From Bacteroidota bacterium (GTDB lineage: Bacteria; Bacteroidota; Bacteroidia; AKYH767-A; OLB10), in the NCBI GenBank assembly GCA_016713445.1, contig JADJPB010000001.1, positions 449,000 through 512,999 of the forward strand: a stretch of 64,000 nt of DNA, written 5' to 3'. Shown one piece after another: positions 1 through 64,000 of the stretch (positions are counted from its first letter, which is position 1; each line of letters opens with the position of its first letter). Under the pieces are notes generated by a model, which saw only the letters and a program-made list of their open reading frames with translations, searched no databases and was not told the origin of the DNA. The translations under genes were made by a program, and so were the position numbers.

Positions 1-217
1 GCCGGACAAGGTGTAAAAGGATTCGATAATTTCTACAATTATGCCGATGCATTGTCACCATTAGGAAATGCACCTGCAGAAGCCTGTGCTGATTATTGCG
101 TCACGCTTTTTTCCGATTTAACCAAACACGTCACCATGCAAAATCTTTCCACGACGGCGGATTCTCTTATACCGGAGTGAGTCAGGAAGTGATGGAAAAA
201 ATGTTCCCGAATACGTA
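1..217 (+). pseudogene. fabI: enoyl-ACP reductase (FabI-like SDR), C-terminal part. The 5' end lies outside the window and there is an apparent frameshift near 145-155.
   Basis: Frame 1 reads ..GVKGFDNFYNYADALSPLGNAPAEACADYCVTLFSDL... After a short T run a second frame continues QNLFHDGGFSYTGVSQEVMEKMFPNT*. This fits the FabI C-terminal pattern (SDL..VTG....DGG). Confidence 0.45.
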
Positions 218-366
218 AAAAATGCATAACGTAAGGGCAGAAAATATTCTGTCCTTTAATTTATTGCTATTTACATTCAATAAAAAAGCCCGCTCCGAAG
301 AACAGGCTTTTTTTGTTTAAATAATTTATTTAATTCTGAATTCCTAATTCTTAATTCTTAATTGAA

Positions 367-2907
367 TTAAGATTCTTCCTTCTTCTTCTTTTGCTTTGGC
401 GGTTTCACAATGTTAATGCTCAACTGCTGCGTATCTTTTACCCATCCTAATTCGATGGTGTCGCCTTCTGCAAGTTGACCTTTGATGATCTCTTCTGCCA
501 TTGGATCTTCAATGTATTTTTGAATGGCTCTTTTCAACGGACGTGCTCCAAAGCTGGAATCATAACCTTTGTCGGTAAGGAATTCTTTTGCATCATCCGT
601 TAATTTTACTTTATAGCCTAATTCACCAACGCGCTTGTAAAGACTCTCTAATTCGAGGTCGATAATCTTGAAGATATCTTCCTTACTTAAGCTATTAAAT
701 ACCACTACATCATCAATACGATTTAAGAACTCTGGAGCGAAGGCTTTCTTTAATGAACTTTCAATCACACTGCGTGAATGCTCATCCACTTGATTGGCTT
801 TTGCAGAGGTTCCAAATCCAACACCTTGACCAAAATCTTTTAACTGACGTGAGCCAATATTAGAAGTCATGATGATGATGGTATTCTTGAAATCAATCTT
901 ACGGCCAAGACTATCCGTCAATTGTCCTTCGTCTAAAACTTGCAATAACAAGTTGAATACATCCGGATGGGCTTTCTCAATCTCATCTAATAAGACGATA
1001 GAGTAGGGCTTGCGACGAACTTTTTCGGTCAATTGTCCACCTTCTTCATATCCTACATATCCCGGAGGCGCTCCAATCAATCTGGACACCGCGAATTTTT
1101 CCATGTATTCACTCATGTCGATGCGAATCAAGGCATCTTGAGTATCGAATAAGTATCGACTTAATTCTTTAGCTAACTCCGTTTTTCCAACTCCAGTCGG
1201 ACCTAAGAAAATGAATGTACCAATCGGCTTATTCGGATCTTTCAATCCAGCACGATTACGTTGAATGGCTTTCACCACTTTCTTCACTGCATCATCTTGG
1301 CCGATCACTTTTCCTTTCAATTCTTCAGGCATCTGAATTAAACGAGCGGTTTCTGCTTGTGCAATTCGTGTTACTGGAATTCCACTCATCATGGCTACCA
1401 CTTGCGCCACATCTTCCACATCAACTTTGTAACGTTGGTTCTTTGTTTCTTCTTCCCAAGTAGCTTTTGCAGCTTCTAATTGTTCCAAGAGTTGTTTTTC
1501 AGTATCACGTAAACGCGCTGCTTCTTCGTATTTCTGACTGCGCACAACACGATTTTTCTCTACTTTAATATCGGCTACTTTGTTTTCAAGTTCGATGATA
1601 TTTTGTGGGACATGAATGTTCGAAATATGCACACGTGAACCGGCCTCGTCTCAAGCATCAATTGCCTTATCTGGAAGGAAACGATCGGTGATATAACGAG
1701 CCGTTAATTTAACGCAAGCGGCAATCTCTTCATCCATGTATCTTACATGATGCAGCTCTTCGTAACGCTCTTTAATATCTCCTAAAATTTCAATGGTCTC
1801 ATCGATAGAAGTAGGATCTACTATTACTTTTTGAAAACGACGATCTAAGGCACCGTCCTTTTCGATGTATTGACGATACTCATCTAAAGTAGTAGCACCG
1901 ATACATTGAATTTCTCCGCGAGCTAAAGCGGGCTTAAACATATTGGATGCATCCAAGGATCCGGAAGCACCGCCAGCACCGATGATCGTATGGATCTCAT
2001 CAATAAATAAAATCACATCCGGAGATTTCTCCAATTCATTCATCACCGCTTTCATGCGCTCTTCAAATTGTCCACGGTATTTGGTACCGGCAACCAACGA
2101 AGCTAAATCTAAAGTAACAATACGTTTATTAAATAAAACACGTGAAACTTTACGTTGGATAATACGAAGGGCAAGTCCTTCAGCAATTGCCGATTTACCG
2201 ACACCAGGTTCTCCAATCAAGATCGGATTGTTTTTCTTTCTGCGTGATAAGATTTGAGAAACACGCTCAATCTCTTTTTCACGACCTACAATGGGATCTA
2301 GTTTTCCTTCTTCAGCTGCTTTGGTTAAATCTCTCCCGAAATTATCGAGAACCGGAGTTTTAGATTTTGATTCACCGGGCTTCTTTTGTGAAGCACCAAA
2401 AGATGGACCTTCGTCGTCTTTTGAATACGGATCATCATCGTTGGAAGATTGTGGAGCTTCTGATTTGAAATTTGATTTAAATAATTCTAATTCTTCTCTC
2501 ATAATATCATAGGTTATTCCAAACTGATTTAAGATTTGAGTAGCAATATTGTCCTCATCTTTTAAAATAGCTAACAATAAATGCTCGGTGCCGATGATCT
2601 CACTTTTGAAAATTTTTGCTTCCAAATAGGTGATCTTTAAGGCTTTTTCTGCTTGTTTTGTAAGTGGAATATTATTGAGATTACTCACCGACCCAGCATT
2701 GCCTTTTACAGCATTTTCAACCGATTTTCGAAGTTCCACTAAATTAATATTTAACGATTTTAGGAATTTTATCGCCATCCCTTCACCTTCGCGAATGAGT
2801 CCTAACAATAAATGTTCTGTACCGATATAATCATGTCCCAGGCGTAAGGCCTCTTCACGACTAAACGTGATCACATCTTTTACTCTGGGTGAGAATTTTG
2901 CTTCCAT
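367..2907 (-). pseudogene. clpC: ATP-dependent Clp protease ATP-binding subunit ClpC (Hsp100 AAA+), interrupted by a single in-frame TGA at 1651-1653
   Basis: ORF 1651-2907 has Clp_N repeats, Walker A GEPGVGKS and IDEIH. ORF 367-1632 has a UVR-like segment, a second Walker A GPTGVGKT and DEIEKAH. Both are in the same frame, reading ..LPDKAIDA[TGA]DEAGSRVHISN.. Confidence 0.9.
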
Positions 2908-3260
2908 AAGGATGACTGCTTTATATAATTTGAACGTAAGGGAATAAAAAAAGTTTTAATGTGTGTTATTTTGGTAATTCTAGGACGAATAATCGTGTGA
3001 ATTATTGTAGTCCTCCCGGTGTAATTTACAACCATCTATGCTCGTAAACCAAACTTTTATTTAGCTTCTTACATAAATCTTACATTGTTAATAATTATGA
3101 CCGAACTTGTCCAAAAATATGCTACACTTTCGCTACCTTCGTGCATCATTGAAAATCTTTATCAACATCCTGATTAACAAAATTAATATACTCTTGTTCA
3201 GCACCTTGTTGCGCATTCAGGAAATCACTCAATAAATAAGATCTTACTAAAAATAATAAA

Positions 3261-5928
3261 ATGGCAGAAGGCGAAAAAAATCGTCCGTATTAACATTGAA
3301 GATGAAATGAAAACCGCTTACATCGATTATTCGATGTCAGTGATCGTTTCTCGGGCAATTCCGGATGTAAGAGATGGATTAAAGCCAGTTCACCGTCGTG
3401 TGCTTTTTGGAATGTTGGACTTGGGTGTGTTATCTAACCGCGCTCATAAGAAATCAGCAAGAATTGTAGGAGAAGTGTTGGGAAAGTATCATCCTCATGG
3501 AGATAGCTCCGTTTATGATGCGATGGTGCGTATGGCTCAGCCATGGTCTTTACGTTATATGCTCGTAGATGGGCAGGGTAACTTTGGATCGGTTGATGGT
3601 GATAGTCCCGCAGCAATGCGTTATACGGAGGCTCGACTTCGTAAAATTGCAGAGGAGATGTTGGCCGATATTGATAAAGATACGGTCGATTTCAGATTGA
3701 ATTTCGACGATACCTTGGAAGAACCAACGGTTTTGCCAGCAAAGATTCCTTGTCTTTTGGTGAACGGAGCATCCGGTATCGCTGTTGGTATGGCAACAAA
3801 CATGGCTCCGCATAATTTGACGGAAGCTTTGGATGCAGTAATCGCCTATATCGACAATAACGATATTACCATAGAAGAGCTTACCAAAATTGTGAAAGCT
3901 CCTGATTTCCCGACGGGTGGAATTATCTACGGTCATTCAGGGGTCAAAGATGCCTATGAGACAGGTCGTGGTCGCGTGGTAATTCGTGCCAAAACGTTGA
4001 TTGAAACTACCCCAAGTGGACGTGAGCGTATAATCGTTACAGAGATTCCTTATCAAGTGAATAAGGCGGACATGATCAAGAAAACCGCGGATCTTATCAA
4101 CGATAAAAAGATCGAAGGAATTAGTGATATCCGCGATGAGTCAGATCGTACCGGTATGCGTATTATCTACGAGATTAAGCGCGACGCGATGGCTTCGGTG
4201 GTGTTAAACCATCTATATAAACATACAGAATTACAGAATTCGTTCAGTATCAATAATATCGCCTTAGTTGGCGGTCGACCTATGATGCTGAATTTGAAGG
4301 ATATGCTCATTCGTTTTGTGGCGAATCGTCATGAAGTATTGATCCGCAAAACCAAGTTCGAATTGGCCGAAGCGGAAAGGCGAGCGCATATTTTAGAAGG
4401 TTTATTGATCGCTTTGGATCATTTAGACGAGGTGATTGCATTAATTCGTAAATCTCAAACTCCAAATGATGCGCAAGCAGGTTTGATGGAGACTTTCCAA
4501 TTGAGTGAGATTCAGTCGAAGGCTATTTTGGAGATGCGTTTACAACGTTTAACTGGACTTGAGCGCGACAAGATCAAAGCAGAATATGCTGAAATTAAGA
4601 AGATGATCGATTTCTATATGTCGGTGTTGGCAGATGAGTCGTTGAGAATGAAAATTCTGAAGGATGAGATGTTGGAAATGCGCGATAAATATGGCGATGA
4701 GCGTCGTACAGAGATCGTTTATAGCGCCGATGATTTGAGCATGGAAGACATGATTGCCAATGAGCCTGTGGTAGTTACCATTTCTCACTTGGGGTATATC
4801 AAACGTACTTCCTTAGATGAGTACCGGACTCAAGGCAGAGGTGGTCGAGGTTCTTCTGGAGCGGCTACCCGTGATGAGGATTTTGTTGAACATCTGTTTA
4901 TTGCAACGAATCATAACTATTTATTGCTCTTTACCGAGAAAGGAAAGTGCTTCTGGTTGCGTGTATTCGAAATTCCAGAAGGAGCGAAGAATACCAAGGG
5001 AAGAGCACTGCAGAACTTGATCAGTATTACTCCGGATGATAAAGTGAAGGCGTTTGTAAATGCAATGAATTTGGATGAGGAGGATTATTTGAACAAAAAC
5101 CATATCATCCTTTGCACGAAAAAGGGAACTATCAAGAAAACATTGCTCGAAGCTTATTCTCGTCCACGTCAAAATGGAATCAATGCCATCACCATTAATG
5201 AGGGTGATGAGTTGATTGAAGCACGATTGACCAATGGAACCAATGAGATTTTATTGGCCATAAAGTCGGGTCGCGCGATTCGCTTTAATGAGTCTACAGT
5301 ACGTCCAATGGGCCGTAACGCAGCGGGAGTAAGAGGGGTGAACTTGGACAGCGAGAATGATGAGGTAATTGGAATGGTTTGTATCGATACTACATCACCG
5401 GAAACTATCCTGGTGGTATCTGAAAAAGGCTATGGAAAGCGTACTGACATTGAAGATTATCGTGTTACTAATCGTGGCGGAAAAGGAGTGAAGACCTTAC
5501 AAGTAACGGAGAAAACCGGTCAGCTGGTTGGAATTAAATCGGTGGTGGATGGTGATGATTTGATGATCATTACGAAGAAGGGAACTACCATACGTACTCC
5601 CGTGGATGAGTTGCGCGTTATGGGTCGTGCCACACAAGGCGTGAAGCTAATTCGTTTGGATGGGGAAGATGAAATTGCATCCATTGCAAAAGTGGAAGAG
5701 CATCTCCTAAAAGCCATCGAAGAAGCAAGTGCTGTTGAAAGCGCCGAAATATTGGATGAAAATGGAAATGTAATCGTGAACGAAATTTCGAATACAATAA
5801 CAGATGTTGATTCAGTTAATGAAAACCCATCTGAGGTTAAGGATTCAGATGAATTGATCAACCCATCTGAAGGAAATGACGAAGCTTCAGGAGCCGATGA
5901 AACCAATGAAAACGACGAAAATAATTAA
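3261..5928 (+). pseudogene. gyrA: DNA gyrase subunit A, with a frameshift in an A run (about 3274-3280) just after the start codon
   Basis: The 873-aa ORF from 3307 contains [16 protein letters not shown] and GyrA-box/beta-pinwheel repeats. ATG at 3261 gives MAEGEK, and the next frame gives [26 protein letters not shown], the canonical GyrA N-terminus. Confidence 0.95.
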
Positions 5929-5955
5929 TCAAATTTAATTTATAATATATTCATT

Positions 5956-7101
5956 ATGAAACGCATATTGATTTTATTTGGAGTGATACTTTCACTTAGC
6001 GCTTATGGCCAAAAATCGGCAGTACAAACTGCATTCAACTATTTACGTTACGACGATTTAGACAAAGCCAAGGAAGCTATTGATGGCGCGGCGATCTCGG
6101 AATCTACGATTGGATACCCTAAAACCTGGTATTATCGTGGAAGCATTTACCATGCAATTTATGAGTCTACCAAACCCGAATTTGCTGCGTTGAAGCCCGG
6201 TTCTTTACATGAAGCCAGAATCTCTTATGAGAAAACGCTTGAACTTGACACGAAGAACGAGTTTAAAGATGATGTAATGAAACGTTTAGAAGTTGTAGCG
6301 TCACAATGCTTGAATACAGGTGTCGACAGCTATAAGGAAGGGAAATATGCTGACGCATTGAAATCATTCCAAGCATCAGTTGATCTCAATAAAAAGTTCT
6401 TTAAACGCACCGATACATTGGCAATTTACAATGCCGGACTCGCGGCTGATAAATTGGGTGATGTTACTACAGCCTTAAACAACTTCAAGATATTAACCGC
6501 TGCAAACTATGGAGGATCAAGGTTATATAGTATTATGGCAAATATGTATTTGGATCAAAAAGATACAGCTAATGCTTTATTAACCATTAATGAAGGACGC
6601 CAGAAGTTTCCGGAGGATGGAACCTTAATTACGCAAGGACTCAATATTTATTTGAGTAGCGGACGTGATTTAGAAGCCTATACGCAAAACGAAGAAGCCA
6701 TTAAAGCGGATCCCAGTAATGCGGTCTTGTACTATATTAAAGGAACTTTAGCGGATAAGTTAGGAAAGATGGAAGAAGCAGTAACCGCTTATAAGAAGTC
6801 TATCGAGCTCAAAGCTGATTACTTTGATGCCGTTTACAATCTAGGAGCCATGTATTTTAATGACGGTGCTGAAATGGCTAATAAAGCGAATAAAATTCCA
6901 GCCAATAAGGTAGCGGAGTATGATGCAGCGAAGAAGAAGTTCGAAGCTAAATTCAAGGAAGCATTACCATATTTGGAAAAGGCTCACCAGCTTAATTCAA
7001 CTGACAAAGCAACCATGGAAAGTTTGCGACAATTGTACGCCAGACTGGGTGATTTAGTCAAGTCGGGTGAGATGAAAAAGAAATTAGAAGGAACTAAGTA
7101 A
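5956..7101 (+). CDS. TPR-repeat protein with N-terminal signal peptide
   Basis: 381-aa ORF with signal-like MKRILILFGVILSLSAYGQ. Repeated TPR-like helices are present (A..Y..AL.LD, YYIKGTLADKLGKMEEAVTAYKKSIELKADY). Confidence 0.75.
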   Translation: MKRILILFGVILSLSAYGQKSAVQTAFNYLRYDDLDKAKEAIDGAAISESTIGYPKTWYYRGSIYHAIYESTKPEFAALKPGSLHEARISYEKTLELDTKNEFKDDVMKRLEVVASQCLNTGVDSYKEGKYADALKSFQASVDLNKKFFKRTDTLAIYNAGLAADKLGDVTTALNNFKILTAANYGGSRLYSIMANMYLDQKDTANALLTINEGRQKFPEDGTLITQGLNIYLSSGRDLEAYTQNEEAIKADPSNAVLYYIKGTLADKLGKMEEAVTAYKKSIELKADYFDAVYNLGAMYFNDGAEMANKANKIPANKVAEYDAAKKKFEAKFKEALPYLEKAHQLNSTDKATMESLRQLYARLGDLVKSGEMKKKLEGTK

Positions 7102-7107
7102 AATGAA

Positions 7108-7134
7108 GAAAAAGGGGACATAGTCCTCTTTTTC
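7108..7134 (+). terminator. hairpin downstream of the TPR gene
   Basis: gaaaaagggga-catag-tcctctttttc is an imperfect 11-bp stem lying 7 nt after the stop codon. Confidence 0.45.
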
Positions 7135-7687
7135 AGTTATATACTACTTAACATAATATATAATATAAAACAAACTAATCTAAAAAGATTAGCCCGTTGT
7201 TATATTACATTTTATGATAAATAGCCACACATTAGGGATGGATATTTCGTCTTGGTTAACATAATCTTTTCGCCTCACCTCTTACCGTATTGGGGTGGTT
7301 CATCGAAAAGATTTTATGTTAAGTTTTTTGTAGATTTGTAAATAGTGGAAAAAAAAGGCAAGTAGCCCTTAAGAGCCTAAGCCAAAACTACTTTAGATAG
7401 ACGCGAACTAGTACTTAACTCTAGAAAAGATTCTATTCTGAAACTTCACCTCATTAAATGCTTTTAGAATAGCGGAATCACATCTAAGATATTCTCCTGA
7501 CGTTGCATCAGCCATAAATTCCGTTAGATGACCAGTTGACCTTCAGTGTCTTGAACATTCGTAACCACTTCGGTTTTGGGGGCAACTTGAAAATAAATCA
7601 GCGCACAACCTAAGCTATGTTAAGTCATAAAATCGTACATTATAGAACAGATATTAAGTTAACTGCTTAATAAGGGGTGTTCGAATT

Positions 7688-8010
7688 AGGCAGTTCGATC
7701 GAGGATTTTTTAAACCTGCCTGCAGCAGGCAGGCGCAACGATCGTAACGTTCAGCTTAGGCAGTTCGATCGAGGATTCTTTAAACGCAACGATCGCAACG
7801 TTCAGCTTAGGCAGTTCGATCGAGGATTCTTTAAACGTAACGATCGCAACGTTCAGCTAGGCAGTTCGATCGAGGATTCTTTAAACGTAACGATCGCAAC
7901 GTTCAAGGCAGTTCGATCGAGGATTCTTTAAACGCAACGATCGCAACGTTCAGCTTCAGGCAGTTCGATCGAGGATTCTTTAAACGTAACGATCGCAACG
8001 TTCAGCAACG
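7688..8010. repeat. tandem direct repeat, six copies of a ~47-53-bp unit (aggcagttcgatcgaggattctttaaacgYaacgatcgYaacgttcagctt)
   Basis: Read directly: copies start near 7688, 7758, 7809, 7859, 7906 and 7958. Copy 1 carries an extra 19-nt palindrome at 7715-7733. There are no unique spacers. Confidence 0.9.
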
Positions 8011-8165
8011 TTCGCAGAGGTTTTTCATATGATCTTATCTAACATCTAATCGCGATGACTCGCGACTAACCTCAAGTGTCCTCGTATGTTCTCAAGTGGC
8101 TCTAGTGTTAAAATCCGCTTCTCTAATCGAAGGACAATAAAAGACCTATCAATTCTGAATTCTTA

Positions 8166-8230
8166 TCCCGATAGACTTCGGCGAGAGCTCAGTCGAACGC
8201 TATCGGGACTGAATCCGATAGCTATCGGAT
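8166..8230. repeat. two adjacent palindromic hairpins (tcccgatag..ctatcggga, and the perfect 18-nt atccgatagctatcggat)
   Basis: Read directly. They are flanked on both sides by aattctN heptad words (8151-8165 and 8231-8272). Confidence 0.8.
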
Positions 8231-8270
8231 CTTAATTCTTAATTCTTAATTCCTAATTCTTAATTCTGAA

Positions 8271-8666
8271 TTAACCTTCCGCTGCCATCGGCATCAACTT
8301 CGCTTTTCGAGTCTTTTTATTATACTGCTTTGTGATAATCCTTACCTGATTTTCAACATCGAACTCCACGCCAAAATCATAGCAAAACCGTTGCGTATGA
8401 TTCGTCAGAACCATCTCTTCTGTAAAGAACTGCCAATCGTAGCCATGATAAATCAGTTCGTCACGGTTAAATACGGTTTCTTTTCCTTTAGACAGTTCTG
8501 CCAAGATAAACCGGTTCTTCCGAAGCTTATGGTTCACATGTCGGATTAAGGCATTTCGATAGCCATTAAACTTATTGTGGTGCGCGTTCCGACACATATC
8601 GGAACAAAACTTCTTGTCGGATCTACCTGTAATAAGGTCTCCGCATTCATTACATTTTTTTGTCAT
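8271..8666 (-). CDS. hypothetical protein with N-terminal 4-Cys zinc ribbon
   Basis: 131-aa ORF. The N-terminus CNECGDLITGRSDKKFCSDMCRNAHHN has CxxC..CxxxC. The rest has no recognisable motif. Confidence 0.6.
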   Translation of the reverse strand: MTKKCNECGDLITGRSDKKFCSDMCRNAHHNKFNGYRNALIRHVNHKLRKNRFILAELSKGKETVFNRDELIYHGYDWQFFTEEMVLTNHTQRFCYDFGVEFDVENQVRIITKQYNKKTRKAKLMPMAAEG

Positions 8667-9222
8667 TATAGAGCTATTTAAAAGTTAATATGCTTAGCAA
8701 ATGCTGTCTCTGGGTGTTTGAAAAATTTCCCAAGAATGAAGAACGAAGTGCTAAAGTAATACGGATTTAATTTTTTCCAAATTTCAACCAAGTCAAAAGC
8801 AATACTTTTTGTGTTAAATTACTAAATAGTAGATAGTTAAATGATTAAACTTAAGTGGTTTTAAACATTTGCAAATGGAATTTTAGTTTCTGATTAAGGC
8901 TTTTCCTGAATACTCAAATTACAGTTTAAACGCTGCGGTAGCAACGTCCCGAAACTTCGGGAAGTAACCGTCGCAGCGGTTTTTTATTGATCATTCTGTT
9001 TAAATCTTTCAAAAAAAACTAGCGGCTTGAAGCTAGAAGCTTGCAGCCACCCTATAGCGTTCGACAAGCACTATTTACAAAAAATCCCCTTCGTACCAAT
9101 TTGCAAACACTTTTAGTCGACTATAAATGTTTATTTACCGACTAATTGAAACCCCCTACTCCATCTTTGCATCGTCGACACCGCCATGGCCTGGCAACTA
9201 ACTATAAAACCAAAAGAAAAAA

Positions 9223-9584
9223 ATGAACTCATTAAAAAACAAAGTCAACTTGATTGGCAACCTCGGGTTCAATCCCGAAATCAAAATGTTGGACAGCGGC
9301 AAGAAACACGCTAAAGTGACCATCGCCACCAACGAATCGTACCGCAACGCCAAAGGCGAACGCATAACCGATACCCAATGGCATAATTTGGTAGCGTTCG
9401 GAAAGACGGCTGAAATTATGGAGCGCTTCACCAAAGTGGGAAGCAAGATCGCCCTCGAGGGCAAGCTGGTGAGCAGAAGCTACACCGACAAACAAGGACA
9501 AAAAAATACATCACGGAAGTGCAGGTAAACGAAATCCTGGTCCTAAGCAACTTCAACGACGAAGAATCCGAAGTGGAGAACTAA
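9223..9584 (+). pseudogene. ssb: single-stranded DNA-binding protein, frameshifted in an A run (about 9500-9506)
   Basis: An OB-fold SSB pattern is present (NKVNLIGNLG..PE.., TQWHNLVAFGKTAE, GSKIALEGKLVSRSYTDKQGQK). The adjacent frame continues KYITEVQVNEILVLSNFNDEESEVEN*. Confidence 0.85.
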
Positions 9585-9608
9585 ACCCTTGCTTTGCAGA
9601 TGAAAAAA

Positions 9609-9636
9609 CCGCCCACTTCGTGTGGCGGTTTTTTTG
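9609..9636 (+). terminator. rho-independent terminator after ssb
   Basis: The hairpin ccgcccac-ttcg-tgtggcgg is followed by a run of about 7 T. Confidence 0.65.
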
Positions 9637-9853
9637 TGAAATTATGTTCGGTTGGAGCATAGTGGGAATTGCAAATTGGTGAGTTGGTGAATTAGGCAAA
9701 GCCGCGACAAAATTTTGCTTCCGCTGCTACCGCTGCAAAACTTTGCGGTCGCTGCGTTTAAGTTCGGTAATTATTATTGAACCGAAACACTAATTACAAA
9801 TTAAACTTTTTAAATGTTACCTAATTAGCTAACTTTGTAAAAATCATTTTACC

Positions 9854-10159
9854 ATGAAAACAAAGAATCCTAACCTCACTTCGTTCACGCAACATTTAGA
9901 TTCCCAATATGGAAAAAGAGGAACCAAAAAACGCGAGCAATATGAGCAAGAATTTGAAGCTTTCAAATTAGGCGTCATGCTCCAAGACTTAAGAAAGGAA
10001 ATAGGTCTCACACAAGAGCAATTAGCTCAAAAATGTGGCACTACAAAAACGTATATCTCGCGCATCGAAAACGACGCGAGCGATATTCGTCTCACTACTC
10101 TCATGCGTATTGTAAGCGAAGGACTAGGCGGTAGATTGCGGTTTTGGGTGGAGAAATAG
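9854..10159 (+). CDS. XRE-family HTH protein, HigA-like antitoxin paralogue with no adjacent toxin gene
   Basis: The HTH reads GLTQEQLAQKCGTTKTYISRIENDASDIRLTTLMRIV. The architecture matches ORF 12615-12920. Confidence 0.8.
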   Translation: MKTKNPNLTSFTQHLDSQYGKRGTKKREQYEQEFEAFKLGVMLQDLRKEIGLTQEQLAQKCGTTKTYISRIENDASDIRLTTLMRIVSEGLGGRLRFWVEK

Positions 10160-10243
10160 GATAAAATAATAAGTGTGTTTCAATAGAGCGACAAATATTT
10201 CTTAAATTCATCCATATTTTCAAATAATCACCTCCCTTTTCAT

Positions 10244-11548
10244 TTATTTCAAATTCAATAAAGTTTTCCCAATACTATTTTTTAACTCCGTCGACACCCC
10301 CAAATCTGTCGCAAATTTCTTCCATTGATTCACCGTATCATTGATCTCTTCAACAATGCTTGCCGCTTTTTTACATTTGATGGATGCACCAAGGAGGAGT
10401 AGATCTTCTAGGGTAATATCTTTTCGTTTGTTATTTATGCTTAATGAATGCTGACTCACCCATGCACTGCCTGGACGATAGGCATGGCACATATCATAGG
10501 CGGGTGCCAACTCCCATTTCCCTTCTTTCTTTAATCGGAAAGCAAAATTTTTGGTGTGGTCATCGCAGTTTCGAGCAAGTACATTAAACACCATTCTTCT
10601 GAACATTTGTTCCGTATCAGCATACGTTAATTTTAGTTCCCGCATGGTTTGAAATAATTGCTCGTAGCTAAAGCTGTTTATTAAATTAAAATCGAAATGT
10701 GTGAGTCCACAAAAAGTTTGAATATGATGTTTCGTTTCACTTCCTTCTCGATCAAATCTTTTGGTCATAAAATGGGCTCTTCCATTTTCTTCTAAGAGTC
10801 GTGAAGGCATCATGTTGATTCCGCACGCTAATGCCATTTGGTTATACGCCATTTCTACCCTGCCATAACCCTTGCTGCTGCCCAACTGCACATCGCTTAC
10901 TCCATCAAATTTGATGAGCCAATGCTCAAATCCTTGTGGAGCCTTGGTTTGCCCCGACTTCACTTCGCCCGTTTTTTCATTGAAGGCAATTACGGCTTTT
11001 GGTCGGGCACCACATGCCGAAGTACCAATTTTTAAGATCTCCAACATGGCTTTTTCTTCCTCTTGATGAAGTTGAGTCACGAAGTTTTCTTTTTGACTTA
11101 AAATTTTTTGAGCGATATCGATCAGTCGACTTAACTCCAGCGAAAATGTATGTTTGCTTTCTTTGATGGAAGCCGGCTCAAATTCCAGTGCGCCCATCCC
11201 CCTACTCCCAATGAAACAAAGCATTTCTACGGGATTCATACTTTCGGGGGCTCTACCCTGTTGCGACAGCCACAAATTGATAAGTTGATTTCCGTATTTA
11301 TCGGGGAGCACATCCGCCAATAATCCCGGCAGTCCTTTAAAAGTATCGGTTGTCGAATTTTTATTTTTGCGCAACTCCGGAAAAGAAAAAATATTTTTAG
11401 GCGCATCGATGGGCATTTTCAGCGGCGACAAATCCCAATTCAATTTTTTAAAAGCAACATCATATTCAAAACTCGCAGATCCTGTTTTCTCATCCCAGAT
11501 GACCGCGCCCACCACTTCGTCCCAAATCTTTACAAAGGCCGTATTCAT
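10244..11548 (-). CDS. hipA: type II toxin-antitoxin system HipA-family kinase toxin
   Basis: 434 aa. It has a HipA N-terminal coupling region and a catalytic-loop-like CDDHTKNFAF. Its start overlaps the upstream HTH gene by 4 bp. Confidence 0.9.
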   Translation of the reverse strand: MNTAFVKIWDEVVGAVIWDEKTGSASFEYDVAFKKLNWDLSPLKMPIDAPKNIFSFPELRKNKNSTTDTFKGLPGLLADVLPDKYGNQLINLWLSQQGRAPESMNPVEMLCFIGSRGMGALEFEPASIKESKHTFSLELSRLIDIAQKILSQKENFVTQLHQEEEKAMLEILKIGTSACGARPKAVIAFNEKTGEVKSGQTKAPQGFEHWLIKFDGVSDVQLGSSKGYGRVEMAYNQMALACGINMMPSRLLEENGRAHFMTKRFDREGSETKHHIQTFCGLTHFDFNLINSFSYEQLFQTMRELKLTYADTEQMFRRMVFNVLARNCDDHTKNFAFRLKKEGKWELAPAYDMCHAYRPGSAWVSQHSLSINNKRKDITLEDLLLLGASIKCKKAASIVEEINDTVNQWKKFATDLGVSTELKNSIGKTLLNLK

Positions 11549-11889
11549 GCGTTGGGATTTGCTTTAGGGGATGCCTTTTGATTTTTATTGCTGGCTCGTT
11601 GCCGTTTATATTTTTCCATTTTGGCGAGGGCCATCGGACTAATGATGGGTTCAATAGTGAAGATGTCCAATACGGTGAGCTCATCCAATACCCTTAACAC
11701 TTGAATTAAGGTGGCTACCGTAACGGTTTCACCGCGCTCCAACAAACTCAAGGTAGACCTGCTTATACCCGCCTCAAACGCCAAAATTGCCTGCGTTTTA
11801 TTTTGCTCCATCCGCTTCGTTTTAACAAAAGCACCAATATGCGAAGCCAAGGCTTGATCACTCATTGCATTCCAATTTTTGTATGACAT
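11545..11889 (-). CDS. hipB: HipB-like XRE-family HTH antitoxin
   Basis: The HTH reads NKTQAILAFEAGISRSTLSLLERGE. It lies immediately upstream of hipA and is translationally coupled to it. Confidence 0.8.
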   Translation of the reverse strand: MSYKNWNAMSDQALASHIGAFVKTKRMEQNKTQAILAFEAGISRSTLSLLERGETVTVATLIQVLRVLDELTVLDIFTIEPIISPMALAKMEKYKRQRASNKNQKASPKANPNA

Positions 11890-12122
11890 ATCATGTATAA
11901 ATTAAAATTATAACTATTAGTGAATGCTAACTCATGCAAATTTAAGCTAATTCGATAAAATTTCCAAATTTTATACCCACAACCTGCGAAGTGCACCCTA
12001 AAATTTGTAATTTATCTGAATATTTTTTAAATATATGTATGAATTAACATTCATTAAGTTCAATAAATTAAATTAGTGAATTATATATCATACGTAAAAA
12101 TGGATAATTTGTTGCATTGGGA

Positions 12123-12178
12123 GGCTCGATCTCGATACTCGATGCTCGATCTCGATACTCGATGCTCGATGCTTGAAT
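12123..12178. repeat. heptad tandem repeat (ctcgatN)n
   Basis: Read directly: ctcgatctcgatactcgatgctcgatctcgatactcgatgctcgatgcttgaat. Confidence 0.8.
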
Positions 12179-12246
12179 CTTATTCAAATTTTGCGAAAGT
12201 CTACCAATATTAATTTGGATTTTGTTAACTTTATAGTTAACTTTGT

Positions 12247-12609
12247 GTGGTGAAGACTGAAAGGCAAATCATTTTCTATGAACATTATTTTACCAAGTTT
12301 TATTTGGCGCAAACAAATAAAGTTCAAGAGAAAATAGAATTTGTTTTTAAAATATTACGGACCGTTGAAAGGGTTCCCATAAAGTTCTTGGATCATATGA
12401 CTGGTACGGACGGACTTTATGAGATTCGAGTGGAGGTGGCAAGTGATATTTACAGAATATTTTGTTGTTTCGACAAAGGCAATTTGGTAATATTGTTTAA
12501 TGGGTTTCAAAAGAAAACGCAAAAGATGCCCAAGCGAGAATTGGAAACTGCAGAAAAACTTAAACCTGCCTGCTGCAGGCAGGCGCGAATATTTCGCAAG
12601 CAAAATTAA
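12247..12609 (+). CDS. RelE/ParE-superfamily toxin (Gp49/HigB-like); the C-terminus is altered by a palindromic insert
   Basis: 120 aa with ..GLYEIRVEVASDIYRIFCCFDKGNLVILFNGFQKKTQKMPKRELETAEKLK.., typical of Gp49-like toxins. An HTH antitoxin gene follows 5 nt downstream. The last 15 codons run through the hairpin element at 12565-12583. Confidence 0.75.
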   Translation: MVKTERQIIFYEHYFTKFYLAQTNKVQEKIEFVFKILRTVERVPIKFLDHMTGTDGLYEIRVEVASDIYRIFCCFDKGNLVILFNGFQKKTQKMPKRELETAEKLKPACCRQARIFRKQN

Positions 12610-12614
12610 AAGTA

Positions 12615-12920
12615 ATGAAAAAGAAAAATATAAAAGAGGCCAAATCGTTCGATGAACTTTTGGAAATCAAATACGGTATCATTGGCACCCCAAAGCGTGA
12701 CAAATTCGAAGAGAAGGCACAATACTTTGTCATCAGCGTAATGTTGAAGGAAGCCAGAAAAGAAGCTAATATGACGCAAGAAGAATTGGCAGACAAAGTA
12801 GGAACAAAGAAGAGTTATATTTCCAGATTGGAAAACGGAAAATGTGACATTCAACTATCAACACTGTATCGAATCTTTGAATTTGGACTTGGTCGCCCTA
12901 TTAACTTATTAATCGGGTAA
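12615..12920 (+). CDS. HigA-like XRE-family HTH antitoxin
   Basis: The HTH reads NMTQEELADKVGTKKSYISRLENGKCDIQLSTLYRIF. It sits directly downstream of the Gp49-like toxin. Confidence 0.85.
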   Translation: MKKKNIKEAKSFDELLEIKYGIIGTPKRDKFEEKAQYFVISVMLKEARKEANMTQEELADKVGTKKSYISRLENGKCDIQLSTLYRIFEFGLGRPINLLIG

Positions 12921-12964
12921 TCCCCCGAAGTTGAGCTTATCACGATCGGGGCTGCTACTCTCCC

Positions 12965-13064
12965 CCAAAAGCGTGCGTAGCTCTGCTTTTGGATGCTTGC
13001 CCAAAAGCGTGCGAAGCTCTGCTTCTGGATACTTGCCCAGAAGCGTGCGTAGCTCTGCTTCTGG
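12965..13064. repeat. three phased 36-nt units, each an 8-bp-stem hairpin (ccaaaagc-12 nt-gcttttgg)
   Basis: Read directly, with units starting at 12965, 13001 and 13037. Three ORFs in the track (12851-13078, 12909-13130, 12931-13176) are just translations of this repeat. Confidence 0.8.
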
Positions 13065-13342
13065 GCTCCCACTCTCAAAGCACTCTTTCAAATATTCCCA
13101 AAATTCTAAATTCTTCTGCGTTTTCAACATTCACCACAATATCCTTAAACTTCGAATCCGTGGATTTTGGTTTTAAGATTATGGATTCATGCTGCCAGAG
13201 TTCTTCGGTGATTTTTTTTGTGCTGTGGTATTCTTTTATGGTTAGACTAATGCAGTAATATAAAATGTGAAGGAAGTCGATTGAAAAGTTTTATAGTTTT
13301 TTATAATTGTTTTTTTGAAAAAATTAAGATGGCAGCTTGCTA

Positions 13343-14239
13343 TTATTTGTTATTGTTAAATCGTATTCGATGCCTATCCAAATACTCATTGTTAAATTCA
13401 CTTAGATTTCTGATTTTTTCTTTGCCTGTTACTCCAATCTTTTCAAAAGCGCTTGTTTCGATGGTGTCTGAAAGGATGATCTTGCCAGAATTTTCAAATG
13501 TTATTAAGTGACGATCAAATAAGGCATCGTAAGTCGGTGAAAGTAAAATTCCATTGTGAACATCTAATTTTTCATTGTCATTTGAAGTAGCCCAAGGCTC
13601 AATATGAGAAGCTATTAAAACATTAAGTTTATCAAATCCTGTAACTGCACATTTATACTCCCATCTATGAATTATACGTTTGCGATATGCACCTTGACCT
13701 ACACGAGAAGTAACTAAGCCTTTTCTTTCTGTTTCATTTGGAGGTATTATTTTTAATGCTTCAAAAGGATCTGCAGCATATTTTGCATTGTGATCAAATA
13801 AAGTAGCTTGATAAGGAACATGAGCACCTAATCTTTTAAAGAAAAACTTAATTCCGATTCTTGTATTCCCAGTAGTATCATGCGTTTCAAAATAATCTGC
13901 GTCAAAGAATTCTACTTCACTGATAAATCGTACAAAACCTTTTGACTCACTTTCAAATAAAAAAACTCTTTTGCCATTTATTAGATGATCTCTCAAGGCC
14001 AAATTGCCTCTAGAAAATTCCATATCGCCAGATTGCCCTTCGCCTGTATAGGAAAACACGTTGGGATTGTCCCAGCCATCTTTATATCCATGTTGATGTC
14101 CTGACTTTCCTGAAAAAATAAATATGTATGGAAAATTAGCAGAAGGTGCAATACCACTTTGCCAACTACCACCAAACAAAGCGTGTATATCCGCTCTACG
14201 GTTGTAAATCTGGTTAGGGATGAATGGTAGTTTTTGCAT
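13343..14239 (-). CDS. putative modification-dependent (type IV) restriction endonuclease: SRA/PUA-like N-terminal domain fused to an HNH nuclease
   Basis: The N-terminus (IYNRRADIHALFGG..GI....PYIFIFSG..GYKDGWDNPNVFSYTGEGQSGDMEFSRGNLALRDH) resembles bacterial SRA/YDG domains. The C-terminus (GQGAYRKRIIHRWEYKCAVTG......ASHIEPW......DVHNGILLSPTYDALFDRHLITF) resembles the HNH_2 family. It starts 10 bp after the hsdR stop. Confidence 0.7.
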   Translation of the reverse strand: MQKLPFIPNQIYNRRADIHALFGGSWQSGIAPSANFPYIFIFSGKSGHQHGYKDGWDNPNVFSYTGEGQSGDMEFSRGNLALRDHLINGKRVFLFESESKGFVRFISEVEFFDADYFETHDTTGNTRIGIKFFFKRLGAHVPYQATLFDHNAKYAADPFEALKIIPPNETERKGLVTSRVGQGAYRKRIIHRWEYKCAVTGFDKLNVLIASHIEPWATSNDNEKLDVHNGILLSPTYDALFDRHLITFENSGKIILSDTIETSAFEKIGVTGKEKIRNLSEFNNEYLDRHRIRFNNNK

Positions 14240-14249
14240 TAATTAATTC

Positions 14250-17243
14250 CTAATAGTATTCTTTTATGTAGTCGTATGCTCTATTAAATAAATCCTCGTC
14301 CTTAATTTGATATTTTGTCCAAAGCACTTTTCGCAATTCTCTTTTTACTTCTCGTTCACCAACGGTCGAGTTTTGCCAACCGTCAAAGCGAACTACTCTT
14401 ACAATTTCGTCAATGTCGTTTACGATGCGTTCTACAATAGCTGGTGTTGTGTCGGTTTTTAATTCAAGAAACAATTCTGTCAATGCGGCTTTTGCATTTT
14501 TCTGTTCTAACTCGGGTTCTGATACTTTCTCAGCTTGTAATGTTTCTTTGGCTAACTGACATAGCTCTTTAATAAATTCTATTGAATTGATTAGTCCTTT
14601 TTCTGCTTTATCACGAATGGCTTCAAGTCTTTCGCTTAGGCGTTTGAATGTTGGATTGTTACCGTGTTTGTTTAAACGACTGATTAGAATTTTCAAAACT
14701 TTCTCTGCTTGTCTTGGGTCTTTCTTATTCATCAAATCTTCAATCACTTCTGCATCCAAAATCATTTCTTCCATGTCGTGATTGATGCCCGAAACATGAA
14801 TGTGCTCATGTATGAGTGCTGTTGTCTGTGCACCTAAAGCATGCCATAATAATCTGCCGTTGTCATCTGATGCTGGTTTTACCGAAGTGTAAACCTGCGA
14901 CAACCATTTGTAATCATTTTCAAATTGATTTAAAACTTGGTCGGGTGAAAGTGCTTCCCACAACTTTGTCAGGCTGCTGAAATCTTTTGCAAAGGCATCA
15001 CGTTTTTCGTTGGTATTGATACAGTCTTGTGCTTTTGATAATCCTTCAAAACCTGAAAGAGTTCTGTCAACTCCAACAAAATGATTCAAGCATTTTTCCA
15101 TCCATTCAGGCAGTTTGTCTTTCAATTCCTGCAAGTTGGTAATCACTTGTTTTACACTTTCTTCATCAAATGCCAGGGCTTTTGCAGTATCGTCAAAAAC
15201 ACCAAAGTAATCTACTATTCTGCCGAATGTCTTATTTGGGAATAAACGATTGGTTCTGCAAATGGCTTGTAAAAGGGTATGGTCTTTCAACGATTTGTCC
15301 AAATACATGGTTTGCAAAATCGGAGCATCAAAACCAGTTAAGAGTTTTGCCGTAACAATCAGAAATTTCAAAGGCGAATCTGCATCGTTGTATTTCTCAA
15401 CAACTTTTTCTTGCTTGTCTTTGTCCATTGCATACTTCTGTTTGAAATCAAAATCATCATTGGCTGATGAACTGATAACAACTTCGCTGGCTTCGGGATT
15501 TATCAAGAGGTCTAATGCTTCTTTGTATTGAACACAGGCCTCACGATCTGGCGTTACAATCATGGCTTTTAAACCTTCGGGTTCAACGTGTGCTTTAAAA
15601 TGCTCTACAATGTCGGCAACAATGGTTTTTACCCGTTCAGGTGATTTTAAAAACACCGCCATGTTAGCGGCTTTCTGACTTAGTTTGTTTCTATCTTCTT
15701 CACTCAGGTCGTTTGCCATTTCTTTAAAAGCAATGTCCAAACTTTCTTTGTCAATGTGATAATTCGGCAAACGTGGTTCAAAGTGCAAAGGCAAAGTTGC
15801 ATTATCTCTGATACTTTCCTGAAAAGTGTAACGGCTCATATAACCGCCACTGTCTTGCTCTGCTCCAAAAGCCCAAAATGTATTTTTGTCTGCTTTATTG
15901 ATTGGTGTTCCTGTTAAACCAAACAGAAAAGCATTGGGTAAAGCGTTTCGCATTTTGCGTCCCAAATCGCCTTCCTGCGTTCTGTGTGCTTCATCCACCA
16001 TTACAATAATGTTTTCCCGCTTGTTCATGTCGGGATAAGCATCTTTGAATTTGTGCACCATCGTAATGATGATTTTCCGTGTGTCCTGTTCTAATAGCTT
16101 GTGCAATTCTTTTATGCTATCGGTGGTAATCATGTTGGGCACTTCGGCTGTGTTGAAAGTGGCTGTGATTTGAGTATCTAAATCCACTCTATCTACCACA
16201 ATCATTACTGTTGGATTATTTAAGTCTTGTTGCTTTCTTAATTTCTGAGCAGCAAACAACATCAACAGCGATTTTCCCGAACCTTGAAAATGCCAAATCA
16301 ATCCTTTTTTTATTTTGCCTTCTCTTACCCGTTCTACAATGGCATTTGCTCCTTCGTATTGCTGATAGCGGCAAACAACTTTTATCTTTTTCTTCTTGCT
16401 GTTGGTGGCGTAAACTGTGTAATACTGTAAAATATCTAACAGCGTTGAAGGTTTGAGTAAATGCGTTAATTGTTTGGCTACATCTTGCAAACCGATGAAA
16501 TGACTTAACTCGTCCTTTTCATCTTCTAAACGCCAAGGTGCCCAAAACTCTAATGGAGTTCTTACGCCACCAATAAATATTTCTTTACCTTCTGTTGCAA
16601 ATGAAAATACATTAGGAACAAACAATTGCGGAACTGCATTTTCATACACCACATTAATATCATGTGCACCGTCAAACCAAGTAACGGCAGGTCGCACAGG
16701 GGTTTTGGCTTCTCCAACCACCAAAGGAATTCCATTGACGAACATTACAATATCGGGAATTTTGGTTTCTCTGGCTCGTAGCTTAAATTGATTGCAAAGC
16801 ACAAAACTGTTGTTTTTCAATATTTCAAAATCAATCAGGCGAATGGCAACATGTTCGTTGTTTTTGCCAATTGGAAGCGTTACTTCATTGCGAAGCCATT
16901 TGGCAAATTCTTCATTAGCTCTTACCAAACCAACATTGTTTACCGCAATGAGAATGGCTCTGAGTTTATGAATGACTTCTTCGGCTTTGTCAGGATTGGC
17001 AGCAATATCAGGATTGAGGCGGCAAAGGGCTTCTTTCAATTCCTTTTCTACAAACACTTCGGTAATATCCCGTTGCAGCAAATCGGCTTGTATGTATTTC
17101 CATTTTACGCCACCTTCATATTCTACGGCATCTTCTTTTACTACATTGCCTTGCACAGCATTTAAGTTCACCCCTGTGAGTTGGTGAATGATGAAATGCT
17201 CTACGGTATTTTGCTCGTTAAATGCCATGAGAAGTTTATACAA
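14250..17243 (-). CDS. hsdR: type I restriction enzyme R subunit
   Basis: 997 aa with helicase motifs GSGKS, VDEAHRTQEG and LTGTP, an HsdR N-terminal nuclease region and a C-terminal helical domain. Confidence 0.95.
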   Translation of the reverse strand: MYKLLMAFNEQNTVEHFIIHQLTGVNLNAVQGNVVKEDAVEYEGGVKWKYIQADLLQRDITEVFVEKELKEALCRLNPDIAANPDKAEEVIHKLRAILIAVNNVGLVRANEEFAKWLRNEVTLPIGKNNEHVAIRLIDFEILKNNSFVLCNQFKLRARETKIPDIVMFVNGIPLVVGEAKTPVRPAVTWFDGAHDINVVYENAVPQLFVPNVFSFATEGKEIFIGGVRTPLEFWAPWRLEDEKDELSHFIGLQDVAKQLTHLLKPSTLLDILQYYTVYATNSKKKKIKVVCRYQQYEGANAIVERVREGKIKKGLIWHFQGSGKSLLMLFAAQKLRKQQDLNNPTVMIVVDRVDLDTQITATFNTAEVPNMITTDSIKELHKLLEQDTRKIIITMVHKFKDAYPDMNKRENIIVMVDEAHRTQEGDLGRKMRNALPNAFLFGLTGTPINKADKNTFWAFGAEQDSGGYMSRYTFQESIRDNATLPLHFEPRLPNYHIDKESLDIAFKEMANDLSEEDRNKLSQKAANMAVFLKSPERVKTIVADIVEHFKAHVEPEGLKAMIVTPDREACVQYKEALDLLINPEASEVVISSSANDDFDFKQKYAMDKDKQEKVVEKYNDADSPLKFLIVTAKLLTGFDAPILQTMYLDKSLKDHTLLQAICRTNRLFPNKTFGRIVDYFGVFDDTAKALAFDEESVKQVITNLQELKDKLPEWMEKCLNHFVGVDRTLSGFEGLSKAQDCINTNEKRDAFAKDFSSLTKLWEALSPDQVLNQFENDYKWLSQVYTSVKPASDDNGRLLWHALGAQTTALIHEHIHVSGINHDMEEMILDAEVIEDLMNKKDPRQAEKVLKILISRLNKHGNNPTFKRLSERLEAIRDKAEKGLINSIEFIKELCQLAKETLQAEKVSEPELEQKNAKAALTELFLELKTDTTPAIVERIVNDIDEIVRVVRFDGWQNSTVGEREVKRELRKVLWTKYQIKDEDLFNRAYDYIKEYY

Positions 17244-18285
17244 AATTCAATTTGCTACCATAATTATTAAGATGCTCCATGGCAATATTTATGTATTCTT
17301 TGGTAATTAGAATTTTCTTTCTCTGATTCCATTCCTGAATTTTTTCAAATAGTTGGTCTTCTGTTAACTTCGGATTTTCACTTAAAAGGAAATGGGCCGA
17401 AGAAAGAATTTCCAGTGATAGTGTTGTTTCAAAACCATCAATAATATTAAATATGCTTTCCAATCTTTGTTTCTGGTCTGAATTCAAATTGGCGTTTACA
17501 TATTTTTCTACTTCTTCATATTTTTCATAATTCAATTGCAACGGTTCAAATGCTCTTGCCTTCATTTGTTCCATTCCAGTTAGATATTTTCCATTCAAGG
17601 CATATAAAACTTTTTCTATAGCCTGTGCATAAGGCCCATATTTATATGGAACAAATTGCAATCGCATTGGCTCACCACTTTTTTGCAAAAAATAGGCAAG
17701 TTTGTTTGCGGAAAAAATGGTTGCCACTTCGCCTAATTTTTCATATTTGAATAAAGCATAAAGCAGCATTGCTCTTGCAGCTGTCAAGCCAACTTCTTTC
17801 TTGACTTCTTCTTTCTGGAGAATTTCTTTTACCGCATCATTGGGCTCATAAATTTGAATAGCCACATTCGATAACTGACCAAGATATTTATCCATCATTG
17901 GTTTTACCTTTTCCCATTTTAAACCTCCATTACCACAGCCTAATGGCGGAATAGCTATGCTTCTAATTTTATATTCCTCAATCACTATTGCCAAATCTTT
18001 TAGCCCATCTTCAATATAACTGTATTGTGATTTCTTAAACCATTCTGTTTTAGTCGGAAAATTGATTATGAGTTTCTCTCCATTTAGAGTGTTCTCCTTA
18101 ACCACTAACATTTTACCTACTTGCATTTCGCCCTTTTTACAAGCATCTGCATAAATTTTAAAATTCATTGGAAAACGCTCTTTGAACTGCAATGCAATTC
18201 CCTTACCCATTACACCAACGGTGTTTACCGTGTTTACCAAAGCTTCCGTTTCAGCTTCAAGCATATTTCCAGTTATATATTTCAT
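17236..18285 (-). CDS. darG: DarG-like macrodomain antitoxin (ADP-ribosylglycohydrolase)
   Basis: An N-terminal macrodomain pattern is present (ALVNTVNTVGVMGKGIALQFKERFP ... IAIPPLGCGNGGL) with a ~190-aa C-terminal domain. It overlaps darT by 4 bp and hsdR by 8 bp. Confidence 0.85.
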   Translation of the reverse strand: MKYITGNMLEAETEALVNTVNTVGVMGKGIALQFKERFPMNFKIYADACKKGEMQVGKMLVVKENTLNGEKLIINFPTKTEWFKKSQYSYIEDGLKDLAIVIEEYKIRSIAIPPLGCGNGGLKWEKVKPMMDKYLGQLSNVAIQIYEPNDAVKEILQKEEVKKEVGLTAARAMLLYALFKYEKLGEVATIFSANKLAYFLQKSGEPMRLQFVPYKYGPYAQAIEKVLYALNGKYLTGMEQMKARAFEPLQLNYEKYEEVEKYVNANLNSDQKQRLESIFNIIDGFETTLSLEILSSAHFLLSENPKLTEDQLFEKIQEWNQRKKILITKEYINIAMEHLNNYGSKLNFV

Positions 18286-18923
18286 AAGAAGTAATATTCT
18301 GTTTTTATTTTAATGTCAATATTCAAGTCAAGGTCTTTAAGTATTGCTTCAACTTGTTCTTTTATTGTTTGGTTAAGGACTGCAATACCATTTATATAAT
18401 CAACCGGCACATGGTCTTTTACCAAAAACTCTGCATGTTTTTTTCTTACCCTGTCTTCATCACCATCAGCATTTTCATCTCTAAAATCAGTTGTATTAAT
18501 TGAACGCCAATCTAAATGTTCAAGGTGTTTGATGTTGTTTGAGAATTTTGAAATCTTTTTTGCTGCATTTCCATCAGTAAAGCACCATTGAAAATCCTCA
18601 ATCGCTAATTCACTCAATTTACAACAAAGGTAGATAATGTCCTTTTGAGGACTGGCAGGCACACCATGACCTGTTACAATATTGTAAAGCATCGGTGTTC
18701 GGACAGAAAAGTAAAAAGGAACATAGTCATTTACCACAGTCTCAGGATAACATTTTACAATTCTGGTATCACGTTGGGTGATAATTTCCTTACTACCAAT
18801 GGTTACAAATCCTTTATCCTTCTTGCCTGCATTTTTACAATACAAGCCATCCCGAAGAATGTATTCCAGATTTTGAATTGGAACAATTCGAAAGACCCAT
18901 ATTTTATCTATATCCATTGGCAT
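18282..18923 (-). CDS. darT: DarT-like (DUF4433) DNA ADP-ribosyltransferase toxin
   Basis: 213 aa with ..WVFRIVPIQNLEYILRDGL.., YVPFYFSVRTPMLY and RKKHAEFLVKDHVP, characteristic of DUF4433/DarT. A macrodomain gene follows directly. Confidence 0.85.
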   Translation of the reverse strand: MPMDIDKIWVFRIVPIQNLEYILRDGLYCKNAGKKDKGFVTIGSKEIITQRDTRIVKCYPETVVNDYVPFYFSVRTPMLYNIVTGHGVPASPQKDIIYLCCKLSELAIEDFQWCFTDGNAAKKISKFSNNIKHLEHLDWRSINTTDFRDENADGDEDRVRKKHAEFLVKDHVPVDYINGIAVLNQTIKEQVEAILKDLDLNIDIKIKTEYYFL

Positions 18924-18946
18924 GTTGAAAACGCAATTTTACGCAT

Positions 18947-20114
18947 TTATCCTAAAATTTCATTTAATAATTTCTGCTTCAAATTCTTCAAAGTTGTTTT
19001 CTGTTGTTTGAGTTGTTTAACTGTTGTGTCCAACTGCTGCAATACTTCCAAAATGGTTGCCTGTATTTTTAAATCTGGAATGGAAACTTCTAATTCTGCT
19101 AAATCTTTCCATTTGGTTCTTGGTGAAAGTGAACCTGCCGAAGTGCTAACTGCATGTTGAATAAAAGCATCTGCCGAAATGTAATACGGCAATAACCCTT
19201 GCAACATCTTTTTTGCTTTGGCTCTTATTACCAAAATATCACCTGAACAAATTCCATCAAAATCAGCAACAGCAACCTTCTTTAAGTAGGCTCTACGTTT
19301 ACCAAACAACACATCGCCTTTCACAAACCGTTTTGAAAAGGTTGTGCCGTTTGCAATTTCGCCCCAACCTTGTAACTGAAAATTATCTGCTTCAATAAAT
19401 TCTAAGCCAACAAATCGTTCTACTTCTTTTTCGTGTTCGGGATATTTTTTATCACATTCTGCTATTTCGCAAAAAGTGGTTGCTGTGCAATTCTTGCTGC
19501 TAAATAAATTTCCAAACTCAGGTTCTTTGCTTAACAAGCCATTCATCATTGTTTTTTGCAGCGCTTTCAAATTCTTCTCCTGCACATCTACCTGCTCCAT
19601 TGCAGTTTCTATAGATTGAAAAAGTGCGGTTATTTGTTTTTGCTCTTCGAGTGGGGGAAGGGGGATTTGAATTTTGGCAAGTATAGTTCTTGTAATCCCT
19701 TTAAAAGTTGTCCCTGCTGATAAGGAATGTATTAATTTTTGATTTCCCTTTAGCCAAAAAGCCAAGTACCAATTATCAATTTTTTTCGGGATTACAAACA
19801 AAATTTTCTAATGATTGAGATGTAGCAATTTCTTTACCTGCTATTGCCACCTCACCAACTGTTGCCCTAGTCGTAAATAAAATAGTTCCAATTGGAAGCA
19901 TTTTTGCACTTGACTTTTGAATTGCCTCATCAGTTAGTTTTTCATTAGTCTCTGTAATTATTCTAATTCTATCTTTCGGAATTTCTGTTGGCCCAATCCA
20001 AAGATTATTTCCTTTAAAATAATCCGGTTTAGAACGACTAGGTGTTCCACCGCCAACAATTGAAGCAACATTTTCAATCTTTACTTTATTCCATATTTCT
20101 TTTCTCAACTTCAT
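18947..20114 (-). pseudogene. hsdS: type I R-M specificity subunit, frameshifted in a T/A run (19780-19786)
   Basis: Fragments 19776-20114 and 18947-19801 each hold a target-recognition-domain-like segment and conserved helical spacers (LPPLEEQKQI; LKQQKTTLKNLKQKLLNEIL). Removing one A joins them as ..NPEK|IDNWYLAFWL.. Confidence 0.85.
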
Positions 20115-21588
20115 ACTTCTATTCCTATATTTTTGAGTTGAGAAAAAAGGTTTTCTAACGATGTATTGACTTCTTTTTGTCCTGTTTTTATTTGTGAAAT
20201 TAAATCTTCCGTATTGTGTTCACTGTTTATTGCAGTTTGCTTAACATATAATTGAATACTTAGATTGCCTTTATTTTCCAGCACTTCTTTGTTGTTCACC
20301 ACTTTTGAAAATCCTTCATCACCTTTAAATTTCCAATAAGCATCGCTTATCTTTTTTATATGCTGTGGTTCAAGCCAGGCATTAGTGCGCTCTATATGTA
20401 ATTCCTCTTTGGCATCAATAAAAATAATTTTACCTTTTCTTTCTTTTGGCTTCTTCATTCGGCATACCAGCAAACAACTTTCCATGCTGCTGTTGTAAAA
20501 CAGGTTTTTGCCTAAGCCAATTACGGCATCTACATAATCTTCTTCAATCATGCGTTTGCGTATTTCGGCTTCGCTGTCTCTAAACAAAACGCCATGCGGC
20601 CAAAGCACTACACAACGGCCAGTTTCAGGGTTCAGGCTTTTCATAATGTGCTGCTGAAAAGCATAGTCGGCACAACCCTGTGGCGGTGTTCCCCAAATGT
20701 TGCGTCCAAAAGGGTCGTTCATCCATTTGCTTTGGCTCCACTTTTTTTACGCTGTATGGAGGGTTAGCCATTATCACATCAAAGTTCTTAAGTTCGTCAT
20801 TCTCTAATATCTGCGGGCTGTCTAAGGTGTCTCCCTGCACAATCAAAAACTCATCTACATTGTGCATAAACATATTGATACGAGCAATGGCAGAGGTAAT
20901 GAGGTTAAGTTCCTGTCCGTAAAGTTTTAATGTTCTGTATTCTTTGCCTTGTTCCTTTAGGTGCAAAGCGGCACTCAGCAAAATACCACCACTACCGCAG
21001 GTAGGGTCGTAAATGCTTTCACTGCTTTTAGGGTCGGTAATTTGTGTCATCAGTTTCACCACTGTTCGGTTGGTGTAAAACTCGGCTGCGGTATGTCCAC
21101 TGTCGTCTGCAAATTTCTTAATTAGGTATTCGTAACCTTCGCCCATAATGTCATGAGGCACATTGGCCACTGTTAAGTCCATTTTACTGAAATGCTCGAT
21201 TAAGTCAAGCATTTTCTCATCGCTCATGCGGCGTTTGTTCGTCCATTGCGCATCGCCAAAGACATCATGAAGCATTTCAAAGTTGGCCTTTTCAATACCT
21301 TGTAAGTGCTTTTTGTAAAAAGGCTCCGACATCAATGGTCCTTTTTCTCACATCTTCCCAATGGCAACCATTTGGAATTTGAAACCGGTGATTTTCATTT
21401 AATTCCGCATAGCTTTTATCCCCAGCAGAGTCAATAAAAGCCTGCTCAAATTCTTCATCCCAAACATCACTGATGCGCTTAAAAAATAGCAAAGGGAAAA
21501 TATATTGTTTAAAGTCAGCCGCATCAATCATTCCACGTAGGATATTGGCTGCTCCCCAGAGATAATCTTCTAATTGTTTTTGTGTCAT
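20111..21588 (-). pseudogene. hsdM: type I R-M N6-adenine DNA methyltransferase subunit, with two frameshifts (about 21300-21335 and 20742-20748)
   Basis: There are three overlapping fragments. The N-terminus is HsdM_N-like (LWGAANILRG), motif I is DPTCGSGG and motif IV is NPPY. The third fragment continues after an A7 run as ..SVKK|WSQSKWMNDPFGRN.. Confidence 0.9.
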
Positions 21589-21814
21589 TTTCTATTCTTA
21601 AAATTCGTTTGTAAAGTTAGTTTTATATTACTGAAAATGGTCATTGGTGCGTTGGCAAAAAATGGCTCTTTTGGTTTTGCGAAGGGTTGGCTTGTGTTTT
21701 AGGCACACCAAAAGATCAAAATTTATGTAGGCGTTTCTTCGTAAACATTTTTAAGTATCATATCGCTTCAATAAAATTATCAAATACTGGTTTAAAATAT
21801 TTTCTACAAAACAA

Positions 21815-23251
21815 TTAGAATTTTTTACTGGTCTCAATCGAGTTTTTCAAACGAGCAAGTACAATATCCCCACATTTTTTTGCAATTTCTTTCATTTCTA
21901 CATTGGTTATAGTTTGATTATATAATTTTTCAGTCAAAATCGTTTGCTCACTATCAATCTTCACAGTATATTTAAAATCTAGCAAATTGAATACTAAATC
22001 TTCATACAAGTCAAAAAGTTTTGTATTATTAAATTTATAACCTCGCCATATAAATGTTACAAATATTTTATTAATTTCTTTTTCCTGAATTGGTGTGTTA
22101 GGTTTACCACCTGAATATATTATACCAATAATATTTCCAAAATTTTGAACATCATTGGAGTCAAAAAATATTTGTTTTTCAACATATCTTAAATCTCTGC
22201 CTGGTGATTTTAGTGTGGTAGTCTCATAAGCATTATCTACTTTATATAATTTCTCATTTTCAATAAAGAGTTCATTTAATTTTCCTAATTTTTCTTCGAT
22301 TAAACTAAGCAATTCAATTAAAGTTTCCGTGAATAATAATTGTAGAACTTTACGTGATTTTTTTATTTGAACAAGAGAATTATTTTGACTACCTCTTTTA
22401 ATTAAAGAAATTTCTTTATCAAAATCTCCATCATCGTCTATGCTTTCTCCTTTAGCAGCGAGGATACTTTTTTCAAAAGACCAATTTAACTGTCCTATAA
22501 TATATTGGACAAAGTATTCAATATCTCCGACATCAGCTTTGTTTAAAGCAAACAAATAGTCCTTTTTTTCAGAATCTTTAATAATACAAGGGGGATAATC
22601 GTGTTTTAGTAGCACATAATTCATTAATAATCTCGCAACTCTACCATTCCCATCATCAAATGGATGAATCCGAACAAATTTGTAATGTAACATGGCAGCT
22701 AACCATACCTTATGAGTTTCGTTACTTCTTGAATGAGTCAAATAAAATTTAATTAACTCATGCATTTCTGATGGAGTATCTTCAGGGCTAGTATAGTTAA
22801 AGATTTCACCATTTTCTAACTGAACTGAATTAGGAAATTTTTTGTATTCCCCAGGTGCAATTTCCCTTCTTGTAGGCTGTCCATCTGATGTAATTGCATT
22901 TTTCCAAAAAGGACGTACTAAAATTAATTTATTTAATTCTCTAATAAAAGCTTCACTTAATTCTCTTTCCTTATCTGAAGCTGTTTCAACTACCATCATA
23001 ATTGCAACGTTATGAGCCTTCATTTCTTCGATTTCTCTTCCCGTGAAATCACCTGACACTTTATCAAAAATGAGAAGAAGTTCAGTTTGACTATATGTAA
23101 GTGTATTCCCTTCCATATGATTAGAATTATAATTCCAATCTAAAAGAAATTTTTTCCAAAGCCTTTTCTCATCTTGCTCTTTTAATGGCTTAAGAGTATT
23201 TAATTCAGACTTTAACAAGTCTAATTTTTGAAATAATTCATTTAAATCCAT
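21815..23251 (-). CDS. Fic-domain protein (class II, with N-terminal inhibitory motif) and an unassigned ~200-aa C-terminal domain
   Basis: The Fic motif is HPFDDGNGRVARLL. The upstream SNHMEG fits the (S/T)xxxE(G/N) inhibitory helix. Residues from about 270 to 478 have no motif I recognise. Confidence 0.9.
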   Translation of the reverse strand: MDLNELFQKLDLLKSELNTLKPLKEQDEKRLWKKFLLDWNYNSNHMEGNTLTYSQTELLLIFDKVSGDFTGREIEEMKAHNVAIMMVVETASDKERELSEAFIRELNKLILVRPFWKNAITSDGQPTRREIAPGEYKKFPNSVQLENGEIFNYTSPEDTPSEMHELIKFYLTHSRSNETHKVWLAAMLHYKFVRIHPFDDGNGRVARLLMNYVLLKHDYPPCIIKDSEKKDYLFALNKADVGDIEYFVQYIIGQLNWSFEKSILAAKGESIDDDGDFDKEISLIKRGSQNNSLVQIKKSRKVLQLLFTETLIELLSLIEEKLGKLNELFIENEKLYKVDNAYETTTLKSPGRDLRYVEKQIFFDSNDVQNFGNIIGIIYSGGKPNTPIQEKEINKIFVTFIWRGYKFNNTKLFDLYEDLVFNLLDFKYTVKIDSEQTILTEKLYNQTITNVEMKEIAKKCGDIVLARLKNSIETSKKF

Positions 23252-23612
23252 TTATACTTTTGTTAATAAATCTTGAAATTACCCAATCAAAGATATTCGA
23301 ATTATTTAAAGACTCCAATTCCTACTTAAAATTAGTTCGAAATCATTTATATAAATAGATTTTACTTATGTTTTTCGATTTCGGACAATATTTAGCAAAA
23401 AATCTTACTCATATTTTAAATTAAGTCGGTTTGATTGTCTTTTAAGCTTTTTTGAAGCAAAGGTGAAACCACTTTTACCTTTAAGCCTAAGGCAATAAAT
23501 GTATGTAGCTATTCATTAATTTATACTATATTTATTTAAATTATTTTTTATTGTGTTCGTTTGTCATTTTACAAAGTGAGTCTTCTTTTTCCTTAATACT
23601 ATTTTTATTTCG

Positions 23613-24224
23613 TCAATAAATTCCGAGAATTTCTCTTTTTAAATTTACTTCTGTCGAAAGTTCTTGCAAAAATTGTCCTTGAACATATTTTTGTTTAGAT
23701 GAAGAGTCTCCAAGAAAAATTATTTTGTCAAAATATTTCCCGTGTCTAAAAAGCTTATTCTCAGAGCTGCTTTTTTTATGACGAAGTGCAAGAAAATATT
23801 TGCATTCTGGAAAAATTGATTTGATGTCTGCGGCATAACTTGAATAGGTAATTAGTCCATGAGAAGTAATGCCGTTATACTTCAATTCACAAATAATTTT
23901 AGGGATAACAAGTTTGTCTCGATTGTTTTTATTGTTATGCAAGAAAATATTTTTAACTCCCTTGAAGTCTGAGATGTCCATTGTCTCATCATATATTACA
24001 ATGTCTTGATCTACGAAACCGAACTGAAGTTGATAACCAAATCTGTCGTCCTTGTAAAGAAAAATGTCTTTGAGAACTTTGCCTTTAAATACTGTTGCAT
24101 TAGGAAATTCGGTCTTAATCTCAGCTGAAATTGCTTCAATAAGATCTTTGTTCCAAAGTTCCTCGTCTCTGTCTTTTTTTTCTGTTTCTATTTCTGCTGT
24201 CAATGTGTATGTATTATTTATCAC
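23613..24224 (-). CDS. hypothetical protein, possible PD-(D/E)xK nuclease fold
   Basis: 203-aa ORF. A D..(35 aa)..ICELKY arrangement (VDQDIVIYD ... PKIICELKYNG) resembles a D...ExK restriction-endonuclease core. This is weak, eye-based evidence. Confidence 0.4.
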   Translation of the reverse strand: MINNTYTLTAEIETEKKDRDEELWNKDLIEAISAEIKTEFPNATVFKGKVLKDIFLYKDDRFGYQLQFGFVDQDIVIYDETMDISDFKGVKNIFLHNNKNNRDKLVIPKIICELKYNGITSHGLITYSSYAADIKSIFPECKYFLALRHKKSSSENKLFRHGKYFDKIIFLGDSSSKQKYVQGQFLQELSTEVNLKREILGIY

Positions 24225-24255
24225 TGCTCTAAACTCAACTATTCACGAATACCCT

Positions 24256-24312
24256 TATCATTCTCCCTCTCATTCTCTTTCTCATTCTCTTTCTCATTCT
24301 CCCTCTGCCCCA
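24256..24312. repeat. CT-rich tandem repeat (ctcattctcYYt)n
   Basis: Read directly. It abuts the stop codon of the beta-lactamase gene. Confidence 0.75.
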
Positions 24313-25128
24313 TCACCCCCTCACTACTTCCACCCTAGCCTTCGCAAAATCCAGATTATTTGGATCATCACAAAGCACTAAATTGGCGAAGTAGTAGATG
24401 CCTTTTGTAGTTTTTGCATAACCTACGTACCAGCCGATGTCGGTGTTATCTTGGAATCCCCAGCCTGTTTTTGCATACAACTCGTAGCCGAGGGTATCGT
24501 TTACGAAGAGGATTTGGTTCACGATGTCCATGCTGCGTGGGCTTATGGGTAAGGTGCGGTTGTAGAGCTTTTGAACGAATTCTATTTGCTGTCGAGGCGT
24601 GATTTTAAGGCCTCCTCGCAGCCAAAATTGGTCGAGACCGCCCGCAGTGTCGCGGTTGCCGTATTGGAGTGTGTCGAGCCAGTATTTCATTCGCTCGCCA
24701 CCTACCCTACGCGCTAACTCTTGGTAGTACCAAACGGTAGAGTTTTTGATGGCCGTTTTGAGGTCGGTGTCGGCATTCCAAGCGGTATTGTTGCGTACTT
24801 TTTTATCCCAAGGGAGCACGAAGTTTTCGTCTTTGATGACACCCGTCTCTAACCCGATTAAGGAATTGCAGATTTTAAAGGTGGATGCTGGCGTGAATCC
24901 AACATCAACTAAGCTGTCGTTGTAGATGCTGTATTTGTTTTCCTGGGGATCGAAAAGGATGAAGCAGCCTGAGACATTGAAGGAGTCGTATAAAGCTTTG
25001 AAATCGGGACGAAGCTCTACGGTGGCAAAGAGGGAGTCTTGGGGTGGTTTGGGATTTTCGGTATGGCAGGAGGTGATCCCTTGAGAGGAAAAAAGCAAGC
25101 AAAGAAAGGCGAAGATCCGGTGGGACAT
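24313..25128 (-). CDS. class D (OXA-type) beta-lactamase with signal peptide
   Basis: The active-site motifs occur in the correct order: STFK, STV (SxV), YGN, KTG, then GWYVGY. The N-terminus is hydrophobic (MSHRIFAFLCLLFSSQGITSC). Confidence 0.85.
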   Translation of the reverse strand: MSHRIFAFLCLLFSSQGITSCHTENPKPPQDSLFATVELRPDFKALYDSFNVSGCFILFDPQENKYSIYNDSLVDVGFTPASTFKICNSLIGLETGVIKDENFVLPWDKKVRNNTAWNADTDLKTAIKNSTVWYYQELARRVGGERMKYWLDTLQYGNRDTAGGLDQFWLRGGLKITPRQQIEFVQKLYNRTLPISPRSMDIVNQILFVNDTLGYELYAKTGWGFQDNTDIGWYVGYAKTTKGIYYFANLVLCDDPNNLDFAKARVEVVRG

Positions 25129-25234
25129 AAAATTCGGGGAGATGGGATTGCTAAACTATGTAAATTTTAGCTTCGATAGAAACTTTTTTTAACGCGGCGG
25201 CGCCACGGTCAGCAACGGTCGCTGCGGTCGCTGC

Positions 25235-26361
25235 TTAACGTGGCTTCGCTGCGTTTAAAAATCCTTGTATCACGGAAGCTGCATTAAACGACGCACCTTC
25301 TCCTCCTAAACGCATTTTCAATTCCTCAAACGATGCTAACATTTTGTCACGCTCATCCGTTTCTAAAATCTTTAACAACTCACTTTTCACTTGCTTCGGA
25401 TTGAGGTCGGCTTGGATAAGCTCCTTTACGATTTCACGATCCATCACTAAATTGACCAAGGATATGAACTTGACTTTGATGAGTTGTCGAGCAATCCAAT
25501 AGCTCACTTTGTTGGCTTTGTAGCACACTACCTCGGGTACACCGAAGATAGCAGTTTCTAAAGTCGCCGTCCCACTAGTAACTAAAGCACCTGAAGAAGC
25601 ACTTAAGATAGCATACGTTTCTCCTTGAATATGAGTGATATTTGATCTATTGTCAAGGTGGGATGTGTAAGCATCCATGACTTGCGAAGGAGCCATCGCT
25701 AAGAGGAAGTGGTAGTCATGCATGTCCCGCGTCGCCTCGAGCATGATGGGCAACATGGTGTCGATTTCTTGCTTCCGACTCCCCGGTAAGAGGGCAATGA
25801 GCTTTTTGTTTTCGGGGATGCCGTGTTTCTTTTTCCAATTATCGTCAATCCATTTCGAGTGCCAATCTCATCTAACAAAGGATGTCCCACAAAGTCGACC
25901 TCCATGCCCCACTTTTGGTAAAAGTCTTTTTCAAAAGGGAGAATGACCATCATTTTGTCGATGTCGCGCTTGATTTTATGGATCCGCGATTCTTTCCAAG
26001 CCCATATTTGCGGACTGATGTAATAGATGGTTTTGATGCCTTGTTCACGGGCAAACTCCGCTATGCGTAGATTGAAGCCTGGATAATCGATAAAAATCAT
26101 CGCATCGGGCTTCCATGCTAAAATATCTTCCTTGCAAAACTTGATGTTCTTGAGGATGGTTCGCAGGTTGGCAATCACCTCGATAAATCCCATAAAAGCA
26201 AGGTCTCTATAATGCTTCACCAACTCACCGCCTTGCTCCTGCATCAGATCGCCACCCCAACATCTAAAGGAAGCCTGCTTATCGTTTTCACGAATGGCTT
26301 TCATCAAATTGCTCGCGTGCAAATCGCCCGATGCTTCCCCGGCTATGACATAGTACTTCAT
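25235..26361 (-). pseudogene. lpxB: lipid-A-disaccharide synthase, one frameshift (about 25699-25756)
   Basis: The N-terminus is MKYYVIAGEASGDLHASNLM. The C-terminal fragment has ..SGTATLETAIFGVPEVVCYK... The two overlapping fragments sum to about 375 aa. Confidence 0.9.
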
Positions 26362-26666
26362 GCAATAATTTTAAAGTACATCACGATGAATGCATAAATG
26401 AAGGTAGCGCCAATGACGCCCTTCGCCGCTCTGTCAATTTCCTTGATGTAGAAAAGATAGAACAAGCCTAAGTTTAAGATCACACCCAGACTCAACACCG
26501 CAATGGCTTTGTTGGATTTTGTCACGTGATCGATGAACCCATCAAAGGACATATAATTGAAAAATAGCAGGTAATAAATATAGAAACCTAGAATGGGCAG
26601 GAGCATGCCTGGCACAAATCCCGATTTGAATTCGTCTTTGAGTTTGTAAGATGGTTTTTTCGTCAT
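26358..26666 (-). CDS. small integral membrane protein, function unknown
   Basis: 102 aa with three hydrophobic segments. It overlaps the lpxB start by 4 bp. Confidence 0.6.
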   Translation of the reverse strand: MTKKPSYKLKDEFKSGFVPGMLLPILGFYIYYLLFFNYMSFDGFIDHVTKSNKAIAVLSLGVILNLGLFYLFYIKEIDRAAKGVIGATFIYAFIVMYFKIIA

Positions 26667-26673
26667 GAGGCAA

Positions 26674-27477
26674 TTAATCGTTCCATTTAACAGTGTTCAG
26701 GTGCTGAATGGCATGATGGGCGGTAAAATCGAATTGAACGGGCACCACAGAAGCGTATCCGTTCTCCAAAGCCCATTCGTCGGTGTCTTTGCCCGCATCA
26801 AAGTTGATGAACTTCCCGGTGAGCCAAAAGTACTTTCTTCCATGCGGATCCATTCGCTCATCAAACTCCTCCTTCCACTTGGCGTTGGCTTGTCGGCAAA
26901 TCTTAATGCCTTTGATTTTACTGATGGGCAAATTGGGAATATTGACGTTGAGCAAGGTCCCTTCTTGAATACCAATCTTCAATACGTTCTTGACCACTTT
27001 CTCGATGATCTTCATAGATGGATTAAAATCGGCCTCGAGACTAAAGTTCAAGAGGCTAAATCCAATACTCGGAATGCCCTCTATAGCACCTTCCATCGCT
27101 GCCGACATCGTACCCGAGTAAATCACATTGATGGAGGAATTACTCCCGTGATTGATTCCCGATACGCAGAGATCCGGCTTCCGATGCAAGATCTGATTCA
27201 CGGCCAGCTTCACACAGTCGACAGGCGTTCCCGAGCATTGCCAGGAAGCCACACCCTCAAAAACCTTCACCTTATCGAGTCGCAAGGGCTTACTAATGGT
27301 GATGGCATGTCCCATCGCCGATTGCGGACTATCGGGAGCTACCACAATCACTTCACCAAACTTCTTCATCGTCGCTACCAAGGCACGAATGCCAGGAGCG
27401 GTGATGCCGTCGTCGTTGGTTACGAGGATGATAGGTCGGGTTGACTTTTTCTTTGGGGATTTCTTTGCAGTAGCCAT
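26674..27477 (-). CDS. surE: 5'/3'-nucleotidase SurE
   Basis: ILVTNDDGITAPGIRAL and GINHGSN motifs are present. ATG at 27477 is the likely start; the ORF track extends to a TTG at 27495. Confidence 0.9.
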   Translation of the reverse strand: MATAKKSPKKKSTRPIILVTNDDGITAPGIRALVATMKKFGEVIVVAPDSPQSAMGHAITISKPLRLDKVKVFEGVASWQCSGTPVDCVKLAVNQILHRKPDLCVSGINHGSNSSINVIYSGTMSAAMEGAIEGIPSIGFSLLNFSLEADFNPSMKIIEKVVKNVLKIGIQEGTLLNVNIPNLPISKIKGIKICRQANAKWKEEFDERMDPHGRKYFWLTGKFINFDAGKDTDEWALENGYASVVPVQFDFTAHHAIQHLNTVKWND

Positions 27478-27822
27478 AAATAGAATTGAGGACAAAGGTA
27501 AATGATCCGTGATTAATGGAAGTTTAAACGCAACGGCGCAGCGTTTAGCAGCGGTCGCAGCGAATCTCCCGAAATCAAATCCGTGATTATCCGATTTATC
27601 CGTGTCATCCGTGCCTGCCTGCCGAAACTTCAGTGGAGGTAGATTCCATCCTAAAGCACTATAAAAGTCGAAATCAAGACATTTTAGCAGTCCTTATCCA
27701 CCCACTCCGCCAAAATTTCATGTAAAACATTGGTATCAATGTCATTATGTCTTCAAAAACATGTCTTTTTTGCAATGGAATAGTCATTGATAATGCAGGG
27801 GAAATCTTAAAACAGAAAAAAA

Positions 27823-28263
27823 ATGACACTATTAAAATTCCAAAAAGACGCTCCAGCGCGCAGCATGTTCCCAAGCACAGTCGACATGTTCAACGAATTC
27901 TTCAACGATTTTAACGGCAGCGATTTCCGCAAGTGGAATGCGCCCGCAGTTAACATCAGTGAAAACGACAAAGAATTCAAACTTCAACTGGCAGTACCCG
28001 GCATGAAGAAAGAAGATTTCAAGATTGCCATCGAAGAAAATATGTTGGTGGTAAGTGCAGAAAACAAAAAAGAGAACGAAGAAAAAACTGAGCGATATAC
28101 CCGCAAAGAATTCTCCTTCTCTTCCTTCACTCGCCGATTCAATCTACCCGAAAATGTAGACGAGAATCAAATCAGCGCGAACTACGAAAATGGAATCATG
28201 GTCTTAAACCTTCCCAAAAAAGCGGAAGCAAAACCAGTAGCGAGAGAGATTAGTATTAAGTAA
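27823..28263 (+). CDS. Hsp20/alpha-crystallin small heat-shock protein
   Basis: 146 aa with an alpha-crystallin domain (PAVNISENDKEFKLQLAVPGMKKEDFKI....RRFNLPENVD...ISANYENGIMVLNLPK). Confidence 0.9.
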   Translation: MTLLKFQKDAPARSMFPSTVDMFNEFFNDFNGSDFRKWNAPAVNISENDKEFKLQLAVPGMKKEDFKIAIEENMLVVSAENKKENEEKTERYTRKEFSFSSFTRRFNLPENVDENQISANYENGIMVLNLPKKAEAKPVAREISIK

Positions 28264-28286
28264 TTTTAGTTTAGTTTGGTTAGATT

Positions 28287-28316
28287 GGGCCCGTCGATTC
28301 GATGGGCCTTTTTTTT
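28287..28316 (+). terminator. rho-independent terminator after hsp20
   Basis: The 10-11-bp GC-rich stem gggcccgtcga-t-tcgatgggcc is followed by a T8 run. Confidence 0.75.
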
Positions 28317-28561
28317 GACAAACGTACACATTGACATCAGTTTCATGGAATTTCATTTTAAAGACTCTTTACCAGGAATTTGTAAAAAATTCCAAGCCTG
28401 GCAGTATGCTTAGGATAAAAATATCATTTAAATCTGCGGTAAAAAGAAGTTTTACTAAATTGAATTTTTATAAATAGAGAAGTTGTTTTTATAATTCGAA
28501 ATTAAATCCGTGAAAATACGATTTATCCGATTCACCCGCCTGCAGCAAGGTTCAAATTTTC

Positions 28562-29212
28562 TCAACGAGCTTTATCACTCAACATCGGCACAAACCTGAA
28601 CTTATCCATTTCTATCACCTCCGTTTCCCCATTCGATTTCTTCAACACGATGGTCATCGTTTGTTCTGCTAAGGGCCCCACCGGAATAATCATCATCCCT
28701 CCTGGCTTCAACTGCTCCACCAAGTTCATCGGGATCATTTCCGCACCGCAGGTAACGATGATTTTATCAAACGGCGCAAAGGCTGGTAATCCTTTAAACC
28801 CATCTCCATAAAAAGTTTTTACCGAAACATAATTCAAGGAATCGAGCAGTTTTCTTGTGCCTTCATGCAAAGGTTTGTGACGCTCAATACTAAAAACCTT
28901 GGCGCCCATCTCGGCTAAAACTGCGGTTTGATAACCACTCCCCGTGCCTATTTCAAGCACTTTCTCTCCTTTTTTGGGATCTAAAAGCTGAGTTTGGTAG
29001 GCAACAGTGTACGGTTGTGAAATAGTTTGTCCACAAGCGATGGGAAATGCTTTGTCCTGATAAGCGTACTCTAAGAAGGCATTGTCCATGAATAAATGCC
29101 TCGGAACTTTTCCGATACTTTCAATAACTAATTCATTGTCAATACCTTTTTCTTTTAATTGTACAACTAATTGTCTCCTTAGTCCTTGGTGTCTAAACGT
29201 ATCCTGTAACAT
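28562..29212 (-). CDS. pcm: protein-L-isoaspartate O-methyltransferase
   Basis: ISQPY and the SAM motif VLEIGTGSGYQTA are present. The ORF track starts at a TTG (29260), but the internal Met giving MLQDTFRHQGLR.. (about 29212, +/-1) is the likelier start. Confidence 0.85.
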   Translation of the reverse strand: MLQDTFRHQGLRRQLVVQLKEKGIDNELVIESIGKVPRHLFMDNAFLEYAYQDKAFPIACGQTISQPYTVAYQTQLLDPKKGEKVLEIGTGSGYQTAVLAEMGAKVFSIERHKPLHEGTRKLLDSLNYVSVKTFYGDGFKGLPAFAPFDKIIVTCGAEMIPMNLVEQLKPGGMMIIPVGPLAEQTMTIVLKKSNGETEVIEMDKFRFVPMLSDKAR

Positions 29213-29327
29213 CTGAAGCAAAAATAAGAAGGATAAAGAGTAATAATTTTGCAAGAACAATAAATTCCTCTCAGTTTTTCAACAGTTCACTCGCAAAAAA
29301 GGGATAATTTTGCAGAAAATTTCCAGC

Positions 29328-30317
29328 ATGTTGAAGATAGGTGTTTTAGGTGCAGGGCATCTAGGAAAGATTCATATTAAGCAAATCCAAAGCCTTCCTG
29401 AGGTGTATCAGTTGATAGGATTCTATGATCAGAATCCAGAAACGGCAGCTAAGGTGGAAGCTGAATTAGGTGCGAAGGCCTATGCTTCTATGGATGATTT
29501 AATTCAAGCCGTGGATGTGGTGGATGTGGTAACACCTACCCTCAATCATTTTGATTGTGCAAGTAAGGCCTTGCGTGCGTCGAAGCATGTGTTTGTTGAA
29601 AAGCCATTGGCGAATACGATTCAAGAAGCGAAGGATTTGATTCAGCTCGCGAAGGAAGCAGCGATGAAGGTGCAAGTGGGACATGTAGAAAGATTTAATC
29701 CGGCCTTTAAAGCAGCGGTTCCTTATTTAAATCAACCCTTGTTTATCGAGACCCATCGTTTGGCACAGTTTAATCCTCGTGGGACCGATGTGTCGGTAGT
29801 GCTGGATTTGATGATTCACGACATCGATATTGTTTTGTCGGTGGTGAAGTCATCGGTGAAGAAAATTAGTACATCAGGAGTTGCTGTGGTGAGTGATACA
29901 CCCGATATTGCCAATGCTCGTATCGAGTTCGACAATGGTTGTGTCGCGAACTTAACTGCAAGCCGTATTTCACTTAAAAATATGCGCAAGAGTCGTTTCT
30001 TCCAGCGCGATGCCTATATTTCTGTTGATTTTTTCAAACGCTCTACCGAGGTCGTTCGACTAAAGGAAGTGGAGGGGGATCCTGATCCATTGGCCGTTTT
30101 ATTAGAGCTGGGTGAAGGAAAGCCTACGAAGCAGATTTACTTTGAGAATCCAAAAGTGGATGAAAGCAATGCCATTCAGGAAGAGCTACTTTCATTTGCC
30201 AATGCTATCAATGATGATAAATTACCTTTGGTTGATATTGAAGATGGCTTTGCTGCGTTACAGATAGCACATCAAATTGCAGATAAGTTAAAAATGTTGC
30301 CATCAATGGTTTTGTAA
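29328..30317 (+). CDS. Gfo/Idh/MocA-family NAD(P)-dependent oxidoreductase
   Basis: A Rossmann N-terminus MLKIGVLGAGHLGKIH and EKPLA are present. The likely start is ATG at 29328. Confidence 0.8.
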   Translation: MLKIGVLGAGHLGKIHIKQIQSLPEVYQLIGFYDQNPETAAKVEAELGAKAYASMDDLIQAVDVVDVVTPTLNHFDCASKALRASKHVFVEKPLANTIQEAKDLIQLAKEAAMKVQVGHVERFNPAFKAAVPYLNQPLFIETHRLAQFNPRGTDVSVVLDLMIHDIDIVLSVVKSSVKKISTSGVAVVSDTPDIANARIEFDNGCVANLTASRISLKNMRKSRFFQRDAYISVDFFKRSTEVVRLKEVEGDPDPLAVLLELGEGKPTKQIYFENPKVDESNAIQEELLSFANAINDDKLPLVDIEDGFAALQIAHQIADKLKMLPSMVL

Positions 30318-30346
30318 TTGGGAAGTCTTATAAAAAACAAATTTCT

Positions 30347-31228
30347 ATGATTCAAATGAAAAGGGTATTGCTTAAAATACTGTTTGTCGCAGTCGTCATT
30401 ACTGGATCTGGTAGTAATTTAAGTAACCCTGACGAACCAATACCAGCTTACCTCGAAGTGAAAGGAATTTCGGTAAGTTCAAATTATACGACACAAGGAA
30501 CTGCATCGAGTAATGTCAAAGATGTTTGGGTGTATGTTGGTGGATCATATCTTGGAACCTTTGAATTGCCCGCTCGGATTCCGATCTTATTAGAGGGAAA
30601 ACATAAAATCTCTTTAGGAGCAGGAATAAAGGCAAATGGCATTTCATCGACAAGCGAATTCTATAATCTGTATAAGTTTCATGATATTGAAGTGGATTTA
30701 ATACCAGGCAAAATAGCGGTTGTTGATACCTTTACAGTAAGTTATTTCCCGGCTTTGCAGTATACATGGTTCGAAGATTTTGAACAAGATACCAGTGGTG
30801 GAGGTATAAGTTTGGATACAACAGGCATTAGTCTGGCCGAAATATTCACCGATTCAGTGGAGGTGTTTGAAGGGAAGCGTAGCTTGAGAATGTTGGTGGA
30901 TACAGCTCGGAATTTTTTAGAGTGTCGAACAATAAATAGCGGGTATACATTACCAAAAGGTAGAGATGTTTATTTGGAAATGGATTACAAATGCTCAGAT
31001 CCTTTTATCATGGGATTGATTGGTGTTACCATTAATGGAGAACGATTAATTCCTATTATTCGTCTCAATCCAAAGTCTGATTGGAATAAGATTTATGTTC
31101 GACTTGGACCTTATGTGAATTTTAATTTTGATGCCTATCTCTTTAAAGTGTATTTCCGGCTTGCTTTAAATGCAGGAAAAACAGAAAGTGTAGTATATCT
31201 CGACAATCTGAAGTTGATTTCGAATTGA
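30347..31228 (+). CDS. hypothetical secreted/lipoprotein-like protein
   Basis: 293-aa ORF with a hydrophobic N-terminus. Its stop overlaps the start of the downstream sugar-transferase gene (ATGA). Confidence 0.55.
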   Translation: MIQMKRVLLKILFVAVVITGSGSNLSNPDEPIPAYLEVKGISVSSNYTTQGTASSNVKDVWVYVGGSYLGTFELPARIPILLEGKHKISLGAGIKANGISSTSEFYNLYKFHDIEVDLIPGKIAVVDTFTVSYFPALQYTWFEDFEQDTSGGGISLDTTGISLAEIFTDSVEVFEGKRSLRMLVDTARNFLECRTINSGYTLPKGRDVYLEMDYKCSDPFIMGLIGVTINGERLIPIIRLNPKSDWNKIYVRLGPYVNFNFDAYLFKVYFRLALNAGKTESVVYLDNLKLISN

Positions 31229-32638
31229 TGAATAAACCCCGTCAAATAATTAAGTATGTCATCGCTGATCTTTTGTCGGCTATGTTCGCGTGGGCTTTAT
31301 TTTATTATTATCGTAAAATAGGAATTGAGTCGGCTTTGTATGGCGATCATCTCCCCTTTCAGCCCGACAAAAATTTCTATTTAGGGATTACGGTGCTTCC
31401 GATCGCTTGGGTGGGAATCTATGCCTTGGTTGGTACCTATAATGATATCTACAGGAAATCGAGGTTGCGTGAATTTGGACAAACCTTATACGTATCGTTG
31501 ATAGGAGTTCTTATTATTTTCTTTTCACTATTATTAGATGATGTTATCGTGTCTTATAAGAGCTATTACAATATCTTTTTTGTCTTATTCTTCTTGCAAT
31601 TTGGAATTACCTCGATGGTTCGCTTTTTTATTACAAACCCATACCGCACGTAAAATAAAAAGTCGGCAATTGATTTCCTACGCTCATCATCGGAAGTAGT
31701 GAGCGGGCGGTAAACCTCTTCAAAGAGTATGAGGCCGAGAAACTAAGTTTGGGATATAAATTTATTGGCTTTATACATGTTGATCATAACAACGGTAAAT
31801 ACTTGGCGACCTTCTCCGCACTTAGGTGGAATTGAAGATCTTACTCAAATTATAGATGCGGATAAAATTGAAGAGGTGATCATTGCTATCGAATCTTCGG
31901 AGCATGAATTTATCGGTAGAATCATCAATGAATTGGAAGATAAAGATGTCATCATCAAAATCATTCCCGATATGTACGATATCCTTGCAGGGACTGTTAA
32001 GATGACTTCTATTTTCGGATCTCCTCATTATCATCAATCCCTCCTTGATGCCGGTTTTGGCAACAATCTTTGAAAAGGATTTTGGATATTCTAGTTTACC
32101 TTTCTTTTTGATGTTATTGAGTCCGGTATATGTAATTACCTCTATCATCATTAAAACAACTTCTCGTGGTCCGATCTTCTTCGCGCAAGAGCGAATTGGC
32201 TTGCATGGAAATCCATTCACCATCTATAAGTTTCGATCGATGTTTGTAGGTGCTGAAAAGGGAACGCCGATGTTATCCAGCGACAATGACAATCGCATTA
32301 CTCCCGTTGGAAGGTTTATGCGCGGCATTCGTCTGGATGAAATCCCACAATTTTACAATGTCCTCATTGGTGATATGTCACTCGTAGGACCGCGTCCAGA
32401 GCGCCAATTCTTCATCGACCAAATCATGCAACGCGCACCACATTACCGCCACTTGCATAAAGTACGTCCCGGCATCACCAGCTGGGGACAAGTTAAGTAT
32501 GGGTATGCTGAAAATGTAGAGGAGATGATTCATCGCTTGAAATACGATATCATCTACATCGAAAATATGTCATTGTCGTTGGATTTTAAAATCCTTTTTT
32601 ATACGATCAAAACTGTATTACAGAGAAGCGGGAAGTAG
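31225..32638 (+). pseudogene. polyprenyl-phosphate glycosyl-1-phosphate transferase (WbaP/WcaJ-like bacterial sugar transferase), at least 4 frameshifts
   Basis: The C-terminal fragment has the bacterial sugar transferase signature (GPIFFAQERIG..G..F.IYKFRSM ... DEIPQFYNVLIGDMSLVGPRPE). An N-terminal TM fragment and a central CoA-binding-like fragment (KFIGFIHVD.., IIAIES) lie in other frames. Confidence 0.8.
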
Positions 32639-32668
32639 CTGCTGGCTTCTGGCTGCTAGCTGCTAGAA
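32635..32668. repeat. left arm of an inverted-repeat pair (gctRgMa word family)
   Basis: gtagctgctggcttctggctgctagctgctagaa starts in the stop codon of the sugar-transferase gene and is complementary to 32936-32967. Confidence 0.8.
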
Positions 32669-32935
32669 TTTATTTTTTTTATTCTGTTTTGATTAAAGGT
32701 CATATTGTAACTAAACTCTTTCTCGATTGCAAAAAAACTCTGTGGTTCTCAGTGTGACTTTTGTGTCTCAGTGGTAAAAGTTGTTTTTATAAAAACCGAA
32801 ATCGTTTTTCTATCAATGAATCTTGTTTAGCACGGGGTGGAACTCTTGACGAGTTAAGTGTAAAGCGGTTACGCGGAGGGTTCAAGGGTCTAAATATTAA
32901 TTTTCGGAGGTGAATTTAATTCGTTTCGAAAAAAA

Positions 32936-32967
32936 CTAGAAGCTAGAAGCTAGCAGCCAGAAGCTAC
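32936..32967. repeat. right arm of the inverted-repeat pair
   Basis: ctagaagctagaagctagcagccagaagctac ends in the recF stop codon. Confidence 0.8.
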
Positions 32968-34051
32968 CTCCTGCATGGAAACACCGTCAAGGGAAACCCT
33001 ATCGTTTCAAACACCGACTTTACGTGTTCTTCCTGCGTATCGGTAATAAATAATTGCCCGAAGGTTTCTTTGCTCACTAATTCCATCAATCGAGTGATGC
33101 GATTGATATCAAGCTTATCGAAAATATCATCAAGCAATAAAATGGGTTTTAGTCCGCACGCTGATTTGATAATTTGAAATTGAGCCAGCTTCAATGCTAA
33201 GATCACCGATTTCTGTTGGCCTTGCGATCCGACTCTCTTTACGGGATGATCATTCAATGTAAATTGTAAATCGTCTTTGTGAATGCCTGTGGAGGTGTAT
33301 TGCAGTGCTAAATCTTTTTGAAGAGATTTACTCAACAAGTTTTCCATATTTTCCTTTTCCAAGCTGCTCACATAATCAATATTCGCAGCTTCTTTTTCTT
33401 GAGTTAGGTAAGAATAGGACTCCCGAAAAAGGGGTAAGAAATTCTTGACAAATTCCTTTCTGGCATCGTACACTTTATGACCGTATCCTGCTAGTTGTTC
33501 GTCCCACACTTGCCACATAGAAGCGTCGGTAAACGAGCCTCGGGCGGTTTGTTTGAGCAAGGCATTGCGTTGTTGTAAAACGCGATTGTAAGCGATTAAA
33601 TCATCCAAATAGTTATGATCATATTGACAAATGATGCTATCCATCAATTTACGTCGCTCTTCACTCCCACCAATAATTAATTCTTGATCAATGGGTGCTT
33701 CCATCACCACAGGCAATAAAAACCAATATGATCACCCAAACGAGGATACTCTTTTTGATTTCTCTTGATGGTTTTCTTTTGTCCACTTTTCACAACCACC
33801 AATATTTCTTCTTCTTTCTCGTTCAATTCAAATGAACCTTTGATCGAAAAAAAAGATTCTCCATGCCGAATGGAATGAGTATCACTTGAATTGAAATACG
33901 ATTTGCAGAGGCATAAATAATAGATAGCGTCTAAAATATTTGTTTTTCCGCTTCCGTTATTGCCTGTAAAAGCGTTAACTCCCTCAGCAAAAGTAAGTTC
34001 GGCTTCGCTGTAATTCTTGAAATTGAAGAGAGTTAGACTTTTTAAAAACAT
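32964..34051 (-). pseudogene. recF: DNA replication/repair protein RecF, one frameshift (about 33704-33716)
   Basis: The N-terminal fragment has Walker A GNNGSGKTNILDAIY. The C-terminal fragment has the signature SQGQQKS and Walker B LLLDDIFDKLD. Confidence 0.9.
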
Positions 34052-34215
34052 TCCTCAAAAATAGTGGCTAATTGATCAATTCCTTTAATTTGTACTACTA
34101 ATTTATTTATTTTTTTCAGATGTGATTGATGGCTTGGTCTAAATTAATTCCAACCAATTTATGGAATGGAAAAGATGAATGCATCTCTGCCCCTGAAAAA
34201 TTAAAAGCGAAAACT

Positions 34216-35812
34216 ATGAAGAATACATTTCGAATGCTCGTTATCTTGCTCGTTACCACCAGTAGTGTTCAAGCACAAGAGCCCATCTGGATTTCGAATT
34301 CAGAAGTGAAAGAAGTAAAAATTTATCAATCGGGAGCGATGGTTTCCCGAACTGCAAAGGCCAACTTAAGTGCTGGACTACAAGAAGTCGTTATAGATGG
34401 CTTATCACCATACATTAATCCCCAGAGTATCATTTTAAAGGGCACGGGTGATGCCACTATTTTAGCGGTTTCCTTTCAGCAAAATTATCTAACCGAACAA
34501 AAGAAATCGAGGGAAATCGTCCATCTAGAAGAAGACCTCGATTCGCTAAATAATCGATTGCAACAAATAAAAAATAGAAATGTTGCGTTGACTGAAGCAC
34601 AAAATTTACTCTTAGCCAACAAAGCTATTGGTGGTGCAACGAACGGGGTTGTGGTAGATGAATTAGAACTTGTTCTCGATTATTTTTTAAAGAAAATGAG
34701 TGAGTTGAAAGAGGAGCAACTAGCCTCTGTGGGTAAAGAGAAAAAGTTGAACGATCAAATTAAAAAGTTGCAACAACAGTTAAATGTGATTCAGTCTACT
34801 GAAATATTATTGTTAAGGTAAATGTAAACGCAAAAACAAATTCCAATTTCTGAATTCAGTTATGTCATTTCAAATAATGTTTCATGGTATCCTTTTTACG
34901 ATGAAGTGAAAGATGTAAATTCTCCTGCCGAATTAATTTACAAAGCTAAAGTAAGCCAAAGTACAGGCGAAGATTGGAATCAAGTAAAAATTGGATTGAG
35001 TACGGGAAATCCATCTATCGGAAACGATCGTCCGCAAATGAGTCCTTGGTTTTTAAATTTCTACCAGCCGTATCATCAGCTGCAAGGAGTTCGATCTAAA
35101 TCGATGGAATTAAGACAAGTACCTGGAGTCGTGAATTCTGGATATGCAGCAGATGAAAGTGTAAAAGAAATGACCACAATCCCTGTCATGATGAATGAAA
35201 ATCAATTGTCAACTAGTTTCGATATTCAAGGGGCCTACTCTATTCCATCTGACGGACAAGAATATCAAGTAGAAGTTCAAAAGTTCACTTTAAAATCGAC
35301 GTATAATTATGTTGTGACTTCCTAAACTAGACGGAGATGCATTCTTAACAGCATCGGTTACCGGTTGGGAAGAGTTGAGTTTGAGTCCGGGTGGAGCCAA
35401 TGTTTATTTTGATGGTGCATTTGTAGGAGAATCGTTCATCAATCCTGCCGAAACCAGCGACACTTTGGAAATCTCATTAGGTCGAGACAAACGCATCGTT
35501 ATGAAACGTGAAAAGTTAAAAGATATCAGTGGAAATAAATTCTTCGGCGGAAATAAGGAACGTACGCTAGCCTTCGACATCAGTGTGAAAAATGGGAAGA
35601 AAGAAGCCGTAACGATGGTTTTATACGATCAAGTACCCTTAAGTAATCAGAAAGACATTGAAGTGAAAATTGAAGAGATGAGCGGTGCAGAATACAATTC
35701 CGAAACTGGAGAAATAAAATGGATGCTTACATTAGCTCCAGGTGAAACCGTTAAAAAGAGATTGGCGTTTAAGGTGAAATATCCAAAAGACAAACAAATT
35801 ATGGGCTTGTAA
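34216..35812 (+). pseudogene. DUF4139/mucoidy-inhibitor-like secreted protein, at least 2 frameshifts
   Basis: A signal peptide MKNTFRMLVILLVTTSSVQAQ is followed by three consecutive fragments in different frames. A coiled-coil middle and a C-terminal beta-rich part (..VTMVLYDQVPLS..IEV..) are typical of this family. The call is from memory, not a search. Confidence 0.6.
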
Positions 35813-35849
35813 AAAAATGTTGGCTTCAAGTGACTCAGCCAACATTTTT
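35813..35849. terminator. perfect 12-bp hairpin (aaaaatgttggc / gccaacattttt), bidirectional-terminator-like
   Basis: Read directly, immediately after the stop at 35812. A second small hairpin with a T run lies at about 35891-35918. Confidence 0.6.
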
Positions 35850-36195
35850 AACGCTGCCTGAGGAAACTCGCGGGTAACATGATAGAGAAAGGGCAGGATG
35901 AAAATTCTGCCTTTTTTTATTCTCTTCAACCAGCCTTTAGGATTTTTGAACGCGGATAAAACGGATCAATAGGATTGGCGCGGATTAATTCATATTCAAA
36001 TAAAAGTCTCAGTGCACTAAAGTGACCTCTTGTGCTCTTGTGTTGAAAAAGCAATAGTCGAAGTGTGATTTTTAAATAAGGAATAAACAATCTAGAAGCT
36101 AGCAGCTTGAAGCTAGCAGCAAAAACATGATGTAGCAAAAAGTAATATGTAGCTAAGATTTCAATGCTTCTAAAAACTATATCAAAGCTCGTAGC

Positions 36196-36519
36196 TCACC
36201 GCATGAATAAAACACGGACTCTGCTTACCTCTTCCACTTTCCCATCGGCATGTTCTATTTTTAACTTCACACGCTGACCTTTCTTATAATTTTCCATCAC
36301 CACGCGCAATCCATCGGGAGAAAGTGCTCCTTTAATCTTTTCTCCGGTTTGCTCATAGCGTAATTCATCAATCGACTTTACAGGTTCTTCTAATTGGAAT
36401 TGATATTGGCGAAATTGATCGGGCATAAAATCGTATCGGCCTTTTAAACTTTGTGCTTGAATAGCATGGTTTAAGGCAATAAATAGTAAAAAAGATAAAG
36501 CGAAAATGATTTTCTTCAT
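36196..36519 (-). CDS. hypothetical small secreted protein
   Basis: 107 aa with signal-like MKKIIFALSFLLFIALNHAIQAQ. Confidence 0.55.
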   Translation of the reverse strand: MKKIIFALSFLLFIALNHAIQAQSLKGRYDFMPDQFRQYQFQLEEPVKSIDELRYEQTGEKIKGALSPDGLRVVMENYKKGQRVKLKIEHADGKVEEVSRVRVLFMR

Positions 36520-36658
36520 TGGTCTAAGTTATGAAATTAATTTTTATTGAACATTTTCTAGTGGATATTCATTCGTTTTTTATTTTTATGCGAAACAATT
36601 GGGATGAACGGATGTCATCCCGAACACTCTAGACAACGTATTTAATCTTTAAAAAATT

Positions 36659-37415
36659 ATGGCGCACGACATCGATTATCAAATAATTGGAGACGATATT
36701 CAAGTAGTAGAAGTAGAAATGGATCCCGGAGAAGCTGTTCGCGCGGAGGCTGGAGCCATGCTTTTTATGGAAGATGATATTGAAATGCAAACGAATACAG
36801 GAGGTGGAATTTTTAAAGGGTTGAAGCGGATGATCACAGGGGAAAGTTTTTTTATTACCAGTTTCACCAACAATGGAAATAGTAAACGGAAAATGGCATT
36901 TGCAGCGCCCTACCCAGGGAAAATCATTGCGATTAATCCAAAAGATTTTGGTGGCAAGTTTCTTTGTCAGAAAGATGGTTTTTTATGTGCAGCTCAGGGA
37001 ATCGAAATTAATATTGCTTTTACAAAACGTATTGGTGCGGGACTGTTTGGCGGAGAAGGATTTATCCTTCAGGAATTGTCGGTGACGGAAATACTTTTAT
37101 TCATGCTGGGGGAACCATCTTAAAAAGACAACTACTGCCTGGAGAAACGCTTCGTGTCGATACTGGCTGCCTAGTGGCTTTCGAGCCGTCTGTGCAATAC
37201 GACATTAAATTTATCGGTGGTTTTCGAAATTCACTCTTCGGCGGCGAAGGCTTGTTTTATGCTTTGATTAAAGGTCCGGGTTTGTGTACTTACAAAGCGT
37301 ACCTTTCTCTCGTATGGCCGATCGAATTGTTGCCGCATCTCGTGTTGGTGGCGGTAGAGAAGAATCCCGAGGGTTAGGTGGGGTGTTAGGTGGGATGATC
37401 AGTGGGAAAGAATAA
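36659..37415 (+). pseudogene. TIGR00266/AIM24 (DUF124) family protein, 2-3 frameshifts
   Basis: The fragments read MAHDIDYQIIGDDIQVVEVEMDPGEAVRAEAGAMLFM.. and ..GGEGFILQ.., ..FGGEGLFYALIKGPG... A Gly-rich tail (..SRGLGGVLGGMISGKE*) sits in a third frame. Confidence 0.7.
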
Positions 37416-37648
37416 CGCGAAATGCGAATGAACACGAAGGACGCGAAAAGCGAATGAACACGAAATGCGAAAAAGTGAATTTCGCACCGCTTCGCGATAT
37501 TATATTCTTGGTTTAATTAAATGTTAATTTTATATAGCAAGTTAATTAGCGAAGAATTAATTAACACCCATAATAGCAAATTTCGCATTTCGTGTTCATT
37601 CGCATTTCGCGTCATATCGCATTTTCGTGTTCATTCGCATTTCGCTTC
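37416..37648. repeat. ORF-less long-hairpin element (cgaaatgcgaatgaacac word family) with an AT-rich loop
   Basis: The left arm (37416-37500) and right arm (37577-37648) are imperfectly complementary over about 70 nt. The element starts right after the stop codon of the upstream gene. Confidence 0.85.
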
Positions 37649-37667
37649 AAATCAAATTTCGTAACTT

Positions 37668-38433
37668 CTAATTCTCAACCACAAGTCCATCGTACGCTAC
37701 TTTTATTCCATCCGGCAAACCGGCTTCCACCTCTGAATGCAAACCCATTTGGTGACTGAGGTGAATTAAAAAGCCTTGCTCTGGAGCGAAATATTTCATC
37801 ATTTGGATGGCTTCGTCGAGCGTGAAATGAGATACGTGAGGCTCTTTGCGAAGTGCATTTAAGACTAAATATTTGGAGCCGAAAATCTTGGAATGTTCTT
37901 CTTCGGGAATGGTTTTCGCGTCGGTGATGTAAGTGAAATCGCCAATACGGAATCCGAAGATTTCGAGTAAATAATGCTTTATTCGGATAGGCGTAAACGT
38001 GATGGTCCCAATTTGAAAAGGTTCGTTGATGATGGTATGTAAATTCAACTCGGGAACCCCTGGATATTTAATTGCATCAAAAGCATAATGGAACTCCCTT
38101 TTGATGGCATCCTGCACCTCCTTGGTTGCATAAATATCGACCGGTTTTTGATTGATATAATTGAATGCGCGGATATCATCCATCCCTGCAATATGATCTT
38201 TATGCTCGTGTGTAAATAGTAAGCCGTCGAGCTTCAAAACTCCTGCTCTTAGCATTTGCTGACGAAAATCAGGACCTGAATCGATCACAACGGTGGTATG
38301 TTCATCTTCCACCATGATGGAGGTGCGCAAGCGATTATCGCGGGGATCGGTGCTTTTACAGACCTCACAAGCACAAGCAATAACAGGAACACCCTGTGAT
38401 GTACCGGTGCCTAAAAAGGTGATCTTCAACAAG
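37668..38433 (-). CDS. MBL-fold metallo-hydrolase
   Basis: LKITFLGTGTSQGVP and the HxHxDH motif (FTHEHKDHIAG) are present. The probable TTG start near 38433 lies just after the stop of the upstream ORF; the ORF track extends to 38501. Confidence 0.8.
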
Positions 38434-38436
38434 GGA

Positions 38437-38817
38437 CTATGGGTTTGTAGGGTTTTCGAGGCTGTTCTGAGCAAGAATTTCTTCTGATGAGACTGCTTCA
38501 TCGGTCACCCCTAATTCATCGGGAGTCCCTGGAAACTCCTTATCAAAATTCAATTCGTCGCTTTGGATTTTATTTTTCAGTCCGATGGTCCTCAAATCTA
38601 CCTCGATGGTCTTGCTTTCAACAAGGCTTTGGATGATTTCCAACAAAGACTGTATTCTACTTTCCAAAACAGAAAACTTATTGATAACCACTACTTTCTT
38701 GTCTTCTAAGATGCAAAAGTTCGACTTGAAATTCCTTTTTCGTAGGCGTACATCATAACCAGAAGACTCCAATAACTCTTCTAGTTTCTTTAAATATGCG
38801 GGGGTAAATTTTGCCAT
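38437..38817 (-). CDS. hypothetical protein
   Basis: 126-aa ORF tightly coupled to the downstream MBL-fold gene. No motif recognised. Confidence 0.55.
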   Translation of the reverse strand: MAKFTPAYLKKLEELLESSGYDVRLRKRNFKSNFCILEDKKVVVINKFSVLESRIQSLLEIIQSLVESKTIEVDLRTIGLKNKIQSDELNFDKEFPGTPDELGVTDEAVSSEEILAQNSLENPTNP

Positions 38818-38977
38818 AGCTATTCTACAAAAGTCGTGATTTTTATACTCTGAACAAAAAAAAGAAGATTGTTAATTATTAACACTCGAAGTATTCAAAT
38901 TTTGGCTCTTTAATTCCTTCTTTTTATATTCCTTTGCACCACGAAATTATTTTCGGAATAAAACGAAATTCTTTACT

Positions 38978-40085
38978 ATGTTATTGGGTATCCCCTTAGA
39001 AACCAAAGAAAGAGAGTGTCGAGTAGCCCTCACTCCCGATATTTGTTCACAATTAATTGAAGCCGGTTTTCAAGTTCAACTTGAAAAAGGAGCCGGATTG
39101 AAGTCTTACTATCCTGACGATCAGTATATCGCCAAAGGTGTTAAAATTGTTGATGGCGCTTCCTCAATTTACTCCAGTTCGGATGTGGTATTGAAGGTAA
39201 ATGCTCCTTCCACCTCTGAAATTTCAGGAATGAAGAAAGGGGCCACCTTAATTTCATTTATGTGGGCCGGAACCAATCCTGAGTTAATTGAAAATTGCGC
39301 GAAGCAAGGTATCTCCGCTTTTTCGGTAGATGCGATTCCGCGTATATCGAGAGCACAGAAGATGGACGCGTTAAGTTCTCAAGCCAACTTAGCTGGATAC
39401 AAGAGTGTAATCATGGGAGCCAATGCTCTTGGAAAGATATTTCCGATGTTGATGACCGCTGCTGGTACAATTAAACCTTCAAAGGTGGTGATTTTTGGTG
39501 CTGGTGTGGCAGGACTCCAAGCGATTGCTACTGCAAAACGATTGGGATCCATCGTAGAAGTAACGGATATCCGCCCAGAAACAAAAGAGCAAGTAGAATC
39601 ATTAGGAGGGAAATTCATCATGGTAAGTGATGATGACTCTATCAAAATTGAAGGTGGATATGTGAAAGGGGTGTCAGATGAATTCTTGAAAAAACAACAA
39701 GAACTCGTTTCTAAACATGTTGCCACTGCAGATTTAGTAATCACCACCGCCCTCATCCCAGGAAGAAAAGCGCCTGTCCTCGTTACGGAAGACATGGTAA
39801 AAGCATGAAATACGGATCAGTCATCGTTGACATGGCCGTGGAGCAAGGTGGTAATTGTGTGTTAAGCGAGTTGAATGCAACGGTAGTGAAACATGGTGTA
39901 ACCATCATAGGAGAATCGAACATTCCTTTCTCCCTACCCTTAAACGCCAGCGATCTGTATGCAAAAACATACAAACATTCCTTCTCCATTTAGCCACCAA
40001 AGACGGGTTTAAATGGGAGATGGATGAAGAAATTACGAAAGGTTCCTTGTTGGTACATAATGGCGTTTCTACCGCTACGAAGTAA
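38978..40085 (+). pseudogene. pntAA: NAD(P) transhydrogenase subunit alpha part 1, two frameshifts near 39805-39990
   Basis: It is AlaDH/PNT-like: RVALTP, the NAD-binding site VVIFGAGVAGLQAIATAKRLG, then MKYGSVIVDMAVEQGGNC and ..VKHGVTIIGESNIP.. in shifted frames. Confidence 0.85.
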
Positions 40086-40122
40086 GTAGTAGCATAGTGA
40101 TACTTCTGCACGTACGAGTTGA

Positions 40123-40192
40123 ATTGCAAATTGGCAAGTTGGTGGGTTGATGAGTTGGTGGGTTGGTGGGTTGGTGAGTTGGTGGGTTAGTG
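40123..40192. repeat. left arm of the hairpin cassette: about 9 heptads of ttggtgRg
   Basis: Read directly: attgcaaattggcaagttggtgggttgatgagttggtgggttggtgggttggtgagttggtgggttagtg. It is complementary to 40771-40807. A related word occurs at 9667-9693. Confidence 0.85.
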
Positions 40193-40359
40193 TCGCAAGT
40201 CTTCTCGATAGTAAATTGATTCGCTACTCAGATCGATATAGGAAATGAAGATAAATTATAATTATACAATAGAATTAATAGAAGCTGAAAGCAAATCTGA
40301 ATATTAAAATTGAACAAACAAATGAACTTTTATATAAAACACTTTAACTTAATTAAACA

Positions 40360-40703
40360 ATGTCTCAATTATCTGAACAATTACGAAAACAAACAAAAGA
40401 AATGGCGATCAGCGCCATCTTATTAACAAGGAAACTTCCTCAAAACGACGAGGGATGGACAATTAAAAAACAACTCATAAGATCCGCTACTTCGGTGGCA
40501 GCCAATTACAGGTCGGCTTGTAGAGGAAGAAGTGATCGAGAATTCTATTCTAAATTATGTATTGTTGTTGAAGAGCTAGATGAATCAATGTTTTGGTTAG
40601 AGTTAACAGAAGATATTGAATTAATTCTTCAAAAGATGTGCAGCCAGTGATGGAAAAAATGAATAAATTATTGAAAATATTATCTGCTGCAAAAGCACAC
40701 TAA
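40360..40703 (+). pseudogene. four-helix-bundle protein (23S rRNA intervening-sequence protein family), with a frameshift near its 3' end
   Basis: The pattern ..QLIRSATSVAANYRSACRGRSDREFYSKLCIVVEELDESMFWLEL.. is typical of the family. The adjacent frame continues ..KDVQPVMEKMNKLLKILSAAKAH* to 40703. Confidence 0.8.
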
Positions 40704-40770
40704 GAAATAAAATAAATCCTAAAGAATTAGATTAAATAATAGTTGGTTGATTTAAATTAATATTAATCAA

Positions 40771-40807
40771 GAATCCACCAACTCACCAACTCACCAATCC
40801 ACCAATT
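40771..40807. repeat. right arm of the hairpin cassette (ccaacYcaccaa words)
   Basis: gaatccaccaactcaccaactcaccaatccaccaatt is the reverse complement of the left-arm heptads and ends 10 nt before the pntAB start. Confidence 0.85.
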
Positions 40808-40817
40808 AAAAATTAAT

Positions 40818-41123
40818 ATGGAAAATATAATCAACCTCGTATCTGATCACCGCGAAATGCTCTATTTCGTCATCTTATCCGTATTCGTCGGAATTGAAGT
40901 AATTGGCGGTGTGCCTACCGTTTTGCATACCCCTCTCATGAGTGGTGCAAATGCCATTCACGGTGTGGTAATCGTAGGAGCCATTTATGTGATGTTAAAC
41001 ATCGACCCTACTAATATCTTCGCTTTAGTGCTTGGATTTTTAGCGGTATTACTCGGAACATTAAATGTGGTGGGTGGCTTTGTAGTGACCGATCGTATGT
41101 TGGAAATGTTCAAGAAAAAATAA
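40818..41123 (+). CDS. pntAB: NAD(P) transhydrogenase subunit alpha part 2 (membrane)
   Basis: 101 aa with three TM helices, ..VPTVLHTPLMSGANAIHGVV.. and ..GGFVVTDRMLEMFKKK. Confidence 0.85.
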   Translation: MENIINLVSDHREMLYFVILSVFVGIEVIGGVPTVLHTPLMSGANAIHGVVIVGAIYVMLNIDPTNIFALVLGFLAVLLGTLNVVGGFVVTDRMLEMFKKK

Positions 41124-41150
41124 TAGTATAACGATTAATATTTAAAGATT

Positions 41151-42562
41151 ATGAAGAGCTCCCTGCTCGAAATTTGTTACCTCTTTGGCTCTGTCACTTT
41201 CATCGTTGGATTGAAAATGATGGGTAATCCGAAGTCAGCCCGTAAAGGAAATTTATTAGGTGCATTAGGAATGGTGATCGCCATTTTCGGAACGATTTTT
41301 CTTTTGAAAAGAAAGATCATGCCGGAAATATTGATACTGCATTTGTAGTTCCTGCAATAGTCTATTATCTCATATTTGGTGCCATAGCTCTTGGAACTGT
41401 GATCGGTTGGTTGACCGCCAAGCGTGTTCAAATGACCAAGATGCCTGAACTGGTTTCTATGTTCAATGGAATGGGTGGTGCATGCGCTGCATTGATTGGA
41501 TTAATGGAGTACGAGCACAATTTGGATAGCACCGGAGCATTGGCTGCTATCATTGCCGGAATGGTGATCGGAACCGTTTCTTTCAGTGGATCAATCATCG
41601 CTTATTTAAAATTGAATGGTTCCATGAATAAACCTATTCGATTGCCGCAATACAATATCATCAATACAATTTTCATGATTTCTTTAGTGGCGTTTGGAAC
41701 TTGGATGGTGATGATGAAACCAGATAATATGGCGATTTTGTATGCTTTGTTCTTTGCAGCTATCGTTTATGGAATTCTATTTACGATTCCCATTGGTGGT
41801 GCAGATATGCCGGTAGTTATATCGTTGCTGAATTCATTCACTGGACTCGCTGCAGCATTCGGCGGATTCTTATACGACAATAAAATTATGCTTACAGGTG
41901 GAATCCTGGTAGGTTCCGCAGGAACTCTTTTAACACTCGTGATGTGTAAGGCGATGAATCGTCCATTGAGTAATGTCATTTTCGGTGCATTTGGAGCTTC
42001 TGGTGCGACTGGAGATCGTGAAGTGAGTGGAAATATCAAAGACATCAACGTAAGCGATACGGCTGTTCTAATGAACTATTCTAAGAAAGTAGTGATTGTA
42101 CCTGGATATGGATTAGCAGTAGCTCAAGCACAACACGTAATTCATGAGTTAGAAATGATTTTAGAAGAACGAGGTGTAAGTGTGAAATATGCCATTCATC
42201 CCGTAGCTGGTCGTATGCCTGGACATATGAACGTGCTTTTAGCAGAGTCCAATGTTTCTTATGATAAGTTGGTGGAGATGGAAGACATCAATCCTGAGTT
42301 TGCTTCAACCGATGTTGTGTTGGTCGTTGGAGCAAATGACGTTGTAAATCCAGCTGCACATAATGATCCGGCTTCCCCAATTTATGGAATGCCAATTTTA
42401 GATGTAGAAAACGCAGCCCATATCATCGTCAACAAACGTTCGATGAATGCGGGTTATGCCGGTATCGAAAACGAACTCTTCTTTAATCCCAAAACGAATA
42501 TGTTGTTTGGTGATGCGAAAACGGTTCTGACAAAATTAGTGGCGGAGTTGAAAGCATTGTAA
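41151..42562 (+). pseudogene. pntB: NAD(P) transhydrogenase subunit beta, one frameshift (about 41340-41400)
   Basis: The N-terminal TM fragment begins at 41151. The large fragment has ..VVIVPGYGLAVAQAQH.., ..HPVAGRMPGHMNVLLAE.. and ..VVGANDVVNPAA.. Confidence 0.9.
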
Positions 42563-42852
42563 CGCGAAATGCGGTCTGACGCGAAATGCGAACTGACGCG
42601 AAATGCGAATGAACACGAAATGCGAACTGACGCGAAATGCGAACTGACGCGAAATGCGAACTGACGCGAAATGCGAATGAACACGAAATGCGAATGAACA
42701 CGAAATGCGAAATAATGCGAAATTTGATTTTCGTTTTTTTCTGGATCCTCTTATTACGACTAAAATATTATAATTAATAGAATATTAAATTAAAATATAC
42801 GAAGCGGTGCGAAATTGATTTTCGCATTTCGTGTTCATTCGCATTTCGTGTC
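42562..42852. repeat. second copy of the cgaaatgcgaa hairpin element, in opposite orientation, with a tandemly expanded left arm
   Basis: The left arm (42562-42733) is about 9 tandem units of gacgcgaaatgcgaact/gaatgaaca. The right arm is 42800-42852. The motif cgaagcggtgcgaaatt (42800-42816) is the reverse complement of 37478-37494. Confidence 0.85.
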
Positions 42853-42887
42853 CAATCAAGTTTAATGCGAAGCGTAATTTCTAATAC

Positions 42888-43945
42888 TTAGAAAGTAATA
42901 ACTTTACTCCCTTCAACATCCGAAGCTTGAACTAATTTCCCAATCGGTTTCCAACATCGTGGATCGATGTTATTCTCTTTGAATAAATCTAAGAGAGCCG
43001 GAACGTTTTTCTCTGCGATGGCAATGAGTAATCCCCCACTTGTTTGAGGATCACATCCTAAGTGCAATTCACGCGCTCCAGGTTCTTGAATTAAATGTCC
43101 GTAGCTGTTCCAGTTTCTGTAGGTAATTGCCGGAATGGTGAACTGATCCATGTAGGCATCCAAATTATCTAGTTCAGGAATGGCTTTTAAATCAAGATGG
43201 GCAGCAAGGCCGCTACCCGAGCCATCTCAAGTAAATGACCAAATAAACCAAAGCCAGTAACATCCGTCAGGGAATGTACACCTTCAAATCCTGCTAATTG
43301 CGCTCCAATTTTATTTAATGTAGTCATGGAGTTGATGGCAATTTGCATATCGACGGCCTTCGCTTTGCCCATTTTTTCAGCTGTGGTTATTATACCTACT
43401 CCTAGTGCTTTTGTTAAGAAAAGTAAATCACCTTCCCTGTGCGGTATCATTTCGAAGCAATTGATTCGTTTGAATAATACCGTTGACTGCTAATCCGATG
43501 ATTGGCTCAGGACTATCAATACTATGTCCGCCGGCAAGTGGTATGTTCGCAGCTTCGCATATACTTCTTCCGCCAGCAATTACTTTTGCTGCAACTTCAG
43601 GAGCTAATTTATCGATAGGCCAACCGAGGATTGCGATGGCTAGATTCGGTTGACCGCCCATCGCGTAGATATCAGAAATAGCATTGGTAGCAGCAATTCT
43701 ACCGAAGTCGTAGGGATCATCTACAATGGGCATAAAAAATCGGTAGTGCTGATGAGTGCAAAGCCATTTCCAATTTCCAAAACGGCAGCGTCATCGCGCG
43801 TTGCATTGCCTACCAACAAATTCGGAAAATCTTTTGTGCTTTCATTTCCTTTTAGAATTTCATCTAACAAAGCTGGTGCAATTTTACAACCGCATCCATA
43901 TCCATGACTAAACTGTGTTAATTTGATGGGCTCACTCATTTGCAT
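42888..43945 (-). pseudogene. selD: selenide, water dikinase, 3 frameshifts
   Basis: Four consecutive fragments are present. The N-terminus is ..[12 protein letters not shown].. (Cys form, not Sec). [28 protein letters not shown], ..TDVTGFGL.GHL.EMA.. and ..DPQTSGGLLIA.. follow. Confidence 0.85.
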
Positions 43946-43955
43946 TCTGATTTTA

Positions 43956-44993
43956 CTAATTTATAATTTCTTTTTTCGCGGTTAAAATTTTCCGAACACT
44001 CACATCGGGATCGGTCCACTTGAAAGCGACTTTCATGCAAGTATTGTTCTCTCGTTTTGTATTGCTGTGCGCATAAGTTTTATCATAATAATCCAACACA
44101 ATTTCTAGCCATTGCGAAAGGTCATTCGCCATTAAAAAATCGAGTGCTCGTTTCATTTTGCAGTCCCCTAATCGTTTTTCTATTCTCTTCGTCTGCTCAG
44201 CGAGTTGATCCACTGAAAAAATACCGTATTCATTTAATATTCGTAGGGATCTTTCTGCTGTGGATACTTCCATTTCCACCACTTTGGATTTTCGCATTTG
44301 AGAAAATAATCCTTCGGAATGGTGATTTGTCCAATATTTCTGCTTTCATTCTCTAGCCAAAGAATTTCATTGGCATCAATAGACGCTAATTTTTCTGCCA
44401 GCATATTCTCAAAATATTCTTGTCGGGGTTGTTCGGGCATTCCTAATAAACCGAATGCAGAACCTTTGTGACAAGCAAGGTGTTCAAGGTCGATGGTTTG
44501 CTCTTGCAGTGTATTTAGTTTTGCAAAACTTCCGTCTTCCCGCTGCCTGTCATCCCTCCTAAAAATTAATACTTGATAAGGCTTTTCAAATTGTTGAATC
44601 ACCCATTGGCGATACGATTTATAACCTTTCTCCAGTAAAGTCACCTTAATGCCCAGCATCTGAATAAGCCAAGCCATAATATTACTCCGCATGCCACCTC
44701 TCCAGCAGTAAACAAACACTTCCTTATCTCCTGCTAAATCGCGCACAGTTTTAATTTCTCATGAAATACAGGACCCACCAATTCAAATCCTTTTAAAACG
44801 GCTGCTTCTCTTCCTTGCTCCTTGTAAATGGTTCCAATGATATGTCGATGTTCGTTGTTCAAAAGAGGTAATGAAATAGCTCCTGGAATACATGCTTTTC
44901 AAATTCCTTCTCACTACGGGTATCAAAAAGCATCGCATTTCTCACTCTTCTTTGCTCTAAAAATTTTTCAATGGGAAGTGTTTTCACTGACAT
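43956..44993 (-). pseudogene. mnmH: tRNA 2-selenouridine synthase, at least 3 frameshifts
   Basis: ATG at 44993 gives MSVKTLPIEKFLE...LFDTRSEKEF (rhodanese domain). CWRGGMRS is the active-site loop, and the C-terminal P-loop-like part is in fragments 44234-44746 and 43956-44297. Confidence 0.75.
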
Positions 44994-45120
44994 GTTGCAA
45001 ATCTAGGTAAACAACAGAAACTAAAACACAAAATTATTATGTAGTTAAATTGCCATTAAAAAAAGAAGGGAGAACCCCCCGGTCCTCCCCTATCGTTAAC
45101 CCAATTACGGGAAATTTTTT

Positions 45121-45679
45121 TTAATTCAGATTGGGATCTTCTGGGAAATTAGCGAGAATCGCATATTCATTGCCCATACTTCTCAAAACTTCACTCCATA
45201 ATGAACGTGGATTGTTTGCAAATGTAAATTCCATGTTCGCTTTAAATACTAACCATGATTTTTCTTTCATCTCATGATCCAACTGTTTGGGTTCCCATCC
45301 AGAGTAACCAGCGTAGAAACGTATCTGATCAGGTCGAATTTGTTTTGTATCTATTAAGAACTTTAACTGATCGTAATCCCCACCCCAGAAAATACCATTT
45401 AGAATTTCTTTGGATCCTTCTAAAGATGTCCTACTGTGTGGATGTAGAACAACGTATCGGTCTCCACTGGACCACCAAAGTAAAGGGAACTTTAAACTCA
45501 GGAAAATCATCAACCGCATCGTTCAAGCTTACATCGGTTGGCTTATTCAGTATAAAACCAAGGGTTCCTTTGTCATCGTGTTCACTAAGAAGTACCACCG
45601 CCCTTTTAAAATAAGAGTCTAAAAGAAAGGGTTCAGATATTAGCAAACTTCCTTGGACCGGTTTATTTAGCTTTTTCAT
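45121..45679 (-). pseudogene. YqgE/AlgH-family protein (UPF0301), one frameshift
   Basis: GSLLISEPFLLDSYFKRAVVLLSEHDDKGTLGFILNKP is followed in the second fragment by ..IFWGGDYDQLK....IRFYAGYSGWEPKQLDHEM...W.. Confidence 0.8.
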
Positions 45680-45921
45680 ATCTCTTGATTATTACACTGT
45701 TCTACAATCGCTGTTTCTAGTCCTCCCGAGCTTTCTTTGAGAGGGTGAAACTAAACACTTCTCTTGATTTTAGCCCGACGAAAAACATGCCAATTTGTAC
45801 TTAATACGGAAATGCTTCGCCAACAGTTTGTAAAAAATCAACATAAATGGTATTTCTTCAATAGCATTGATAATGAATAGTGAATTTATTTTGACCGATT
45901 ATGGCTTACCTTTGCAAGATC

Positions 45922-46570
45922 ATGGACCATATCAACCAGTATCTTCAAAACACTAGAAATCAATATGATAAAGGTGTATTGCTTGAAAATCAATTACATG
46001 AGAATCCATTGAAACAGTTTGAAATTTGGATGCAGGAGGCTATTGCGACGAATCAACCGGAGACCAATGCTATGGATTTGAGTACAGTATCTGACAGCAA
46101 GCCAAGCTCTCGCATCGTTTTGTTAAAAGGGGTCGATGAAAAGGGTTTTGTTTTTTACACTAATTACGACAGTAAGAAAGGCAAGGACATGCTTAGTAAT
46201 CCATATGCCTGCCTTAATTTTTTCTGGCAAATTCAAGCGCGACAGATAAGAATTGAAGGGAGAGTCGAGAAAGTGACTCCAGAAGAAAGCGATGAATATT
46301 TCAAATCCCGCCCAAGGGAGAGCCAAATTGGAGCTTGGGCATCCACCCAAAGCCGAGTGATTAAGAATAGAGCTATTTTGGATGAAAGTGTGGCTCAATT
46401 CTGAGAAGGAATACGAAGGGAAAGAGATTCCTCGACCTGCGCACTGGGGAGGTTTTCGTTTAGTTCCTGAGAAAATTGAGTTCTGGCAAGGTCGCCCCAA
46501 TCGGCTTCACGATCGTTTCCTCTATGAAGATTCACCAGCTGGGTGGATGGTATTTAGATTGTCGCCTTAA
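45922..46570 (+). pseudogene. pdxH: pyridoxamine 5'-phosphate oxidase, one frameshift (about 46380-46405)
   Basis: ..PSSRIVLLKGVDEKGFVFYTNYDSKKG.., ..QIRIEGRVEKV...SDEYF.SRPRESQIGAWAS.QS.. and ..[27 protein letters not shown] are present. Confidence 0.85.
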
Positions 46571-46827
46571 AATTACAAGTATTATTAAATATAAACTGGA
46601 GACGTTCGTTTACCTATAGACTCAAGGTTAAACACTAGAGACACTTGAGAACACTTGAGAACCCTAGAGAATTTAAGAGAAATCTTGAGATCAATAGAGA
46701 AACTAAAAAAACTATAGTGCACCCTTTTAAGTTCATCAATAAACAAATTGCTTAAGTACTCTCCAGTGACCTTTAGTGCCTTCGTGTTTAAAAAAGCTTA
46801 AACCTTGCTATAATTTAAATTCCAAAA

Positions 46828-48090
46828 ATGTCGTTACGAATTATTATCTTCATTCTCGTCCTTCTTGCAATCGATTTCTACGTTTTTCAAGGGTTCAAAT
46901 TCGCCTTTAGAAATACATCCATAACCACTCAAAAGTCGTGAGCATTGCTTTTTGGAGTTTAACAGTTTTACGACTTCTGTCTTACTAGCAATGTTAATCA
47001 AAGATTGGTCGACCTGGCCAAAAGTGATAAAGACCTATGCTGGAGCGATGGTATTCATCATTACTTTTTCTAAATTATTTATCATTTTATTTTTATTAAC
47101 AGATGATATTTTTAGAGGAGTAAAATGGGCGTATGAAAAAATATTTCCTGGTAAAGAAGCCATAGATCCGTCCGCAATTCCAGCTATTCTCAATAAAGGA
47201 ATCTCTCGCTCCGACTTTTTAGTGCGAAGTGGCTTAGTGGTGGCAGCGCTTCCTTTTGTAGGATTGATTTATGGAATGGTAAAGGGAGCTTATGATTATC
47301 AAGTAAAAAATATAAAATTGAATTTAGCGAATTTGCCAAAAGCTTTTCACGGATATAAAATCATTCAGATTTCTGATTTGCATGTGGAAGTTTCGTTAGT
47401 TCGGAACCGTTAGAAGAAGCGGTGCGCATCATCAATGAACAAAATGCAGATATCATTCTATTCACAGGTGATTTAGTGAATAATCGCTCGGATGAATTGA
47501 ATATGCATAAAGCAGCTTTGTCAAAATTAAAAGCAAAGCACGGCGTATTTTCTACTCTGGGGAATCACGACTATGGTGATTATGTACCTTGGGATACAGA
47601 GGAGCTGAAGCGTGAAAATTTAGCTGCTTTAATTGCAGGTCATAAAGAGATGGGCTGGAATATCTTGATGGACGAACATCGACATATTGAAAAAGACGGA
47701 GAGAGAATTACCCTAATTGGTGTTCAGAATTACAGTATGCATTTACGATTTCCTAAATATGGAAGTTTGCCAAAGGCCACTGAAAATATTCAATACAGTG
47801 ATTTCAATATTTTGCTCTCTCACGATCCTAGTCATTGGCGCGGTGAAGTCATCAAAGATTTTCCTGAGATTGATCTCACCTTAGCCGGACATACTCACGG
47901 CTTCCAATTCGGCGTCGAACTTCCCAATTTCAAATGGAGTCCAGTACAGTATGTTTACAAAGAATGGGCAGGACTTTACACAGAAGGAAAGCAACAGCTG
48001 TATGTCAATAGAGGTTTAGGCTTTCTAGGCTATCCTGGGCGGGTTGGGATATTGCCTGAGATTACGGTGCTTGAACTGCACCGGAGTTAA
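46828..48090 (+). pseudogene. membrane-anchored metallophosphoesterase, 2-3 frameshifts
   Basis: N-terminal TM fragments are followed by ..IIQISDLH.., then DIILFTGDLV, GNHDY and LAGHTHG. Confidence 0.75.
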
Positions 48091-48375
48091 TTCAGAATGT
48101 AGAATTAAGAATTCAGTCATGAGGCTTCCAGATCAGAATTACCCCTTACCTATCACCTTTTTTATCTTTTATCTTCCATTTCACAGACCCTCTTTAATTC
48201 GCTCTCGAATACTAACGCTCGTTAACTCTACCTTATTCTGCCGATAACATCTGGAACTTCGTTCTGAATTCTCCTCCTCCTCCTCACGGTAGCTTTCAAT
48301 ACATTATTCAGTTTTCTACAAAATCTTCACTTTATTGTAATAATTCTGAATTCTGCATTTATAATTCTGAATTAT
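48088..48375. repeat. hairpin element of the aattcWgaat word family with a ~220-nt loop
   Basis: The left arm taattcagaatgtagaattaagaattcag (48088-48116) begins in the stop codon. The complementary right arm is taataattctgaattctgcatttataattctgaattat (48339-48375). Confidence 0.8.
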
Positions 48376-48391
48376 CCCCTATCTTTATTCT

Positions 48392-50438
48392 ATGAAAAGA
48401 CTTTACATCCTATTAATTTTAATATTTTGCCAGCTCAATGTTTCAGCACAATGGCAGCAGACCAGTGGACCAGGAGGAGGATATATTTCTTCTTTCGCTT
48501 CTAATGGAAATAACCTTTTTGTTGCGACAACTTTAGGCGGTGTTGGATATTATGGAGCCGGAGTTTTCCTTTCGACAAATAATGGTGCTACATGGACACC
48601 AAAAAATGCGGGCTTACTTTGCACTGGTATTTATACTCTATTGACAATCGGCACGTCGATTTTTGCAGGCACCGATAATGGAATTTTCACCACCAATAAC
48701 AGTGGTAATTCTTGGAGTCAACTTAGTAATGGAATTCCTTCTACCTATGTAACTTCATTGATTTTAGATGGCGTATCAATTATTGCTGCGACATATGACA
48801 GCGGGATGTTTGTTTCAAACAATAATGGAGTTTCTTGGAGTCCAATAAATATGGGCTTTGCTAATCCAGAAGTGTGGGCATTGGCATCCAACGGATCTGA
48901 GATTTATGCGGGTGTAAATGGAGTTGGACTATATAAATCAATTGACAATGGTGCTAGTTGGAATCTGTTAAATAATGGAATTTCAAGTTCTAATTTCTCC
49001 TGTATTGCTTTAAATGGACAAGATGTGTTTGTTAGTGCCACAGGAGGTGTTTTTCATTCTAATAATGGAGGTGCGCAATGGAATTCACTTAATTCAGGAC
49101 TGACTAGTTTACAAATAAAAACAATTTTTATTAATGGCTCAGATCTATTTGTAGGTACAAATGACTCCGGTTTATTTTATTCGAACAATAATGGGGCTTC
49201 ATGGTCGGCAAGCAATATTGGATTGTTGAACAGTACCATTACTTCGGGAAGCATTCATAATTCTATTCTTTTTGTAGGTTCTGATGGCGGTGGAGTTTAC
49301 TCATCTGTAAATGGTGGATTGAATTGGAATCCTTCAAGTGTTGGATTAGTAAATAGTGCTATATCATCTCTTGCTACCGATGGGGTTCATCTTCTTGCTG
49401 GTTCCGAATCAGCAGGTTTGTTTTCCACAAATGACAATGGGGTTACTTGGACAGGTCAAAATAACGGTTTACCAGTTTGTAACATTACACAAGTTTTATA
49501 TGTAGATTCTGTGATGTATTTATCAACTTGGGGAGATGGTATATTTTCTTCTATAGACAGTGGGTATCATGGGCATCATTAAACACAGGATTAAACAACC
49601 TCTATTTAAATACAGTATTGGTAGACGGAGCAAATATTTTGTAGGAACTAATTCTGGAATTTTGCATACTAATGATAACGGAATTACTTGGACTACGATG
49701 AATTCAGGATTGGGAAGTCCAATAGTCATGACCATGGCAAAAAATGGAACCAGCATATTCGCCGGTACTTATGGCAATGGTGTTTATGTATCGAGCAATA
49801 ATGGAGCTTTTGGTCACTCACCAGTAGTGGATTTTCGCAAGCCGTCGTTTCAAAATTTTATCGCATAACGGATATTTAATTGCTGGAACCTTTGGTGGAG
49901 GGGTATTTACTTCTTCCGACAATGGAGTGAGTTGGACACCAAGCATTGCTACACCGTTTGGTGCTACTTATGACATGGTAGGTTATAATAATTTTCTTTT
50001 GTTGCAACAAGTGGCGGGGTAAAATTATCTAATGACTATGGGTATACTTGGAGTAATGTGTATTCAAATTCACTATTTAGTGCAGTTAGATCTATTGCCA
50101 CTCATGATGGATATCTTTTTGCAGGCACGTGGGATAAAAGTGTATGGAAAACTCTTTTAGCTCCTCTGGTAGGAGAAGATGAACTAACGTTCAATCTCAA
50201 CTTTAACTTGTACCCAAATCCTACAAATAATGTTTTAAATATCGATTTTAAAGGAACCCAAAACCAAGTAAATATAATTACGCTAATGAATGCATATGGT
50301 CAAATTGTTTATTCATCAAGCATAAATTCATCTGCAAAGGAATCCATCGATATTAGCCATTTACCAAGTGGAATGTATTTAGTTCATGTAGAATCGAAAG
50401 ACGGAAGGGCTACTCGTAAATTCATTGTTGAGGATTGA
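48392..50438 (+). pseudogene. BNR/Asp-box repeat protein with a T9SS C-terminal sorting domain, about 3 frameshifts
   Basis: A signal peptide is followed by more than 10 S-x-(D/N)-x-G-x-(T/S)-W repeats. The C-terminus ..LYPNPTNNVLNIDF...SGMYLVHVESKDGRATRKFIVED is typical of type A T9SS sorting domains. Confidence 0.75.
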
Positions 50439-50637
50439 TTCAATTCAGAATTAAGAATGCAGAATTCAGAATTAGTAAATTCTCTCCTAGGTCATCTTGT
50501 TATTCGCTTCGTAGCGTATCATAGCAATACTTTCAAAAGCAATATTTCAAATTGTGGTTCAAATTAGTTTTTCTCGTGAATTCGGTAGATAAATCCTAGA
50601 AAATAATTCTGCATTCTGAATTCTGCATTCTGAATTA
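50439..50637. repeat. second hairpin element of the aattcWgaat family with a ~125-nt loop
   Basis: The arms 50439-50475 (ttcaattcagaattaagaatgcagaattcagaattag) and 50601-50637 (aataattctgcattctgaattctgcattctgaattat) are complementary. Confidence 0.8.
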
Positions 50638-50648
50638 TATCTTTGCCC

Positions 50649-51351
50649 ATGCTTCCTACACTCTACTTAATTCCATCTTCCTCGGTGCTGAAAATGTAAA
50701 TGATTTTTTGCCCGAAGGCACCTTAACATTATTCGCAACTTAAAACATTTTATTGTTGAAGATTCAAAAACGGCTCGTGCTTTTCTGAAGACATGCAATA
50801 TCGTTTACGCACAAAGCGATTTAAGCGTCGAGGTGCTCGACAAACACGATCCGAATCATAATATAGCTCAATTGATGTTGCCGCTTAAGGAGGGCATTTC
50901 TCTGGGCGTTTTGAGTGAGGCTGGATGTCCAGGGGTAGCGGATCCAGGCGCCTTGGTCGTTGCAGAAGCACATCGAATGGGCGTGAAAGTAGTTCCCTTG
51001 GTTGGACCCTCTTCCCTACTCCTCGCCTTGATGGCATCTGGATTGGAAGGACAGCGTTTTTGTTTTCATGGGTATATCACCATTGATAAAACCGAACGCA
51101 TGAAGAAAATTCAGCGAATGGAAGAAGCCGCAAAATCAAGAAAAGAAACCCAACTTTTTATTGAAACACCCTATCGTAATAATCAAGTGCTATCCGATTT
51201 ACTTCAACATCTTGGAGGTGAAACAAAACTTTGCCTAGCGGTCTCCATCAACACTCCGGATGAAATGATCCGCACATTAAAAGTAAAAGAATGGAAAAAC
51301 AATAAACCCGAGTTGCATAAGTTGCCATGTGTGTTTTTGATTGGAGGATAG
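50649..51351 (+). pseudogene. tetrapyrrole-methylase-fold SAM-dependent methyltransferase (RsmI-like), at least 2 frameshifts near the 5' end
   Basis: ATG at 50649 gives MLPTLYLIPS... Shifted frames give ..HFIVEDSKTARAFLK... The main fragment has ..GVLSEAGCPGVADPG..VV..AH..G..V.PLVGPSS.. Confidence 0.65.
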
Positions 51352-51581
51352 TTTCTGTAATTTATATTCTCACCATCATTAAAATTTCGCTTCCGAAAAT
51401 TACATAGCTGCTAGCTTCTGGCTGCAAGATGCAATGTTTGCATTGTCGAAGCATGGAGCCTGCACCACCGTTTTAGATTTAGTATACATGTTCATTCGCC
51501 CAATGAAACACTCAGGCAAGAAGTTCGCGGATTAGCGGATTCGAATTTAGTACATTCGTATCGATTCGTAATTCGTATCCT

Positions 51582-53253
51582 TTACCCTATTGCTACATTC
51601 ACCTTCTCAATAATCTCTTTCTCAATCTGCACAGCTTCGCTCTCTATTTTTGCAGCTCTTGCTAATATCTTTTCTAAATAAACTTTATCACTAAATCCTG
51701 AAGCATTGATGCGAACATTCATGTGTGCACCCAATACAGCAGTTCTTGCGCAGAGAGCACCTACTCCTGCATCGGTGATGGAATTTGGATTTCCTTTTTC
51801 CACCATCGCTTTCATGACTTGCATACTTTGAAGTGTCACCTCCATCACTTGAAATGGAATTTCGATGGCAAACTTAGTGGCAGCTTGCACCGCTTCTTTG
51901 CGAATTGCTTTCTCCTCATCAGTCCCTTTTGGCAATTTAAAAGCTTCTAAAATCATATTGAATGCACGCGTATCTTCATCCACCAAATGCATGAGTTGTT
52001 TCTTAAATTGTTGCCCTTTCTCCGCCCAATCGCTGAATTCTTCCCATGAGTCTTCCCATCCTTTTTTAGAGGCACTCAAATTCGCTACCATGGTTCCTAA
52101 AGACACACCCAGCGTTGCTACATAGGCAGAAATGGATCCTCCTCCCGGTGCCGGAGATTCACTCGCCGTTTCATTGGCAAAAGCAACGAGGTTCATATCG
52201 ATGAGTTTCTTATGTTCTGCCTCCAATTGATATTCGATAATTCGCTCTTTAGGATTGAAAGGTCCGAGTTCATCAAGACCCATGGATTTTACAGCAATAT
52301 GGATAAGTTCTTCATCGCTGACACCTGCACTTAACTTTTGTTTTTGAGAAAATATCTTCCAGCATCTAACATCGATGAAAGCGGAACTAATCCTACTAAC
52401 TCTGATCCGGTAACTCTTTGTCCACGTTTATAAGCACTCTCATAGCACTCTTGGAAAACAATATGCAGTGGGGTTTCCCTGAATTTTGTGATGTTGATAG
52501 AAACCTGCGCAATGCCATATTCATCAATATACCATCCAATCGCTTTTACTCCTTTCAAAGTTCCAGGCGTTCGAATTTCATTTCCTGAAGCATCCAATAC
52601 TTTTTTTCCTTTGTCATCCACTTTCACTCTGCCAGCTTCTCGAATATCGAAGGCAACACTGTTTGCGCGTTTTACAGATTTTGTATTGAGGTTAACATTG
52701 TACGCAATGAGAAATTCACGCGCTCCAATGACTGTAGCGCCAGTTTTGGAAGAAAATATGGCAGGACCATAATCCGGTTTCCATTGTGGTTCATTTATTT
52801 TTTTGAAAAACCCTTCGTATTCACCAGCGCGGATGATGGATAGGTTACTTCTTTCTTTATTCGGTTGAGCTTCTTCATAGAGGTAAACAGGTATGTTTAA
52901 TTTATTCCCTACTCTTTCGGCTAATTTCTTACTCCAAGCCGCTGTTTCTTCCATGCTAATATTTGCAATGGGAATGAATGGACAAACATCGGTTGCACCC
53001 ATGCGAGGATGTTCCCCTTTATGTTTACTCATGTCGATGAGTTGCGCCGCCATCTCGATGCCTTTGAATGCGGCTTCAACAACAGCATCTGGCTCTCCCA
53101 CGAGTGTCATTACGGTACGATTAGTAGCTTTACCTGGATCTACATTCAAAGTTTAACTCGGTCAACAGAGCGGATCGCATCTGCTATTTGCTGTACTATC
53201 TTTTCATCGCGTCCTTCGCTGAAGTTAGGAACACATTCAATAAGTTGTTTCAT
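51582..53253 (-). pseudogene. ftcD: bifunctional glutamate formimidoyltransferase / formimidoyltetrahydrofolate cyclodeaminase, 2 frameshifts
   Basis: ATG at 53253 gives MKQLIECVPNFSEGRD. Fragment 52331-53149 is the transferase domain (..HPRMGATDVCPFIP..). Fragment 51582-52283 is the cyclodeaminase domain (..SESPAPGGGS.SA..). Confidence 0.85.
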
Positions 53254-53411
53254 AGAATTTTCATTAGAAGATTTGATCTACGGTCGAAAAAACATGAAAG
53301 AGGCCGCAGATTATCATGATTTATTATGATTGATTTTTTTGATTAACTAAGTTTGTATAGATGAAGACTACTTTTTTTTCCTTGAAATGATCGTGAATTC
53401 TATTGTAAATA

Positions 53412-54467
53412 TTATATTGGTTGTATTTGATTTCTAGCTTTGATGTAATCACTTACCAGATAAGCAATGAGTTTTCCGGTTTTTAAATCGGTTTTGATAT
53501 GTGATAAGATGGGCGCGGCTTCGGCGAGATGGAAATATTTAACATTTGAATGTGAAGCTACCCAATGAACATATTGCCGGGCTTGAATGGTGCTAATTCC
53601 ACTTGACGTTTTTGCACTGGATGGAATGTTCTGAATAATATCGAAATCTAATTCCAGTCCGACGGGAATTCCTTTATTGAATTGCACCGCCTTCATCACA
53701 GCTTCCTGAAATGTAATTTCTTCTCTCACGAAGATCTCTTCAAACCAAGTTGCTTGTAATTTTTTGTTGTGGATGAGATCATCCATCACTTGAGAAATAT
53801 TGAAAATCTCATGCAATCCTATAATTGAATAACGTTGTAAATAATCATCATTCACAGCATAACTAAATGCATTTCCACTGTGTCTTCCTTCTAATCTTCT
53901 GAAGTCGCTATGTGCATCGCAATTGATGCAACCTATCTCTTGTTGACCTTTCTCTTTCATCGACCTCGACAACCCCTTCAACAAACCATAGGCGTTATTA
54001 TGTCCGCCACCAATTACGATTGCTTCCTTGCCTGCATCAAAAATGCTTTTTAAAATAGAATTCACTACTTCGTCAATTTCAGAAACCAATTCTCGAGCTC
54101 TCAGCAACATCTCGGTATTCTGAACATCTAAACTTTTCATTTCTTCCATCTCCTTTGAAAAGTCAACATGACCTAAGACAATGAGTTCTTCTCCTGTAAA
54201 TCGAGCATTGCTTTGAATATTGAGCAAGGTACTTAAGGCTGGCTGCCATGCAGAATAAGCTCCTCCTCTTCCAAAATTAGCACGTACTCCTATGTCTTCG
54301 GGCAAACCTAATAAAACATAACGCTCAGGCATATCCGCCAATGCTTGTTGCCAATTGAGTTTTTGATTCCACGAAATAGTCTTTACCTTTTCGCCCAATC
54401 GGATTTCGCCAACACGAGGTCGAGTAATTTCATTGATTCTTAAATGATCATAAACAACTAAATCCAT
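53412..54467 (-). CDS. hutG: arginase-family formimidoylglutamase-like hydrolase
   Basis: 351 aa with ureohydrolase metal motifs (GGGHN.., ..INCDAHSD.., ..GLELDFD..). Its position next to hutI and ftcD supports the call. Confidence 0.7.
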   Translation of the reverse strand: MDLVVYDHLRINEITRPRVGEIRLGEKVKTISWNQKLNWQQALADMPERYVLLGLPEDIGVRANFGRGGAYSAWQPALSTLLNIQSNARFTGEELIVLGHVDFSKEMEEMKSLDVQNTEMLLRARELVSEIDEVVNSILKSIFDAGKEAIVIGGGHNNAYGLLKGLSRSMKEKGQQEIGCINCDAHSDFRRLEGRHSGNAFSYAVNDDYLQRYSIIGLHEIFNISQVMDDLIHNKKLQATWFEEIFVREEITFQEAVMKAVQFNKGIPVGLELDFDIIQNIPSSAKTSSGISTIQARQYVHWVASHSNVKYFHLAEAAPILSHIKTDLKTGKLIAYLVSDYIKARNQIQPI

Positions 54468-54479
54468 GGTACAATTTGT

Positions 54480-55712
54480 CTATTGAAATTCACCATTTAA
54501 CATAACCGATTCTATCAAATCACTTCCAAAGGAATACGGCAAGGAAGCCAAGGATGGAATCTTTTTAGTGATAAATAAGTTGGCTTGCTTTCCCTTTACA
54601 AAACTTCCTGCTTGGTCCATCACGCCCATAGCATAGGCGCTGTTGAGCGTGGCGGCATTGATCGCTTCTTCAGGACTCATGCCTAAATACAAACAAGCAA
54701 GCGTACAAACGAATGACATTTTACCACTCGGACTTGATCCCGGATTAAAGTCAGAGGCAAGCGCAACTGGTAAACCTGCATCAATCATTTTACGAGCTGG
54801 AGGATAATGAATCTTCAAAAAGAAAGCAGTACTTGGCAATAACGTTGGCATAGTATCACTATCGAGCAAACATTTAATTTCTTCATCGCCTGTACACTCG
54901 AGATGATCTACCGAAAGCGCATTGTGTTTTACTCCAACTTGAATTCCTCCTGAAAAATCCAATTCATTTGCATGAATTTTTGGACGCAATCCGCGTTTTA
55001 CACCGGCTTCTAAAATTCGATCCGTTTCTTCAACTGTAAAGAATCCACGATCACAAAAAACGTCGTTGTAATCGGCTAAACCTTCGTCAGCAATCACTGG
55101 AATTAATCTATTCACTAGTAAATCGATGTACTCCGATCTCTTTTCCTTAAATTCAACAGGCAAGGCATGCGCTCCTAAAAAAGTTGATTTTATGATCAAT
55201 GGAGAAGATGCTTTCAATCTTTTTATAACACGAAGCATTTTTAATTCTGCTTCATAAGTGAGTCCGTAACCACTTTTAATTTCGATGGCGCCGGTTCCAA
55301 AATGAATCACTTCTTCGAGGCGAGCAAAGGCTGCATCATACAACTCCGATTCATCGGTAGCTTGCAAGCGTTTTGCGGAATTTAAAATTCCTCCTCCATT
55401 TCGAGCGATCTCTTCATACGTTTTTCCATGAATACGATCTACGAATTCTGCCTCACGAGATCCTGCGAAAACAACATGCGTATGTGAATCACACCATGAA
55501 GGCAACACGAATTTGCCAGAAGCATCTACTACATCATTTACAGGAGCATGAAACGGCTCATCCATATGCCCTACACCACAAATCTTATCACCTTCAATCA
55601 TGATCCAGCCGTTTTCCATTACCGGCAAATTACGCATTTCTTTTCCGCGCACCACATGACTTCGACCATGTTGCACAATTCCTTTTGCATTTATAATTAA
55701 TATTCTATTCAT
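54480..55712 (-). CDS. hutI: imidazolonepropionase
   Basis: 410 aa with the amidohydrolase motif ..PSWCDSHTHVVFAG.., ..KIHANEL.. and ..ALASDFNPGSSP.. Confidence 0.9.
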   Translation of the reverse strand: MNRILIINAKGIVQHGRSHVVRGKEMRNLPVMENGWIMIEGDKICGVGHMDEPFHAPVNDVVDASGKFVLPSWCDSHTHVVFAGSREAEFVDRIHGKTYEEIARNGGGILNSAKRLQATDESELYDAAFARLEEVIHFGTGAIEIKSGYGLTYEAELKMLRVIKRLKASSPLIIKSTFLGAHALPVEFKEKRSEYIDLLVNRLIPVIADEGLADYNDVFCDRGFFTVEETDRILEAGVKRGLRPKIHANELDFSGGIQVGVKHNALSVDHLECTGDEEIKCLLDSDTMPTLLPSTAFFLKIHYPPARKMIDAGLPVALASDFNPGSSPSGKMSFVCTLACLYLGMSPEEAINAATLNSAYAMGVMDQAGSFVKGKQANLFITKKIPSLASLPYSFGSDLIESVMLNGEFQ

Positions 55713-56061
55713 TTTCTTTTAATCCAAAATGGTTTTTGTCCGAGTAGTCGAATATATCCAACATAAACATACATACAAGCTGCAAATAAGTGAGCGATGG
55801 GTAAGGCTTTCTTACCTCGTTCAAAATAATGAAAACGATGAATAATTGGACGGCGGCTTCAATAAAAAACAAAATGCTTTCTCCACTTCCTACAATAGAT
55901 TGAATGCGATGATGAAAAGCGGCAACCAAAATCATCAAGAGTCCAGCTATAAAAAAGAACAGTGGTGATCCATGCGCATGATCCAACTCTCCAATTCCAT
56001 GTAGAATCACTACGAATCCCGCTAGAAAGTGAGCAAATTTATAAAGTTTATCGTTCTTCAT
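55705..56061 (-). CDS. small integral membrane protein, function unknown
   Basis: 118 aa with about four hydrophobic helices. Its stop overlaps the hutI start. Confidence 0.5.
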   Translation of the reverse strand: MKNDKLYKFAHFLAGFVVILHGIGELDHAHGSPLFFFIAGLLMILVAAFHHRIQSIVGSGESILFFIEAAVQLFIVFIILNEVRKPYPSLTYLQLVCMFMLDIFDYSDKNHFGLKENE

Positions 56062-56074
56062 TGAAGAGTCAAAA

Positions 56075-56782
56075 CTAACTTATTTCGAGGATATTTTTTA
56101 TTGAAGTCAGAGTAGAAATGTATTTATTTATGAACTTTTCTTTTTCTTTTCTTTTGTATTGAAGTACAAAGCGAGGATGCGGTAATGGAATGATTTGATC
56201 GAACCATTTCATTTGGTCGTTTAATCGCTTGAAATACTTATAGTTTTGGCCTTCTCCCAAACAGATTGCGATTTCTGTGTGCGCTCCCATTCGAACTTGC
56301 TGATTCATTTTTTCAACAATATAGGGACTTACTCTTTTTTCAAGAAGTGGAATATCATAATAATTCAAATTTTTTCCATCCATCATAAATCCCAAAGGAC
56401 AAATCGAGGAAAGGAAAAAATGCTTTGTGAATTTTTCGATTCCTCCAAACTTTTGAAAAACTTCATGAATAAACTGAGAACTTAACTCCGCCTTCAGTGC
56501 GAAAGGATGATCGATTTTAGCATCATTTAACAAGTTCACCGGATCGGTGAAAGAAATACCAGTGACGCCCGCTCCCATTCTACCTGGATTGATTCCGAAT
56601 AAAAAAACGCGCTTCCCGATAGAGGAATAATACTTATTGTAGTATTTATTCACAACAGTTTGGGTGGGGAGGTCTAAGTAAGGATTCAAAACAGACACTC
56701 CTCGTGGGCATTTGAAGTCAGGTTCCAGACTCAAAAGGAATTGGATGACTTCTTTTCCAAATGCATTATTTTTCTTCGACAT
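56075..56782 (-). CDS. uracil-DNA glycosylase-superfamily protein (SMUG2/DUF4918-like)
   Basis: GINPGRMGAGVTGISFTDP and the C-terminal LPHPRFVLQY resemble UDG-superfamily motifs. The likely start is MSKKNN (56782). The call is from memory. Confidence 0.55.
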   Translation of the reverse strand: MSKKNNAFGKEVIQFLLSLEPDFKCPRGVSVLNPYLDLPTQTVVNKYYNKYYSSIGKRVFLFGINPGRMGAGVTGISFTDPVNLLNDAKIDHPFALKAELSSQFIHEVFQKFGGIEKFTKHFFLSSICPLGFMMDGKNLNYYDIPLLEKRVSPYIVEKMNQQVRMGAHTEIAICLGEGQNYKYFKRLNDQMKWFDQIIPLPHPRFVLQYKRKEKEKFINKYISTLTSIKNILEIS

Positions 56783-56842
56783 GTTAATAAACAATCAGCG
56801 TTTTAATCAATCCTTAGCAGACAAAAATTTATTTTTAGCCCA

Positions 56843-57688
56843 ATGGAATATATTGAATTAGATATCAAAATTAGTCCTTTGGATCCATTTAGGGAGTATA
56901 TGTCTTACCATTTGGCGGAAATAGGATTTGAAATGTTCACGGAAACGGAAAACGGTTTATTGGCTTATTCGCCATCGGATGCTTACAATGAATCAAGTGT
57001 AGATCAAATTTTCAAGGATGGTATCGAGTTAGGTTGTGAAGCGAGTTTCTCCTCTAAAATTATTCCATGGCAAAACTGGAATGAAGAGTGGGAAAAAGCC
57101 TATCAACCAGAAGTAATTGCCGGTAAAATATATGTACGTGCTGATTTTCATCCAGAGAACCCCGGCTACCCATTAGAAATTATTATTCAACCCCGAATGG
57201 CATTTGGAACAGGACACCACCCTACTGCTTCACAAGTGATGGAAATGATGTTGAAGATGGATTTTAAAGGAAAAAGAATTATTGACATGGGTTGCGGTAC
57301 GGGTATTCTTGCCGTCTTGGCCATGAAATTGGGTGCAGAGCATGCCATAGCCATAGACAACGATGCCAATGCTGTTGAGAATTCTGTCGACAATGTACTA
57401 AAAAACTCCTGTAAAAATATTGAAGTCTTTGAGGGTGAAGCTGTGGGATTAAAGGGTTTAAAGTGCGATATCTTCATCGCAAACATCAACCGAAATATTA
57501 TTTTAAATGATCTTGCGTTGTATAAAGAAACCATGACGAATGGTGGAGAGCTTATCACGAGTGGATATTATCTTCAGGATTTAACCATCATCACTAAGAA
57601 AGCCAAAGAATTTGGATTTGAATTTATTGAAAATACAGTACAGAATGATTGGTGCTGTGCAAGGTTTCTATTAGCTTCTAGCTTCTAG
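56843..57688 (+). CDS. prmA: ribosomal protein L11 methyltransferase
   Basis: 281 aa with ..IIIQPRMAFGTGHHPTA.. and the SAM motif IIDMGCGTGILA. The last four codons plus the stop (A-S-S-F-TAG) are encoded by the gcttcta repeat. Confidence 0.85.
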   Translation: MEYIELDIKISPLDPFREYMSYHLAEIGFEMFTETENGLLAYSPSDAYNESSVDQIFKDGIELGCEASFSSKIIPWQNWNEEWEKAYQPEVIAGKIYVRADFHPENPGYPLEIIIQPRMAFGTGHHPTASQVMEMMLKMDFKGKRIIDMGCGTGILAVLAMKLGAEHAIAIDNDANAVENSVDNVLKNSCKNIEVFEGEAVGLKGLKCDIFIANINRNIILNDLALYKETMTNGGELITSGYYLQDLTIITKKAKEFGFEFIENTVQNDWCCARFLLASSF

Positions 57689-57735
57689 CTTCTAGCTTCT
57701 AGCTTCTAGCTTTTAGCTTTTAGCTTCAAGCTTCT
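57671..57735. repeat. heptad tandem array (gcttcta), about 9 copies
   Basis: Read directly. It overlaps the 3' end of prmA. Confidence 0.9.
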
Positions 57736-57770
57736 TAATTGATTAATGCAATGTAATCCTAACAACTAAC

Positions 57771-57852
57771 ATCATCCAACATCCAATATCCAACATCCAA
57801 TATCCAACATCCAATATCCATCCAACATCCAACATCCAATATCCAACATCCA
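57771..57852. repeat. heptad tandem array (Yatccaa), about 11 copies
   Basis: Read directly. It ends 4 nt before the ATG at 57857. Confidence 0.9.
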
Positions 57853-57856
57853 AAGA

Positions 57857-60800
57857 ATGAAATTATATAGACTCGTCATTTTTACACTGCTATTTACTCT
57901 AGCCAATTACTCATCATTTGCGCAAGCGCCGAAATCATTTAGCGCGGAGCCAGTCGCATTTTTAAGGAGCTCAAAGACTATATGGAATTGACGAATAAAA
58001 ATGAGACTGGGAAGTTAATGGATAAGTTTGAGTTGATTTGGATAAAGACACCCAAGTTTACCGGAGAGCAAATGCGGACTATCGTTGCAACAGCAAACGA
58101 TATGTTAAAAAAGAGAATGAAACCATATCCCGATTTTAGCAATTATGTAATAGCCTTGATGGCATTCAGCGAGTCAGGCCGAAATTTAGATATGTTTTTG
58201 AATTGGCATAACAGTTTGGATAAAGTGATTTCAGGGAGCACGAAACGTTACAGTAACTATATTGAGGATGTCGCAGGACTTTTTGCCTCGAATACACTTT
58301 ACGAATCAAGTTCAACAAAATGGGTGGCAAGTACTGGCGATTTTATATTCGAGTTTGATACCGTGCCGCGCATCAAATTTCCGAAGATGGATTTAACATG
58401 CTATGCGAAAGATGATAGCAGCGTAATTACTGGTGTCAGTGGATACTATTATCCGTTGAGTAAATCTTTTATTGGAAAAGGTGGAAAATTGACTTGGACG
58501 AGAGCGGGATTGAATCCTGCTACTACTTATGCCGACATCCTTTCGGTTACGGTTGACTTGACGAGCACTGAGTGGGGTACTGACAGTGCTGTATTTTACA
58601 ATAAACAGTATTTCAAGGATCCTTTGAAAGGAAAAATCGTCGATAAAATTTTAGCCAATGTTGCGCCTGAAAAAGCAACGTATCCCCGATTTTATTCCTA
58701 CGATTTGAAATTAGGAATTAAAGAAATTGTGAAGGATGCAGATTATGTAGGTGGGTTTTCTCAGCAAGGAAGTAAGATGATTGGATCTGGAACGAAGGAA
58801 CAAAAAGCAACACTTACTTTTAAAAGAAATAACAAATTGTTTTAGTGGTTTCTTCCCTAAGTTTTGTGGTGCGTCCCGATCGAATTAGCTCCGATAATGC
58901 TGCCATTGTTTGTTATTATGAACAAGATAGTATCTACCATCCTTCGGTGGAAATGAAGTACATCAGTAAAGATAGAGAGTTGAGTTTTATTCGAACTTCT
59001 GGTGTGGGCGTGTCCATGCCTTTTTTCAATTCTTTCCATCAGATGGATATGTATGTAGATGCCATTTATTGGAAGATTGATGATCCCATTATGGAGTTGA
59101 AGATGTTGAGTGGTCAAGGCGAAAGCAAGATGGTGCTAGAGTCGAGTAATCTGTATACCGACGAGCGTTATCAAAAGATTCAAGGAATTTCTGATGTGAG
59201 TCCGCTCTACACCATCAAACAATATGTAGAAAAGACAAGTAGAATTATATATGTTCCTGACTTTGCTCGTTATTTGAGAGTAAGTGAACAGCAAGCGCGT
59301 TCATTGATAATTTATTTGGCTAACAAAGGATTTCTAAGTTACGATTTTGAAACCGATGAGGCAACTGCGAATGAGAAGTTGTATTATTACTTAGCTGCAA
59401 GAAGCAATAAAACGGATTACGATAAAATTGAAATCGAATCTGTCATTTCCGCTTTACCGAATGCCAAGTTAAATTTGATGAATTTTGAAATGGACTTGCA
59501 GGGTGTAGGAAGAATTTTACTGAGCGACTCACAGCAAGTGTGGATTGCACCGATAGAACAAGAAATGCGTTTGTTGAAGAATAGAGATTTTGAATTTAGT
59601 GGTCGTGTTCATGCAGGTAGAAGTGATTTTTACGGCAAGAAATTCAAATTTTTGTATGATCAATTTAGAATCGATTTGACCAATGTAGATTCCATCCGAC
59701 TAAAAGTAGTTTCCGAAACAGAGTTGGATGCGAACGGAAATCCTAAGTTAATCCCTTTGAAAAGCACCTTACAAAACGTTGCAGGAAAAATTTATATTGA
59801 TAGTTTAACGAATAAGTCGAGTCGAAAAAGTTACCCCGCTTACCCAATTTTCGTGAGCGACAAGGAGGCGTATGTTTATTATGATCATCCCTCCATTTTT
59901 AATTCAGTTTATAAGCGTGATAATTTCTATTTCAAGATGGATCCGTTTACGATTGATTCGCTTGACAATTTTTCGGCGGGTGGACTTAAATTTAAAGGAG
60001 ATTTTGAATCGGGAGGCATATTCCCTACCATTGCTGAAACTGCAATCATTCGACCGGATTATTCTTTCGGTTTTGAAAGGGAAAGTCCGACTGAAGGGTA
60101 TCCCATGTATGGCGGTAAAGGAAGATATTACAACCATATTGATTTAAGTTATGCAGGACTATTGGGAGAAGGAAAAGTAGAATATCTAAGTTCCGCCTCT
60201 GAATCAAAAGAAATCAACTTTTTCCCAGATTCAACCAACCTAGATAAAGCCTCTTGGGATTTGAGAAAAGAGACCATTGCCGGTATTGGATTTCCACAGG
60301 CAAACGGGTCCGATACGTACATCAACTGGAGACCAAGGGAAGATAAGATGTATGTCTTCAAAAAATCATCAAAACTTGAAATTTATTATAAGAATGTGAC
60401 TGTTGATGGGAATTTAATTTTAGCATCAAAAGGCTTAGGCGGAAATGGCGATTCTTATTTCTTGGAGTCCGAATTGTACTCTAAGGATTTTTGGTTCAAA
60501 CAAGATGCATATGGAGCGGATACCTCTGATTTCAAGTTGAAGTCGGATGATGCTAATGTGTTAGCCATTCAAACCAAAAATGTAAAATCAAAAATTTATT
60601 TGGTAAAGCGGTTTGGAGATTTTATCTCTAACGGAAAAGGTTCATTTGTAAGTTTTCCATTGAACCAATACATCTGCTACATTGAACAATTCAAATGGTT
60701 TATCGATAAACAAGAAGTTGAATTTGGTGAGGACTATAAAGACAATACCAAACTCAATATTGAGGGTTCTGATTTCGTGTCCATCAATCCTTATCAAGAT

Positions 60801-62293
60801 TCCTTACGATGGAATGCTGGGTTAGCACGATATAGTTTGATTGATTATTTAATAAAGGCCAGAAAAGTTAAAGAAATATTAGTAGCCGATGCATCCATCC
60901 AGCCCAATGACACTACCACCATTGTGATCGAAAGAAACGCAGTGATGCGACCTTTGCTGAATGCCAAAATAGTTGCAAATACAACCACTAAACTGCATCA
61001 TATTAACGAAGCAGATGTAAATGTATTAGGACGAAAAAAGTACGAAGCCACTGGAAAGTATGCTTATACAGATCCTGCGGGAGCCAAGCATTTAATTGCA
61101 TTGGAGCGCATCGGAATTGATACTTCTTTGCAAACCTATGCGAACGGAGTAATTCCAGACAGTGTTCAATTCATGTTAAGCAGTAGTATCCAATATAAAG
61201 GTGGCGTTTATATTGCTGCTGCGAATCCCCTGTTAAACTTTGATGGCTTTGCTAAAGTGAATCATTTATGCGAAGAAAAATTACCTGCGAATTGGTTTAG
61301 TTTTAAAAGTGATATTGACCCTAAAGGTGTGACCATTCCTATCAATGAACCCAAAAATGAGAATGGCGAAAAATTGGCTTTGGCGATTTCTCATTCATCG
61401 GATAGTACTGGTTTTTACTCCTCTTTCATCTCGCCGAAACAACGTAGTACTGATACAGATTTAATTTCTGCTTCTGGTGTATTAAGTTATGATACGAAAG
61501 CAAAAGTGTATAAGGTTGCTTCGCCAGAGAAAATATTATCTCCTGATGCTCCCGGGAATATGATCATGTTAAATGATGCGAATTGCGTGGTGTATGGAGA
61601 AGGAAAATTAAATCTCAATTCGACATTTGGTCAGTTTGTCATGTCAGTAAATGGAAATGTAAAAAACAATACCAATAACGATAGCACTCACTTTGATGTA
61701 CTTGTCGGACTTGATTTTATGTTTAATAATGATGCACTTAAAAGTATGTCGGAGCTCATCACCGGAAATCCTACGCTTAAACCTACAGACGATACAAGAA
61801 CCGTTTGGGTGCGTGCAATTAAAGATATCGTAGGTATTGAAAAGGCTGATAAAATGATTTCAGAGTACAGCTTATACGGAGCGCCGAAAAAATACCGCAA
61901 GAATTGCAACAGACTATTTTTCTCTCCGATCTAAAATTATATTGGGATATGCAAGCTCAAGCCTTTCGCTCAAACGGACCCATCGGAATTGGGTTTATTG
62001 GGAAAGAGGCAATTAGTCGGCAGATGGTTGGATATTTTGAAATTCAAAGAAGGCGAGGAAATGATGTCTTTAACCTGTACCTTGAATCGGATAAAGGAAC
62101 TTGGTGGTATTTTAACTACTCAAGAGGTATTATGCAATCCATTTCATCGGATAATAAATACAACGATGCAATCAACAATTTGAAGCCTGAGAAGCGGGTA
62201 GCTAGTGCAAAGGGAGACACTCCTACCTATGAATATATGTTGAGTACGGATCGTAAAAAAGCGGAATTTATAAAGAAATTCTTGGGGCAATAG
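57857..62293 (+). pseudogene. very large (about 1,480 aa) secreted protein of unknown function, 3 frameshifts
   Basis: ATG at 57857 gives a signal peptide MKLYRLVIFTLLFTLANYSSFAQA. Four consecutive fragments abut or overlap each other (57857-57990, 57982-58845, 58845-61934, 61904-62293). Confidence 0.65.
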
Positions 62294-62456
62294 ATGTTAT
62301 TAGTAGAAGGTTGTTGGACACAGATTTCTAGACTCAAGATTGAGGTAGGTTATTTTGATCAATGCTTTGAATTTTAATTGGTTAAGTATTAGTTGTTCAT
62401 AAAGCAAGTTCGTTTCAATAATCGACTTAACATTAAATTGATATATTTGGAGCTGT

Positions 62457-63098
62457 ATGATGAGTTTTACAAACCTAAGTCTAGTATTGCTTGCGTATAT
62501 GATGGCTTCCATGCCCTCAGCGGTATGGATTGGAAAGTTGTTATACGGTGTTGATGTAAGAGACTATGGAAGTGGAAATGCAGGTGCTACCAATACCTTT
62601 AGAGTACTCGGAAAAAAAGCGGGTTTGCCCGTATTAATATTAGATATTTTAAAAGGATTTGTGGCCGTAAAGTTGGTTTGGCTCACTGCAAAATATTTAC
62701 CTGACACCCAGCAATTTGTCAACTTAGAATTAAGTCTTGGATTAGCCGCCTTGATTGGACATATCTTTCCCGTTTTTGCAGGTTTCAGAGGCGGAAAAGG
62801 CGTGGCTACCCTACTTGGAATTTTATGCGCCGTTCATATAGGTGCCGCATTAATTTGTATTGCAGTATTTATGATTACCATTTTTTTTACTCACTATGTT
62901 TCGTTAAGTTCAATGCTTTCCGCATTAACTTTTCCAATTTCAATTATGTTTATCTATCATGAAACCATACCAGGTCTCAACATTTTTGCCATGTTTGTTT
63001 GTGTTTTGGTTTTAATCACTCATCAAAAAAACATTGAAAGATTGTTGAGTGGCGAAGAAGGAAAAATTGCTTTTCAACCTGGAAGTAAAACCAGTTAA
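62457..63098 (+). CDS. plsY: glycerol-3-phosphate acyltransferase PlsY
   Basis: 213-aa polytopic membrane protein with GSGNAGATN and ..GGKGVAT.. Confidence 0.9.
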   Translation: MMSFTNLSLVLLAYMMASMPSAVWIGKLLYGVDVRDYGSGNAGATNTFRVLGKKAGLPVLILDILKGFVAVKLVWLTAKYLPDTQQFVNLELSLGLAALIGHIFPVFAGFRGGKGVATLLGILCAVHIGAALICIAVFMITIFFTHYVSLSSMLSALTFPISIMFIYHETIPGLNIFAMFVCVLVLITHQKNIERLLSGEEGKIAFQPGSKTS

Positions 63099-63309
63099 AT
63101 TTGTAAGATTTCGTTAGAGATTCAATTTATTTTTTTTGTAATAGTGCTGAAATTAAATCATTTACAATTATTTTCTCCTGATTAATTTCAAATTCCCATA
63201 GAATGGTTTCGCTATAAATCCACCAAAAGATTCATGAGAATTAGCAATAAATTGTAACCGCTGCTCTGAATAAAGCGTATAGAAGGAGCGAAATTAATTC
63301 TAGCGGAAA

Positions 63310-64000
63310 ATGAAAAATACATTTGTAGCCTTGACCTTGTTGTTGTCAATAATATGTACATCGAATGAGATCGTAAAAGCGGGTGGTCAATCAGAACATT
63401 CAAGAGCGAAAACAGCCGAAAAATATTTCTTGGCGAAACAGTATGAAAAAGCTTCGCCTCTTTATGCTCAACTGGTGAGTAGCAATCCCAAAAAATTATA
63501 AATACAATTACTATTATGGTATATGTATATTAATTGCTGGAAAGGATAAGAAAGAAGCGATTCCTTATTTAGAGATGGCAATTCAAAATCCAAAGACACC
63601 CGAAGATATCTATTATTATATGGGTCGTGCTATGCATTATACGTATCGCTTTGATGAAGCCAATCAGTTATTTGTTGAATTTAACAAAATCATTGGTGTT
63701 AAAAACGCAGGTCGTTGGGGAACCCCACAACTTATGGAAATGTGTAATAATGGGAAGCAGTATTTAGATACCACTAAATTGACATCAATTAAAGAGCGTA
63801 CGGAAAGTGCGGCTTATGACTTTTACAATAAATACATGTTTGATAATCCTAATGGTAAATTATTAAGCATGCCTGATGAAATCATTAAATCTGCTAAAGC
63901 AAGTAAAGATGATGGTCCTACTATTTTCTTGAGTGCAAATGGAAGAGTAATGTACTACAGTGCAACCCATGAAGCCACGGCTAGCCGTGATATTTTCCGT
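63310..64000 (+). pseudogene. signal-peptide protein with TPR-like N-terminal region; frameshifted near 63495, with the 3' end outside the window
   Basis: The signal peptide is MKNTFVALTLLLSIICTSNE... After the frameshift the next frame continues ..NYKYNYYYGICILIAGKDKKEAIPYLEMAIQ.. to the window end. I could not place it in a family. Confidence 0.4.

Follow-up and report, generated by a model that had tools for sequence, protein, structure and literature searches.

Genes of the locus

The window analysed here is a stretch of 64,000 nucleotides from a 794-kb contig of a Bacteroidota metagenome-assembled genome (MAG). The array that concerns us occupies positions 13343-21588 on its minus strand, in the order hsdM, hsdS, darT, darG, hsdR and a gene for an SRA-HNH nuclease. 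The first-pass annotation had spoken of six genes, and all six identities, the strand, the positions and the order were indeed as it gave them. As assembled, however, the array consists of nine open reading frames, since hsdM is split into three and hsdS into two.

The hsdM gene (20111..21588) encodes a type I N6-adenine methyltransferase with the motifs DPTCGSGG and NPPYS and Pfam matches to HsdM_N (1.5e-17) and N6_Mtase (6.9e-44 and 2.3e-38). Its pieces (21292-21588, 20625-21335 and 20111-20722) together contain all profile segments, at contiguous profile positions. The hsdS gene (18947..20114), for a specificity subunit with two target-recognition domains, matches Pfam Methylase_S over both halves and PADLOC Specificity_I (4e-77); positions 4-93 of the Methylase_S profile fall in its first piece (19776-20114), and positions 90-157 together with the second domain in the other (18947-19801). 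The restriction/translocase subunit of 992 aa, encoded by hsdR (14250..17228), is intact. It joins an N-terminal PD-(D/E)xK nuclease to an SF2 translocase (Pfam HSDR_N, 3.2e-29; SWI2_SNF2, 6.4e-75; T1R_D3-like; TIGR00348, 9.5e-167, 556 bits against 285), and the GEAK nuclease motif and the DEAH motif can be read in its translation.

Between hsdS and hsdR lies a DarTG2 pair, toxin gene first and antitoxin gene overlapping it. The product of darT (18282..18923), a DarT2-type ssDNA ADP-ribosyltransferase of 213 aa, is recognised by Pfam DarT (PF14487, 2.5e-56) and by the NCBIfam equivalog toxin_DarT (NF048013, 211 bits against a cut-off of 150). Its E165 aligns with the catalytic Glu that was changed to Ala in crystallised DarT (7OMV, 7YK3), and the key residues, including the KKHxEFLV motif, are invariant among 20 homologues. 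The antitoxin of 349 aa encoded by darG (17236..18285) scores 411 bits with NCBIfam antitoxin_DarG (cut-off 250) and 4.9e-121 with PADLOC. It has an N-terminal macrodomain, and no NADAR domain, in which residues 2-150 match PDB 5M31 (2.5e-48) and the PTK lysine and the GVMGKG and GCGNGG loops are present; residues 192-338 match the DarT-binding C-terminal domain of DarG in 7YK3_B (5e-14). A loss of catalytic residues would have spoken against the assignment made from the first reading; the DarT Glu and the DarG Lys are both in place. From what is known of the family, DarT is expected to ADP-ribosylate thymidine in ssDNA and the macrodomain of DarG to reverse this as a DNA ADP-ribosyl glycohydrolase.

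The last gene (13343..14239) encodes a protein of 298 aa, a modification-dependent nuclease of type IV or IIM-like kind. Profile searches bore out the assignments of HsdM, HsdS, HsdR, DarT, DarG and HNH_2 (for the last, Pfam 2.5e-13), but not directly that of SAD_SRA, for which the Pfam match is sub-threshold (16 bits against 30.7), so that structural confirmation of the SRA call was needed. It was obtained. Precomputed Pfam data list PF26348 (SRA_ScoMcrA) besides PF13391 (HNH_2), and an AlphaFold2 model with a pLDDT of 83 (about 76-94 in the N-terminal domain) was matched by Foldseek to the SRA domain of ScoMcrA (1.5e-8), to TagI, AspBHI and MspJI, to the SRA domain of SUVH5 (TM 0.63) and to UHRF1/2. 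The protein thus combines an N-terminal SRA (YDG) fold, with the signature GY-DGWD...YTGEGQ-GDM, and a C-terminal HNH (ββα-Me) domain that has the catalytic His and the structural Asn; H212, N229, D238 and D242 are invariant among 23 homologues.

Fold and domain order resemble those of known SRA-HNH modification-dependent endonucleases, namely TagI, ScoA3IV (Sco5333) and the SBD-SRA-HNH enzyme ScoMcrA (PMC6212794, PMC6765204, PMC7461809), with a Foldseek probability of 1.0 to ScoMcrA, TagI and eukaryotic SRA domains, although the protein shares only about 15% sequence identity with those of solved structure. For the HNH half the closest match is the EVE-HNH enzyme VcaM4I (1.3e-24). Where VcaM4I has a His in the helix (DHLFD), the protein of the window has an Ala (YDALFD), like nearly all close homologues; the invariant residue is D238. 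Action on DNA containing 5mC or 5hmC is predicted from the family. The SRA-HNH gene is also found in unrelated contexts and is therefore an independent mobile module.

All gaps inside the array are short, the largest being 23 nt. As the first reading had it, hsdM and hsdS overlap by 4 bp (ATGA), darT and darG by 4 bp, and a 10-nt gap separates hsdR from the SRA-HNH gene; the hsdS/darT junction, absent from its list, is the 23-nt gap. The 8-bp overlap that it gave for darG and hsdR did not stand. That overlap presupposes a TTG start of hsdR at 17243, which is contradicted by the 992-aa orthologues and by the contig's own GenBank protein (MBK7964244.1, 992 aa), all of which begin at the ATG at 17228. 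The ATG is most likely the start, and with it the junction becomes a 7-nt gap.

The claim of a single transcription and translation unit also has to be reduced. Promoter and terminator scans of the locus, a sigma-70 scan included, gave nothing different from shuffled sequence, and the Bacteroidota promoter motif TAnnTTTG was not found upstream of hsdM. The tight spacing would allow the genes to be co-transcribed from sequence upstream of hsdM, and we presume that the promoter region is the 226-nt intergenic stretch on its 5' side (21589..21814, minus strand). This stretch holds no open reading frame of 60 aa or more, and hence no gene for an RptR-like regulator; beyond it lies a Fic-family gene for a protein of 478 aa. 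The G+C content of the island is 0.28-0.39, against 0.40-0.45 in the flanking housekeeping DNA.

Frameshifts in hsdM and hsdS

As assembled, the frames of hsdM and hsdS are interrupted by three +1 insertions. Those in hsdM were located by alignment to the intact orthologues (491-493 aa) of four other Bacteroidota genomes (L001, L004, L007 and L014), relative to which the gene has two single-base insertions. One is near 21302 (interval 21296..21302, minus strand; context CTTACAAGG), where there is no long homopolymer. The other lies in a run of seven A on the coding strand (20742..20748, minus strand), directly past the NPPYS motif; this tract is not a conserved repeat, being A6 in L001 and interrupted (AAGCGA, AAGAAA) in L004, L007 and L014. 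Taking out the two bases yields an HsdM of 491 aa. In hsdS the insertion falls within 19776..19809 (minus strand), an interval that includes an A7 run at 19780-19786, and removal of one base anywhere in it yields an HsdS of 388 aa.

In our opinion these frameshifts are probably indel errors of the assembly, because the rest of the 64-kb window has at least eight more frameshifts that break up conserved genes. The genes affected include those for FTCD, AIM24, a DUF4139 protein, an AIR-synthase-family protein and a sugar transferase, as well as lpxB, a gene that Gram-negative bacteria cannot normally do without. It follows that the R-M system is probably intact in the organism.

Two biological readings of the lesions have to be weighed against this one. 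It is conceivable, if rather improbable, that the frameshifts are real, that hsdM and hsdS are pseudogenes, that HsdR is harmless, and that the locus is kept by an addictive DarTG and a useful SRA-HNH nuclease. Loss of M and S ends restriction and modification together and is for that reason not lethal. One of the insertions does lie outside a homopolymer, and the lesions are concentrated: at the rate seen elsewhere in the window, about one per 6-7 kb, some 0.4 would be expected in the 2.6 kb of hsdM and hsdS, against three observed, while hsdR, darT, darG, the SRA-HNH gene and the Fic gene (about 7 kb together) have none. Against decay stand the split housekeeping genes, the fact that two of the three sites are A7 runs, a context typical of sequencing errors, in a MAG whose 794-kb contig is probably the product of long-read assembly, and the fact that there is no other lesion, three single-base removals restoring full-length proteins.

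The A7 runs could also be taken for contingency tracts through which the R-M system is turned on and off, given that they are the sole 7-nt homopolymers of hsdM and of hsdS; phase-variable type I systems are known (PMC7383803). We regard this as very unlikely. Seven A are few for a contingency tract, runs of 7 nt occur in intact genes of the array as well, the hsdM tract is not conserved in the orthologues, and the third frameshift is outside any repeat. Assembly error therefore remains our preferred explanation, and there is a practical caution in it: frameshifts in MAGs with long contigs call for a check of the reads before they are taken for pseudogenes or phase variation.

Related operons and known systems

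The four genomes used for the alignment carry DarTG between hsdS and hsdR as the window does. In a neighbour-joining tree of DarT and DarG all nested copies fall into one clade, five of whose eight members are nested, as compared with none of about 23 outside it. This hsd family and DarTG have been inherited together over a range of 61-83% identity in DarT, a pattern that would fit some selective advantage of the nesting, as something more than a neutral hotspot for insertion. The survey found the nesting of darTG that belongs to the hsdS-darTG-hsdR-SRA-HNH order, but the full six-gene set was not found among the related loci surveyed outside the window, and no other DarTG locus surveyed has an SRA-HNH gene.

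The same positions of the operon can hold other genes. In operons whose HsdR belongs to the same 90%-identity cluster, the hsdS-hsdR slot contains PDDEXK_3 in one arrangement, a 138-aa protein with an AAA_15 ATPase and a 185-aa protein in a second, and PDDEXK_3 with Bro-N in a third. A Flavobacteriales MAG has the order hsdM-hsdS-(1228 aa)-(170 aa)-AbiEii-hsdR-SRA-HNH; its SRA-HNH protein is 81% identical to that of the window and is encoded 6 nt past hsdR. Elsewhere the position after hsdR is taken by EVE-NucS_C or DUF2130.

The nesting itself is not new, contrary to what one might conclude from the first-pass annotation. The RRDM island of EPEC E2348/69, rptR-hsdM-hsdS-darT-darG-hsdR-M48, protects against phages by experiment, and of 54 type I systems linked to RptR, 12 contain a DarTG2 nested in this way (Nucleic Acids Res 2025, PMC12255303). 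The window shares with that island a DarTG2 with a macrodomain DarG between hsdS and hsdR, all on one strand. It differs in that no gene for RptR, a 79-aa repressor that acts there through palindromic operator repeats, comes first (the ORF-free spacer and the Fic gene are found there instead), in its trailing gene, SRA-HNH here and an M48 metallopeptidase there, in its host, a Bacteroidota bacterium as against a Proteobacterium, and in the interrupted hsdM and hsdS of the assembly. According to a 2021 review, DarTG genes frequently accompany R-M systems (PMC8385414).

The company of type I and type IV enzymes has likewise been published: in VPI-2 of V. cholerae a type I R-M operon has the type IV system TgvAB embedded in it (J Bacteriol 2024, PMC11411939). 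That cluster, like the window, brings together a type I system and a modification-dependent nuclease of complementary coverage; there, however, the type IV component (GmrSD-like, two proteins) is inside the operon, whereas here it comes after hsdR, and what is nested is a toxin-antitoxin pair. What remains of the statement that this exact arrangement had not been characterised is that the six-gene set has been found only here, while its core layout is known from E. coli. The locus joins familiar parts in a new way and is a mosaic defence island of known kinds.

A probable mosaic defence island

The reading we favour, with a probability of about 0.7, is that an ordinary type I backbone carries cargo at particular slots, that the three modules are independent, and that the frameshifts are assembly errors. 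The backbone would be an ordinary operon, hsdM-hsdS-...-hsdR, with positions at which other defence genes recur; the hsdS-hsdR slot would here have been filled by the DarTG2 pair and the position after hsdR by the single-gene SRA-HNH nuclease. Most likely the modules act in parallel. HsdM2S would methylate adenines in a bipartite site and HsdR2M2S cut DNA that lacks the mark. The SRA-HNH protein would flip out 5-methyl- or 5-hydroxymethyl-cytosine and cut such DNA, covering phages that evade classical restriction by cytosine modification. DarG would restrain DarT through macrodomain hydrolysis and through sequestration by its C-terminal domain, and once this restraint is lost DarT would ADP-ribosylate thymidines in ssDNA and so block phage replication. 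To judge by the family assignments, the proposal that the locus stacks three layers of different mechanism (m6A-based type I, the cytosine-modification-dependent SRA-HNH nuclease and the DNA-ADP-ribosylating DarTG2) was sound.

The further suggestion, that the placement of DarTG inside the R-M genes points to a functional link, does not in our opinion hold. A precedent for such a link would be the tRNA anticodon nuclease PrrC, whose gene is located in the equivalent position between hsdS and hsdR. Like darTG in the window, prrC is a suicide effector gene linked to a type I R-M locus, in its case the type Ic hsd locus of EcoprrI (PMC1484252). PrrC is silenced physically by the R-M complex and activated by T4 Stp; by analogy, DarTG would be latent under, or co-regulated with, the intact R-M system and would fire when an Ocr-, ArdA- or Stp-like protein disables the complex. 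The single clade of nested copies, which co-diverges roughly with HsdR, agrees with this, as do the tight junctions of the array and the control of the whole EPEC island by one phage-responsive promoter (PMC12255303).

We nevertheless hold such a guard to be unlikely. Unlike PrrC, DarTG has its own antitoxin, and DarG possesses by itself the complete neutralisation machinery, a macrodomain and a DarT-binding domain; nothing known or seen here points to a dependence of DarTG on an R-M enzyme. DarTG systems that stand alone confer defence when they are cloned by themselves (PMC12255303). Among the informative Bacteroidota DarTG loci, 23 of 27 are not nested in R-M genes, and these include close relatives outside any type I system, such as L005, whose DarT and DarG are 84% and 89% identical to those of the window. 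Finally, the same slot of orthologous operons holds unrelated cargo (AbiE, PDDEXK_3, an AAA_15 ATPase, Bro-N). We see no evidence of a coupling between DarTG and the restriction complex.

A broader version, to which we would give only a slim chance, takes hsdM-hsdS-[cargo]-hsdR-[modification-dependent nuclease] as a selected and co-regulated platform rather than a passive hotspot, in which the toxin-antitoxin or Abi cargo is a back-up for the case that an anti-restriction protein neutralises the type I enzyme. If this were true, the nested cargo would be DarTG here and AbiE in the Flavobacteriales genome, the SRA-HNH nuclease would close the escape through modified cytosine, and the whole would be a three-tier system with a PrrC-like logic.

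On the mosaic reading the locus reveals no new mechanism. It does add the Bacteroidota to the range of DarTG2 nested in R-M genes, for which E. coli has so far supplied the characterised case. Taken with the related loci, it shows one widely transferred family of type I operons to be a carrier of exchangeable defence cargo at fixed positions: two lie within the operon, in the hsdM-hsdS and hsdS-hsdR intervals, and the third behind hsdR. Such embedding may serve for discovery, as a kind of guilt by embedding: the 1228-aa protein that lies beside AbiE and has no Pfam match is a candidate defence gene.

Gene families and junctions of the array

The array at 13343-21588 runs on the minus strand from 21588 down to 13343, with hsdM as three ORFs and hsdS as two ORFs, followed by darT, darG, hsdR and the gene of a 298-aa HNH protein. 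The families claimed in the first-pass annotation are all backed by profile searches. The darT product matches Pfam DarT (2.5e-56), PADLOC (1.4e-64) and, with 211 bits where 150 are required, the NCBIfam equivalog; the darG product matches Macro (6.2e-23), PADLOC (4.9e-121) and its NCBIfam equivalog (411 bits against a cut-off of 250). HsdR matches HSDR_N, SWI2_SNF2 (6.4e-75) and TIGR00348 (556 bits). The hsdM pieces cover HsdM_N and then positions 3-152 and 153-309 of the N6_Mtase profile, the hsdS pieces cover positions 4-93 and then 90-157 of Methylase_S together with a second domain, and the last gene matches HNH_2 at 2.5e-13. These profile matches leave no doubt about the predicted families.

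Residues known to matter in DarT and DarG are present as well. E165 of DarT aligns with the position changed from Glu to Ala in the crystallised inactive DarT proteins 7OMV (Thermus) and 7YK3 (M. tuberculosis), and the KKHxEFLV motif around it is invariant in 20 homologues; so are R51 and Y71, among other positions. In DarG, 150 residues of the macrodomain can be aligned to Thermus DarG 5M31 (2.5e-48), with the lysine of PTK and the two glycine-rich loops conserved, and residues 192-338 find their match in the C-terminal domain of 7YK3_B, which binds DarT. By homology, these matches place the system in the DarTG2 type, with a predicted macrodomain antitoxin and thymidine-directed toxin.

The SRA half of the last protein needed more than a profile, since the Pfam SAD_SRA score of 16 bits falls short of the threshold. 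Yet an AlphaFold2 model made with 23 homologues (mean pLDDT 83, with only the inter-domain linker 143-175 poorly predicted) matches SRA folds, and the precomputed Pfam annotation, SRA_ScoMcrA (PF26348) plus HNH_2, agrees, so that the SRA-HNH assignment can be upheld. A Foldseek search of the PDB gives matches of probability 1.0 to VcaM4I (for the HNH half), ScoMcrA (among them the SBD-SRA fragment on its own, 5zmn, 1.5e-8), TagI, AspBHI, MspJI, SUVH5 and UHRF1/2 SRA; the plant SUVH5 SRA domain has a TM of 0.63 on the target. H212, N229, D238 and D242 are invariant among the homologues. Where VcaM4I has its helix His (DHLFD), the protein of the window has Ala (YDALFD), and because nearly all close homologues share this Ala, we read it as a clade feature, not a lesion. 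SRA-HNH enzymes are a characterised family (PMC6212794, PMC6765204, PMC7461809). The family of the window's protein is large, with 2117 matches in the database clustered at 90% and 82 representative clusters that reach 1e-30 or better, and many sources call it McrA-like.

An 8-bp overlap had been proposed between darG and hsdR. The ORF finder starts hsdR at TTG 17243; all hsdR orthologues, however, encode 992 aa, and GenBank MBK7964244.1 on the same contig is the 992-aa form from the ATG at 17228. With this start there is no overlap but a 7-nt gap. The remaining junctions can be read in the sequence as first described, and the hsdS-darT gap is 23 nt. Given this spacing, co-transcription of the array is plausible. 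Scans for sigma-70 promoters and intrinsic terminators gave counts equal to those of shuffled controls, and the Bacteroidota TTTG...TAnnTTTG motif was not found upstream of hsdM, while one TAnnTTTG lies inside darT.

Frameshifts in hsdM and hsdS

It is not correct to speak of six intact genes, as hsdM and hsdS are both interrupted in the assembled sequence. When aligned as DNA with four orthologous genes whose frames run without a break (491-493 aa), hsdM of the window has exactly two extra bases, one near 21302 in a non-homopolymer context (CTTACAAGG) and one in the A7 run 20742-20748, which is A6 in a Saprospiraceae locus (L001). Deleting both restores a 491-aa HsdM with DPTCGSGG and NPPYS. 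A 388-aa HsdS is likewise restored by removing one base within 19776-19809, a segment that includes the A7 run 19780-19786; for the first target-recognition domain the loci compared gave no close homologue, and either this run or the T-rich stretch just upstream is a candidate position for the insertion.

The simplest reading is that these are assembly indels. Conserved genes are split across the whole window: lpxB (25235-26370), CoA_binding_3/Bac_transf sugar transferase (31747-32638), DUF4139 (34828-35812), AIM24 (36653-37377), an AIR-synthase family gene in at least three pieces (42888-43790, with more overlapping ORFs without Pfam match to 44345) and formiminotransferase-cyclodeaminase (51582-53152). 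For each of them one Pfam profile is covered piece by piece by successive ORFs that lie in different frames, and both +1 and -1 shifts occur, a pattern that points to pervasive indel errors. In lpxB and formiminotransferase-cyclodeaminase the shifts map to 25699-25867 and 52331-52427, respectively. The source is a MAG with a 794-kb contig, from which we infer a long-read assembly; this contig, of 794,390 nt, encodes MBK7964243-MBK7964249, and its accession range probably belongs to a Nanopore-based activated-sludge MAG set. On the other hand, the 2.6 kb of hsdM and hsdS carry three frameshifts where the rate elsewhere predicts about 0.4, while about 7 kb of darT, darG, hsdR, SRA-HNH and Fic carry none. 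Because of this excess and this clean stretch we give a real inactivation of hsdM and hsdS some weight, although the split genes throughout the window make it unlikely in our judgement. Phase variation at the A7 tracts was also considered; it is unlikely, because the tracts are short and not conserved in orthologues.

Related loci in other genomes

A pattern scan with one genome per species gave 57 DarT loci. The arrangement hsdM-hsdS-(...)-darT-darG-hsdR is present in 4 of the 27 Bacteroidota loci whose flanks are long enough, and the hsd genes of these four are homologues of those in the window: L001 (Saprospiraceae), L004 (Chitinophagales), L007 and L014, whose HsdR is 94, 81, 86 and 73% identical, respectively. 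The nesting of DarTG between hsdS and hsdR extends to four further loci; the SRA-HNH gene, which the first-pass annotation placed in the same order, is in none of the 57. In a neighbour-joining tree of DarT+DarG, calculated with no bootstrap, the window and the four nested loci fall in one clade of eight, and there is no nested locus among about 23 outside it. This suggests one ancestral DarTG insertion that would then have been co-inherited, with some relatives outside R-M. L005 is not nested either, despite the 84% identity of its DarT and the 89% identity of its DarG to the proteins of the window; it was left out of the tree on account of its split darT.

Such a split of the darT match between two reading frames, with darG intact, is seen in 5 of 37 Bacteroidota DarTG loci (L005, L023, L031, L034 and L037; darT at about 10001-10640 or equivalent). 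The cause may be inactivation of the toxin or indel errors in the MAGs; the source of L037 is explicitly labelled as an ONT bin.

The nested loci carry further genes, namely KilA-N between hsdS and darT (L004), a YhcG/DUF1016 nuclease between hsdM and hsdS (L007) and DUF2130 after hsdR (L001). The 90%-identity cluster of the window's HsdR has 212 members, and within it the hsdS-hsdR slot also holds a PDDEXK_3 protein (L149-151), a 138-aa protein with an AAA_15 ATPase and a 185-aa protein (L152-154, Sediminibacterium), or PDDEXK_3 and Bro-N genes (L155). In Sediminibacterium a Kiwa system (KwaA/KwaB; L152 1432-2993) is immediately upstream of the orthologous hsdM, which further supports a location of this hsd family in defence islands. 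Two loci encode, about 0.8 kb past hsdR, an EVE + NucS_C (PD-(D/E)xK) protein (L155 11834-12706, L156 3944-4915), by its domains another putative modification-sensing nuclease architecture. It is a different PUA-superfamily nuclease at a position equivalent to that of SRA-HNH.

A Flavobacteriales MAG (GCA_002726195.1; L158/L159) has the order hsdM-hsdS-(1228 aa)-(170 aa)-AbiEii-hsdR-SRA-HNH, its SRA-HNH being 81% identical to that of the window and 6 nt after hsdR. The backbone followed by SRA-HNH is thus seen a second time, with different toxin-antitoxin/Abi cargo. The 1228-aa protein, without Pfam match, lies between hsdS and an AbiEi/AbiEii-like pair (L158 1987-5673; also L159), and is a candidate uncharacterised defence gene through 'guilt-by-embedding'.

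The Flavobacteriales locus is the only case among the metagenome loci of hsdR directly upstream of SRA-HNH. Close homologues also follow a GIY-YIG/helicase/S24 protein or lie beside efflux genes or an integrase island. Given such unrelated contexts, the SRA-HNH gene is an independent mobile module; either it reached the position after hsdR on two or more occasions, or one lineage inherited it there. An overlapping NUDIX gene often follows close homologues. In L058 (8001-9258), L144 (10001-11261), L059, L060 and L145-L148, SRA-HNH homologues of 80-82% identity precede a NUDIX gene of 125-126 aa with a 14-nt overlap at the SRA-HNH 3' end, which makes a recurrent two-gene module. Speculatively, NUDIX could be a modified-dNTP sanitiser protecting the host from self-restriction. 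No NUDIX remnant is present in the window.

A mosaic defence island

The array is embedded in a wider low-G+C defence/TA island. It is flanked by two toxin-antitoxin pairs, HipA (HipA_C 3.8e-52) with an HTH_3 partner at 10244-11901 (minus strand) and a Gp49/HigB-like toxin with an HTH_3 antitoxin at 12241-12920 (plus strand), and the gene that immediately precedes hsdM, in the same orientation, encodes a 478-aa Fic-family protein (21815-23251, minus strand; PADLOC PDC-S04 4e-37, SoFic 1e-23). G+C around the Fic gene is very low (0.28-0.32), and this gene is not conserved beside related hsd operons. Rfam (gathering thresholds) and tRNA scans of the whole window gave no matches, hence no tRNA integration site was identified.

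Between the SRA-HNH and HigA-like genes there is a 36-nt tandem repeat (12964-13064, 2.8 copies, 92% matches) with an inverted repeat in each unit (CCAGAAGC...GCTTCTGG). Many other intergenic tandem arrays occur in the genome, such as 5.4 copies of a 51-nt unit at 7734-8006 and 9.5 copies of a 17-nt unit at 42562-42723. The roughly 3 kb at 7102-10243 contain no ORF above 140 codons, no Rfam match and no tRNA, but they do have tandem repeats and a few A/T homopolymers 7-8 nt long; this could be a degraded or poorly assembled region.

The five-gene core (hsdM, hsdS, darT, darG, hsdR) is a known architecture. DarTG2 between hsdS and hsdR is that of the EPEC RRDM island, rptR-hsdM-hsdS-darT-darG-hsdR-M48 (NAR 2025, PMC12255303), where phage protection and a single RptR-repressed promoter have been shown, and the same nesting is present in 12 of 54 RptR-linked type I systems (PMC12255303). 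DarTG is often encoded with R-M systems (2021 review, PMC8385414). Mentions of hsdS or hsdR in DarT structural and repair papers concern strain genotypes only. For the type IV component, V. cholerae VPI-2 offers a precedent in which a type I operon contains type IV genes, so that modified and unmodified phages are covered in a complementary way (PMC11411939).

The nesting had been taken as a sign of a functional link. The classical precedent for an R-M-guarded suicide effector is PrrC/EcoprrI (PMC1484252), and a guard model would have DarTG wired to the type I enzyme in the same manner. We disfavour such coupling, because DarG is self-sufficient, most DarTG loci are outside R-M systems and the hsdS-hsdR slot accepts unrelated cargo.

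Each module clearly belongs to a known family. Only the combination, with SRA-HNH trailing in a Bacteroidota host, is undescribed in the literature that was searched. The locus is best described as a mosaic defence island, in which three known modules share a type I R-M backbone and most probably act in parallel.

Follow-up and report, generated by a model that had tools for sequence, protein, structure and literature searches.

The question raised by this locus is whether a Fic gene with an unassigned C-terminal region and a small upstream gene with features of a restriction endonuclease, which lie side by side next to a type I restriction-modification (R-M) operon, form a single defence or toxin module, or whether the two are to be understood separately. 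As candidate immune genes, Fic genes beside restriction systems are well known but have scarcely been tested. We addressed the question in the whole stretch of DNA that was analysed, 64,000 nucleotides in length (the window). Our analyses indicate that fic and the nuclease gene are probably two independent, unrelated and separately acquired single-gene cargoes, swappable ones, at the edge of a defence island, where Fic would be a latent toxin-type effector and the nuclease a stand-alone enzyme.

Setting of the two genes

Two elements mark the immediate surroundings of fic:

20111..21588, minus strand: hsdM of the type I R-M operon (context), in three ORF pieces in the assembly
23288..23295, minus strand: -7 promoter box TATCTTTG of Bacteroidota type (consensus TAnnTTTG), called in a pattern search solely by its match to the consensus

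The sequence-only reading had described both genes as markedly AT-rich and as positioned upstream of hsdM, and this was confirmed. They lie at the right end of an AT-rich defence island of 16 kb. The G+C content of fic is 28.7% and that of the nuclease gene 31.2%, compared to 37.2% for the R-M operon and 38.6% for the window. With its stop codon 226 bp before the ATG of hsdM (21588), fic is adjacent to the operon and not embedded in it. The box TATCTTTG is 37 nt upstream of the fic ATG, and the pattern search found no exact -7 box in the gap that separates the fic stop codon from hsdM. Scans for sigma-70 promoters and for terminators performed no better than on shuffled sequence.

The R-M operon has close relatives. 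The hsdM of the window is 82-86% identical to those of two other loci (L138 and L139) and is intact in the latter, at 491 aa. Sister operons were found in two other genera, with hsdR 95% and 84% identical to that of the window, and the DNA shared with them extends only from the start of hsdM to the end of hsdR. Their cargo differs: in one case AbiEi/AbiEii overlap the hsdM start, and in L139 a 743-aa protein, a radical SAM protein and a SoFic-type Fic are located between hsdS and hsdR. In sister genomes, the slot beside the R-M operon of the window is taken by other abortive-infection genes. As an analogue of the gene upstream of hsdM, RptR, which regulates the RRDM island of E. coli, was considered and set aside as an unrelated 9-kDa repressor. 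In this assembly hsdM, hsdS and the nuclease gene all have frameshifts, and the locus may be partly decayed.

The Fic protein and its C-terminal domain

The fic gene and the parts of its product are as follows:

21815..23251, minus strand: fic gene, 478 aa (from the ORF list), with a BtFic-type class II Fic domain and a family-specific C-terminal domain
23108..23125, minus strand: auto-inhibitory motif S43-N-H-M-E47-G48, which fits (S/T)xxxE(G/N) and precedes the Fic core in the chain, a position that defines class II
22625..22666, minus strand: catalytic Fic motif HPFDDGNGRVARLL, residues 196-209, read from the sequence
22355..22453, minus strand: linker, residues about 267-299, with one helix (276-289); the only low-confidence stretch of the model
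21818..22354, minus strand: C-terminal domain, residues 300-478, from the secondary structure of the AlphaFold2 (AF2) model, with no family match

The fic product (478 aa) belongs to class II and is an AMP-transferase of the BtFic (3CUC) family in which both motifs are intact. Pfam Fic (PF02661) matches residues 99-214 (E 1e-16, 62 bits against a cut-off of 24), and HPFDDGNGR at residues 196-204 satisfies HPFx(D/E)GN(G/K)R. Residues 12-279 match PDB 3cuc_A with an E value of 2.6e-81 and about 46% identity; the AF2 model (pLDDT 91.8) superposes on 3CUC, with a Foldseek TM score of 0.92, and its confidence drops to 55-78 at residues 271-300. In an alignment of 60 homologues, H196, P197, F198, D200, N202, G203, R204 and R207 of the catalytic motif are invariant, as are S43, E47 and G48 of the inhibitory motif. 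The latter sits 150 residues ahead of the catalytic His and aligns with NSNHLEGN of 3CUC. These results uphold the earlier claim of a canonical Fic motif with an SNHMEG inhibitory helix. According to the classification that Engel et al. reportedly set out in 2012, class II carries the inhibitory helix (S/T)xxxE(G/N) in the same chain, N-terminal to the core. From the motif, Glu47 is the predicted inhibitory residue; it should block the active site in cis and would occlude the site of the ATP gamma-phosphate. A class I FicT/FicA toxin-antitoxin was rejected for fic, because the inhibitory motif is in cis and there is no small antitoxin gene: neither flank has an ORF of at least 20 aa with any support, and no RNA family was found beside the gene.

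The closest relative of known structure is BtFic (BT_2513) of Bacteroides thetaiotaomicron. The likeness covers the N-terminal 270 residues, including the NSNH(L/M)EGN helix and HPF(D/E)DGNGR, but the solved chain of 3CUC has 291 residues and ends at ...GDFDK, where the linker of the window Fic begins, so that it is without the C-terminal domain. The entry is a structural genomics product. To our knowledge no function is known for the BtFic family, although the core structure has been solved since 2008.

Among defence libraries, the best match was PADLOC PDC-S04, with E values of 4e-37, 7.5e-31 and 1.4e-29 for three models, all covering the core only (in the best, residues 23-251 against 13-223 of a 244-position model). 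The PDC-S04 models have 202-292 positions and consist of the Fic core; the extra 200 residues of the window protein are not included. They represent single-domain class II Fic candidates that were flagged by defence-island association and never validated, and in one native-host test PDC-S04 gave no protection (bioRxiv 10.1101/2024.12.20.629700).

SoFic of Shewanella oneidensis and E. coli likewise belongs to class II: its inhibitory Glu is part of the same chain, it has an accessory domain at its C terminus, and SoFic-type genes too occur in type I R-M operons, for example in L139. It is a validated single-gene anti-phage system that AMPylates the essential host protein EF-Tu, with toxicity controlled by its C-terminal domain and by dimerisation (PMC12249575; bioRxiv 10.64898/2026.07.09.737422). 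However, SoFic combines Fic_N (DUF4172) with a winged-helix SoFic-like_C, and the window Fic has neither. It was not accepted as a SoFic system, as Pfam finds Fic only and the NCBIfam SoFic equivalog gives 27 bits where 550 are required; the true SoFic-type protein of L139, examined with the same tool, does show all three domains. In PADLOC, the SoFic model fits the core only, more weakly than PDC-S04 (E 1e-23), and no AS1-like small ORF was found near fic.

Roughly 180 residues follow the core and linker as an alpha/beta domain, modelled with pLDDT 90-97 in the order helix, strand, two short helices, four strands and a long helix. The sequence-only reading had found no motif in the C-terminal ~200 residues, and they indeed remain unassigned: residues 281-478 have no Pfam (39 members), NCBIfam or PHROG family and no PDB sequence match. 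A remote-homology and structure check of residues 270-478, which that reading had proposed, yielded a confident alpha/beta fold but no named match by sequence or profile. The best match of a PDB sequence-profile search was 4fz4 (E 0.088), and Foldseek of the whole model against PDB and BFVD returned matches to the Fic core only, among the matches listed. When the domain was searched with phmmer against 1.8 billion representatives, there were 14 matches, all of them Fic-family proteins or fragments thereof. Profile searches found no stand-alone copies, and none were found in plasmid and phage records. An HsdS target-recognition domain was rejected as its identity (hhalign probability 0.1). An SRPBCC or helix-grip fold was considered from the order of secondary-structure elements; comparison with a single AHSA1 protein (SRPBCC) gave an hhalign probability of 0.1, and 0 of 39 members had an SRPBCC match in Pfam. 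By sequence and profile comparison, which may miss a known fold, the domain appears to be undescribed and restricted to this Bacteroidota Fic family.

The domain also diverges about three times faster than the core, with mean pairwise identities of 20% and 63%, respectively. The three closest homologues show 66/38, 61/34 and 59/32% identity in core/tail. No conserved polar or catalytic residues were found in it. A role as a sensor of a trigger would fit both the fast divergence and the absence of conserved polar residues.

The upstream nuclease and the frameshifts

The second gene and its predicted catalytic residues are as follows:

23564..24203, minus strand: PD-(D/E)xK nuclease gene of about 212 codons, with a +1 frameshift near 23640; first read as an ORF at 23613-24224 (203 aa)
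24003..24005, minus strand: predicted catalytic Asp D74 (numbering of the 203-aa ORF), in Q73-D74, invariant in 47 sequences
23880..23888, minus strand: predicted catalytic E113-L114-K115, the ExK of PD-(D/E)xK, invariant in 47 sequences

The 203-aa ORF had been placed 360 bp from fic. The ORF exists, but the real gene has about 212 codons and the gap is 312 bp. Of 89 homologues found, 47 were aligned. All homologues end in ...LKEKFxEFIxEIKxxLRKKKTHFVK, and since this tail is present in the window, one frame on and followed by a stop at 23564-23566, the 203-aa ORF has been shortened by a +1 insertion near 23640. In the assembly this frameshift removes the last 24 residues. The start is likely TTG 24203, based on the start chosen by the gene caller and on the limit of DNA homology at 23562-24192.

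The suspicion that this ORF contains a restriction-endonuclease-like core was borne out. Although it has no Pfam match, the AF2 model of a 91%-identical homologue (pLDDT 91.5) places D72 on a strand at 61-81 and E111/K113 on a strand at 102-115; the superfamily is defined by a conserved D...(D/E)xK carried on the core beta-strands of an alpha-beta-beta-beta-alpha-beta fold. The top Foldseek matches of the model were all PD-(D/E)xK nucleases (BbvCI, VC1899, Can2 and XPF), with E values of 7e-7 to 5e-6, probability 1.0 and TM scores of 0.46-0.53 for the BbvCI subunits. As judged from the modelled fold and the invariant D...ExK, the product is a genuine, if predicted, PD-(D/E)xK nuclease. BbvCI R1/R2, a type IIT enzyme with the same D...ExK arrangement, is its best structural match; the identity, however, is 14-16%, and the window protein is smaller (about 210 compared to 260-280 aa) and without a partner subunit or methyltransferase.

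A scan of 185,579 species genomes for the nuclease provided 12 loci (flanks up to 10 kb), and a further eight came from assemblies. These contexts are defence islands with other nucleases (Mrr, PDDEXK_9 and Shedu), and after the closest homologues (85-91% identity) comes a PDDEXK_9 or Mrr gene. A HhH glycosylase-like gene is a recurrent partner, present at half of the genome loci. No adjacent methyltransferase or partner subunit was seen in the window or in the 20 loci; only one locus (L001) includes an N6 methyltransferase, which is 4 kb distant and on the opposite strand. A type II R-M system was rejected for this gene, as no methyltransferase is adjacent in the window or the loci examined. 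DNA homology between the loci ends at the gene borders, and judging from these alignments the gene appears to move as a one-gene cassette. Most likely, the solitary nuclease with its BbvCI-like fold would be a stand-alone, possibly modification-dependent, restriction-type enzyme.

A somewhat unlikely reading, but one to be taken seriously, is that the nuclease gene is undergoing decay, perhaps together with the entire right end of the island, with real frameshifts that make pseudogenes of the nuclease gene, hsdM and hsdS. This would explain the +1 insertion in the nuclease gene and the splitting of hsdM into three pieces and of hsdS into two, and the hsdM of a 95%-related operon (G506) has a split of its own, close to that of the window but not at the same position. 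However, two housekeeping genes of the window, lpxB and recF, are split as well, and the genome is 88% complete compared to 95-100% for most relatives, which together indicate indel errors of the assembly. Most split sites are also at short homopolymer runs. The nuclease frameshift may be a sequencing error.

Distribution and role of the Fic family

The fic gene is present as a single copy in its own genome and was found in none of 19 genomes of the same genus, in two of 61 relatives and in 10 of 401 genomes of the phylum (about 2.5%). Its relatives are thus patchily distributed. The expectation that such genes recur in type I R-M neighbourhoods held up: as estimated by tblastn, seven of 39 non-redundant long-form loci have hsd genes, six of them robustly and with fic embedded in the operon, or about one in six. 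Together with the fast-evolving, family-restricted extra domain that most members carry, this fraction provides a concrete experimental handle. At four loci (L042, L055, L073 and L077), Fic is closely flanked by hsdM and hsdS, all in the same orientation, and in several relatives the hsdM-Fic-hsdS spacing is 4-16 bp or the genes overlap. The R-M-embedded copies are all long forms with the C-terminal domain, while none of six complete short forms is R-M-linked; natural short forms among the relatives have 268-296 aa. The linkage of long forms has a binomial p of 2e-6 against a background of 1%, a value that was assumed and is an estimate, not a measurement, and a Fisher p of 0.04 against shorter forms from the same scan. 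The R-M-linked members are scattered over the tree, indicating repeated moves into R-M operons. Some 80% of the long-form relatives stand alone, with housekeeping genes on either side; the nearest relative of the window Fic (L013) is solitary, and in one locus (L048) the family occurs in tandem arrays. Solitary placement at this frequency fits a cellular regulatory role as well as defence.

Under the reading that we prefer, Fic is probably a latent toxin-type effector. Its auto-inhibition would be relieved by dimerisation or by a signal read via the C-terminal domain, and the freed enzyme would then AMPylate an essential host protein, so that growth of the infected cell stops, by analogy to SoFic with EF-Tu. 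In its placement the gene resembles PrrC/EcoprrI, DarTG2 (of the EPEC RRDM) and AbiE, which are accessory toxin-type genes in or beside hsdM-hsdS-hsdR that can be swapped between related operons. PrrC with EcoprrI is the established precedent, PrrC being an anticodon nuclease that is physically coupled to the R-M complex. The window enzyme differs in being a Fic whose coupling to R-M is hypothetical, and most of its relatives are outside R-M operons. The embedding of genes within type I R-M systems, including PrrC, has been treated as 'guilt-by-embedding' (PMC12255303; bioRxiv 10.1101/2024.01.29.577857).

It is unlikely, in our estimation, that Fic is instead a regulatory enzyme of the cell, a reversible AMPylase/deAMPylase which under stress would adjust a host protein, for instance a chaperone or a translation factor, comparable to FICD and BiP, with the C-terminal domain as a substrate or dimerisation adaptor and with only incidental proximity to R-M. 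The lone position of most relatives among housekeeping genes would suit such a role, as would the finding that FICD is the nearest match of the core after 3CUC (E 1e-20) and the failure of PDC-S04 to defend in the one test noted above. Furthermore, the glutamate that blocks AMPylation is reported to be the catalyst of deAMPylation in FICD and EfFic (bioRxiv 10.1101/323253). On the other hand, the absence from the 19 same-genus genomes and the rarity in the phylum, the very low G+C, the repeated independent entry into type I R-M operons, the tandem arrays and the fast-evolving tail are typical of accessory, conflict-related genes.

A bolder extension of the effector reading, which we regard as distinctly unlikely, is that the C-terminal domain is a new fast-diversifying recognition module that makes a self-inhibited AMP-transferase into a widespread anti-phage effector of Bacteroidota. 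It would sense a phage component directly or dock on the type I R-M system, with Fic firing once a phage disables restriction, as a PrrC-like guard with AMPylation as its output.

The chances are poorer still for a Fic that is functionally tied to type I R-M, either as a PrrC-like guardian silenced by HsdM/HsdS through the C-terminal domain and freed by a phage anti-restriction protein, or as a modifier of restriction. The tight hsdM-hsdS placement in several relatives, the restriction of embedding to long forms, the missing exact promoter box between fic and hsdM in the window and the precedent of PrrC/EcoprrI all speak for a tie. However, R-M genes are missing from the surroundings of four of five long-form relatives, so that the C-terminal domain cannot be an obligatory R-M docking module; sister operons work without a Fic of this family, and the nearest relative is solitary.

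Finally, the proposal of the sequence-only reading that the nuclease and Fic are one two-gene defence or toxin module is very improbable, because, although the genes are neighbours on one strand with a gap of 312 bp, no terminator-like site between them and G+C contents (31% and 29%) unusually low compared to the rest of the island, the two never co-occur elsewhere, an outcome that the sequence-only reading had itself named as refuting its proposal (no Fic of the window's family at any of the 20 nuclease loci and no nuclease homologue in about 90-93 Fic loci), the nearest nuclease homologues instead precede PDDEXK_9 or Mrr, DNA homology stops at the nuclease gene borders, and fic has its own -7 box by consensus match. 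With the neighbouring nuclease outside the Fic system, a two-gene construct would be the wrong object for a test. One nuclease locus (L051) does have a Fic gene 7 kb away on the other strand, which encodes an unrelated short protein of 259 aa.

Gene order and cargo around the type I R-M core

The genes that surround fic lie in a minus-strand series.

Genes of the minus-strand series, from right to left
24313–25128, minus strand: class D beta-lactamase-like gene, rightmost of the series
23613–24224, minus strand: nuclease gene, 203-aa ORF as first read
21815–23251, minus strand: fic, 478-aa ORF
20111–21588, minus strand: hsdM of the type I R-M operon, in three pieces
18947–20114, minus strand: hsdS of the operon, in two pieces
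Listed between hsdS and hsdR, minus strand: darT and darG, in the operon
14250–17243, minus strand: hsdR of the operon
Listed last, after hsdR, minus strand: SRA-HNH gene, in the operon

The description of both ORFs in the sequence-only reading held, with the borders of the nuclease gene corrected. G+C content was 28.7% in fic, 31.2% in the corrected nuclease gene, 37.2% in the R-M operon and 38.6% in the window. Between the beta-lactamase-like and nuclease genes, where the AT-rich island has its right-hand edge, TCATTCTCCCTC is repeated in tandem (12-nt unit, 4.1 copies, 24258–24306).

The correction concerns one extra base near 23640, which places the last 24 codons of the nuclease gene in another frame; the true stop is at 23564. 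Frameshifts also split hsdM, hsdS, lpxB (two pieces) and recF (two pieces), within 19776–21588, 25235–26361 and 32964–34051. As lpxB and recF are among the split genes, most split sites lie at short homopolymers and the genome is 88% complete, we lean towards an assembly error in the nuclease gene. The hsdM of a 95% related operon from another genus (G506) was also split, a few codons from the first break in the window (L138, 12284–13685), and this represents either a shared systematic assembly error or a hotspot site.

Homologues of hsdR with 95% and 84% identity were found in two other genera of the same family. The DNA of these sister operons matches the window from the start of hsdM (21588–21601) to the end of hsdR (14250) and nowhere else. 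AbiEi/AbiEii of G506 takes the position that fic has in the window and overlaps the start of hsdM (L138, G506:C1, 10666–12287). In L139 (G475:C39, 10631–15180), the interval between hsdS and hsdR has three cargo genes, one for a 743-aa protein, one for a radical SAM protein and one for a SoFic-type Fic; the last is genuine (Fic_N, Fic and SoFic-like_C domains) and ends 6 bp ahead of hsdR. That the sister operons carry other genes around the same R-M DNA indicates that fic, DarTG and the nuclease gene are interchangeable cargo round a common R-M core. This agrees with the published “embedded genes” picture (bioRxiv 10.1101/2024.01.29.577857; PMC12255303).

Other genes were noted in the sister operons. 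The hsdS-hsdR slot of G506, where the window has DarTG, holds a 213-aa gene without a Pfam match (L138, 14918–15559). In L139, the 743-aa protein likewise had no Pfam match, the radical SAM protein (289 aa) is of viperin-like size, and upstream of hsdM there is a gene for an 848-aa N6_Mtase-Methylase_S-HATPase_c fusion, as well as one for a 389-aa protein of unrecognised family.

The nuclease gene

The protein encoded upstream of fic had 89 homologues and no Pfam family. Q-D74 and E113-L-K115 were invariant, and the structure model of a 91%-identical homologue (pLDDT 91.5) had BbvCI subunits as its top PDB fold matches (E 7e-7, probability 1.0, TM 0.53), followed by further PD-(D/E)xK nucleases. 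The invariant D/ExK residues and the BbvCI-like model therefore support the restriction-endonuclease core that had been suspected in this ORF.

The family is rare (12 loci in the 185,579 species genomes scanned), and its neighbours are other defence genes, with plain housekeeping genes in two loci. For example, the nuclease has Shedu, AbiE and a recombinase near it in one locus (L001), hsdR and Mrr in a second (L020), and FRG, PLD, NADase and AbiEii in a third (L021); PDDEXK_9, Mrr, SIR2 and TraG adjoin the closest relatives. An HhH DNA-glycosylase-like gene adjoins the nuclease in six of the 12 genome loci (L002, L005, L006, L007, L008 and L010), making a possible candidate two-gene glycosylase-plus-nuclease system. 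The two genes occur in either order and are tightly coupled, overlapping by as much as 4 nt or lying up to 16 nt apart. The partner (260–277 aa) has weak Ogg-HhH/AGOG matches, or in L010 is Tag-like, of the Adenine_glyco type. Neither the window nor the subclade of its nuclease has this partner.

The sequence-only reading had proposed that fic and the nuclease gene may form a two-gene module. We rejected this pairing because there was no co-occurrence in either direction: this Fic family was near the nuclease in none of 20 nuclease loci (0/12 genome loci and 0/8 further assembly loci), and the nuclease in none of 93 Fic loci. In addition, DNA similarity among nuclease loci stops at the gene borders (window 23562–24192), which indicates that the nuclease gene moves alone.

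The Fic core and its C-terminal domain

The Fic domain spans residues 99–214 (Pfam), and the closest solved structure was Bacteroides thetaiotaomicron BT_2513 (3CUC; E 2.6e-81, residues 12–279), followed by FICD (E 1e-20). An AlphaFold2 model made with 60 homologues as input (mean pLDDT 91.8) superposed on 3CUC with TM 0.92 and rmsd 1.2 Å. Across the family, the catalytic motif HPFDDGNGRVAR is invariant, as is S43xxxE47G48 in the N-terminal part. The inhibitory motif is on the same chain as the core and N-terminal to it, an arrangement that defines class II in the scheme of Engel et al. 2012. Since no small ORF or known RNA was found on either flank of fic, its predicted inhibition must be intramolecular. 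Two variants were seen among relatives: one locus (L048, G105:C2, 7977–11500) has three BtFic-type genes in direct tandem (444, 442 and 274 aa), the first two with changed inhibitory motifs (NSNNPEES, HSNNKRED), and a 763-aa metagenomic protein (P0014) has two Fic cores followed by a single C-terminal domain.

Beyond a linker of low model confidence (~267–299), residues 300–478 form a confident domain. It is modelled as a helix (300–323), a strand (329–338), two short helices, four strands (395–405, 415–423, 427–432 and 437–443) and a helix (450–477). Searches with this domain gave nothing consistent in Pfam (39 diverse members), no match in NCBIfam or PHROGs, no significant match in the PDB by sequence profile, and no phage or plasmid record covering it. 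When 1.84 billion representatives were searched exhaustively with phmmer, the 14 proteins obtained were all Fic of the same family or fragments thereof; a profile search for stand-alone copies among proteins of 108–345 aa found one fragment only, and among the Foldseek matches listed for the whole model there were Fic cores alone. The order of elements suggested an HsdS TRD or an SRPBCC helix-grip fold, and neither had hhalign support.

Among 60 members, mean pairwise identity was 20% in the C-terminal domain and 63% in the core, and the near-invariant positions of the former are only hydrophobic or aromatic (F329, Y444, G404, Y428). Its median pI of ~5.9 argues for a scaffold or recognition domain and against an enzyme or typical nucleic-acid binder. 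Natural short forms without it (268–296 aa), together with the 291-residue 3CUC chain, mark it as an add-on module.

Distribution of fic and its likely role

Fic is single-copy in its own genome, and was found in none of 19 genomes of the same genus and in 10 of 401 in the phylum. A metagenome scan added 80 loci. Type I genes were present in the loci of seven of 39 non-redundant long-form genes (six robust), mostly ordered hsdM-fic-hsdS. In L042 (G085), for example, the order is hsdS-half, hsdM, fic, hsdS, three unknown genes and hsdR, and fic overlaps the hsdS start. Linkage at this rate greatly exceeds every plausible background (binomial p 2e-6 against an assumed 1%) and is more frequent than in shorter Fic forms from the same scan (Fisher p 0.04). 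Linked members are scattered on the tree (7 changes per 8 rows), with four of 11 rows in the window Fic's own clade and none in a 17-row clade. At the level of genomic association, these data support Fic as R-M-associated defence cargo, as had been suggested.

A defence function is proven for SoFic, which AMPylates EF-Tu and whose toxicity is gated by its C-terminal domain and dimerisation (PMC12249575; bioRxiv 10.64898/2026.07.09.737422). The window Fic has an intact active site, an inhibitory glutamate in cis and no antitoxin gene, its tail domain is variable and apparently non-catalytic, and the gene has an accessory distribution and an association with R-M operons. By analogy with SoFic, it may be a latent AMP-transferase whose inhibition would be relieved, perhaps via the tail domain as a possible sensor; the released enzyme would then modify an essential host protein and so cause growth arrest. 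The PADLOC candidate matching Fic is PDC-S04, itself unvalidated, which was negative in one defence test (bioRxiv 10.1101/2024.12.20.629700).

A cellular regulatory role, rather than defence, is a serious rival because most Fic relatives are solitary genes, the three closest included. The closest full-length relative (L013, 8001–9431; 55% identity) lies alone between aromatic ammonia-lyase and halogenase-like genes, in surroundings that resemble an aryl-polyene or fatty-acid-type biosynthetic cluster. As to expression of the window's defence-cargo candidate, a Bacteroidota -7 box (consensus match only) lies 37 nt 5' of the fic ATG and none precedes hsdM, which hints that fic may be co-transcribed with the R-M operon.

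Follow-up and report, generated by a model that had tools for sequence, protein, structure and literature searches.

The 732-nt interval between pntAA and pntAB in the window (the whole 64,000-nt stretch of DNA that was analyzed) is read here as a cassette of the type known from the intervening sequences (IVSs) of 23S rRNA, namely a hairpin with an open reading frame (ORF) in its loop, which lies in a protein-coding mRNA operon and belongs to a horizontally moving class. This whole account, together with the RNA-level steps that we infer, is given a probability of roughly 0.6. A preliminary description of the sequence had proposed an IVS-like module inserted into an mRNA operon rather than an rRNA, and this proposal is supported by empty sites in related genomes, by computed folds and by a survey of the protein family. 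The interval would represent one discrete insert, composed of a gene of the PF05635 four-helix-bundle (4HB) family and two inverted arrays of approximately five 8-nt words each.

The pnt genes and the parts of the cassette are all given on the plus strand. The limits that had been claimed for the interval, the end of pntAA at 40085 and the start of pntAB at 40818, were both verified with Pfam. The first gene, pntAA (38978-40085; NAD(P) transhydrogenase alpha, dI domain), matches PF05222, PF01262 and the NCBIfam model pntA and is spread over three reading frames in the window owing to small indels. Its stop codon is followed by a short spacer (40086-40121; gtagtagcatagtga...) that contains further stop codons, and a second spacer of 10 nt (40808-40817) separates the base of the stem from the ATG of pntAB. 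The first gene past the cassette is pntAB (40818-41123; the 4TM alpha-2 subunit; PF12769; homologues 84-93% identical), and after it comes pntB (41151-42562; beta subunit), which is split by an indel in the window, with PF02233 matching both pieces. Exact-sequence look-ups of the window PntAB and of P0002, one of the homologues of the 4HB protein, returned no record.

The left arm (40122-40192) is built of tandem 8-nt words (GTTGGTGG, GTTGATGA and GTTGGTGA), as found by Tandem Repeats Finder, an inverted-repeat search and a word count. It contains about seven clean units and two degenerate ones, the latter reaching back to 40122, and Tandem Repeats Finder reported 6.9 copies of GTTGGTGG at 40138-40192. 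The tandem-word arm of the preliminary description therefore stands, but its 'heptads' do not, since the period is 8 nt. After an AT-rich leader within the loop (40193-40359), the 4HB gene and a trailer from its stop codon to the right arm (40736-40771), repeat searches and folds place the right arm at 40772-40807, where approximately 4.4 copies of CACCAACT-type 8-nt words form the reverse complement of the left arm and end, as had been noted, 10 nt before the pntAB ATG. The two arms are 85-91% complementary over 34-39 nt. A two-unit word was counted ten times in the window, where 0.08 copies would be expected; nine copies lie inside the two arms and one stands alone at 9676-9691. In both the MFE and the centroid fold of 40086-40830, a predicted 35-bp stem, with its 5' strand at 40153-40187 paired to 40773-40807, encloses the ORF; the fold energy is -174.2 kcal/mol, compared with -142.5 +/- 6.5 kcal/mol for shuffled sequences (z = -4.9). 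The arms were likewise predicted to pair in six of the six relatives tested, with 34-58 long-range pairs around the ORF, in agreement with the earlier expectation that the arms would fold together. A scan of the window with Rfam gave no family at threshold, rRNA included, and a tRNA scan of the window found none.

The gene in the loop (40360-40735; PF05635/TIGR02436) comprises 125 codons after repair and was delimited by HMM matches, homologues and a DNA alignment. Without repair, its 96-residue piece scores 49.1 bits against PF05635 (curated cut-off 33.8) and 69.7 bits against TIGR02436 (curated cut-off 24), so that the assignment of the ORF from 40360 to this family is upheld. The end at 40703 and the accompanying reading of the frameshift have to be replaced: relative to intact 125-residue homologues with 91-99% identity, the ORF carries two 1-nt deletions, in the A-runs at 40631-40634 and 40691-40694, and its true stop codon is 40733-40735. 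These deletions were placed by DNA alignment with L010 and L001 and by comparison with protein homologues (P0001-P0007 are 89-99% identical to the window protein). Small indels likewise break pntAA, pntB and other genes of the window, and the closest genome is a long-read MAG; the two deletions are thus probably long-read or assembly errors rather than signs of decay. A dN/dS of 0.10-0.15 among the relatives indicates purifying selection on the 4HB gene. The AF2 model of P0001, which is 99% identical to the repaired window protein, has four long helices (pLDDT 94) and resembles 2RLD and 2GSC with TM-scores of 0.77-0.91 in Foldseek; the sequence-profile match to 2RLD has E = 2e-23. Neither P0001 nor P0011 matched the PADLOC profiles for anti-phage defence or the PHROGs profiles for phage proteins. 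The PF05635 family as a whole amounts to 14,941 clusters at 50% identity (profile E <= 0.001).

Comparison of the pnt junction among relatives, as had been suggested, provides both empty and filled sites. In the syntenic relative L093 (PntB 85% identical), pntAA and pntAB are 56 nt apart with no insert, neither arms nor gene, and a 30-nt gap marks the empty site in L094-L096. In three lineages whose PntB proteins are approximately 90% identical to one another, a 4HB cassette occupies the same pntAA|pntAB junction, which reads HNG|VSTATK, HNG|ARR and YDG|VSRLK in lineages A, B and C, respectively. PntAA ends in ...HNG-VSTATK* in the window and in ...HNG-KAVHPTVSKVVLA* in the empty-site relatives, and the cassette stands in place of the last approximately 11 codons of pntAA and the spacer. 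The cassette would have entered the junction once, in the ancestor of the three lineages, replacing these codons and the spacer, and would have been inherited vertically since. An independent insertion in lineage C (L090-L092, in which the 4HB protein is 48% identical) was considered and rejected, because this lineage shares the pntAA junction of the others and its words are only one base different. The arm words differ between lineages yet remain complementary (TTGGTGG/CCACCAA versus TTGATGA/TCATCAA), and the units vary in both number and sequence among L001, L002, L006, L010 and L091; the words have changed in step on both sides. The protein would thus have been kept by purifying selection while both arms kept changing together. 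Comparison of empty and filled junctions gave no target-site duplication or flanking direct repeat at the pnt site, and the ORF list showed no transposase or integrase near it, although a transposase acting in trans is conceivable.

The architecture is shared by most of the family that was surveyed. In 76 species, inverted flanking arms (alignment score of at least 30) were found around 63% of 76 4HB genes and around 4.4% of 249 other genes from the same loci (Mann-Whitney p = 7e-22 for the arm scores), as the preliminary description had anticipated for further members of the family; with a separate control, 71% of the 4HB genes exceeded the 99th percentile of the control. About a third of the members lack clear arms. 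Local alignment was used for this survey, as RNAduplex on 200-nt flanks forms long, loose duplexes and for that reason failed to tell cassettes from controls. The period is 8 nt in 39 of 54 upstream and 31 of 41 downstream arrays, and the arms fit closely between the neighbouring genes, the left one starting a median of 2 nt past the upstream stop codon and the right one ending a median of 6 nt before the downstream start codon. Both neighbours are oriented with the 4HB gene at 55 of the 76 loci and both are opposed to it at three. Arms also accompany cyanobacterial and Chloroflexota plasmid copies of the gene, the cyanobacterial cassettes having 7-mer words. Furthermore, 4HB proteins with 73-74% identity to one another are found in Bacteroidota, Ignavibacteriota and Acidobacteriota among unrelated flanking genes, whereas vertical divergence at the pnt site amounts to 48-66%. 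For 4HB pairs of at least 65% identity with non-homologous flanks, the sharing of arm 6-mers was also raised (Jaccard index 0.147 versus approximately 0.02). These comparisons indicate that the arms and the ORF behave as one horizontally moving unit.

The IVSs of 23S rRNA occupy helix 9, 25 or 45. Those with an S23p ORF, which are known from Leptospira, Coxiella burnetii, Brucella and relatives of Xanthomonas, carry the same protein family in the loop as the cassette. In both, terminal inverted repeats give a stem of approximately 28-35 bp, tandem repeats of 7-8 nt in variable number lie on the 5' side, the ORF is sense to the host transcript, and the distribution is sporadic, with horizontal gain followed by vertical inheritance (PMC4990558). 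In the Coxiella IVS, cleavage by RNase III has been mapped inside the 28-bp terminal stem, and tandem heptamers of variable number lie upstream of the S23p ORF (PMC4990558). However, the host transcript of the cassette is a protein-coding operon with no rRNA at the site, and its arms abut stop and start codons, where those of the IVSs abut the halves of helix 25 or 45. In addition, purifying selection acts on its ORF, whereas that of the Coxiella IVS is in decay and apparently untranslated (PMC4990558). A literature search found no description of the hairpin-4HB architecture outside rRNA.

A sigma-70 promoter scan of the cassette gave nothing above chance, the leader at 40193-40359 has no recognisable Bacteroidota -7 box, and a TAnnTTTG box precedes 4HB genes no more often than it does shuffled sequences (4 of 80, compared with 8% in shuffles). 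Since no promoter is recognisable and the 4HB gene has the same orientation as its neighbours, it is most likely transcribed within the pnt operon RNA. In that RNA, the stem of approximately 35 bp would loop out the 4HB gene and bring the stop region of pntAA beside the start of pntAB. By analogy with the rRNA IVSs, the stem is a likely substrate of RNase III, and its cleavage would free the 4HB RNA and divide the operon transcript. The stem may also, or instead, link the opening of the pntAB start region to the translation of pntAA. Translational coupling by long-range mRNA pairing is exemplified by the coat-replicase pair of MS2, and the geometry of the cassette resembles it as a functional analogy only, the end of the upstream ORF pairing with the region where the next gene starts. 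Coupling of co-directional neighbours as the sole role of the arms was nevertheless rejected, because arms are equally present in every context of neighbour orientation, including those in which the neighbours are not co-directional, in which respect the cassette is unlike the coupling systems.

It is possible, although unlikely, that the cassette works as an element at the DNA level, in which the arrays are inverted DNA binding sites, similar to subterminal transposon repeats, for a pentameric 4HB protein or a host factor that mobilizes or maintains it. Arms that travel with the ORF and that are present whatever the orientation of the neighbours agree with this possibility, and the arm mismatches counted in the sense RNA (95 G·U versus 111 A·C, p = 0.30) contain no excess of G·U, so that nothing marks the sense RNA, rather than the DNA, as the place where selection for pairing acts. 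The polarity of the words from outer to inner is moreover conserved on both strands, with G>C in 50 of 54 upstream and C>G in 37 of 40 downstream arrays. The median of approximately five units per array can be set beside the five chains of the 2RLD entry and beside 2GSC, a homopentamer according to the passage of PMC4990558 that cites it, and Ralph and McClelland, as relayed in a passage of a citing paper, proposed the ORF as a component of mobility. A shared binding word, however, does not require the mirrored order of heterogeneous units that was found at 19 of 43 informative loci, in a permutation test that leans somewhat towards the observed order, the tested segments having been picked by best alignment. 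The stem of the homologous rRNA IVS is, furthermore, a demonstrated RNA substrate of RNase III (PMC4990558), and neither the HMM search nor the AF2 model revealed a nuclease or recombinase domain in the 125-residue helical bundle. The cassette does resemble MITEs and REP/BIME sequences in being small, repeated and intergenic, with inverted ends, transcript hairpins and no transposase of its own. It differs from them in its conserved protein gene, in ends that are tandem-word arrays where MITE-type ends are a fixed terminal inverted repeat, in a word variant particular to each cassette and in the lack of any target-site duplication, which also tells against the DNA-level explanation.

Improbable, too, is the idea that the arms are a generic intergenic word hairpin, perhaps a terminator or insulator, into the loop of which a 4HB gene merely happened to land. 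Hairpins without a gene do abut gene ends elsewhere in the window (32636-32966, 37412-37662, 42562-42857, 48083-48379 and 50437-50641), and a comparable one follows pntB in L001; such arms need therefore not be exclusive to cassettes. The word GTTGGTGG is nonetheless absent from all other hairpins of the window, and a tblastn search of the window with the 4HB protein found no second or relic copy in the gene-less ones. The tie between arms and 4HB genes across 76 species (63% versus 4%), the tracking of the 4HB clade by the arm word family through unrelated contexts and the empty pnt site of L093, with neither arms nor gene, all argue against a chance landing. Tandem 7-nt words also make up the intergenic STRR arrays of cyanobacteria and the TAACTGA arrays known from Beggiatoaceae, Cyanobacteria and Bacteroidetes, which often lie by start or stop codons and have stops in all three frames and a patchy occurrence across phyla (PMC4679880). 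They share the word length of 7 nt with the cyanobacterial 4HB cassettes, whereas the period in the Bacteroidota cassettes is 8. They have been described as direct repeats without an enclosed gene or a partner array, whereas the arrays of the cassettes are complementary pairs around genes of one particular family. On the strands that face outwards, 63% of left arms have stop codons in all three frames, compared with 30% of shuffles; symmetric ends of this kind, with such stops on the outward strands, are also found in the synthetic omega interposon.

Still more doubtful is a host-adaptive role, in which the hairpin was recruited to balance PntAA against PntAB/PntB, whether by differential stability of the mRNA, by attenuation or by insulation, and the 4HB gene plays no part of its own. 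That three lineages with PntB proteins approximately 10% apart have kept the cassette at one site, and that the stem base lies only 10 nt from the pntAB ATG, would suit such a regulator. The same architecture, however, occurs in nuo, restriction-modification-like and helicase/methylase operons of many phyla, which argues against a pnt-specific role and for a mobile module. Close relatives function without the cassette, purifying selection acts on the 4HB gene itself, and the plus strand of 40086-40817 holds no terminator-like site, the right arm being followed by ttaaaaattaat. The cassette would accordingly be regarded as a tolerated selfish passenger sooner than as a regulator of pnt. Simple-repeat noise or mis-assembly of an error-prone long-read contig, to which the many indel errors of the window might point, is effectively refuted by the same cassette and arms in independent assemblies from NCBI, JGI, ENA and Logan; the word count and the fold energy also speak against it.

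The Avd protein of diversity-generating retroelements (DGRs) has the same fold as the 4HB protein, with TM-scores of 0.72-0.82 to 4DWL and 8UB7, and is a pentameric, nucleic-acid-binding partner of reverse transcriptase. To our knowledge it is the only PF05635 member with a known role, and we know of no description of word-array hairpins as a feature of DGRs. The cassette differs from a DGR in that its neighbours are pnt genes and no reverse transcriptase, template repeat or variable repeat adjoins it. Avd has been regarded as a homologue of PF05635 (PMC10053308). A bolder proposal, which is advanced tentatively and considered quite unlikely, sees in the PF05635 hairpin cassettes a large and hitherto overlooked class of autonomous genetic elements. 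Their pentameric 4HB protein would bind its own array of approximately five words on RNA or single-stranded DNA, each subunit taking one word, and would thereby propagate or protect the cassette. A possible route would be an Avd-like partnership with a reverse transcriptase in trans, after release of the stem-loop RNA by RNase III.

Since approximately 1990 it has been an open question where the rRNA IVSs and their S23p ORF come from and what purpose they serve. In the present reading, the 23S IVS is one of the sites at which a general cassette has landed. Most members of this class outside rRNA have the same hairpin, fit from stop to start codon between co-directional genes and move between phyla with their arms. 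The reading also accounts for many 600-800-nt 'gaps' in the annotation of operons and for many intergenic tandem-word arrays, and it offers cultured, tractable carriers in Hymenobacter, Mucilaginibacter, Dokdonia, Flavobacterium, Gracilimonas, Nostoc and Planktothrix. Were the bolder proposal true, the IVSs of 23S rRNA would count as special forms of such cassettes or as their decayed descendants, and so would at least some of the STRR-like arrays and gene-less hairpins of Cyanobacteria and Bacteroidota.

The pntAA gene (PF05222 and PF01262) ends at 40085 and pntAB (PF12769), with pntB (PF02233) 3' of it, starts at 40818; the 732-nt interval between them (40086–40817), delimited exactly as in the preliminary description, holds a discrete insert bounded by two arrays of short tandem words. 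The left array (40122–40192) had been described as heptads; its words are octamers, Tandem Repeats Finder giving GTTGGTGG × 6.9 over 40138–40192. An AT-rich leader of 167 nt leads to an open reading frame that exceeds the curated cut-offs of both PF05635 and TIGR02436, the four-helix-bundle (4HB) family of 23S rRNA intervening-sequence proteins (S23p). The right array (CACCAACT, about 4.4 copies; 40772–40807) is reverse-complementary and stops 10 nt short of the pntAB ATG, as first described. Against an expectation of 0.08, the two-unit word is present ten times in the window, and nine of these occurrences lie within the two arms, which are 85–91% complementary over 34–39 nt. In both the MFE and centroid folds, 40153–40187 pairs with 40773–40807 in a 35-bp stem around the reading frame (z = −4.9). 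Promoter-like or terminator-like signals in the cassette were not above chance. A solo copy of the left-arm start (gaattgcaaattggtgagttggtgaatt) lies at 9664–9692, directly 3' of the preceding gene's intrinsic terminator, with no partner arm nearby.

The start of the reading frame at 40360 stands, but its end had been placed at 40703 and the true stop is at 40733–40735; the frameshift noticed near this end corresponds to two single-nucleotide deletions in A runs (40631–40634 and 40691–40694) relative to two intact homologues. Intact homologues of 125 amino acids are 89–99% identical to the window protein. Small indels also break pntAA, pntB, lpxB, a selD-like gene and others in the window (for example at 38978–40085, 41151–42562, 25235–26361 and 42888–43733), a pattern typical of unpolished long-read assembly. 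Because these genes are also broken and the genome nearest to the window is a long-read MAG, the 4HB frameshifts are read as assembly errors and not as decay. The predicted structure (pLDDT 94) has TM-scores of 0.77–0.91 to 2RLD and 2GSC and of 0.72–0.82 to Avd, the accessory variability determinant of diversity-generating retroelements, and the modelled protein thus has the S23p/Avd fold.

The same cassette fills the pntAA–pntAB junction in independent assemblies from three lineages, A (the window, L001 and L010), B (L002, L003 and L006) and C (L090–L092), among which PntB is about 90% identical. At locus L093 (PntB 85% identical), which has a Lactamase_B gene, a 121-amino-acid gene and the selD-like gene as neighbours in common with the window, the gap is only 56 nt, and at L094–L096 it is 30 nt. 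PntAA ends in ...HNGKAVHPTVSKVVLA at the empty site and in ...HNG-VSTATK, ...HNG-ARR or ...YDG-VSRLK at filled sites. These termini point to a single old insertion that replaced about 11 pntAA codons and the spacer, and comparison of empty and filled junctions shows no target-site duplication. The 4HB proteins are 66% identical between A and B and 48–49% between C and either, and a dN/dS of 0.10–0.15 within lineages shows purifying selection. The arm words have drifted between lineages (GTTGGTGG/CCACCAAC in A, ATTGGTGR/YCACCAAT in B and GAATTGWTG/CAWCAATTC in C) with complementarity kept, and 34–58 long-range pairs enclose the reading frame in all seven pnt intervals folded. In relatives, the left arm contains up to three nested copies of a small palindrome (tcccgatagctatcggga and variants; L010, 3700–3900; L002, 5745–5775), and a similar one lies in the window at about 8170–8225; this palindrome may represent another, smaller repeat element that targets the arms.

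Far from being peculiar to pnt, the hairpin-flanked design is the rule for the 4HB family. This large family has 14,941 matching clusters (50% identity, E ≤ 0.001), and scanning a single genome from each GTDB species yielded 80 loci, in Bacteroidota, Acidobacteriota, Ignavibacteriota, Chlorobi, Lentisphaerota, Planctomycetota, Calditrichota and Desulfobacterota. When the 450 nt 5' of each gene were aligned to the reverse complement of the 300 nt 3', the median score was 36 for 4HB genes versus 19 for same-geometry controls, the 99th percentile of which was exceeded by 71% of 4HB genes. Scores of at least 30 were reached by 63% of 4HB genes versus 4.4% of other genes within the same loci (6.8% of small genes; p = 7e-22). 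The array period is 8 in 39/54 upstream and 31/41 downstream arrays, the remainder being mostly 7 or 14, with about five units per array and a median core arm of 34.5 nt. The left arm starts a median of 2 nt after the upstream stop codon, which lies within the arm in 32% of loci, and the right arm stops a median of 6 nt short of the downstream start. The 4HB gene shares its strand with both neighbours at 55 of 76 loci and opposes both at three, and arms are found whatever the neighbours' orientation. Whichever strand is read, the G/T-rich word set comes first (50/54 and 37/40), and this arm has stops in every frame in 63% of loci versus 30% of shuffles; of 43 informative loci, 19 have heterogeneous units in mirrored order between arms. 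The same design, with 7-nt words, recurs in plasmid copies in Planktothrix, Nostoc, Gloeocapsa and Chlorohelix (L097–L101; Cyanobacteria and Chloroflexota), which lie between co-directional helicase, DUF1156, N6-methylase and Swt1-HEPN genes or beside genes for site-specific integrases; in Planktothrix (L097) both flanks in turn form hairpins, built of GATTTAC and GGGGATT heptamers. A second cassette with its own arms lies 2 kb from the first at L066 (6305–6721), a cassette directly upstream of nuoE is joined by a third complementary array 3' of nuoE at L070 (796–1768), and several arrays bracket a RidA-like gene at L074 (2467–3985); from these layouts, arrays can chain along an operon.

Many 4HB pairs of 75–85% identity have flanking genes in common, which indicates vertical descent within genera. 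Pairs of 70–74% identity include members from different phyla with unrelated flanks: the protein of L018 (Chitinophagales) is 74% identical to that of L085 (Ignavibacteriota) and 73% to that of L072 (Acidobacteriota), a closer match than the 48–66% between vertically inherited copies at the pnt site. In pairs of this kind the arms also have 6-mers in common (Jaccard 0.147 versus about 0.02 in other pairs), and arms and reading frame therefore move as one unit. No transposase was found at the pnt site, and the 4HB protein had no match in PADLOC or PHROGs.

The window also contains five hairpins with tandem-word arms and no 4HB gene (32636–32966, 37412–37662, 42562–42857, 48083–48379 and 50437–50641), built of 17-nt ACGCGAAATGCGAACTG units, AATTCAG 7-mers and CTAGAAG 7-mers. 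Their loops are AT-rich (100–250 nt) and their arms abut flanking gene ends, the one after pntB beginning at the final nucleotide of the pntB stop; these hairpins may be related to the cassette, lacking its gene, or belong to an intergenic class of their own. A 58-nt inverted repeat (25219–25276/27506–27563; 78% complementary, with TCGCTGCGG words inside) brackets the whole surE–orf101–lpxB string. Short tandem words are unusually abundant in this genome, with further arrays at 7734–8006 (51-nt unit × 5.4), 12124–12173 (GCTCGAT × 7), 24258–24306 (TCATTC × 7) and 46631–46690 (10-mer AACACTAGAG × 4, complement at 8070–8098), and adjacent non-complementary arrays at 57665–57736 (TAGCTTC × 9) and 57769–57855 (CATCCAA × 12).

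The pnt element shares every tested feature of a 23S rRNA intervening sequence (IVS) with an S23p gene except its location in rRNA. The Coxiella IVS has a 28-bp terminal stem, with variable-number tandem heptamers upstream of its S23p gene (PMC4990558). Intergenic heptamer arrays in Cyanobacteria, Beggiatoaceae and Bacteroidetes are direct repeats without an enclosed gene (PMC4679880), whereas here complementary arrays enclose one. Searches of full-text literature, mostly outside subscription journals, turned up no account of PF05635 genes flanked by hairpins other than in rRNA. The IVS-like module in an operon proposed in the preliminary description is supported by all three of its suggested tests (junctions, folding and the flanks of other 4HB genes), and the underlying observation holds with the corrections given above. 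We put our confidence in the overall explanation at roughly 0.6, with high confidence in its anatomy, insertion and generality. Alternatively, the arrays may act at the DNA level, for example as putative binding sites for a pentameric 4HB protein; G·U is not favoured among arm mismatches (95 versus 111 A·C), which counts against a purely RNA-level reading. A regulatory role specific to pnt is unlikely because unrelated operons share the design and close relatives have an empty site. A classical MITE or transposon, an intrinsic terminator and a diversity-generating retroelement (no reverse transcriptase, template or variable repeat) were rejected.

For the IVS-like cassette, transcription would read through from pntAA, the arms would pair in the transcript and the stem might be cut by RNase III, by analogy with the Coxiella IVS, in which cleavage sites were mapped within the stem (PMC4990558). 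Confidence in such processing, or in translational coupling, is moderate to low. Since the arms adjoin the upstream stop codon and the downstream start codon, the stem could tie the opening of the downstream start to upstream translation.

Follow-up and report, generated by a model that had tools for sequence, protein, structure and literature searches.

The spacer downstream of prmA, the gene for ribosomal protein L11 methyltransferase, consists largely of two tandem arrays of heptanucleotide units. It lies in the window, the whole stretch of 64,000 nucleotides of a Bacteroidota genome that was analysed. The features of the locus are as follows; arrays, here and below, are given without strand.

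56843-57688, plus strand: prmA (PF06325, E 7.6e-44), from the open reading frame list
57672-57735: left array of the prmA spacer, (TAGCTTC)x9.1, TRF score 107, overlapping the 3' end of prmA by 17 nt
57773-57853: right array, (CATCCAA)x12, with a 14-nt higher-order unit, TRF score 113-132

Together, the arrays delimited by TRF occupy 128 of the 177 bases of the spacer, and the right array ends 12 nt before the ATG (57866) of the downstream gene. PrmA reads ...F-L-L-A-S-S-F-TAG at its C-terminus, and its last four codons (A-S-S-F) and TAG stop (57674-57688) are the sequence of the first array. That heptad arrays fill this spacer and encode these codons had been stated in a first-pass annotation of the DNA, and the TRF coordinates bear it out. 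By predicted folding, the (TAGCTTC)x9.1 array alone forms a weak hairpin of AGCU/AGCU helices, and the CATCCAA array is unstructured and does not pair with the left array.

An array directly follows the conserved ...WCCARF of PrmA in six of six sister species (~80-85% nucleotide identity); distant PrmA relatives end in WCCA[RL]F, two more amino acids and a stop. Gene context is kept and length and sequence vary, both in the prmA spacer of the six sisters and in a table of spacers from nine relatives. The array words at the PrmA stop differ among the six sisters, and one-step intermediates link words, for example GCTGTTG and GATGTTG. In three of the six, the right arm of the spacer is the inverse of the left arm. 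Read as its reverse complement, the CATCCAA right array corresponds to the GTTGGAT-type left arm found in sisters L003 and L004. A search for a recombination breakpoint in this chimeric spacer gave no signal, because all the sisters stand at roughly the same distance (80-85%) on either side.

Further arrays lie across the window:

330-363: (TTAATTC)x4.9, 3 nt from the stop of minus-strand clpC
8230-8272: (TCTTAAT)x6.1, overlapping by 2 nt the stop of minus-strand ORF 8271-8666
12124-12173: (GCTCGAT)x7.4, in a divergent spacer, abutting no stop
32636-32666: (TAGCTGC)x4.4, left arm in a convergent spacer, overlapping the stop of a sugar-transferase gene (PF02397; gap -3)
32936-32966: (CTAGAAG)x4.4, inverted partner of 32636-32666, overlapping the stop of minus-strand recF (PF02463; gap -3)
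36092-36120: (CTAGAAG)x4.1, 75 nt from the nearest stop
42562-42723: (ACGCGAAATGCGAACTG)x9.5, with a 17-nt unit, beginning at the pntB stop
48088-48139: AATTMAG left arm, beginning within the TAA stop of a metallophosphoesterase gene (Pfam)
48342-48373: (AATTCTG)x4.6, right arm, 18 nt ahead of the ATG (48392) of a BNR-repeat gene
50442-50473: (AATTCAG)x4.6, left arm, 3 nt past the stop of the type IX secretion (T9SS)-tail gene 50058-50438; predicted to pair with 50605-50636
50605-50636: (AATTCTG)x4.6, right arm, 13 nt ahead of the true ATG (50650) of an RsmI-like methylase gene
51539-51577: ATTCGTA(C) 7/8-mer array, ~4 nt from the stop of minus-strand gene 51582-52283, which has an FTCD_C (formiminotransferase-cyclodeaminase C-terminal) domain

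The annotation had named eight genes with an array within or directly after the stop codon. Seven were verified, namely clpC, gene 8271-8666, the sugar transferase, recF, pntB, the metallophosphoesterase and the last gene of the BNR block; the eighth named was an AIM24-like gene. At pntB the position rule is kept and the period differs (17). Some of its repeat assignments also required revision. The ttggtgRg word is an 8-mer, the cttgagaaN words have a period of 9-10, and 8151-8165, 9021-9052 and 51401-51432 each comprise just 2-4 degenerate units; a stop lies 54 nt from 51405-51428. An 18-nt insert, missing from strain-variant contig C2, interrupts the arm at 48088-48139. The leader of the RsmI-like gene, ctttgcccATG, is kept even in relatives without arrays. 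An Rfam search of the window at the gathering score produced no matches. A CRISPR array was considered and rejected, as the units are contiguous, with no spacers between them.

Genome-wide, TRF (score of at least 40) detects 769 tandem arrays, of which 163 have a period of 7 and 52 a period of 8, giving a sharp peak at 7 nt and a lesser one at 8. Heptad arrays number 26 per 400 kb, versus 0 in Markov-1 random sequence of equal composition. Almost all heptad arrays are non-coding, and 134 of the 163 lie between genes; those with a period of 12, 15 or 18 fall mostly in coding sequence. Approximately 40-45% of arrays abut a stop codon, versus ~5% by chance. Within 10 nt of a stop lie 67 of the 147 non-coding arrays, versus 7.1±2.6 expected from random intergenic placement; restricted to main contigs and genes of at least 120 aa, the count is 54 of 136 versus 4.2±2.1. 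Start codons show no array enrichment (7-8 observed, 4-7 expected). The commonest offset from array to stop is -2, such that the AA of TAA opens the array. Genes abutted by arrays use TAA 34 times, TAG 30 times and TGA 5 times, the genome as a whole uses 57% TAA, 21% TAG and 23% TGA, and the identity of the abutted stop codon agrees with the array word. The annotation's claims of a preference for gene 3' ends (roughly ten-fold enrichment at stops over random intergenic placement) and of arrays that supply stop codons are thus upheld. The arrays are not a general terminator of this genome, because an array stands at the stop of only ~1.6% of genes.

Convergent spacers contain 69 arrays versus 27 expected, and divergent spacers 9 versus 32. 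The main word is AATTMAG, with ~64 arrays genome-wide, an extent that the annotation of the window had not revealed. AATT-type arrays are strongly polar: at stops 39 are sense and 2 antisense, and at starts 8 of 8 are antisense. Neighbouring arrays of the same word are inverted in 21 cases and direct in 3. Usually, such an inverted pair brackets the whole spacer, a second feature beyond the earlier annotation, with the left arm at the stop and the right arm 8-20 nt short of the following start codon. Inverted pairs are also present in relatives G008 and G030. At many loci the outer ends of same-word arms are fixed (T, then AATT...AATT, then A). In abundant families the word core is palindromic in 130 of 161 arrays, and among the 36 word families 18 have such a core, versus 34% expected (p = 0.04). 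Palindromic cores were not adopted as a general rule, being by eye less dominant among G030 words.

The AATTMAG word occurs in 10 of the 20 genomes of the genus, so the repeats are not genome-specific as had been proposed. A GC-rich relative from another family carries 63 heptad arrays per 400 kb, with more than 40 other words; there 17 arrays adjoin stops versus 3.4 expected, again with different words. The earlier observation that unrelated words share a 7-nt period therefore extends to another family, which fits a common generating bias. Some close relatives in the genus lack arrays at matching spacers, with no obvious replacement, and relative G012 has no heptad array in 400 kb and two PF05635 genes. 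Exact-protein look-ups of PrmA and one neighbouring gene found no independent assembly of the same strain, and exact-word scans of metagenome contigs gave no matches. The assembly itself has homopolymer frameshifts and strain-variant contigs.

Strain variants show how the arrays differ over short distances. Between haplotype contigs at 94-97% identity most arrays are identical, and three differ by exactly one unit (7 nt). Of 13 large haplotype indels, 5 have a breakpoint no more than 60 nt from a 7/8-mer array, versus 1.35% of the genome that lies so near. A block of three genes (48392-50438) is flanked by two modules of the form arm-core-arm'. G008 has module 1 only and G006 has module 2 only; therefore, both endpoints of the block difference lie within arrays. 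In G003 the same module is present on both flanks of the gene block.

The record of heptamer repeats in bacteria goes back to 1990, when Mazel et al. reportedly described the short tandemly repeated repetitive (STRR) heptamers of cyanobacteria. STRRs are 7-bp intergenic units with several word families per genome, and they form hairpin-forming arrangements between genes, such as hupS-hupL; the roles proposed for them, with hairpins, are transcript stability, translational coupling and termination (PMC2670836). Our arrays share the intergenic 7-bp unit, the multiple word families and the hairpin-forming layout between genes, and differ in words and phylum.

The heptamers of Xanthomonas (GGGAATC) and Nostoc (GGGGAYT) are intergenic tandem 7-mers that are scarce between divergent genes and reside near or over the stop on the sense strand, or antisense upstream of starts (Rehm et al. 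2015, PMC4692102). They form 70-75 convergent inverted pairs per genome, their sites are conserved across species but their length and sequence are not, and Xanthomonas transcripts begin or end at such arrays with a frequency above that of controls (PMC4692102). The arrays described here are like them in being intergenic 7-mers and in stop proximity, polarity, inverted pairs and a fixed site with changing sequence. However, the words here are AT-rich and often contain palindromes of 4-6 bp (GAATTC, AGCT/CTAG, TCGA), a single genome holds many unrelated word families side by side, and the phylum is Bacteroidota. The major families in the genome word list also lack G-tracts, and thus fall short of the at least four tracts of at least three G that mark the G-quadruplex subclass. 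Therefore, G-quadruplex formation is no explanation for the arrays in this genome.

Two broader groups invite comparison. Long simple sequence repeats (Mrazek, Guo and Shah 2007), as cited in PMC4679880, have units of 5-11 nt, with 7 commonest, and a patchy phylogenetic distribution, and polymerase slippage was proposed as the source of the 7-nt preference. The present arrays agree in their commonest period and patchy distribution; the inverted-pair architecture and the stop rule are not in that survey as PMC4679880 summarises it. TAACTGA direct repeats of Beggiatoaceae, Cyanobacteria and some Bacteroidetes are intergenic and near the ends of ORFs, some lying over stops (MacGregor 2015, PMC4679880). 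Gramella, Aequorivita and Elizabethkingia have mixed assemblages of heptamers that their close relatives lack, and a part in gene rearrangement has been suggested for TAACTGA repeats (PMC4679880). The likeness lies in intergenic heptamer arrays by ORF ends, some over stops, with examples from Bacteroidetes. However, TAACTGA repeats are mostly short direct sets of one word directly upstream of starts, whereas the arrays here are chiefly at stops and in inverted pairs.

The first-pass annotation could assign the repeats to no named family; an architecture of this kind has in fact been published for Xanthomonas/Nostoc heptamers, STRRs and long simple sequence repeats. Specifically, stop proximity, polarity, inverted pairs and a conserved site with changing sequence have all been published previously for the Xanthomonas/Nostoc heptamers and STRRs. 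New here are whole-unit copy differences between strains, gene-block presence/absence that ends within arrays, and arms around a PF05635 gene.

On balance, we lean toward the view that the arrays are heptanucleotide intergenic simple-sequence repeats of the STRR, Xanthomonas and Nostoc kind, carried here by a sub-clade of an uncultured Bacteroidia genus, and mainly a tolerated, self-renewing by-product rather than a dedicated terminator. Replication slippage would add or remove whole 7-nt (sometimes 8-nt) units, as strain variants with a length difference of exactly 7 nt show, and the preference for 7 nt would reflect a general bacterial bias noted in the literature. Arrays would persist only where DNA has no other function, and so would extend as far as the last codon under constraint and break off 8-20 nt short of the next start, as is seen at PrmA and the RsmI-like gene. 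They may overwrite non-conserved C-terminal codons and provide the stop, as at PrmA. The same word inverted at both ends of a spacer would permit read-through RNA or single-stranded DNA to fold into a stem. A long stem of this predicted kind would loop out the spacer, and might serve as a terminator, a 3'-end protector or an RNase III site. Same-word arrays would also constitute dispersed homology, by which recombination or gene conversion could spread and replace words. Recombination between arrays could lead to gain or loss of the intervening DNA, as the three-gene block demonstrates in one case and the strain indels suggest. RNA folding and genome plasticity would be side effects.

Some observations do not fit this explanation easily. 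Slippage alone leaves the sharing of AATTMAG, kept in 10 species, unexplained; with ~64 arrays of one word, word copying or selection must also operate. Strict polarity and siting at spacer edges likewise go beyond slippage alone. Complementarity is not clearly higher between cognate arms than between arms from different spacers (n = 10; one of three measures gives p = 0.03), which argues against strong locus-specific maintenance of pairing, and the prmA-spacer arrays do not pair with each other. The recombination step draws on one well-resolved block and the 13 indels.

It is possible, but in our judgement rather unlikely, that the arrays are instead a selected RNA device, in which paired arms are double-stranded stems for RNase III, transcription stop or insulation, or 3' protection. 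By analogy, such stems would part adjacent cistrons as 23S intervening-sequence stems are excised, and unpaired C/A-rich arrays ahead of starts would be unstructured translation leaders. Arms that bracket full spacers, from the stop to directly before the start, are as such a device would have them, and a 20-bp stem is predicted over spacer 50430-50660 (-51 kcal/mol versus -39.4±4.2 for shuffled sequences, z = -2.8). In the prmA spacers of L003, L004 and L006 the right-arm word shifts together with the left-arm word, and the L004 arms match at 15/16, running past one repeat unit. The transcript ends at Xanthomonas arrays and the stabilising or coupling hairpins proposed for STRRs also favour an RNA role. 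In Coxiella burnetii, the 23S intervening sequence contains an S23p (PF05635) ORF, and the 5' site mapped for RNase III bears tandem heptamers (Warrier et al. 2016, PMC4990558); the flanks of the sequence are stem-forming, and heptamer number varies among strains (PMC4990558). However, a selected device sits poorly with the small fraction of genes that carry an array at the stop, with genus relatives that lack arrays at the same spacers (G012 altogether), with the non-complementary arms of the prmA spacer and with weak covariation of cognate arms across the genome.

The Coxiella layout has a counterpart in the window:

40138-40192: (GTTGGTGG)x6.9, octamer left arm, between the pntA and pntB genes
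40360-40650, plus strand: small gene assigned to PF05635 ('23S rRNA intervening-sequence protein'; Pfam E 7.3e-13), inside the two octamer arms
40772-40806: (CCACCAAY)x4.4, right arm, inverse of 40138-40192, 11 nt ahead of the ATG of the pntB 4TM gene

The window region 40138-40806 thus resembles the Coxiella intervening sequence in having a PF05635 gene between inverted repeat flanks predicted to form a stem; gene-less arrays fall outside this layout. Unlike in Coxiella, the cassette lies between protein-coding genes rather than in rRNA, and most arrays here are gene-less. In G012, the spacer between the pntA and pntB genes is a plain 105 nt, and the PF05635 gene and arms are absent. PF05635 genes lie inside arms of the same style at 5 of their 8 loci here and at 5 of 7 loci elsewhere, in other genomes, an association that would suit the RNA device. 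Two paralogues at different loci, both with GCTTCTA arms, are 80% identical in protein and 79% in DNA, and the common arms at two loci indicate that the cassette was copied as a unit.

Such copying also bears on whether the arrays are mobile or spread by an enzyme, as REPIN- or MITE-like hairpins or as arms of PF05635 cassettes that home directly 3' of stops. We consider this improbable. The fixed outer ends of the arms and the doubled module in G003 are in its favour. So is the mean number of PF05635 genes per genus genome, 5.9 with AATTMAG arrays and 1.4 without (Mann-Whitney p = 2e-4, and p = 0.002 per Mb), although genome size and assembly quality confound the PF05635 correlation. However, the cores between AATT arms are single-copy in the genome except on haplotype contigs; therefore, they do not constitute a multi-copy element. 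No protein-level remnants were detected in gene-less cores, so these were rejected as decayed PF05635 cassettes, and G012 has its two PF05635 genes without heptad arrays. A MITE was likewise rejected: terminal inverted arrays are present but the internal sequences are single-copy, and the flanking T...A is suggestive only.

REP/REPIN elements are mobilised by RAYT transposases and have a fixed palindrome of ~35 nt. The arrays resemble them as lineage-specific extragenic hairpin doublets common past gene 3' ends, but differ in their tandem 7-mer arms and unique inter-arm spacers. The three Y1/RAYT transposase genes have GC-rich palindromes rather than heptads on their flanks, and Y1 transposase genes occur in relatives with and without arrays alike. 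The RAYT/REP link was rejected on these grounds, and the mobile-element origin raised in the first-pass annotation finds no support in these unique cores and differently flanked transposases.

A more speculative reading, which we regard as a long shot, joins the RNA and DNA levels in a system of exchangeable stop-to-start modules. Inverted heptamer arms would be the boundaries, acting as RNase III-type stems in RNA and as portable homology for swapping spacers or gene blocks in DNA. The PF05635 four-helix-bundle protein might be the recogniser or propagator of the arrays, with one paralogue per word. The 23S rRNA intervening sequence would then be one special case of arm-bounded RNase III-type stems. 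If true, this reading would trace to a single cause the heptamer repeats seen in cyanobacteria, in Xanthomonas, in Bacteroidota and in further phyla.

Inverted repeats around AT-rich segments of 80-270 nt upstream of genes recall the invertible promoters of Bacteroidota, in which the arms would be recombination sites for phase variation. This is very improbable here: core orientation is alike in 7 of 7 haplotype-contig comparisons and also in the orthologues from G006 and G008, many pairs are flanked by convergent genes, which would have no use for a promoter switch, and left arms abut stops. Finally, despite the frameshifts and variant contigs of the assembly, the arrays are almost certainly no artefact of assembly or sequencing, as they occur in both haplotypes, at the same prmA stop in six sister MAGs of other studies, including short-read k-mer assemblies, and in a complete genome of another family.

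This lineage is a new example of heptamer repeats that have stayed unexplained since they were first noticed in 1990. It is useful for their study in several respects. Its many unrelated AT-rich words exclude G-quadruplexes as a general explanation, its close relatives exist both with and without arrays, and it provides one natural gene-block presence/absence variant with both ends in arrays. For annotation, it matters that arrays can make the final codons and the stop of a conserved gene and that short-read assemblies break at them. Should the arms turn out to be sites of RNA processing or recombination, they would represent a widespread means of delimiting transcription units and exchanging genes.

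Tandem-repeat detection with TRF over the whole source assembly (4.23 Mb, 27 contigs C1-C27, 37.5% GC; the window is C1:449000-512999, and its closest public relatives are uncultured Bacteroidia/Bacteroidota MAGs) gives array periods with a sharp peak at 7 and a lesser one at 8. Period 7 accounts for 163 of 769 arrays at a score of at least 40, and for 100 of 417 at a score of at least 50. Heptad arrays number 26 per 400 kb in the genome versus 0 in Markov-1 random sequence of matched composition. The arrays reported by the first-pass annotation are confirmed. The dominant word families are AATTCAG (37 arrays), AATTAAG/AAGAATT (27), GCTTCTA/AAGCTAG (18) and ACTCGAT (10). By a crude ORF-based gene model, 134 of the 163 period-7 arrays fall between genes; most of those with a period of 12, 15 or 18 lie in coding sequence.

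The arrays are concentrated at stop codons.

Array positions, observed and expected
Non-coding arrays no more than 10 nt from a stop: 67 of 147; 7.1 ± 2.6 expected under random intergenic placement
The same count of non-coding arrays, main contigs and genes of at least 120 aa only: 54 of 136; 4.2 ± 2.1 expected
Arrays near starts: 7-8; 4-7 expected under random intergenic placement
Arrays in convergent spacers: 69; 27 expected under random intergenic placement
Arrays in divergent spacers: 9; 32 expected under random intergenic placement

With 54-67 arrays observed versus 4-7 expected, the preference for stop codons proposed earlier is borne out. The most frequent offset from the stop is -2; that is, the AA of TAA opens the array. 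Array-abutted genes end in TAA, TAG and TGA 34, 30 and 5 times, compared with 57%, 21% and 23% in the whole genome. The stop codon belongs to the array word. Two other features of the window keep the position rule with a period other than 7, namely a 17-nt array of 9.5 units that opens at the pntB stop (42562-42723) and an inverted 26/35-nt pair (37415-37464 and 37582-37662). Both use ACGCGAAA/TTTCGCGT-like words.

In the spacer between prmA and a large secreted-protein gene, the left array takes in the end of the prmA coding sequence:

56843-57688: prmA (Pfam PF06325)
57672-57735: left array, (TAGCTTC)x9.1, in the spacer 3' of prmA
57773-57853: right array, (CATCCAA)x12, in the same spacer

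PrmA ends ...W-C-C-A-R-F-L-L-A-S-S-F-TAG, and the left array contains the codons A-S-S-F plus the stop. The right array lies 12 nt from the start of the next gene at 57866, which is broken into three frames (57940-57990, 58845), likely by homopolymer indel errors in the assembly. Each of the six close sisters, with PrmA identities of 85-89% (DNA ~80-85%), has an array directly after the conserved ...WCCARF; in more distant relatives PrmA ends WCCA[RL]F plus two residues and a stop, and the spacers are plain. The words vary among the sister prmA loci: L001, L002 and L006 carry the GCTKCTR type and L003 and L004 carry GTTRGAT, types that are joined through the one-step intermediates GCTGTTG and GATGTTG. 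At L003, L004 and L006, the word of the left array recurs in inverted form ahead of the next gene. In the window, the left array is of the L001 type, and the right array carries the L003-type word inverted.

AATT-type arrays are strongly polar, with AATTMAG on the sense strand of the gene in 39 of 41 stop-adjacent cases and CTKAATT in 8 of 8 start-adjacent ones; polarity is seen in other word families too. Where neighboring arrays share a word, 21 pairs are inverted and 3 direct. The usual layout is a stop, (AATTMAG)n-AATT, a unique AT-rich core of 56-270 nt, AATT-(CTKAATT)n, 8-20 nt and an ATG. Such arms are predicted to join in a ~20-bp stem in the spacer at 50430-50660 (-51 kcal/mol versus -39.4 ± 4.2 for shuffles). 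The RsmI-like gene here has its true ATG at 50650, and its C-run (50650-50700) is one base short of that in the sisters, likely an indel error. The two words in the prmA spacer are unrelated, and in its predicted fold the arrays show no pairing with each other; the left forms only a weak self-hairpin and the right is unstructured. Tandem heptamers occur at the mapped RNase III site of the Coxiella 23S intervening sequence (PMC4990558), and heptamer arrays are transcribed in Xanthomonas and Nostoc (Rehm et al. 2015, PMC4692102). Rfam gave no match in the window. A dedicated RNA-processing or terminator role for the arrays is possible but doubtful.

Of the 20 genomes sampled from the genus, 10 carry the AATTMAG word (27-170 pattern hits each), so the earlier suggestion that the arrays are genome-specific does not hold. 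The word is essentially absent from the other genomes of the genus and from the 15 other genera examined, and a 400-kb sample of G012, which belongs to the genus, yields no heptad array. G030 is a complete genome (3.7 Mb, 55% GC) from another family of the same order; its 400-kb sample (G030:C1:100001-500000, loci L062-L081) yields 63 heptad arrays, with 17 at stops versus 3.4 ± 1.9 expected. These use more than 40 different words, with many unlike arrays side by side, which upholds the proposal that a 7-nt bias is common to unrelated words. Across nine relatives, array-free spacers hold their length and array-bearing spacers vary.

Some of the small contigs represent strain variants of the main contigs (94-97% identity), and a gene block differs among relatives:

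C2, C3, C7, C11, C19, C24, C26, C27: strain-variant (haplotype) contigs, copies of main-contig regions
48392-50438: three-gene block, from a BNR/sortilin-repeat protein through a T9SS-sorting-tail protein

C2 spans window positions ~36200-57180 and has an additional 2,065 nt near ~48456. Most of ~22 arrays compared between haplotypes are identical, and three differ by exactly one unit; one array (48088-48139) carries an 18-nt insert, at 48116-48133, that the C2 haplotype lacks. In 5 of 13 large haplotype indels, a 7/8-mer array lies no more than 60 nt from a breakpoint, a distance that covers only 1.35% of the genome. The block is flanked by two modules, each a core between inverted arms. It is present in G003, G010, G011 and G016 and absent from G001, G006, G008, G012 and G013; distant relatives have a plain 83-131-nt spacer at the site. 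In G003, a single module type is present in duplicate, one copy on each side of the block. G008 retains module 1 and G006 module 2; thus, both ends of the difference lie inside AATT arrays, the outcome expected of recombination between directly repeated arrays.

Inverted arrays also bracket genes of the PF05635 family ("23S rRNA intervening-sequence protein"):

40360-40650: PF05635 gene, 96 aa, between pntA and pntB
40138-40192 and 40772-40806: inverted octamer arrays bracketing this gene

The adjacent pntA (39805-40075) also looks split, likely by homopolymer indel errors. This genome has 8 PF05635 loci, of which 5 are bracketed by inverted 7/8-mers, as are 5 of 7 sampled in others, and two paralogues, 80% identical, both have GCTTCTA arms. 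Genomes with AATTMAG arrays average 5.9 PF05635 genes versus 1.4 in genus members without (p = 2e-4); the excess also holds per Mb (p = 0.002), and genome size is a confounder here. Two PF05635 genes occur in G012, which has no heptad arrays in its 400-kb sample and a plain 105-nt spacer at the pntA/pntB site; in G008 and G006 the cassette's arms are partly changed in word or lost. A mobile or PF05635-driven origin of the arrays seems improbable. Inverted cores are absent between the haplotypes and sisters compared.

Because cores are unique in the genome, the arrays are not MITEs, and because units are contiguous, without spacers, they are not CRISPR-like. A link to RAYT, the transposase that mobilizes REP/REPIN repeats, was also rejected: the Y1 family occurs in relatives both with and without arrays, and the three RAYT-like genes here have other flanks.

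C17:80650-81900, C4:200935-201400, C1:599800-600260: RAYT-like Y1 transposase genes

These genes are bordered by GC-rich REP-like palindromes in tandem, GGGGCGTAGCCCTG being one example, a repeat system separate from the heptads.

Two small dispersed palindromes recur across the genome, TCCCGATAGCTATCGGGA in 30 copies and TCGCGAAGCYTCGCGA in 82, including at window positions 8166-8230 and 48116-48133, often inserted inside or beside heptad arrays. Of their intergenic copies, 7 of 27 and 9 of 77, respectively, are no farther than 30 nt from an array (5% expected). They resemble the small dispersed repeats reported within cyanobacterial heptamer arrays. A 51-nt tandem repeat (5.4 units, 7734-8006), rich in CGATCG/TCGATCGA palindromes, sits in a ~1.1-kb gap without a called gene. 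An SSB gene (9223-9528), a Gp49/HigB-like toxin gene followed by an HTH antitoxin-like gene (12247-12920) and a second HTH gene (9854-10159) lie in a repeat-rich region that has an accessory look.

Heptamers of Xanthomonas and Nostoc lie within 50 bp of stops or overlap them on the sense strand, occur antisense upstream of ORFs, form 70-75 inverted pairs per genome, and keep their position as length and sequence vary (Rehm et al. 2015, PMC4692102). In cyanobacteria, intergenic STRR hairpins have long been known (PMC2670836). The arrays here share the stop proximity, polarity, inverted pairs and fixed position with changing sequence, and so belong to a described kind of repeat. Of the first-pass interpretation, the preference for stop codons and the 7-nt bias common to unrelated words stand, and "genome-specific" and "unnamed" do not. 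The words here are AT-rich, with no G-tracts among the major families, unlike those behind the G-quadruplex explanation; this shows that G-quadruplexes cannot account for heptamers in general. In the summary of Mrazek's work in PMC4679880, 7 nt is the commonest unit and slippage the explanation. The best explanation, which we favor with moderate confidence, is that slippage would grow polar, paired simple-sequence arrays in the unconstrained ends of spacers, and that recombination between arrays may drive word turnover and the gain or loss of gene blocks.
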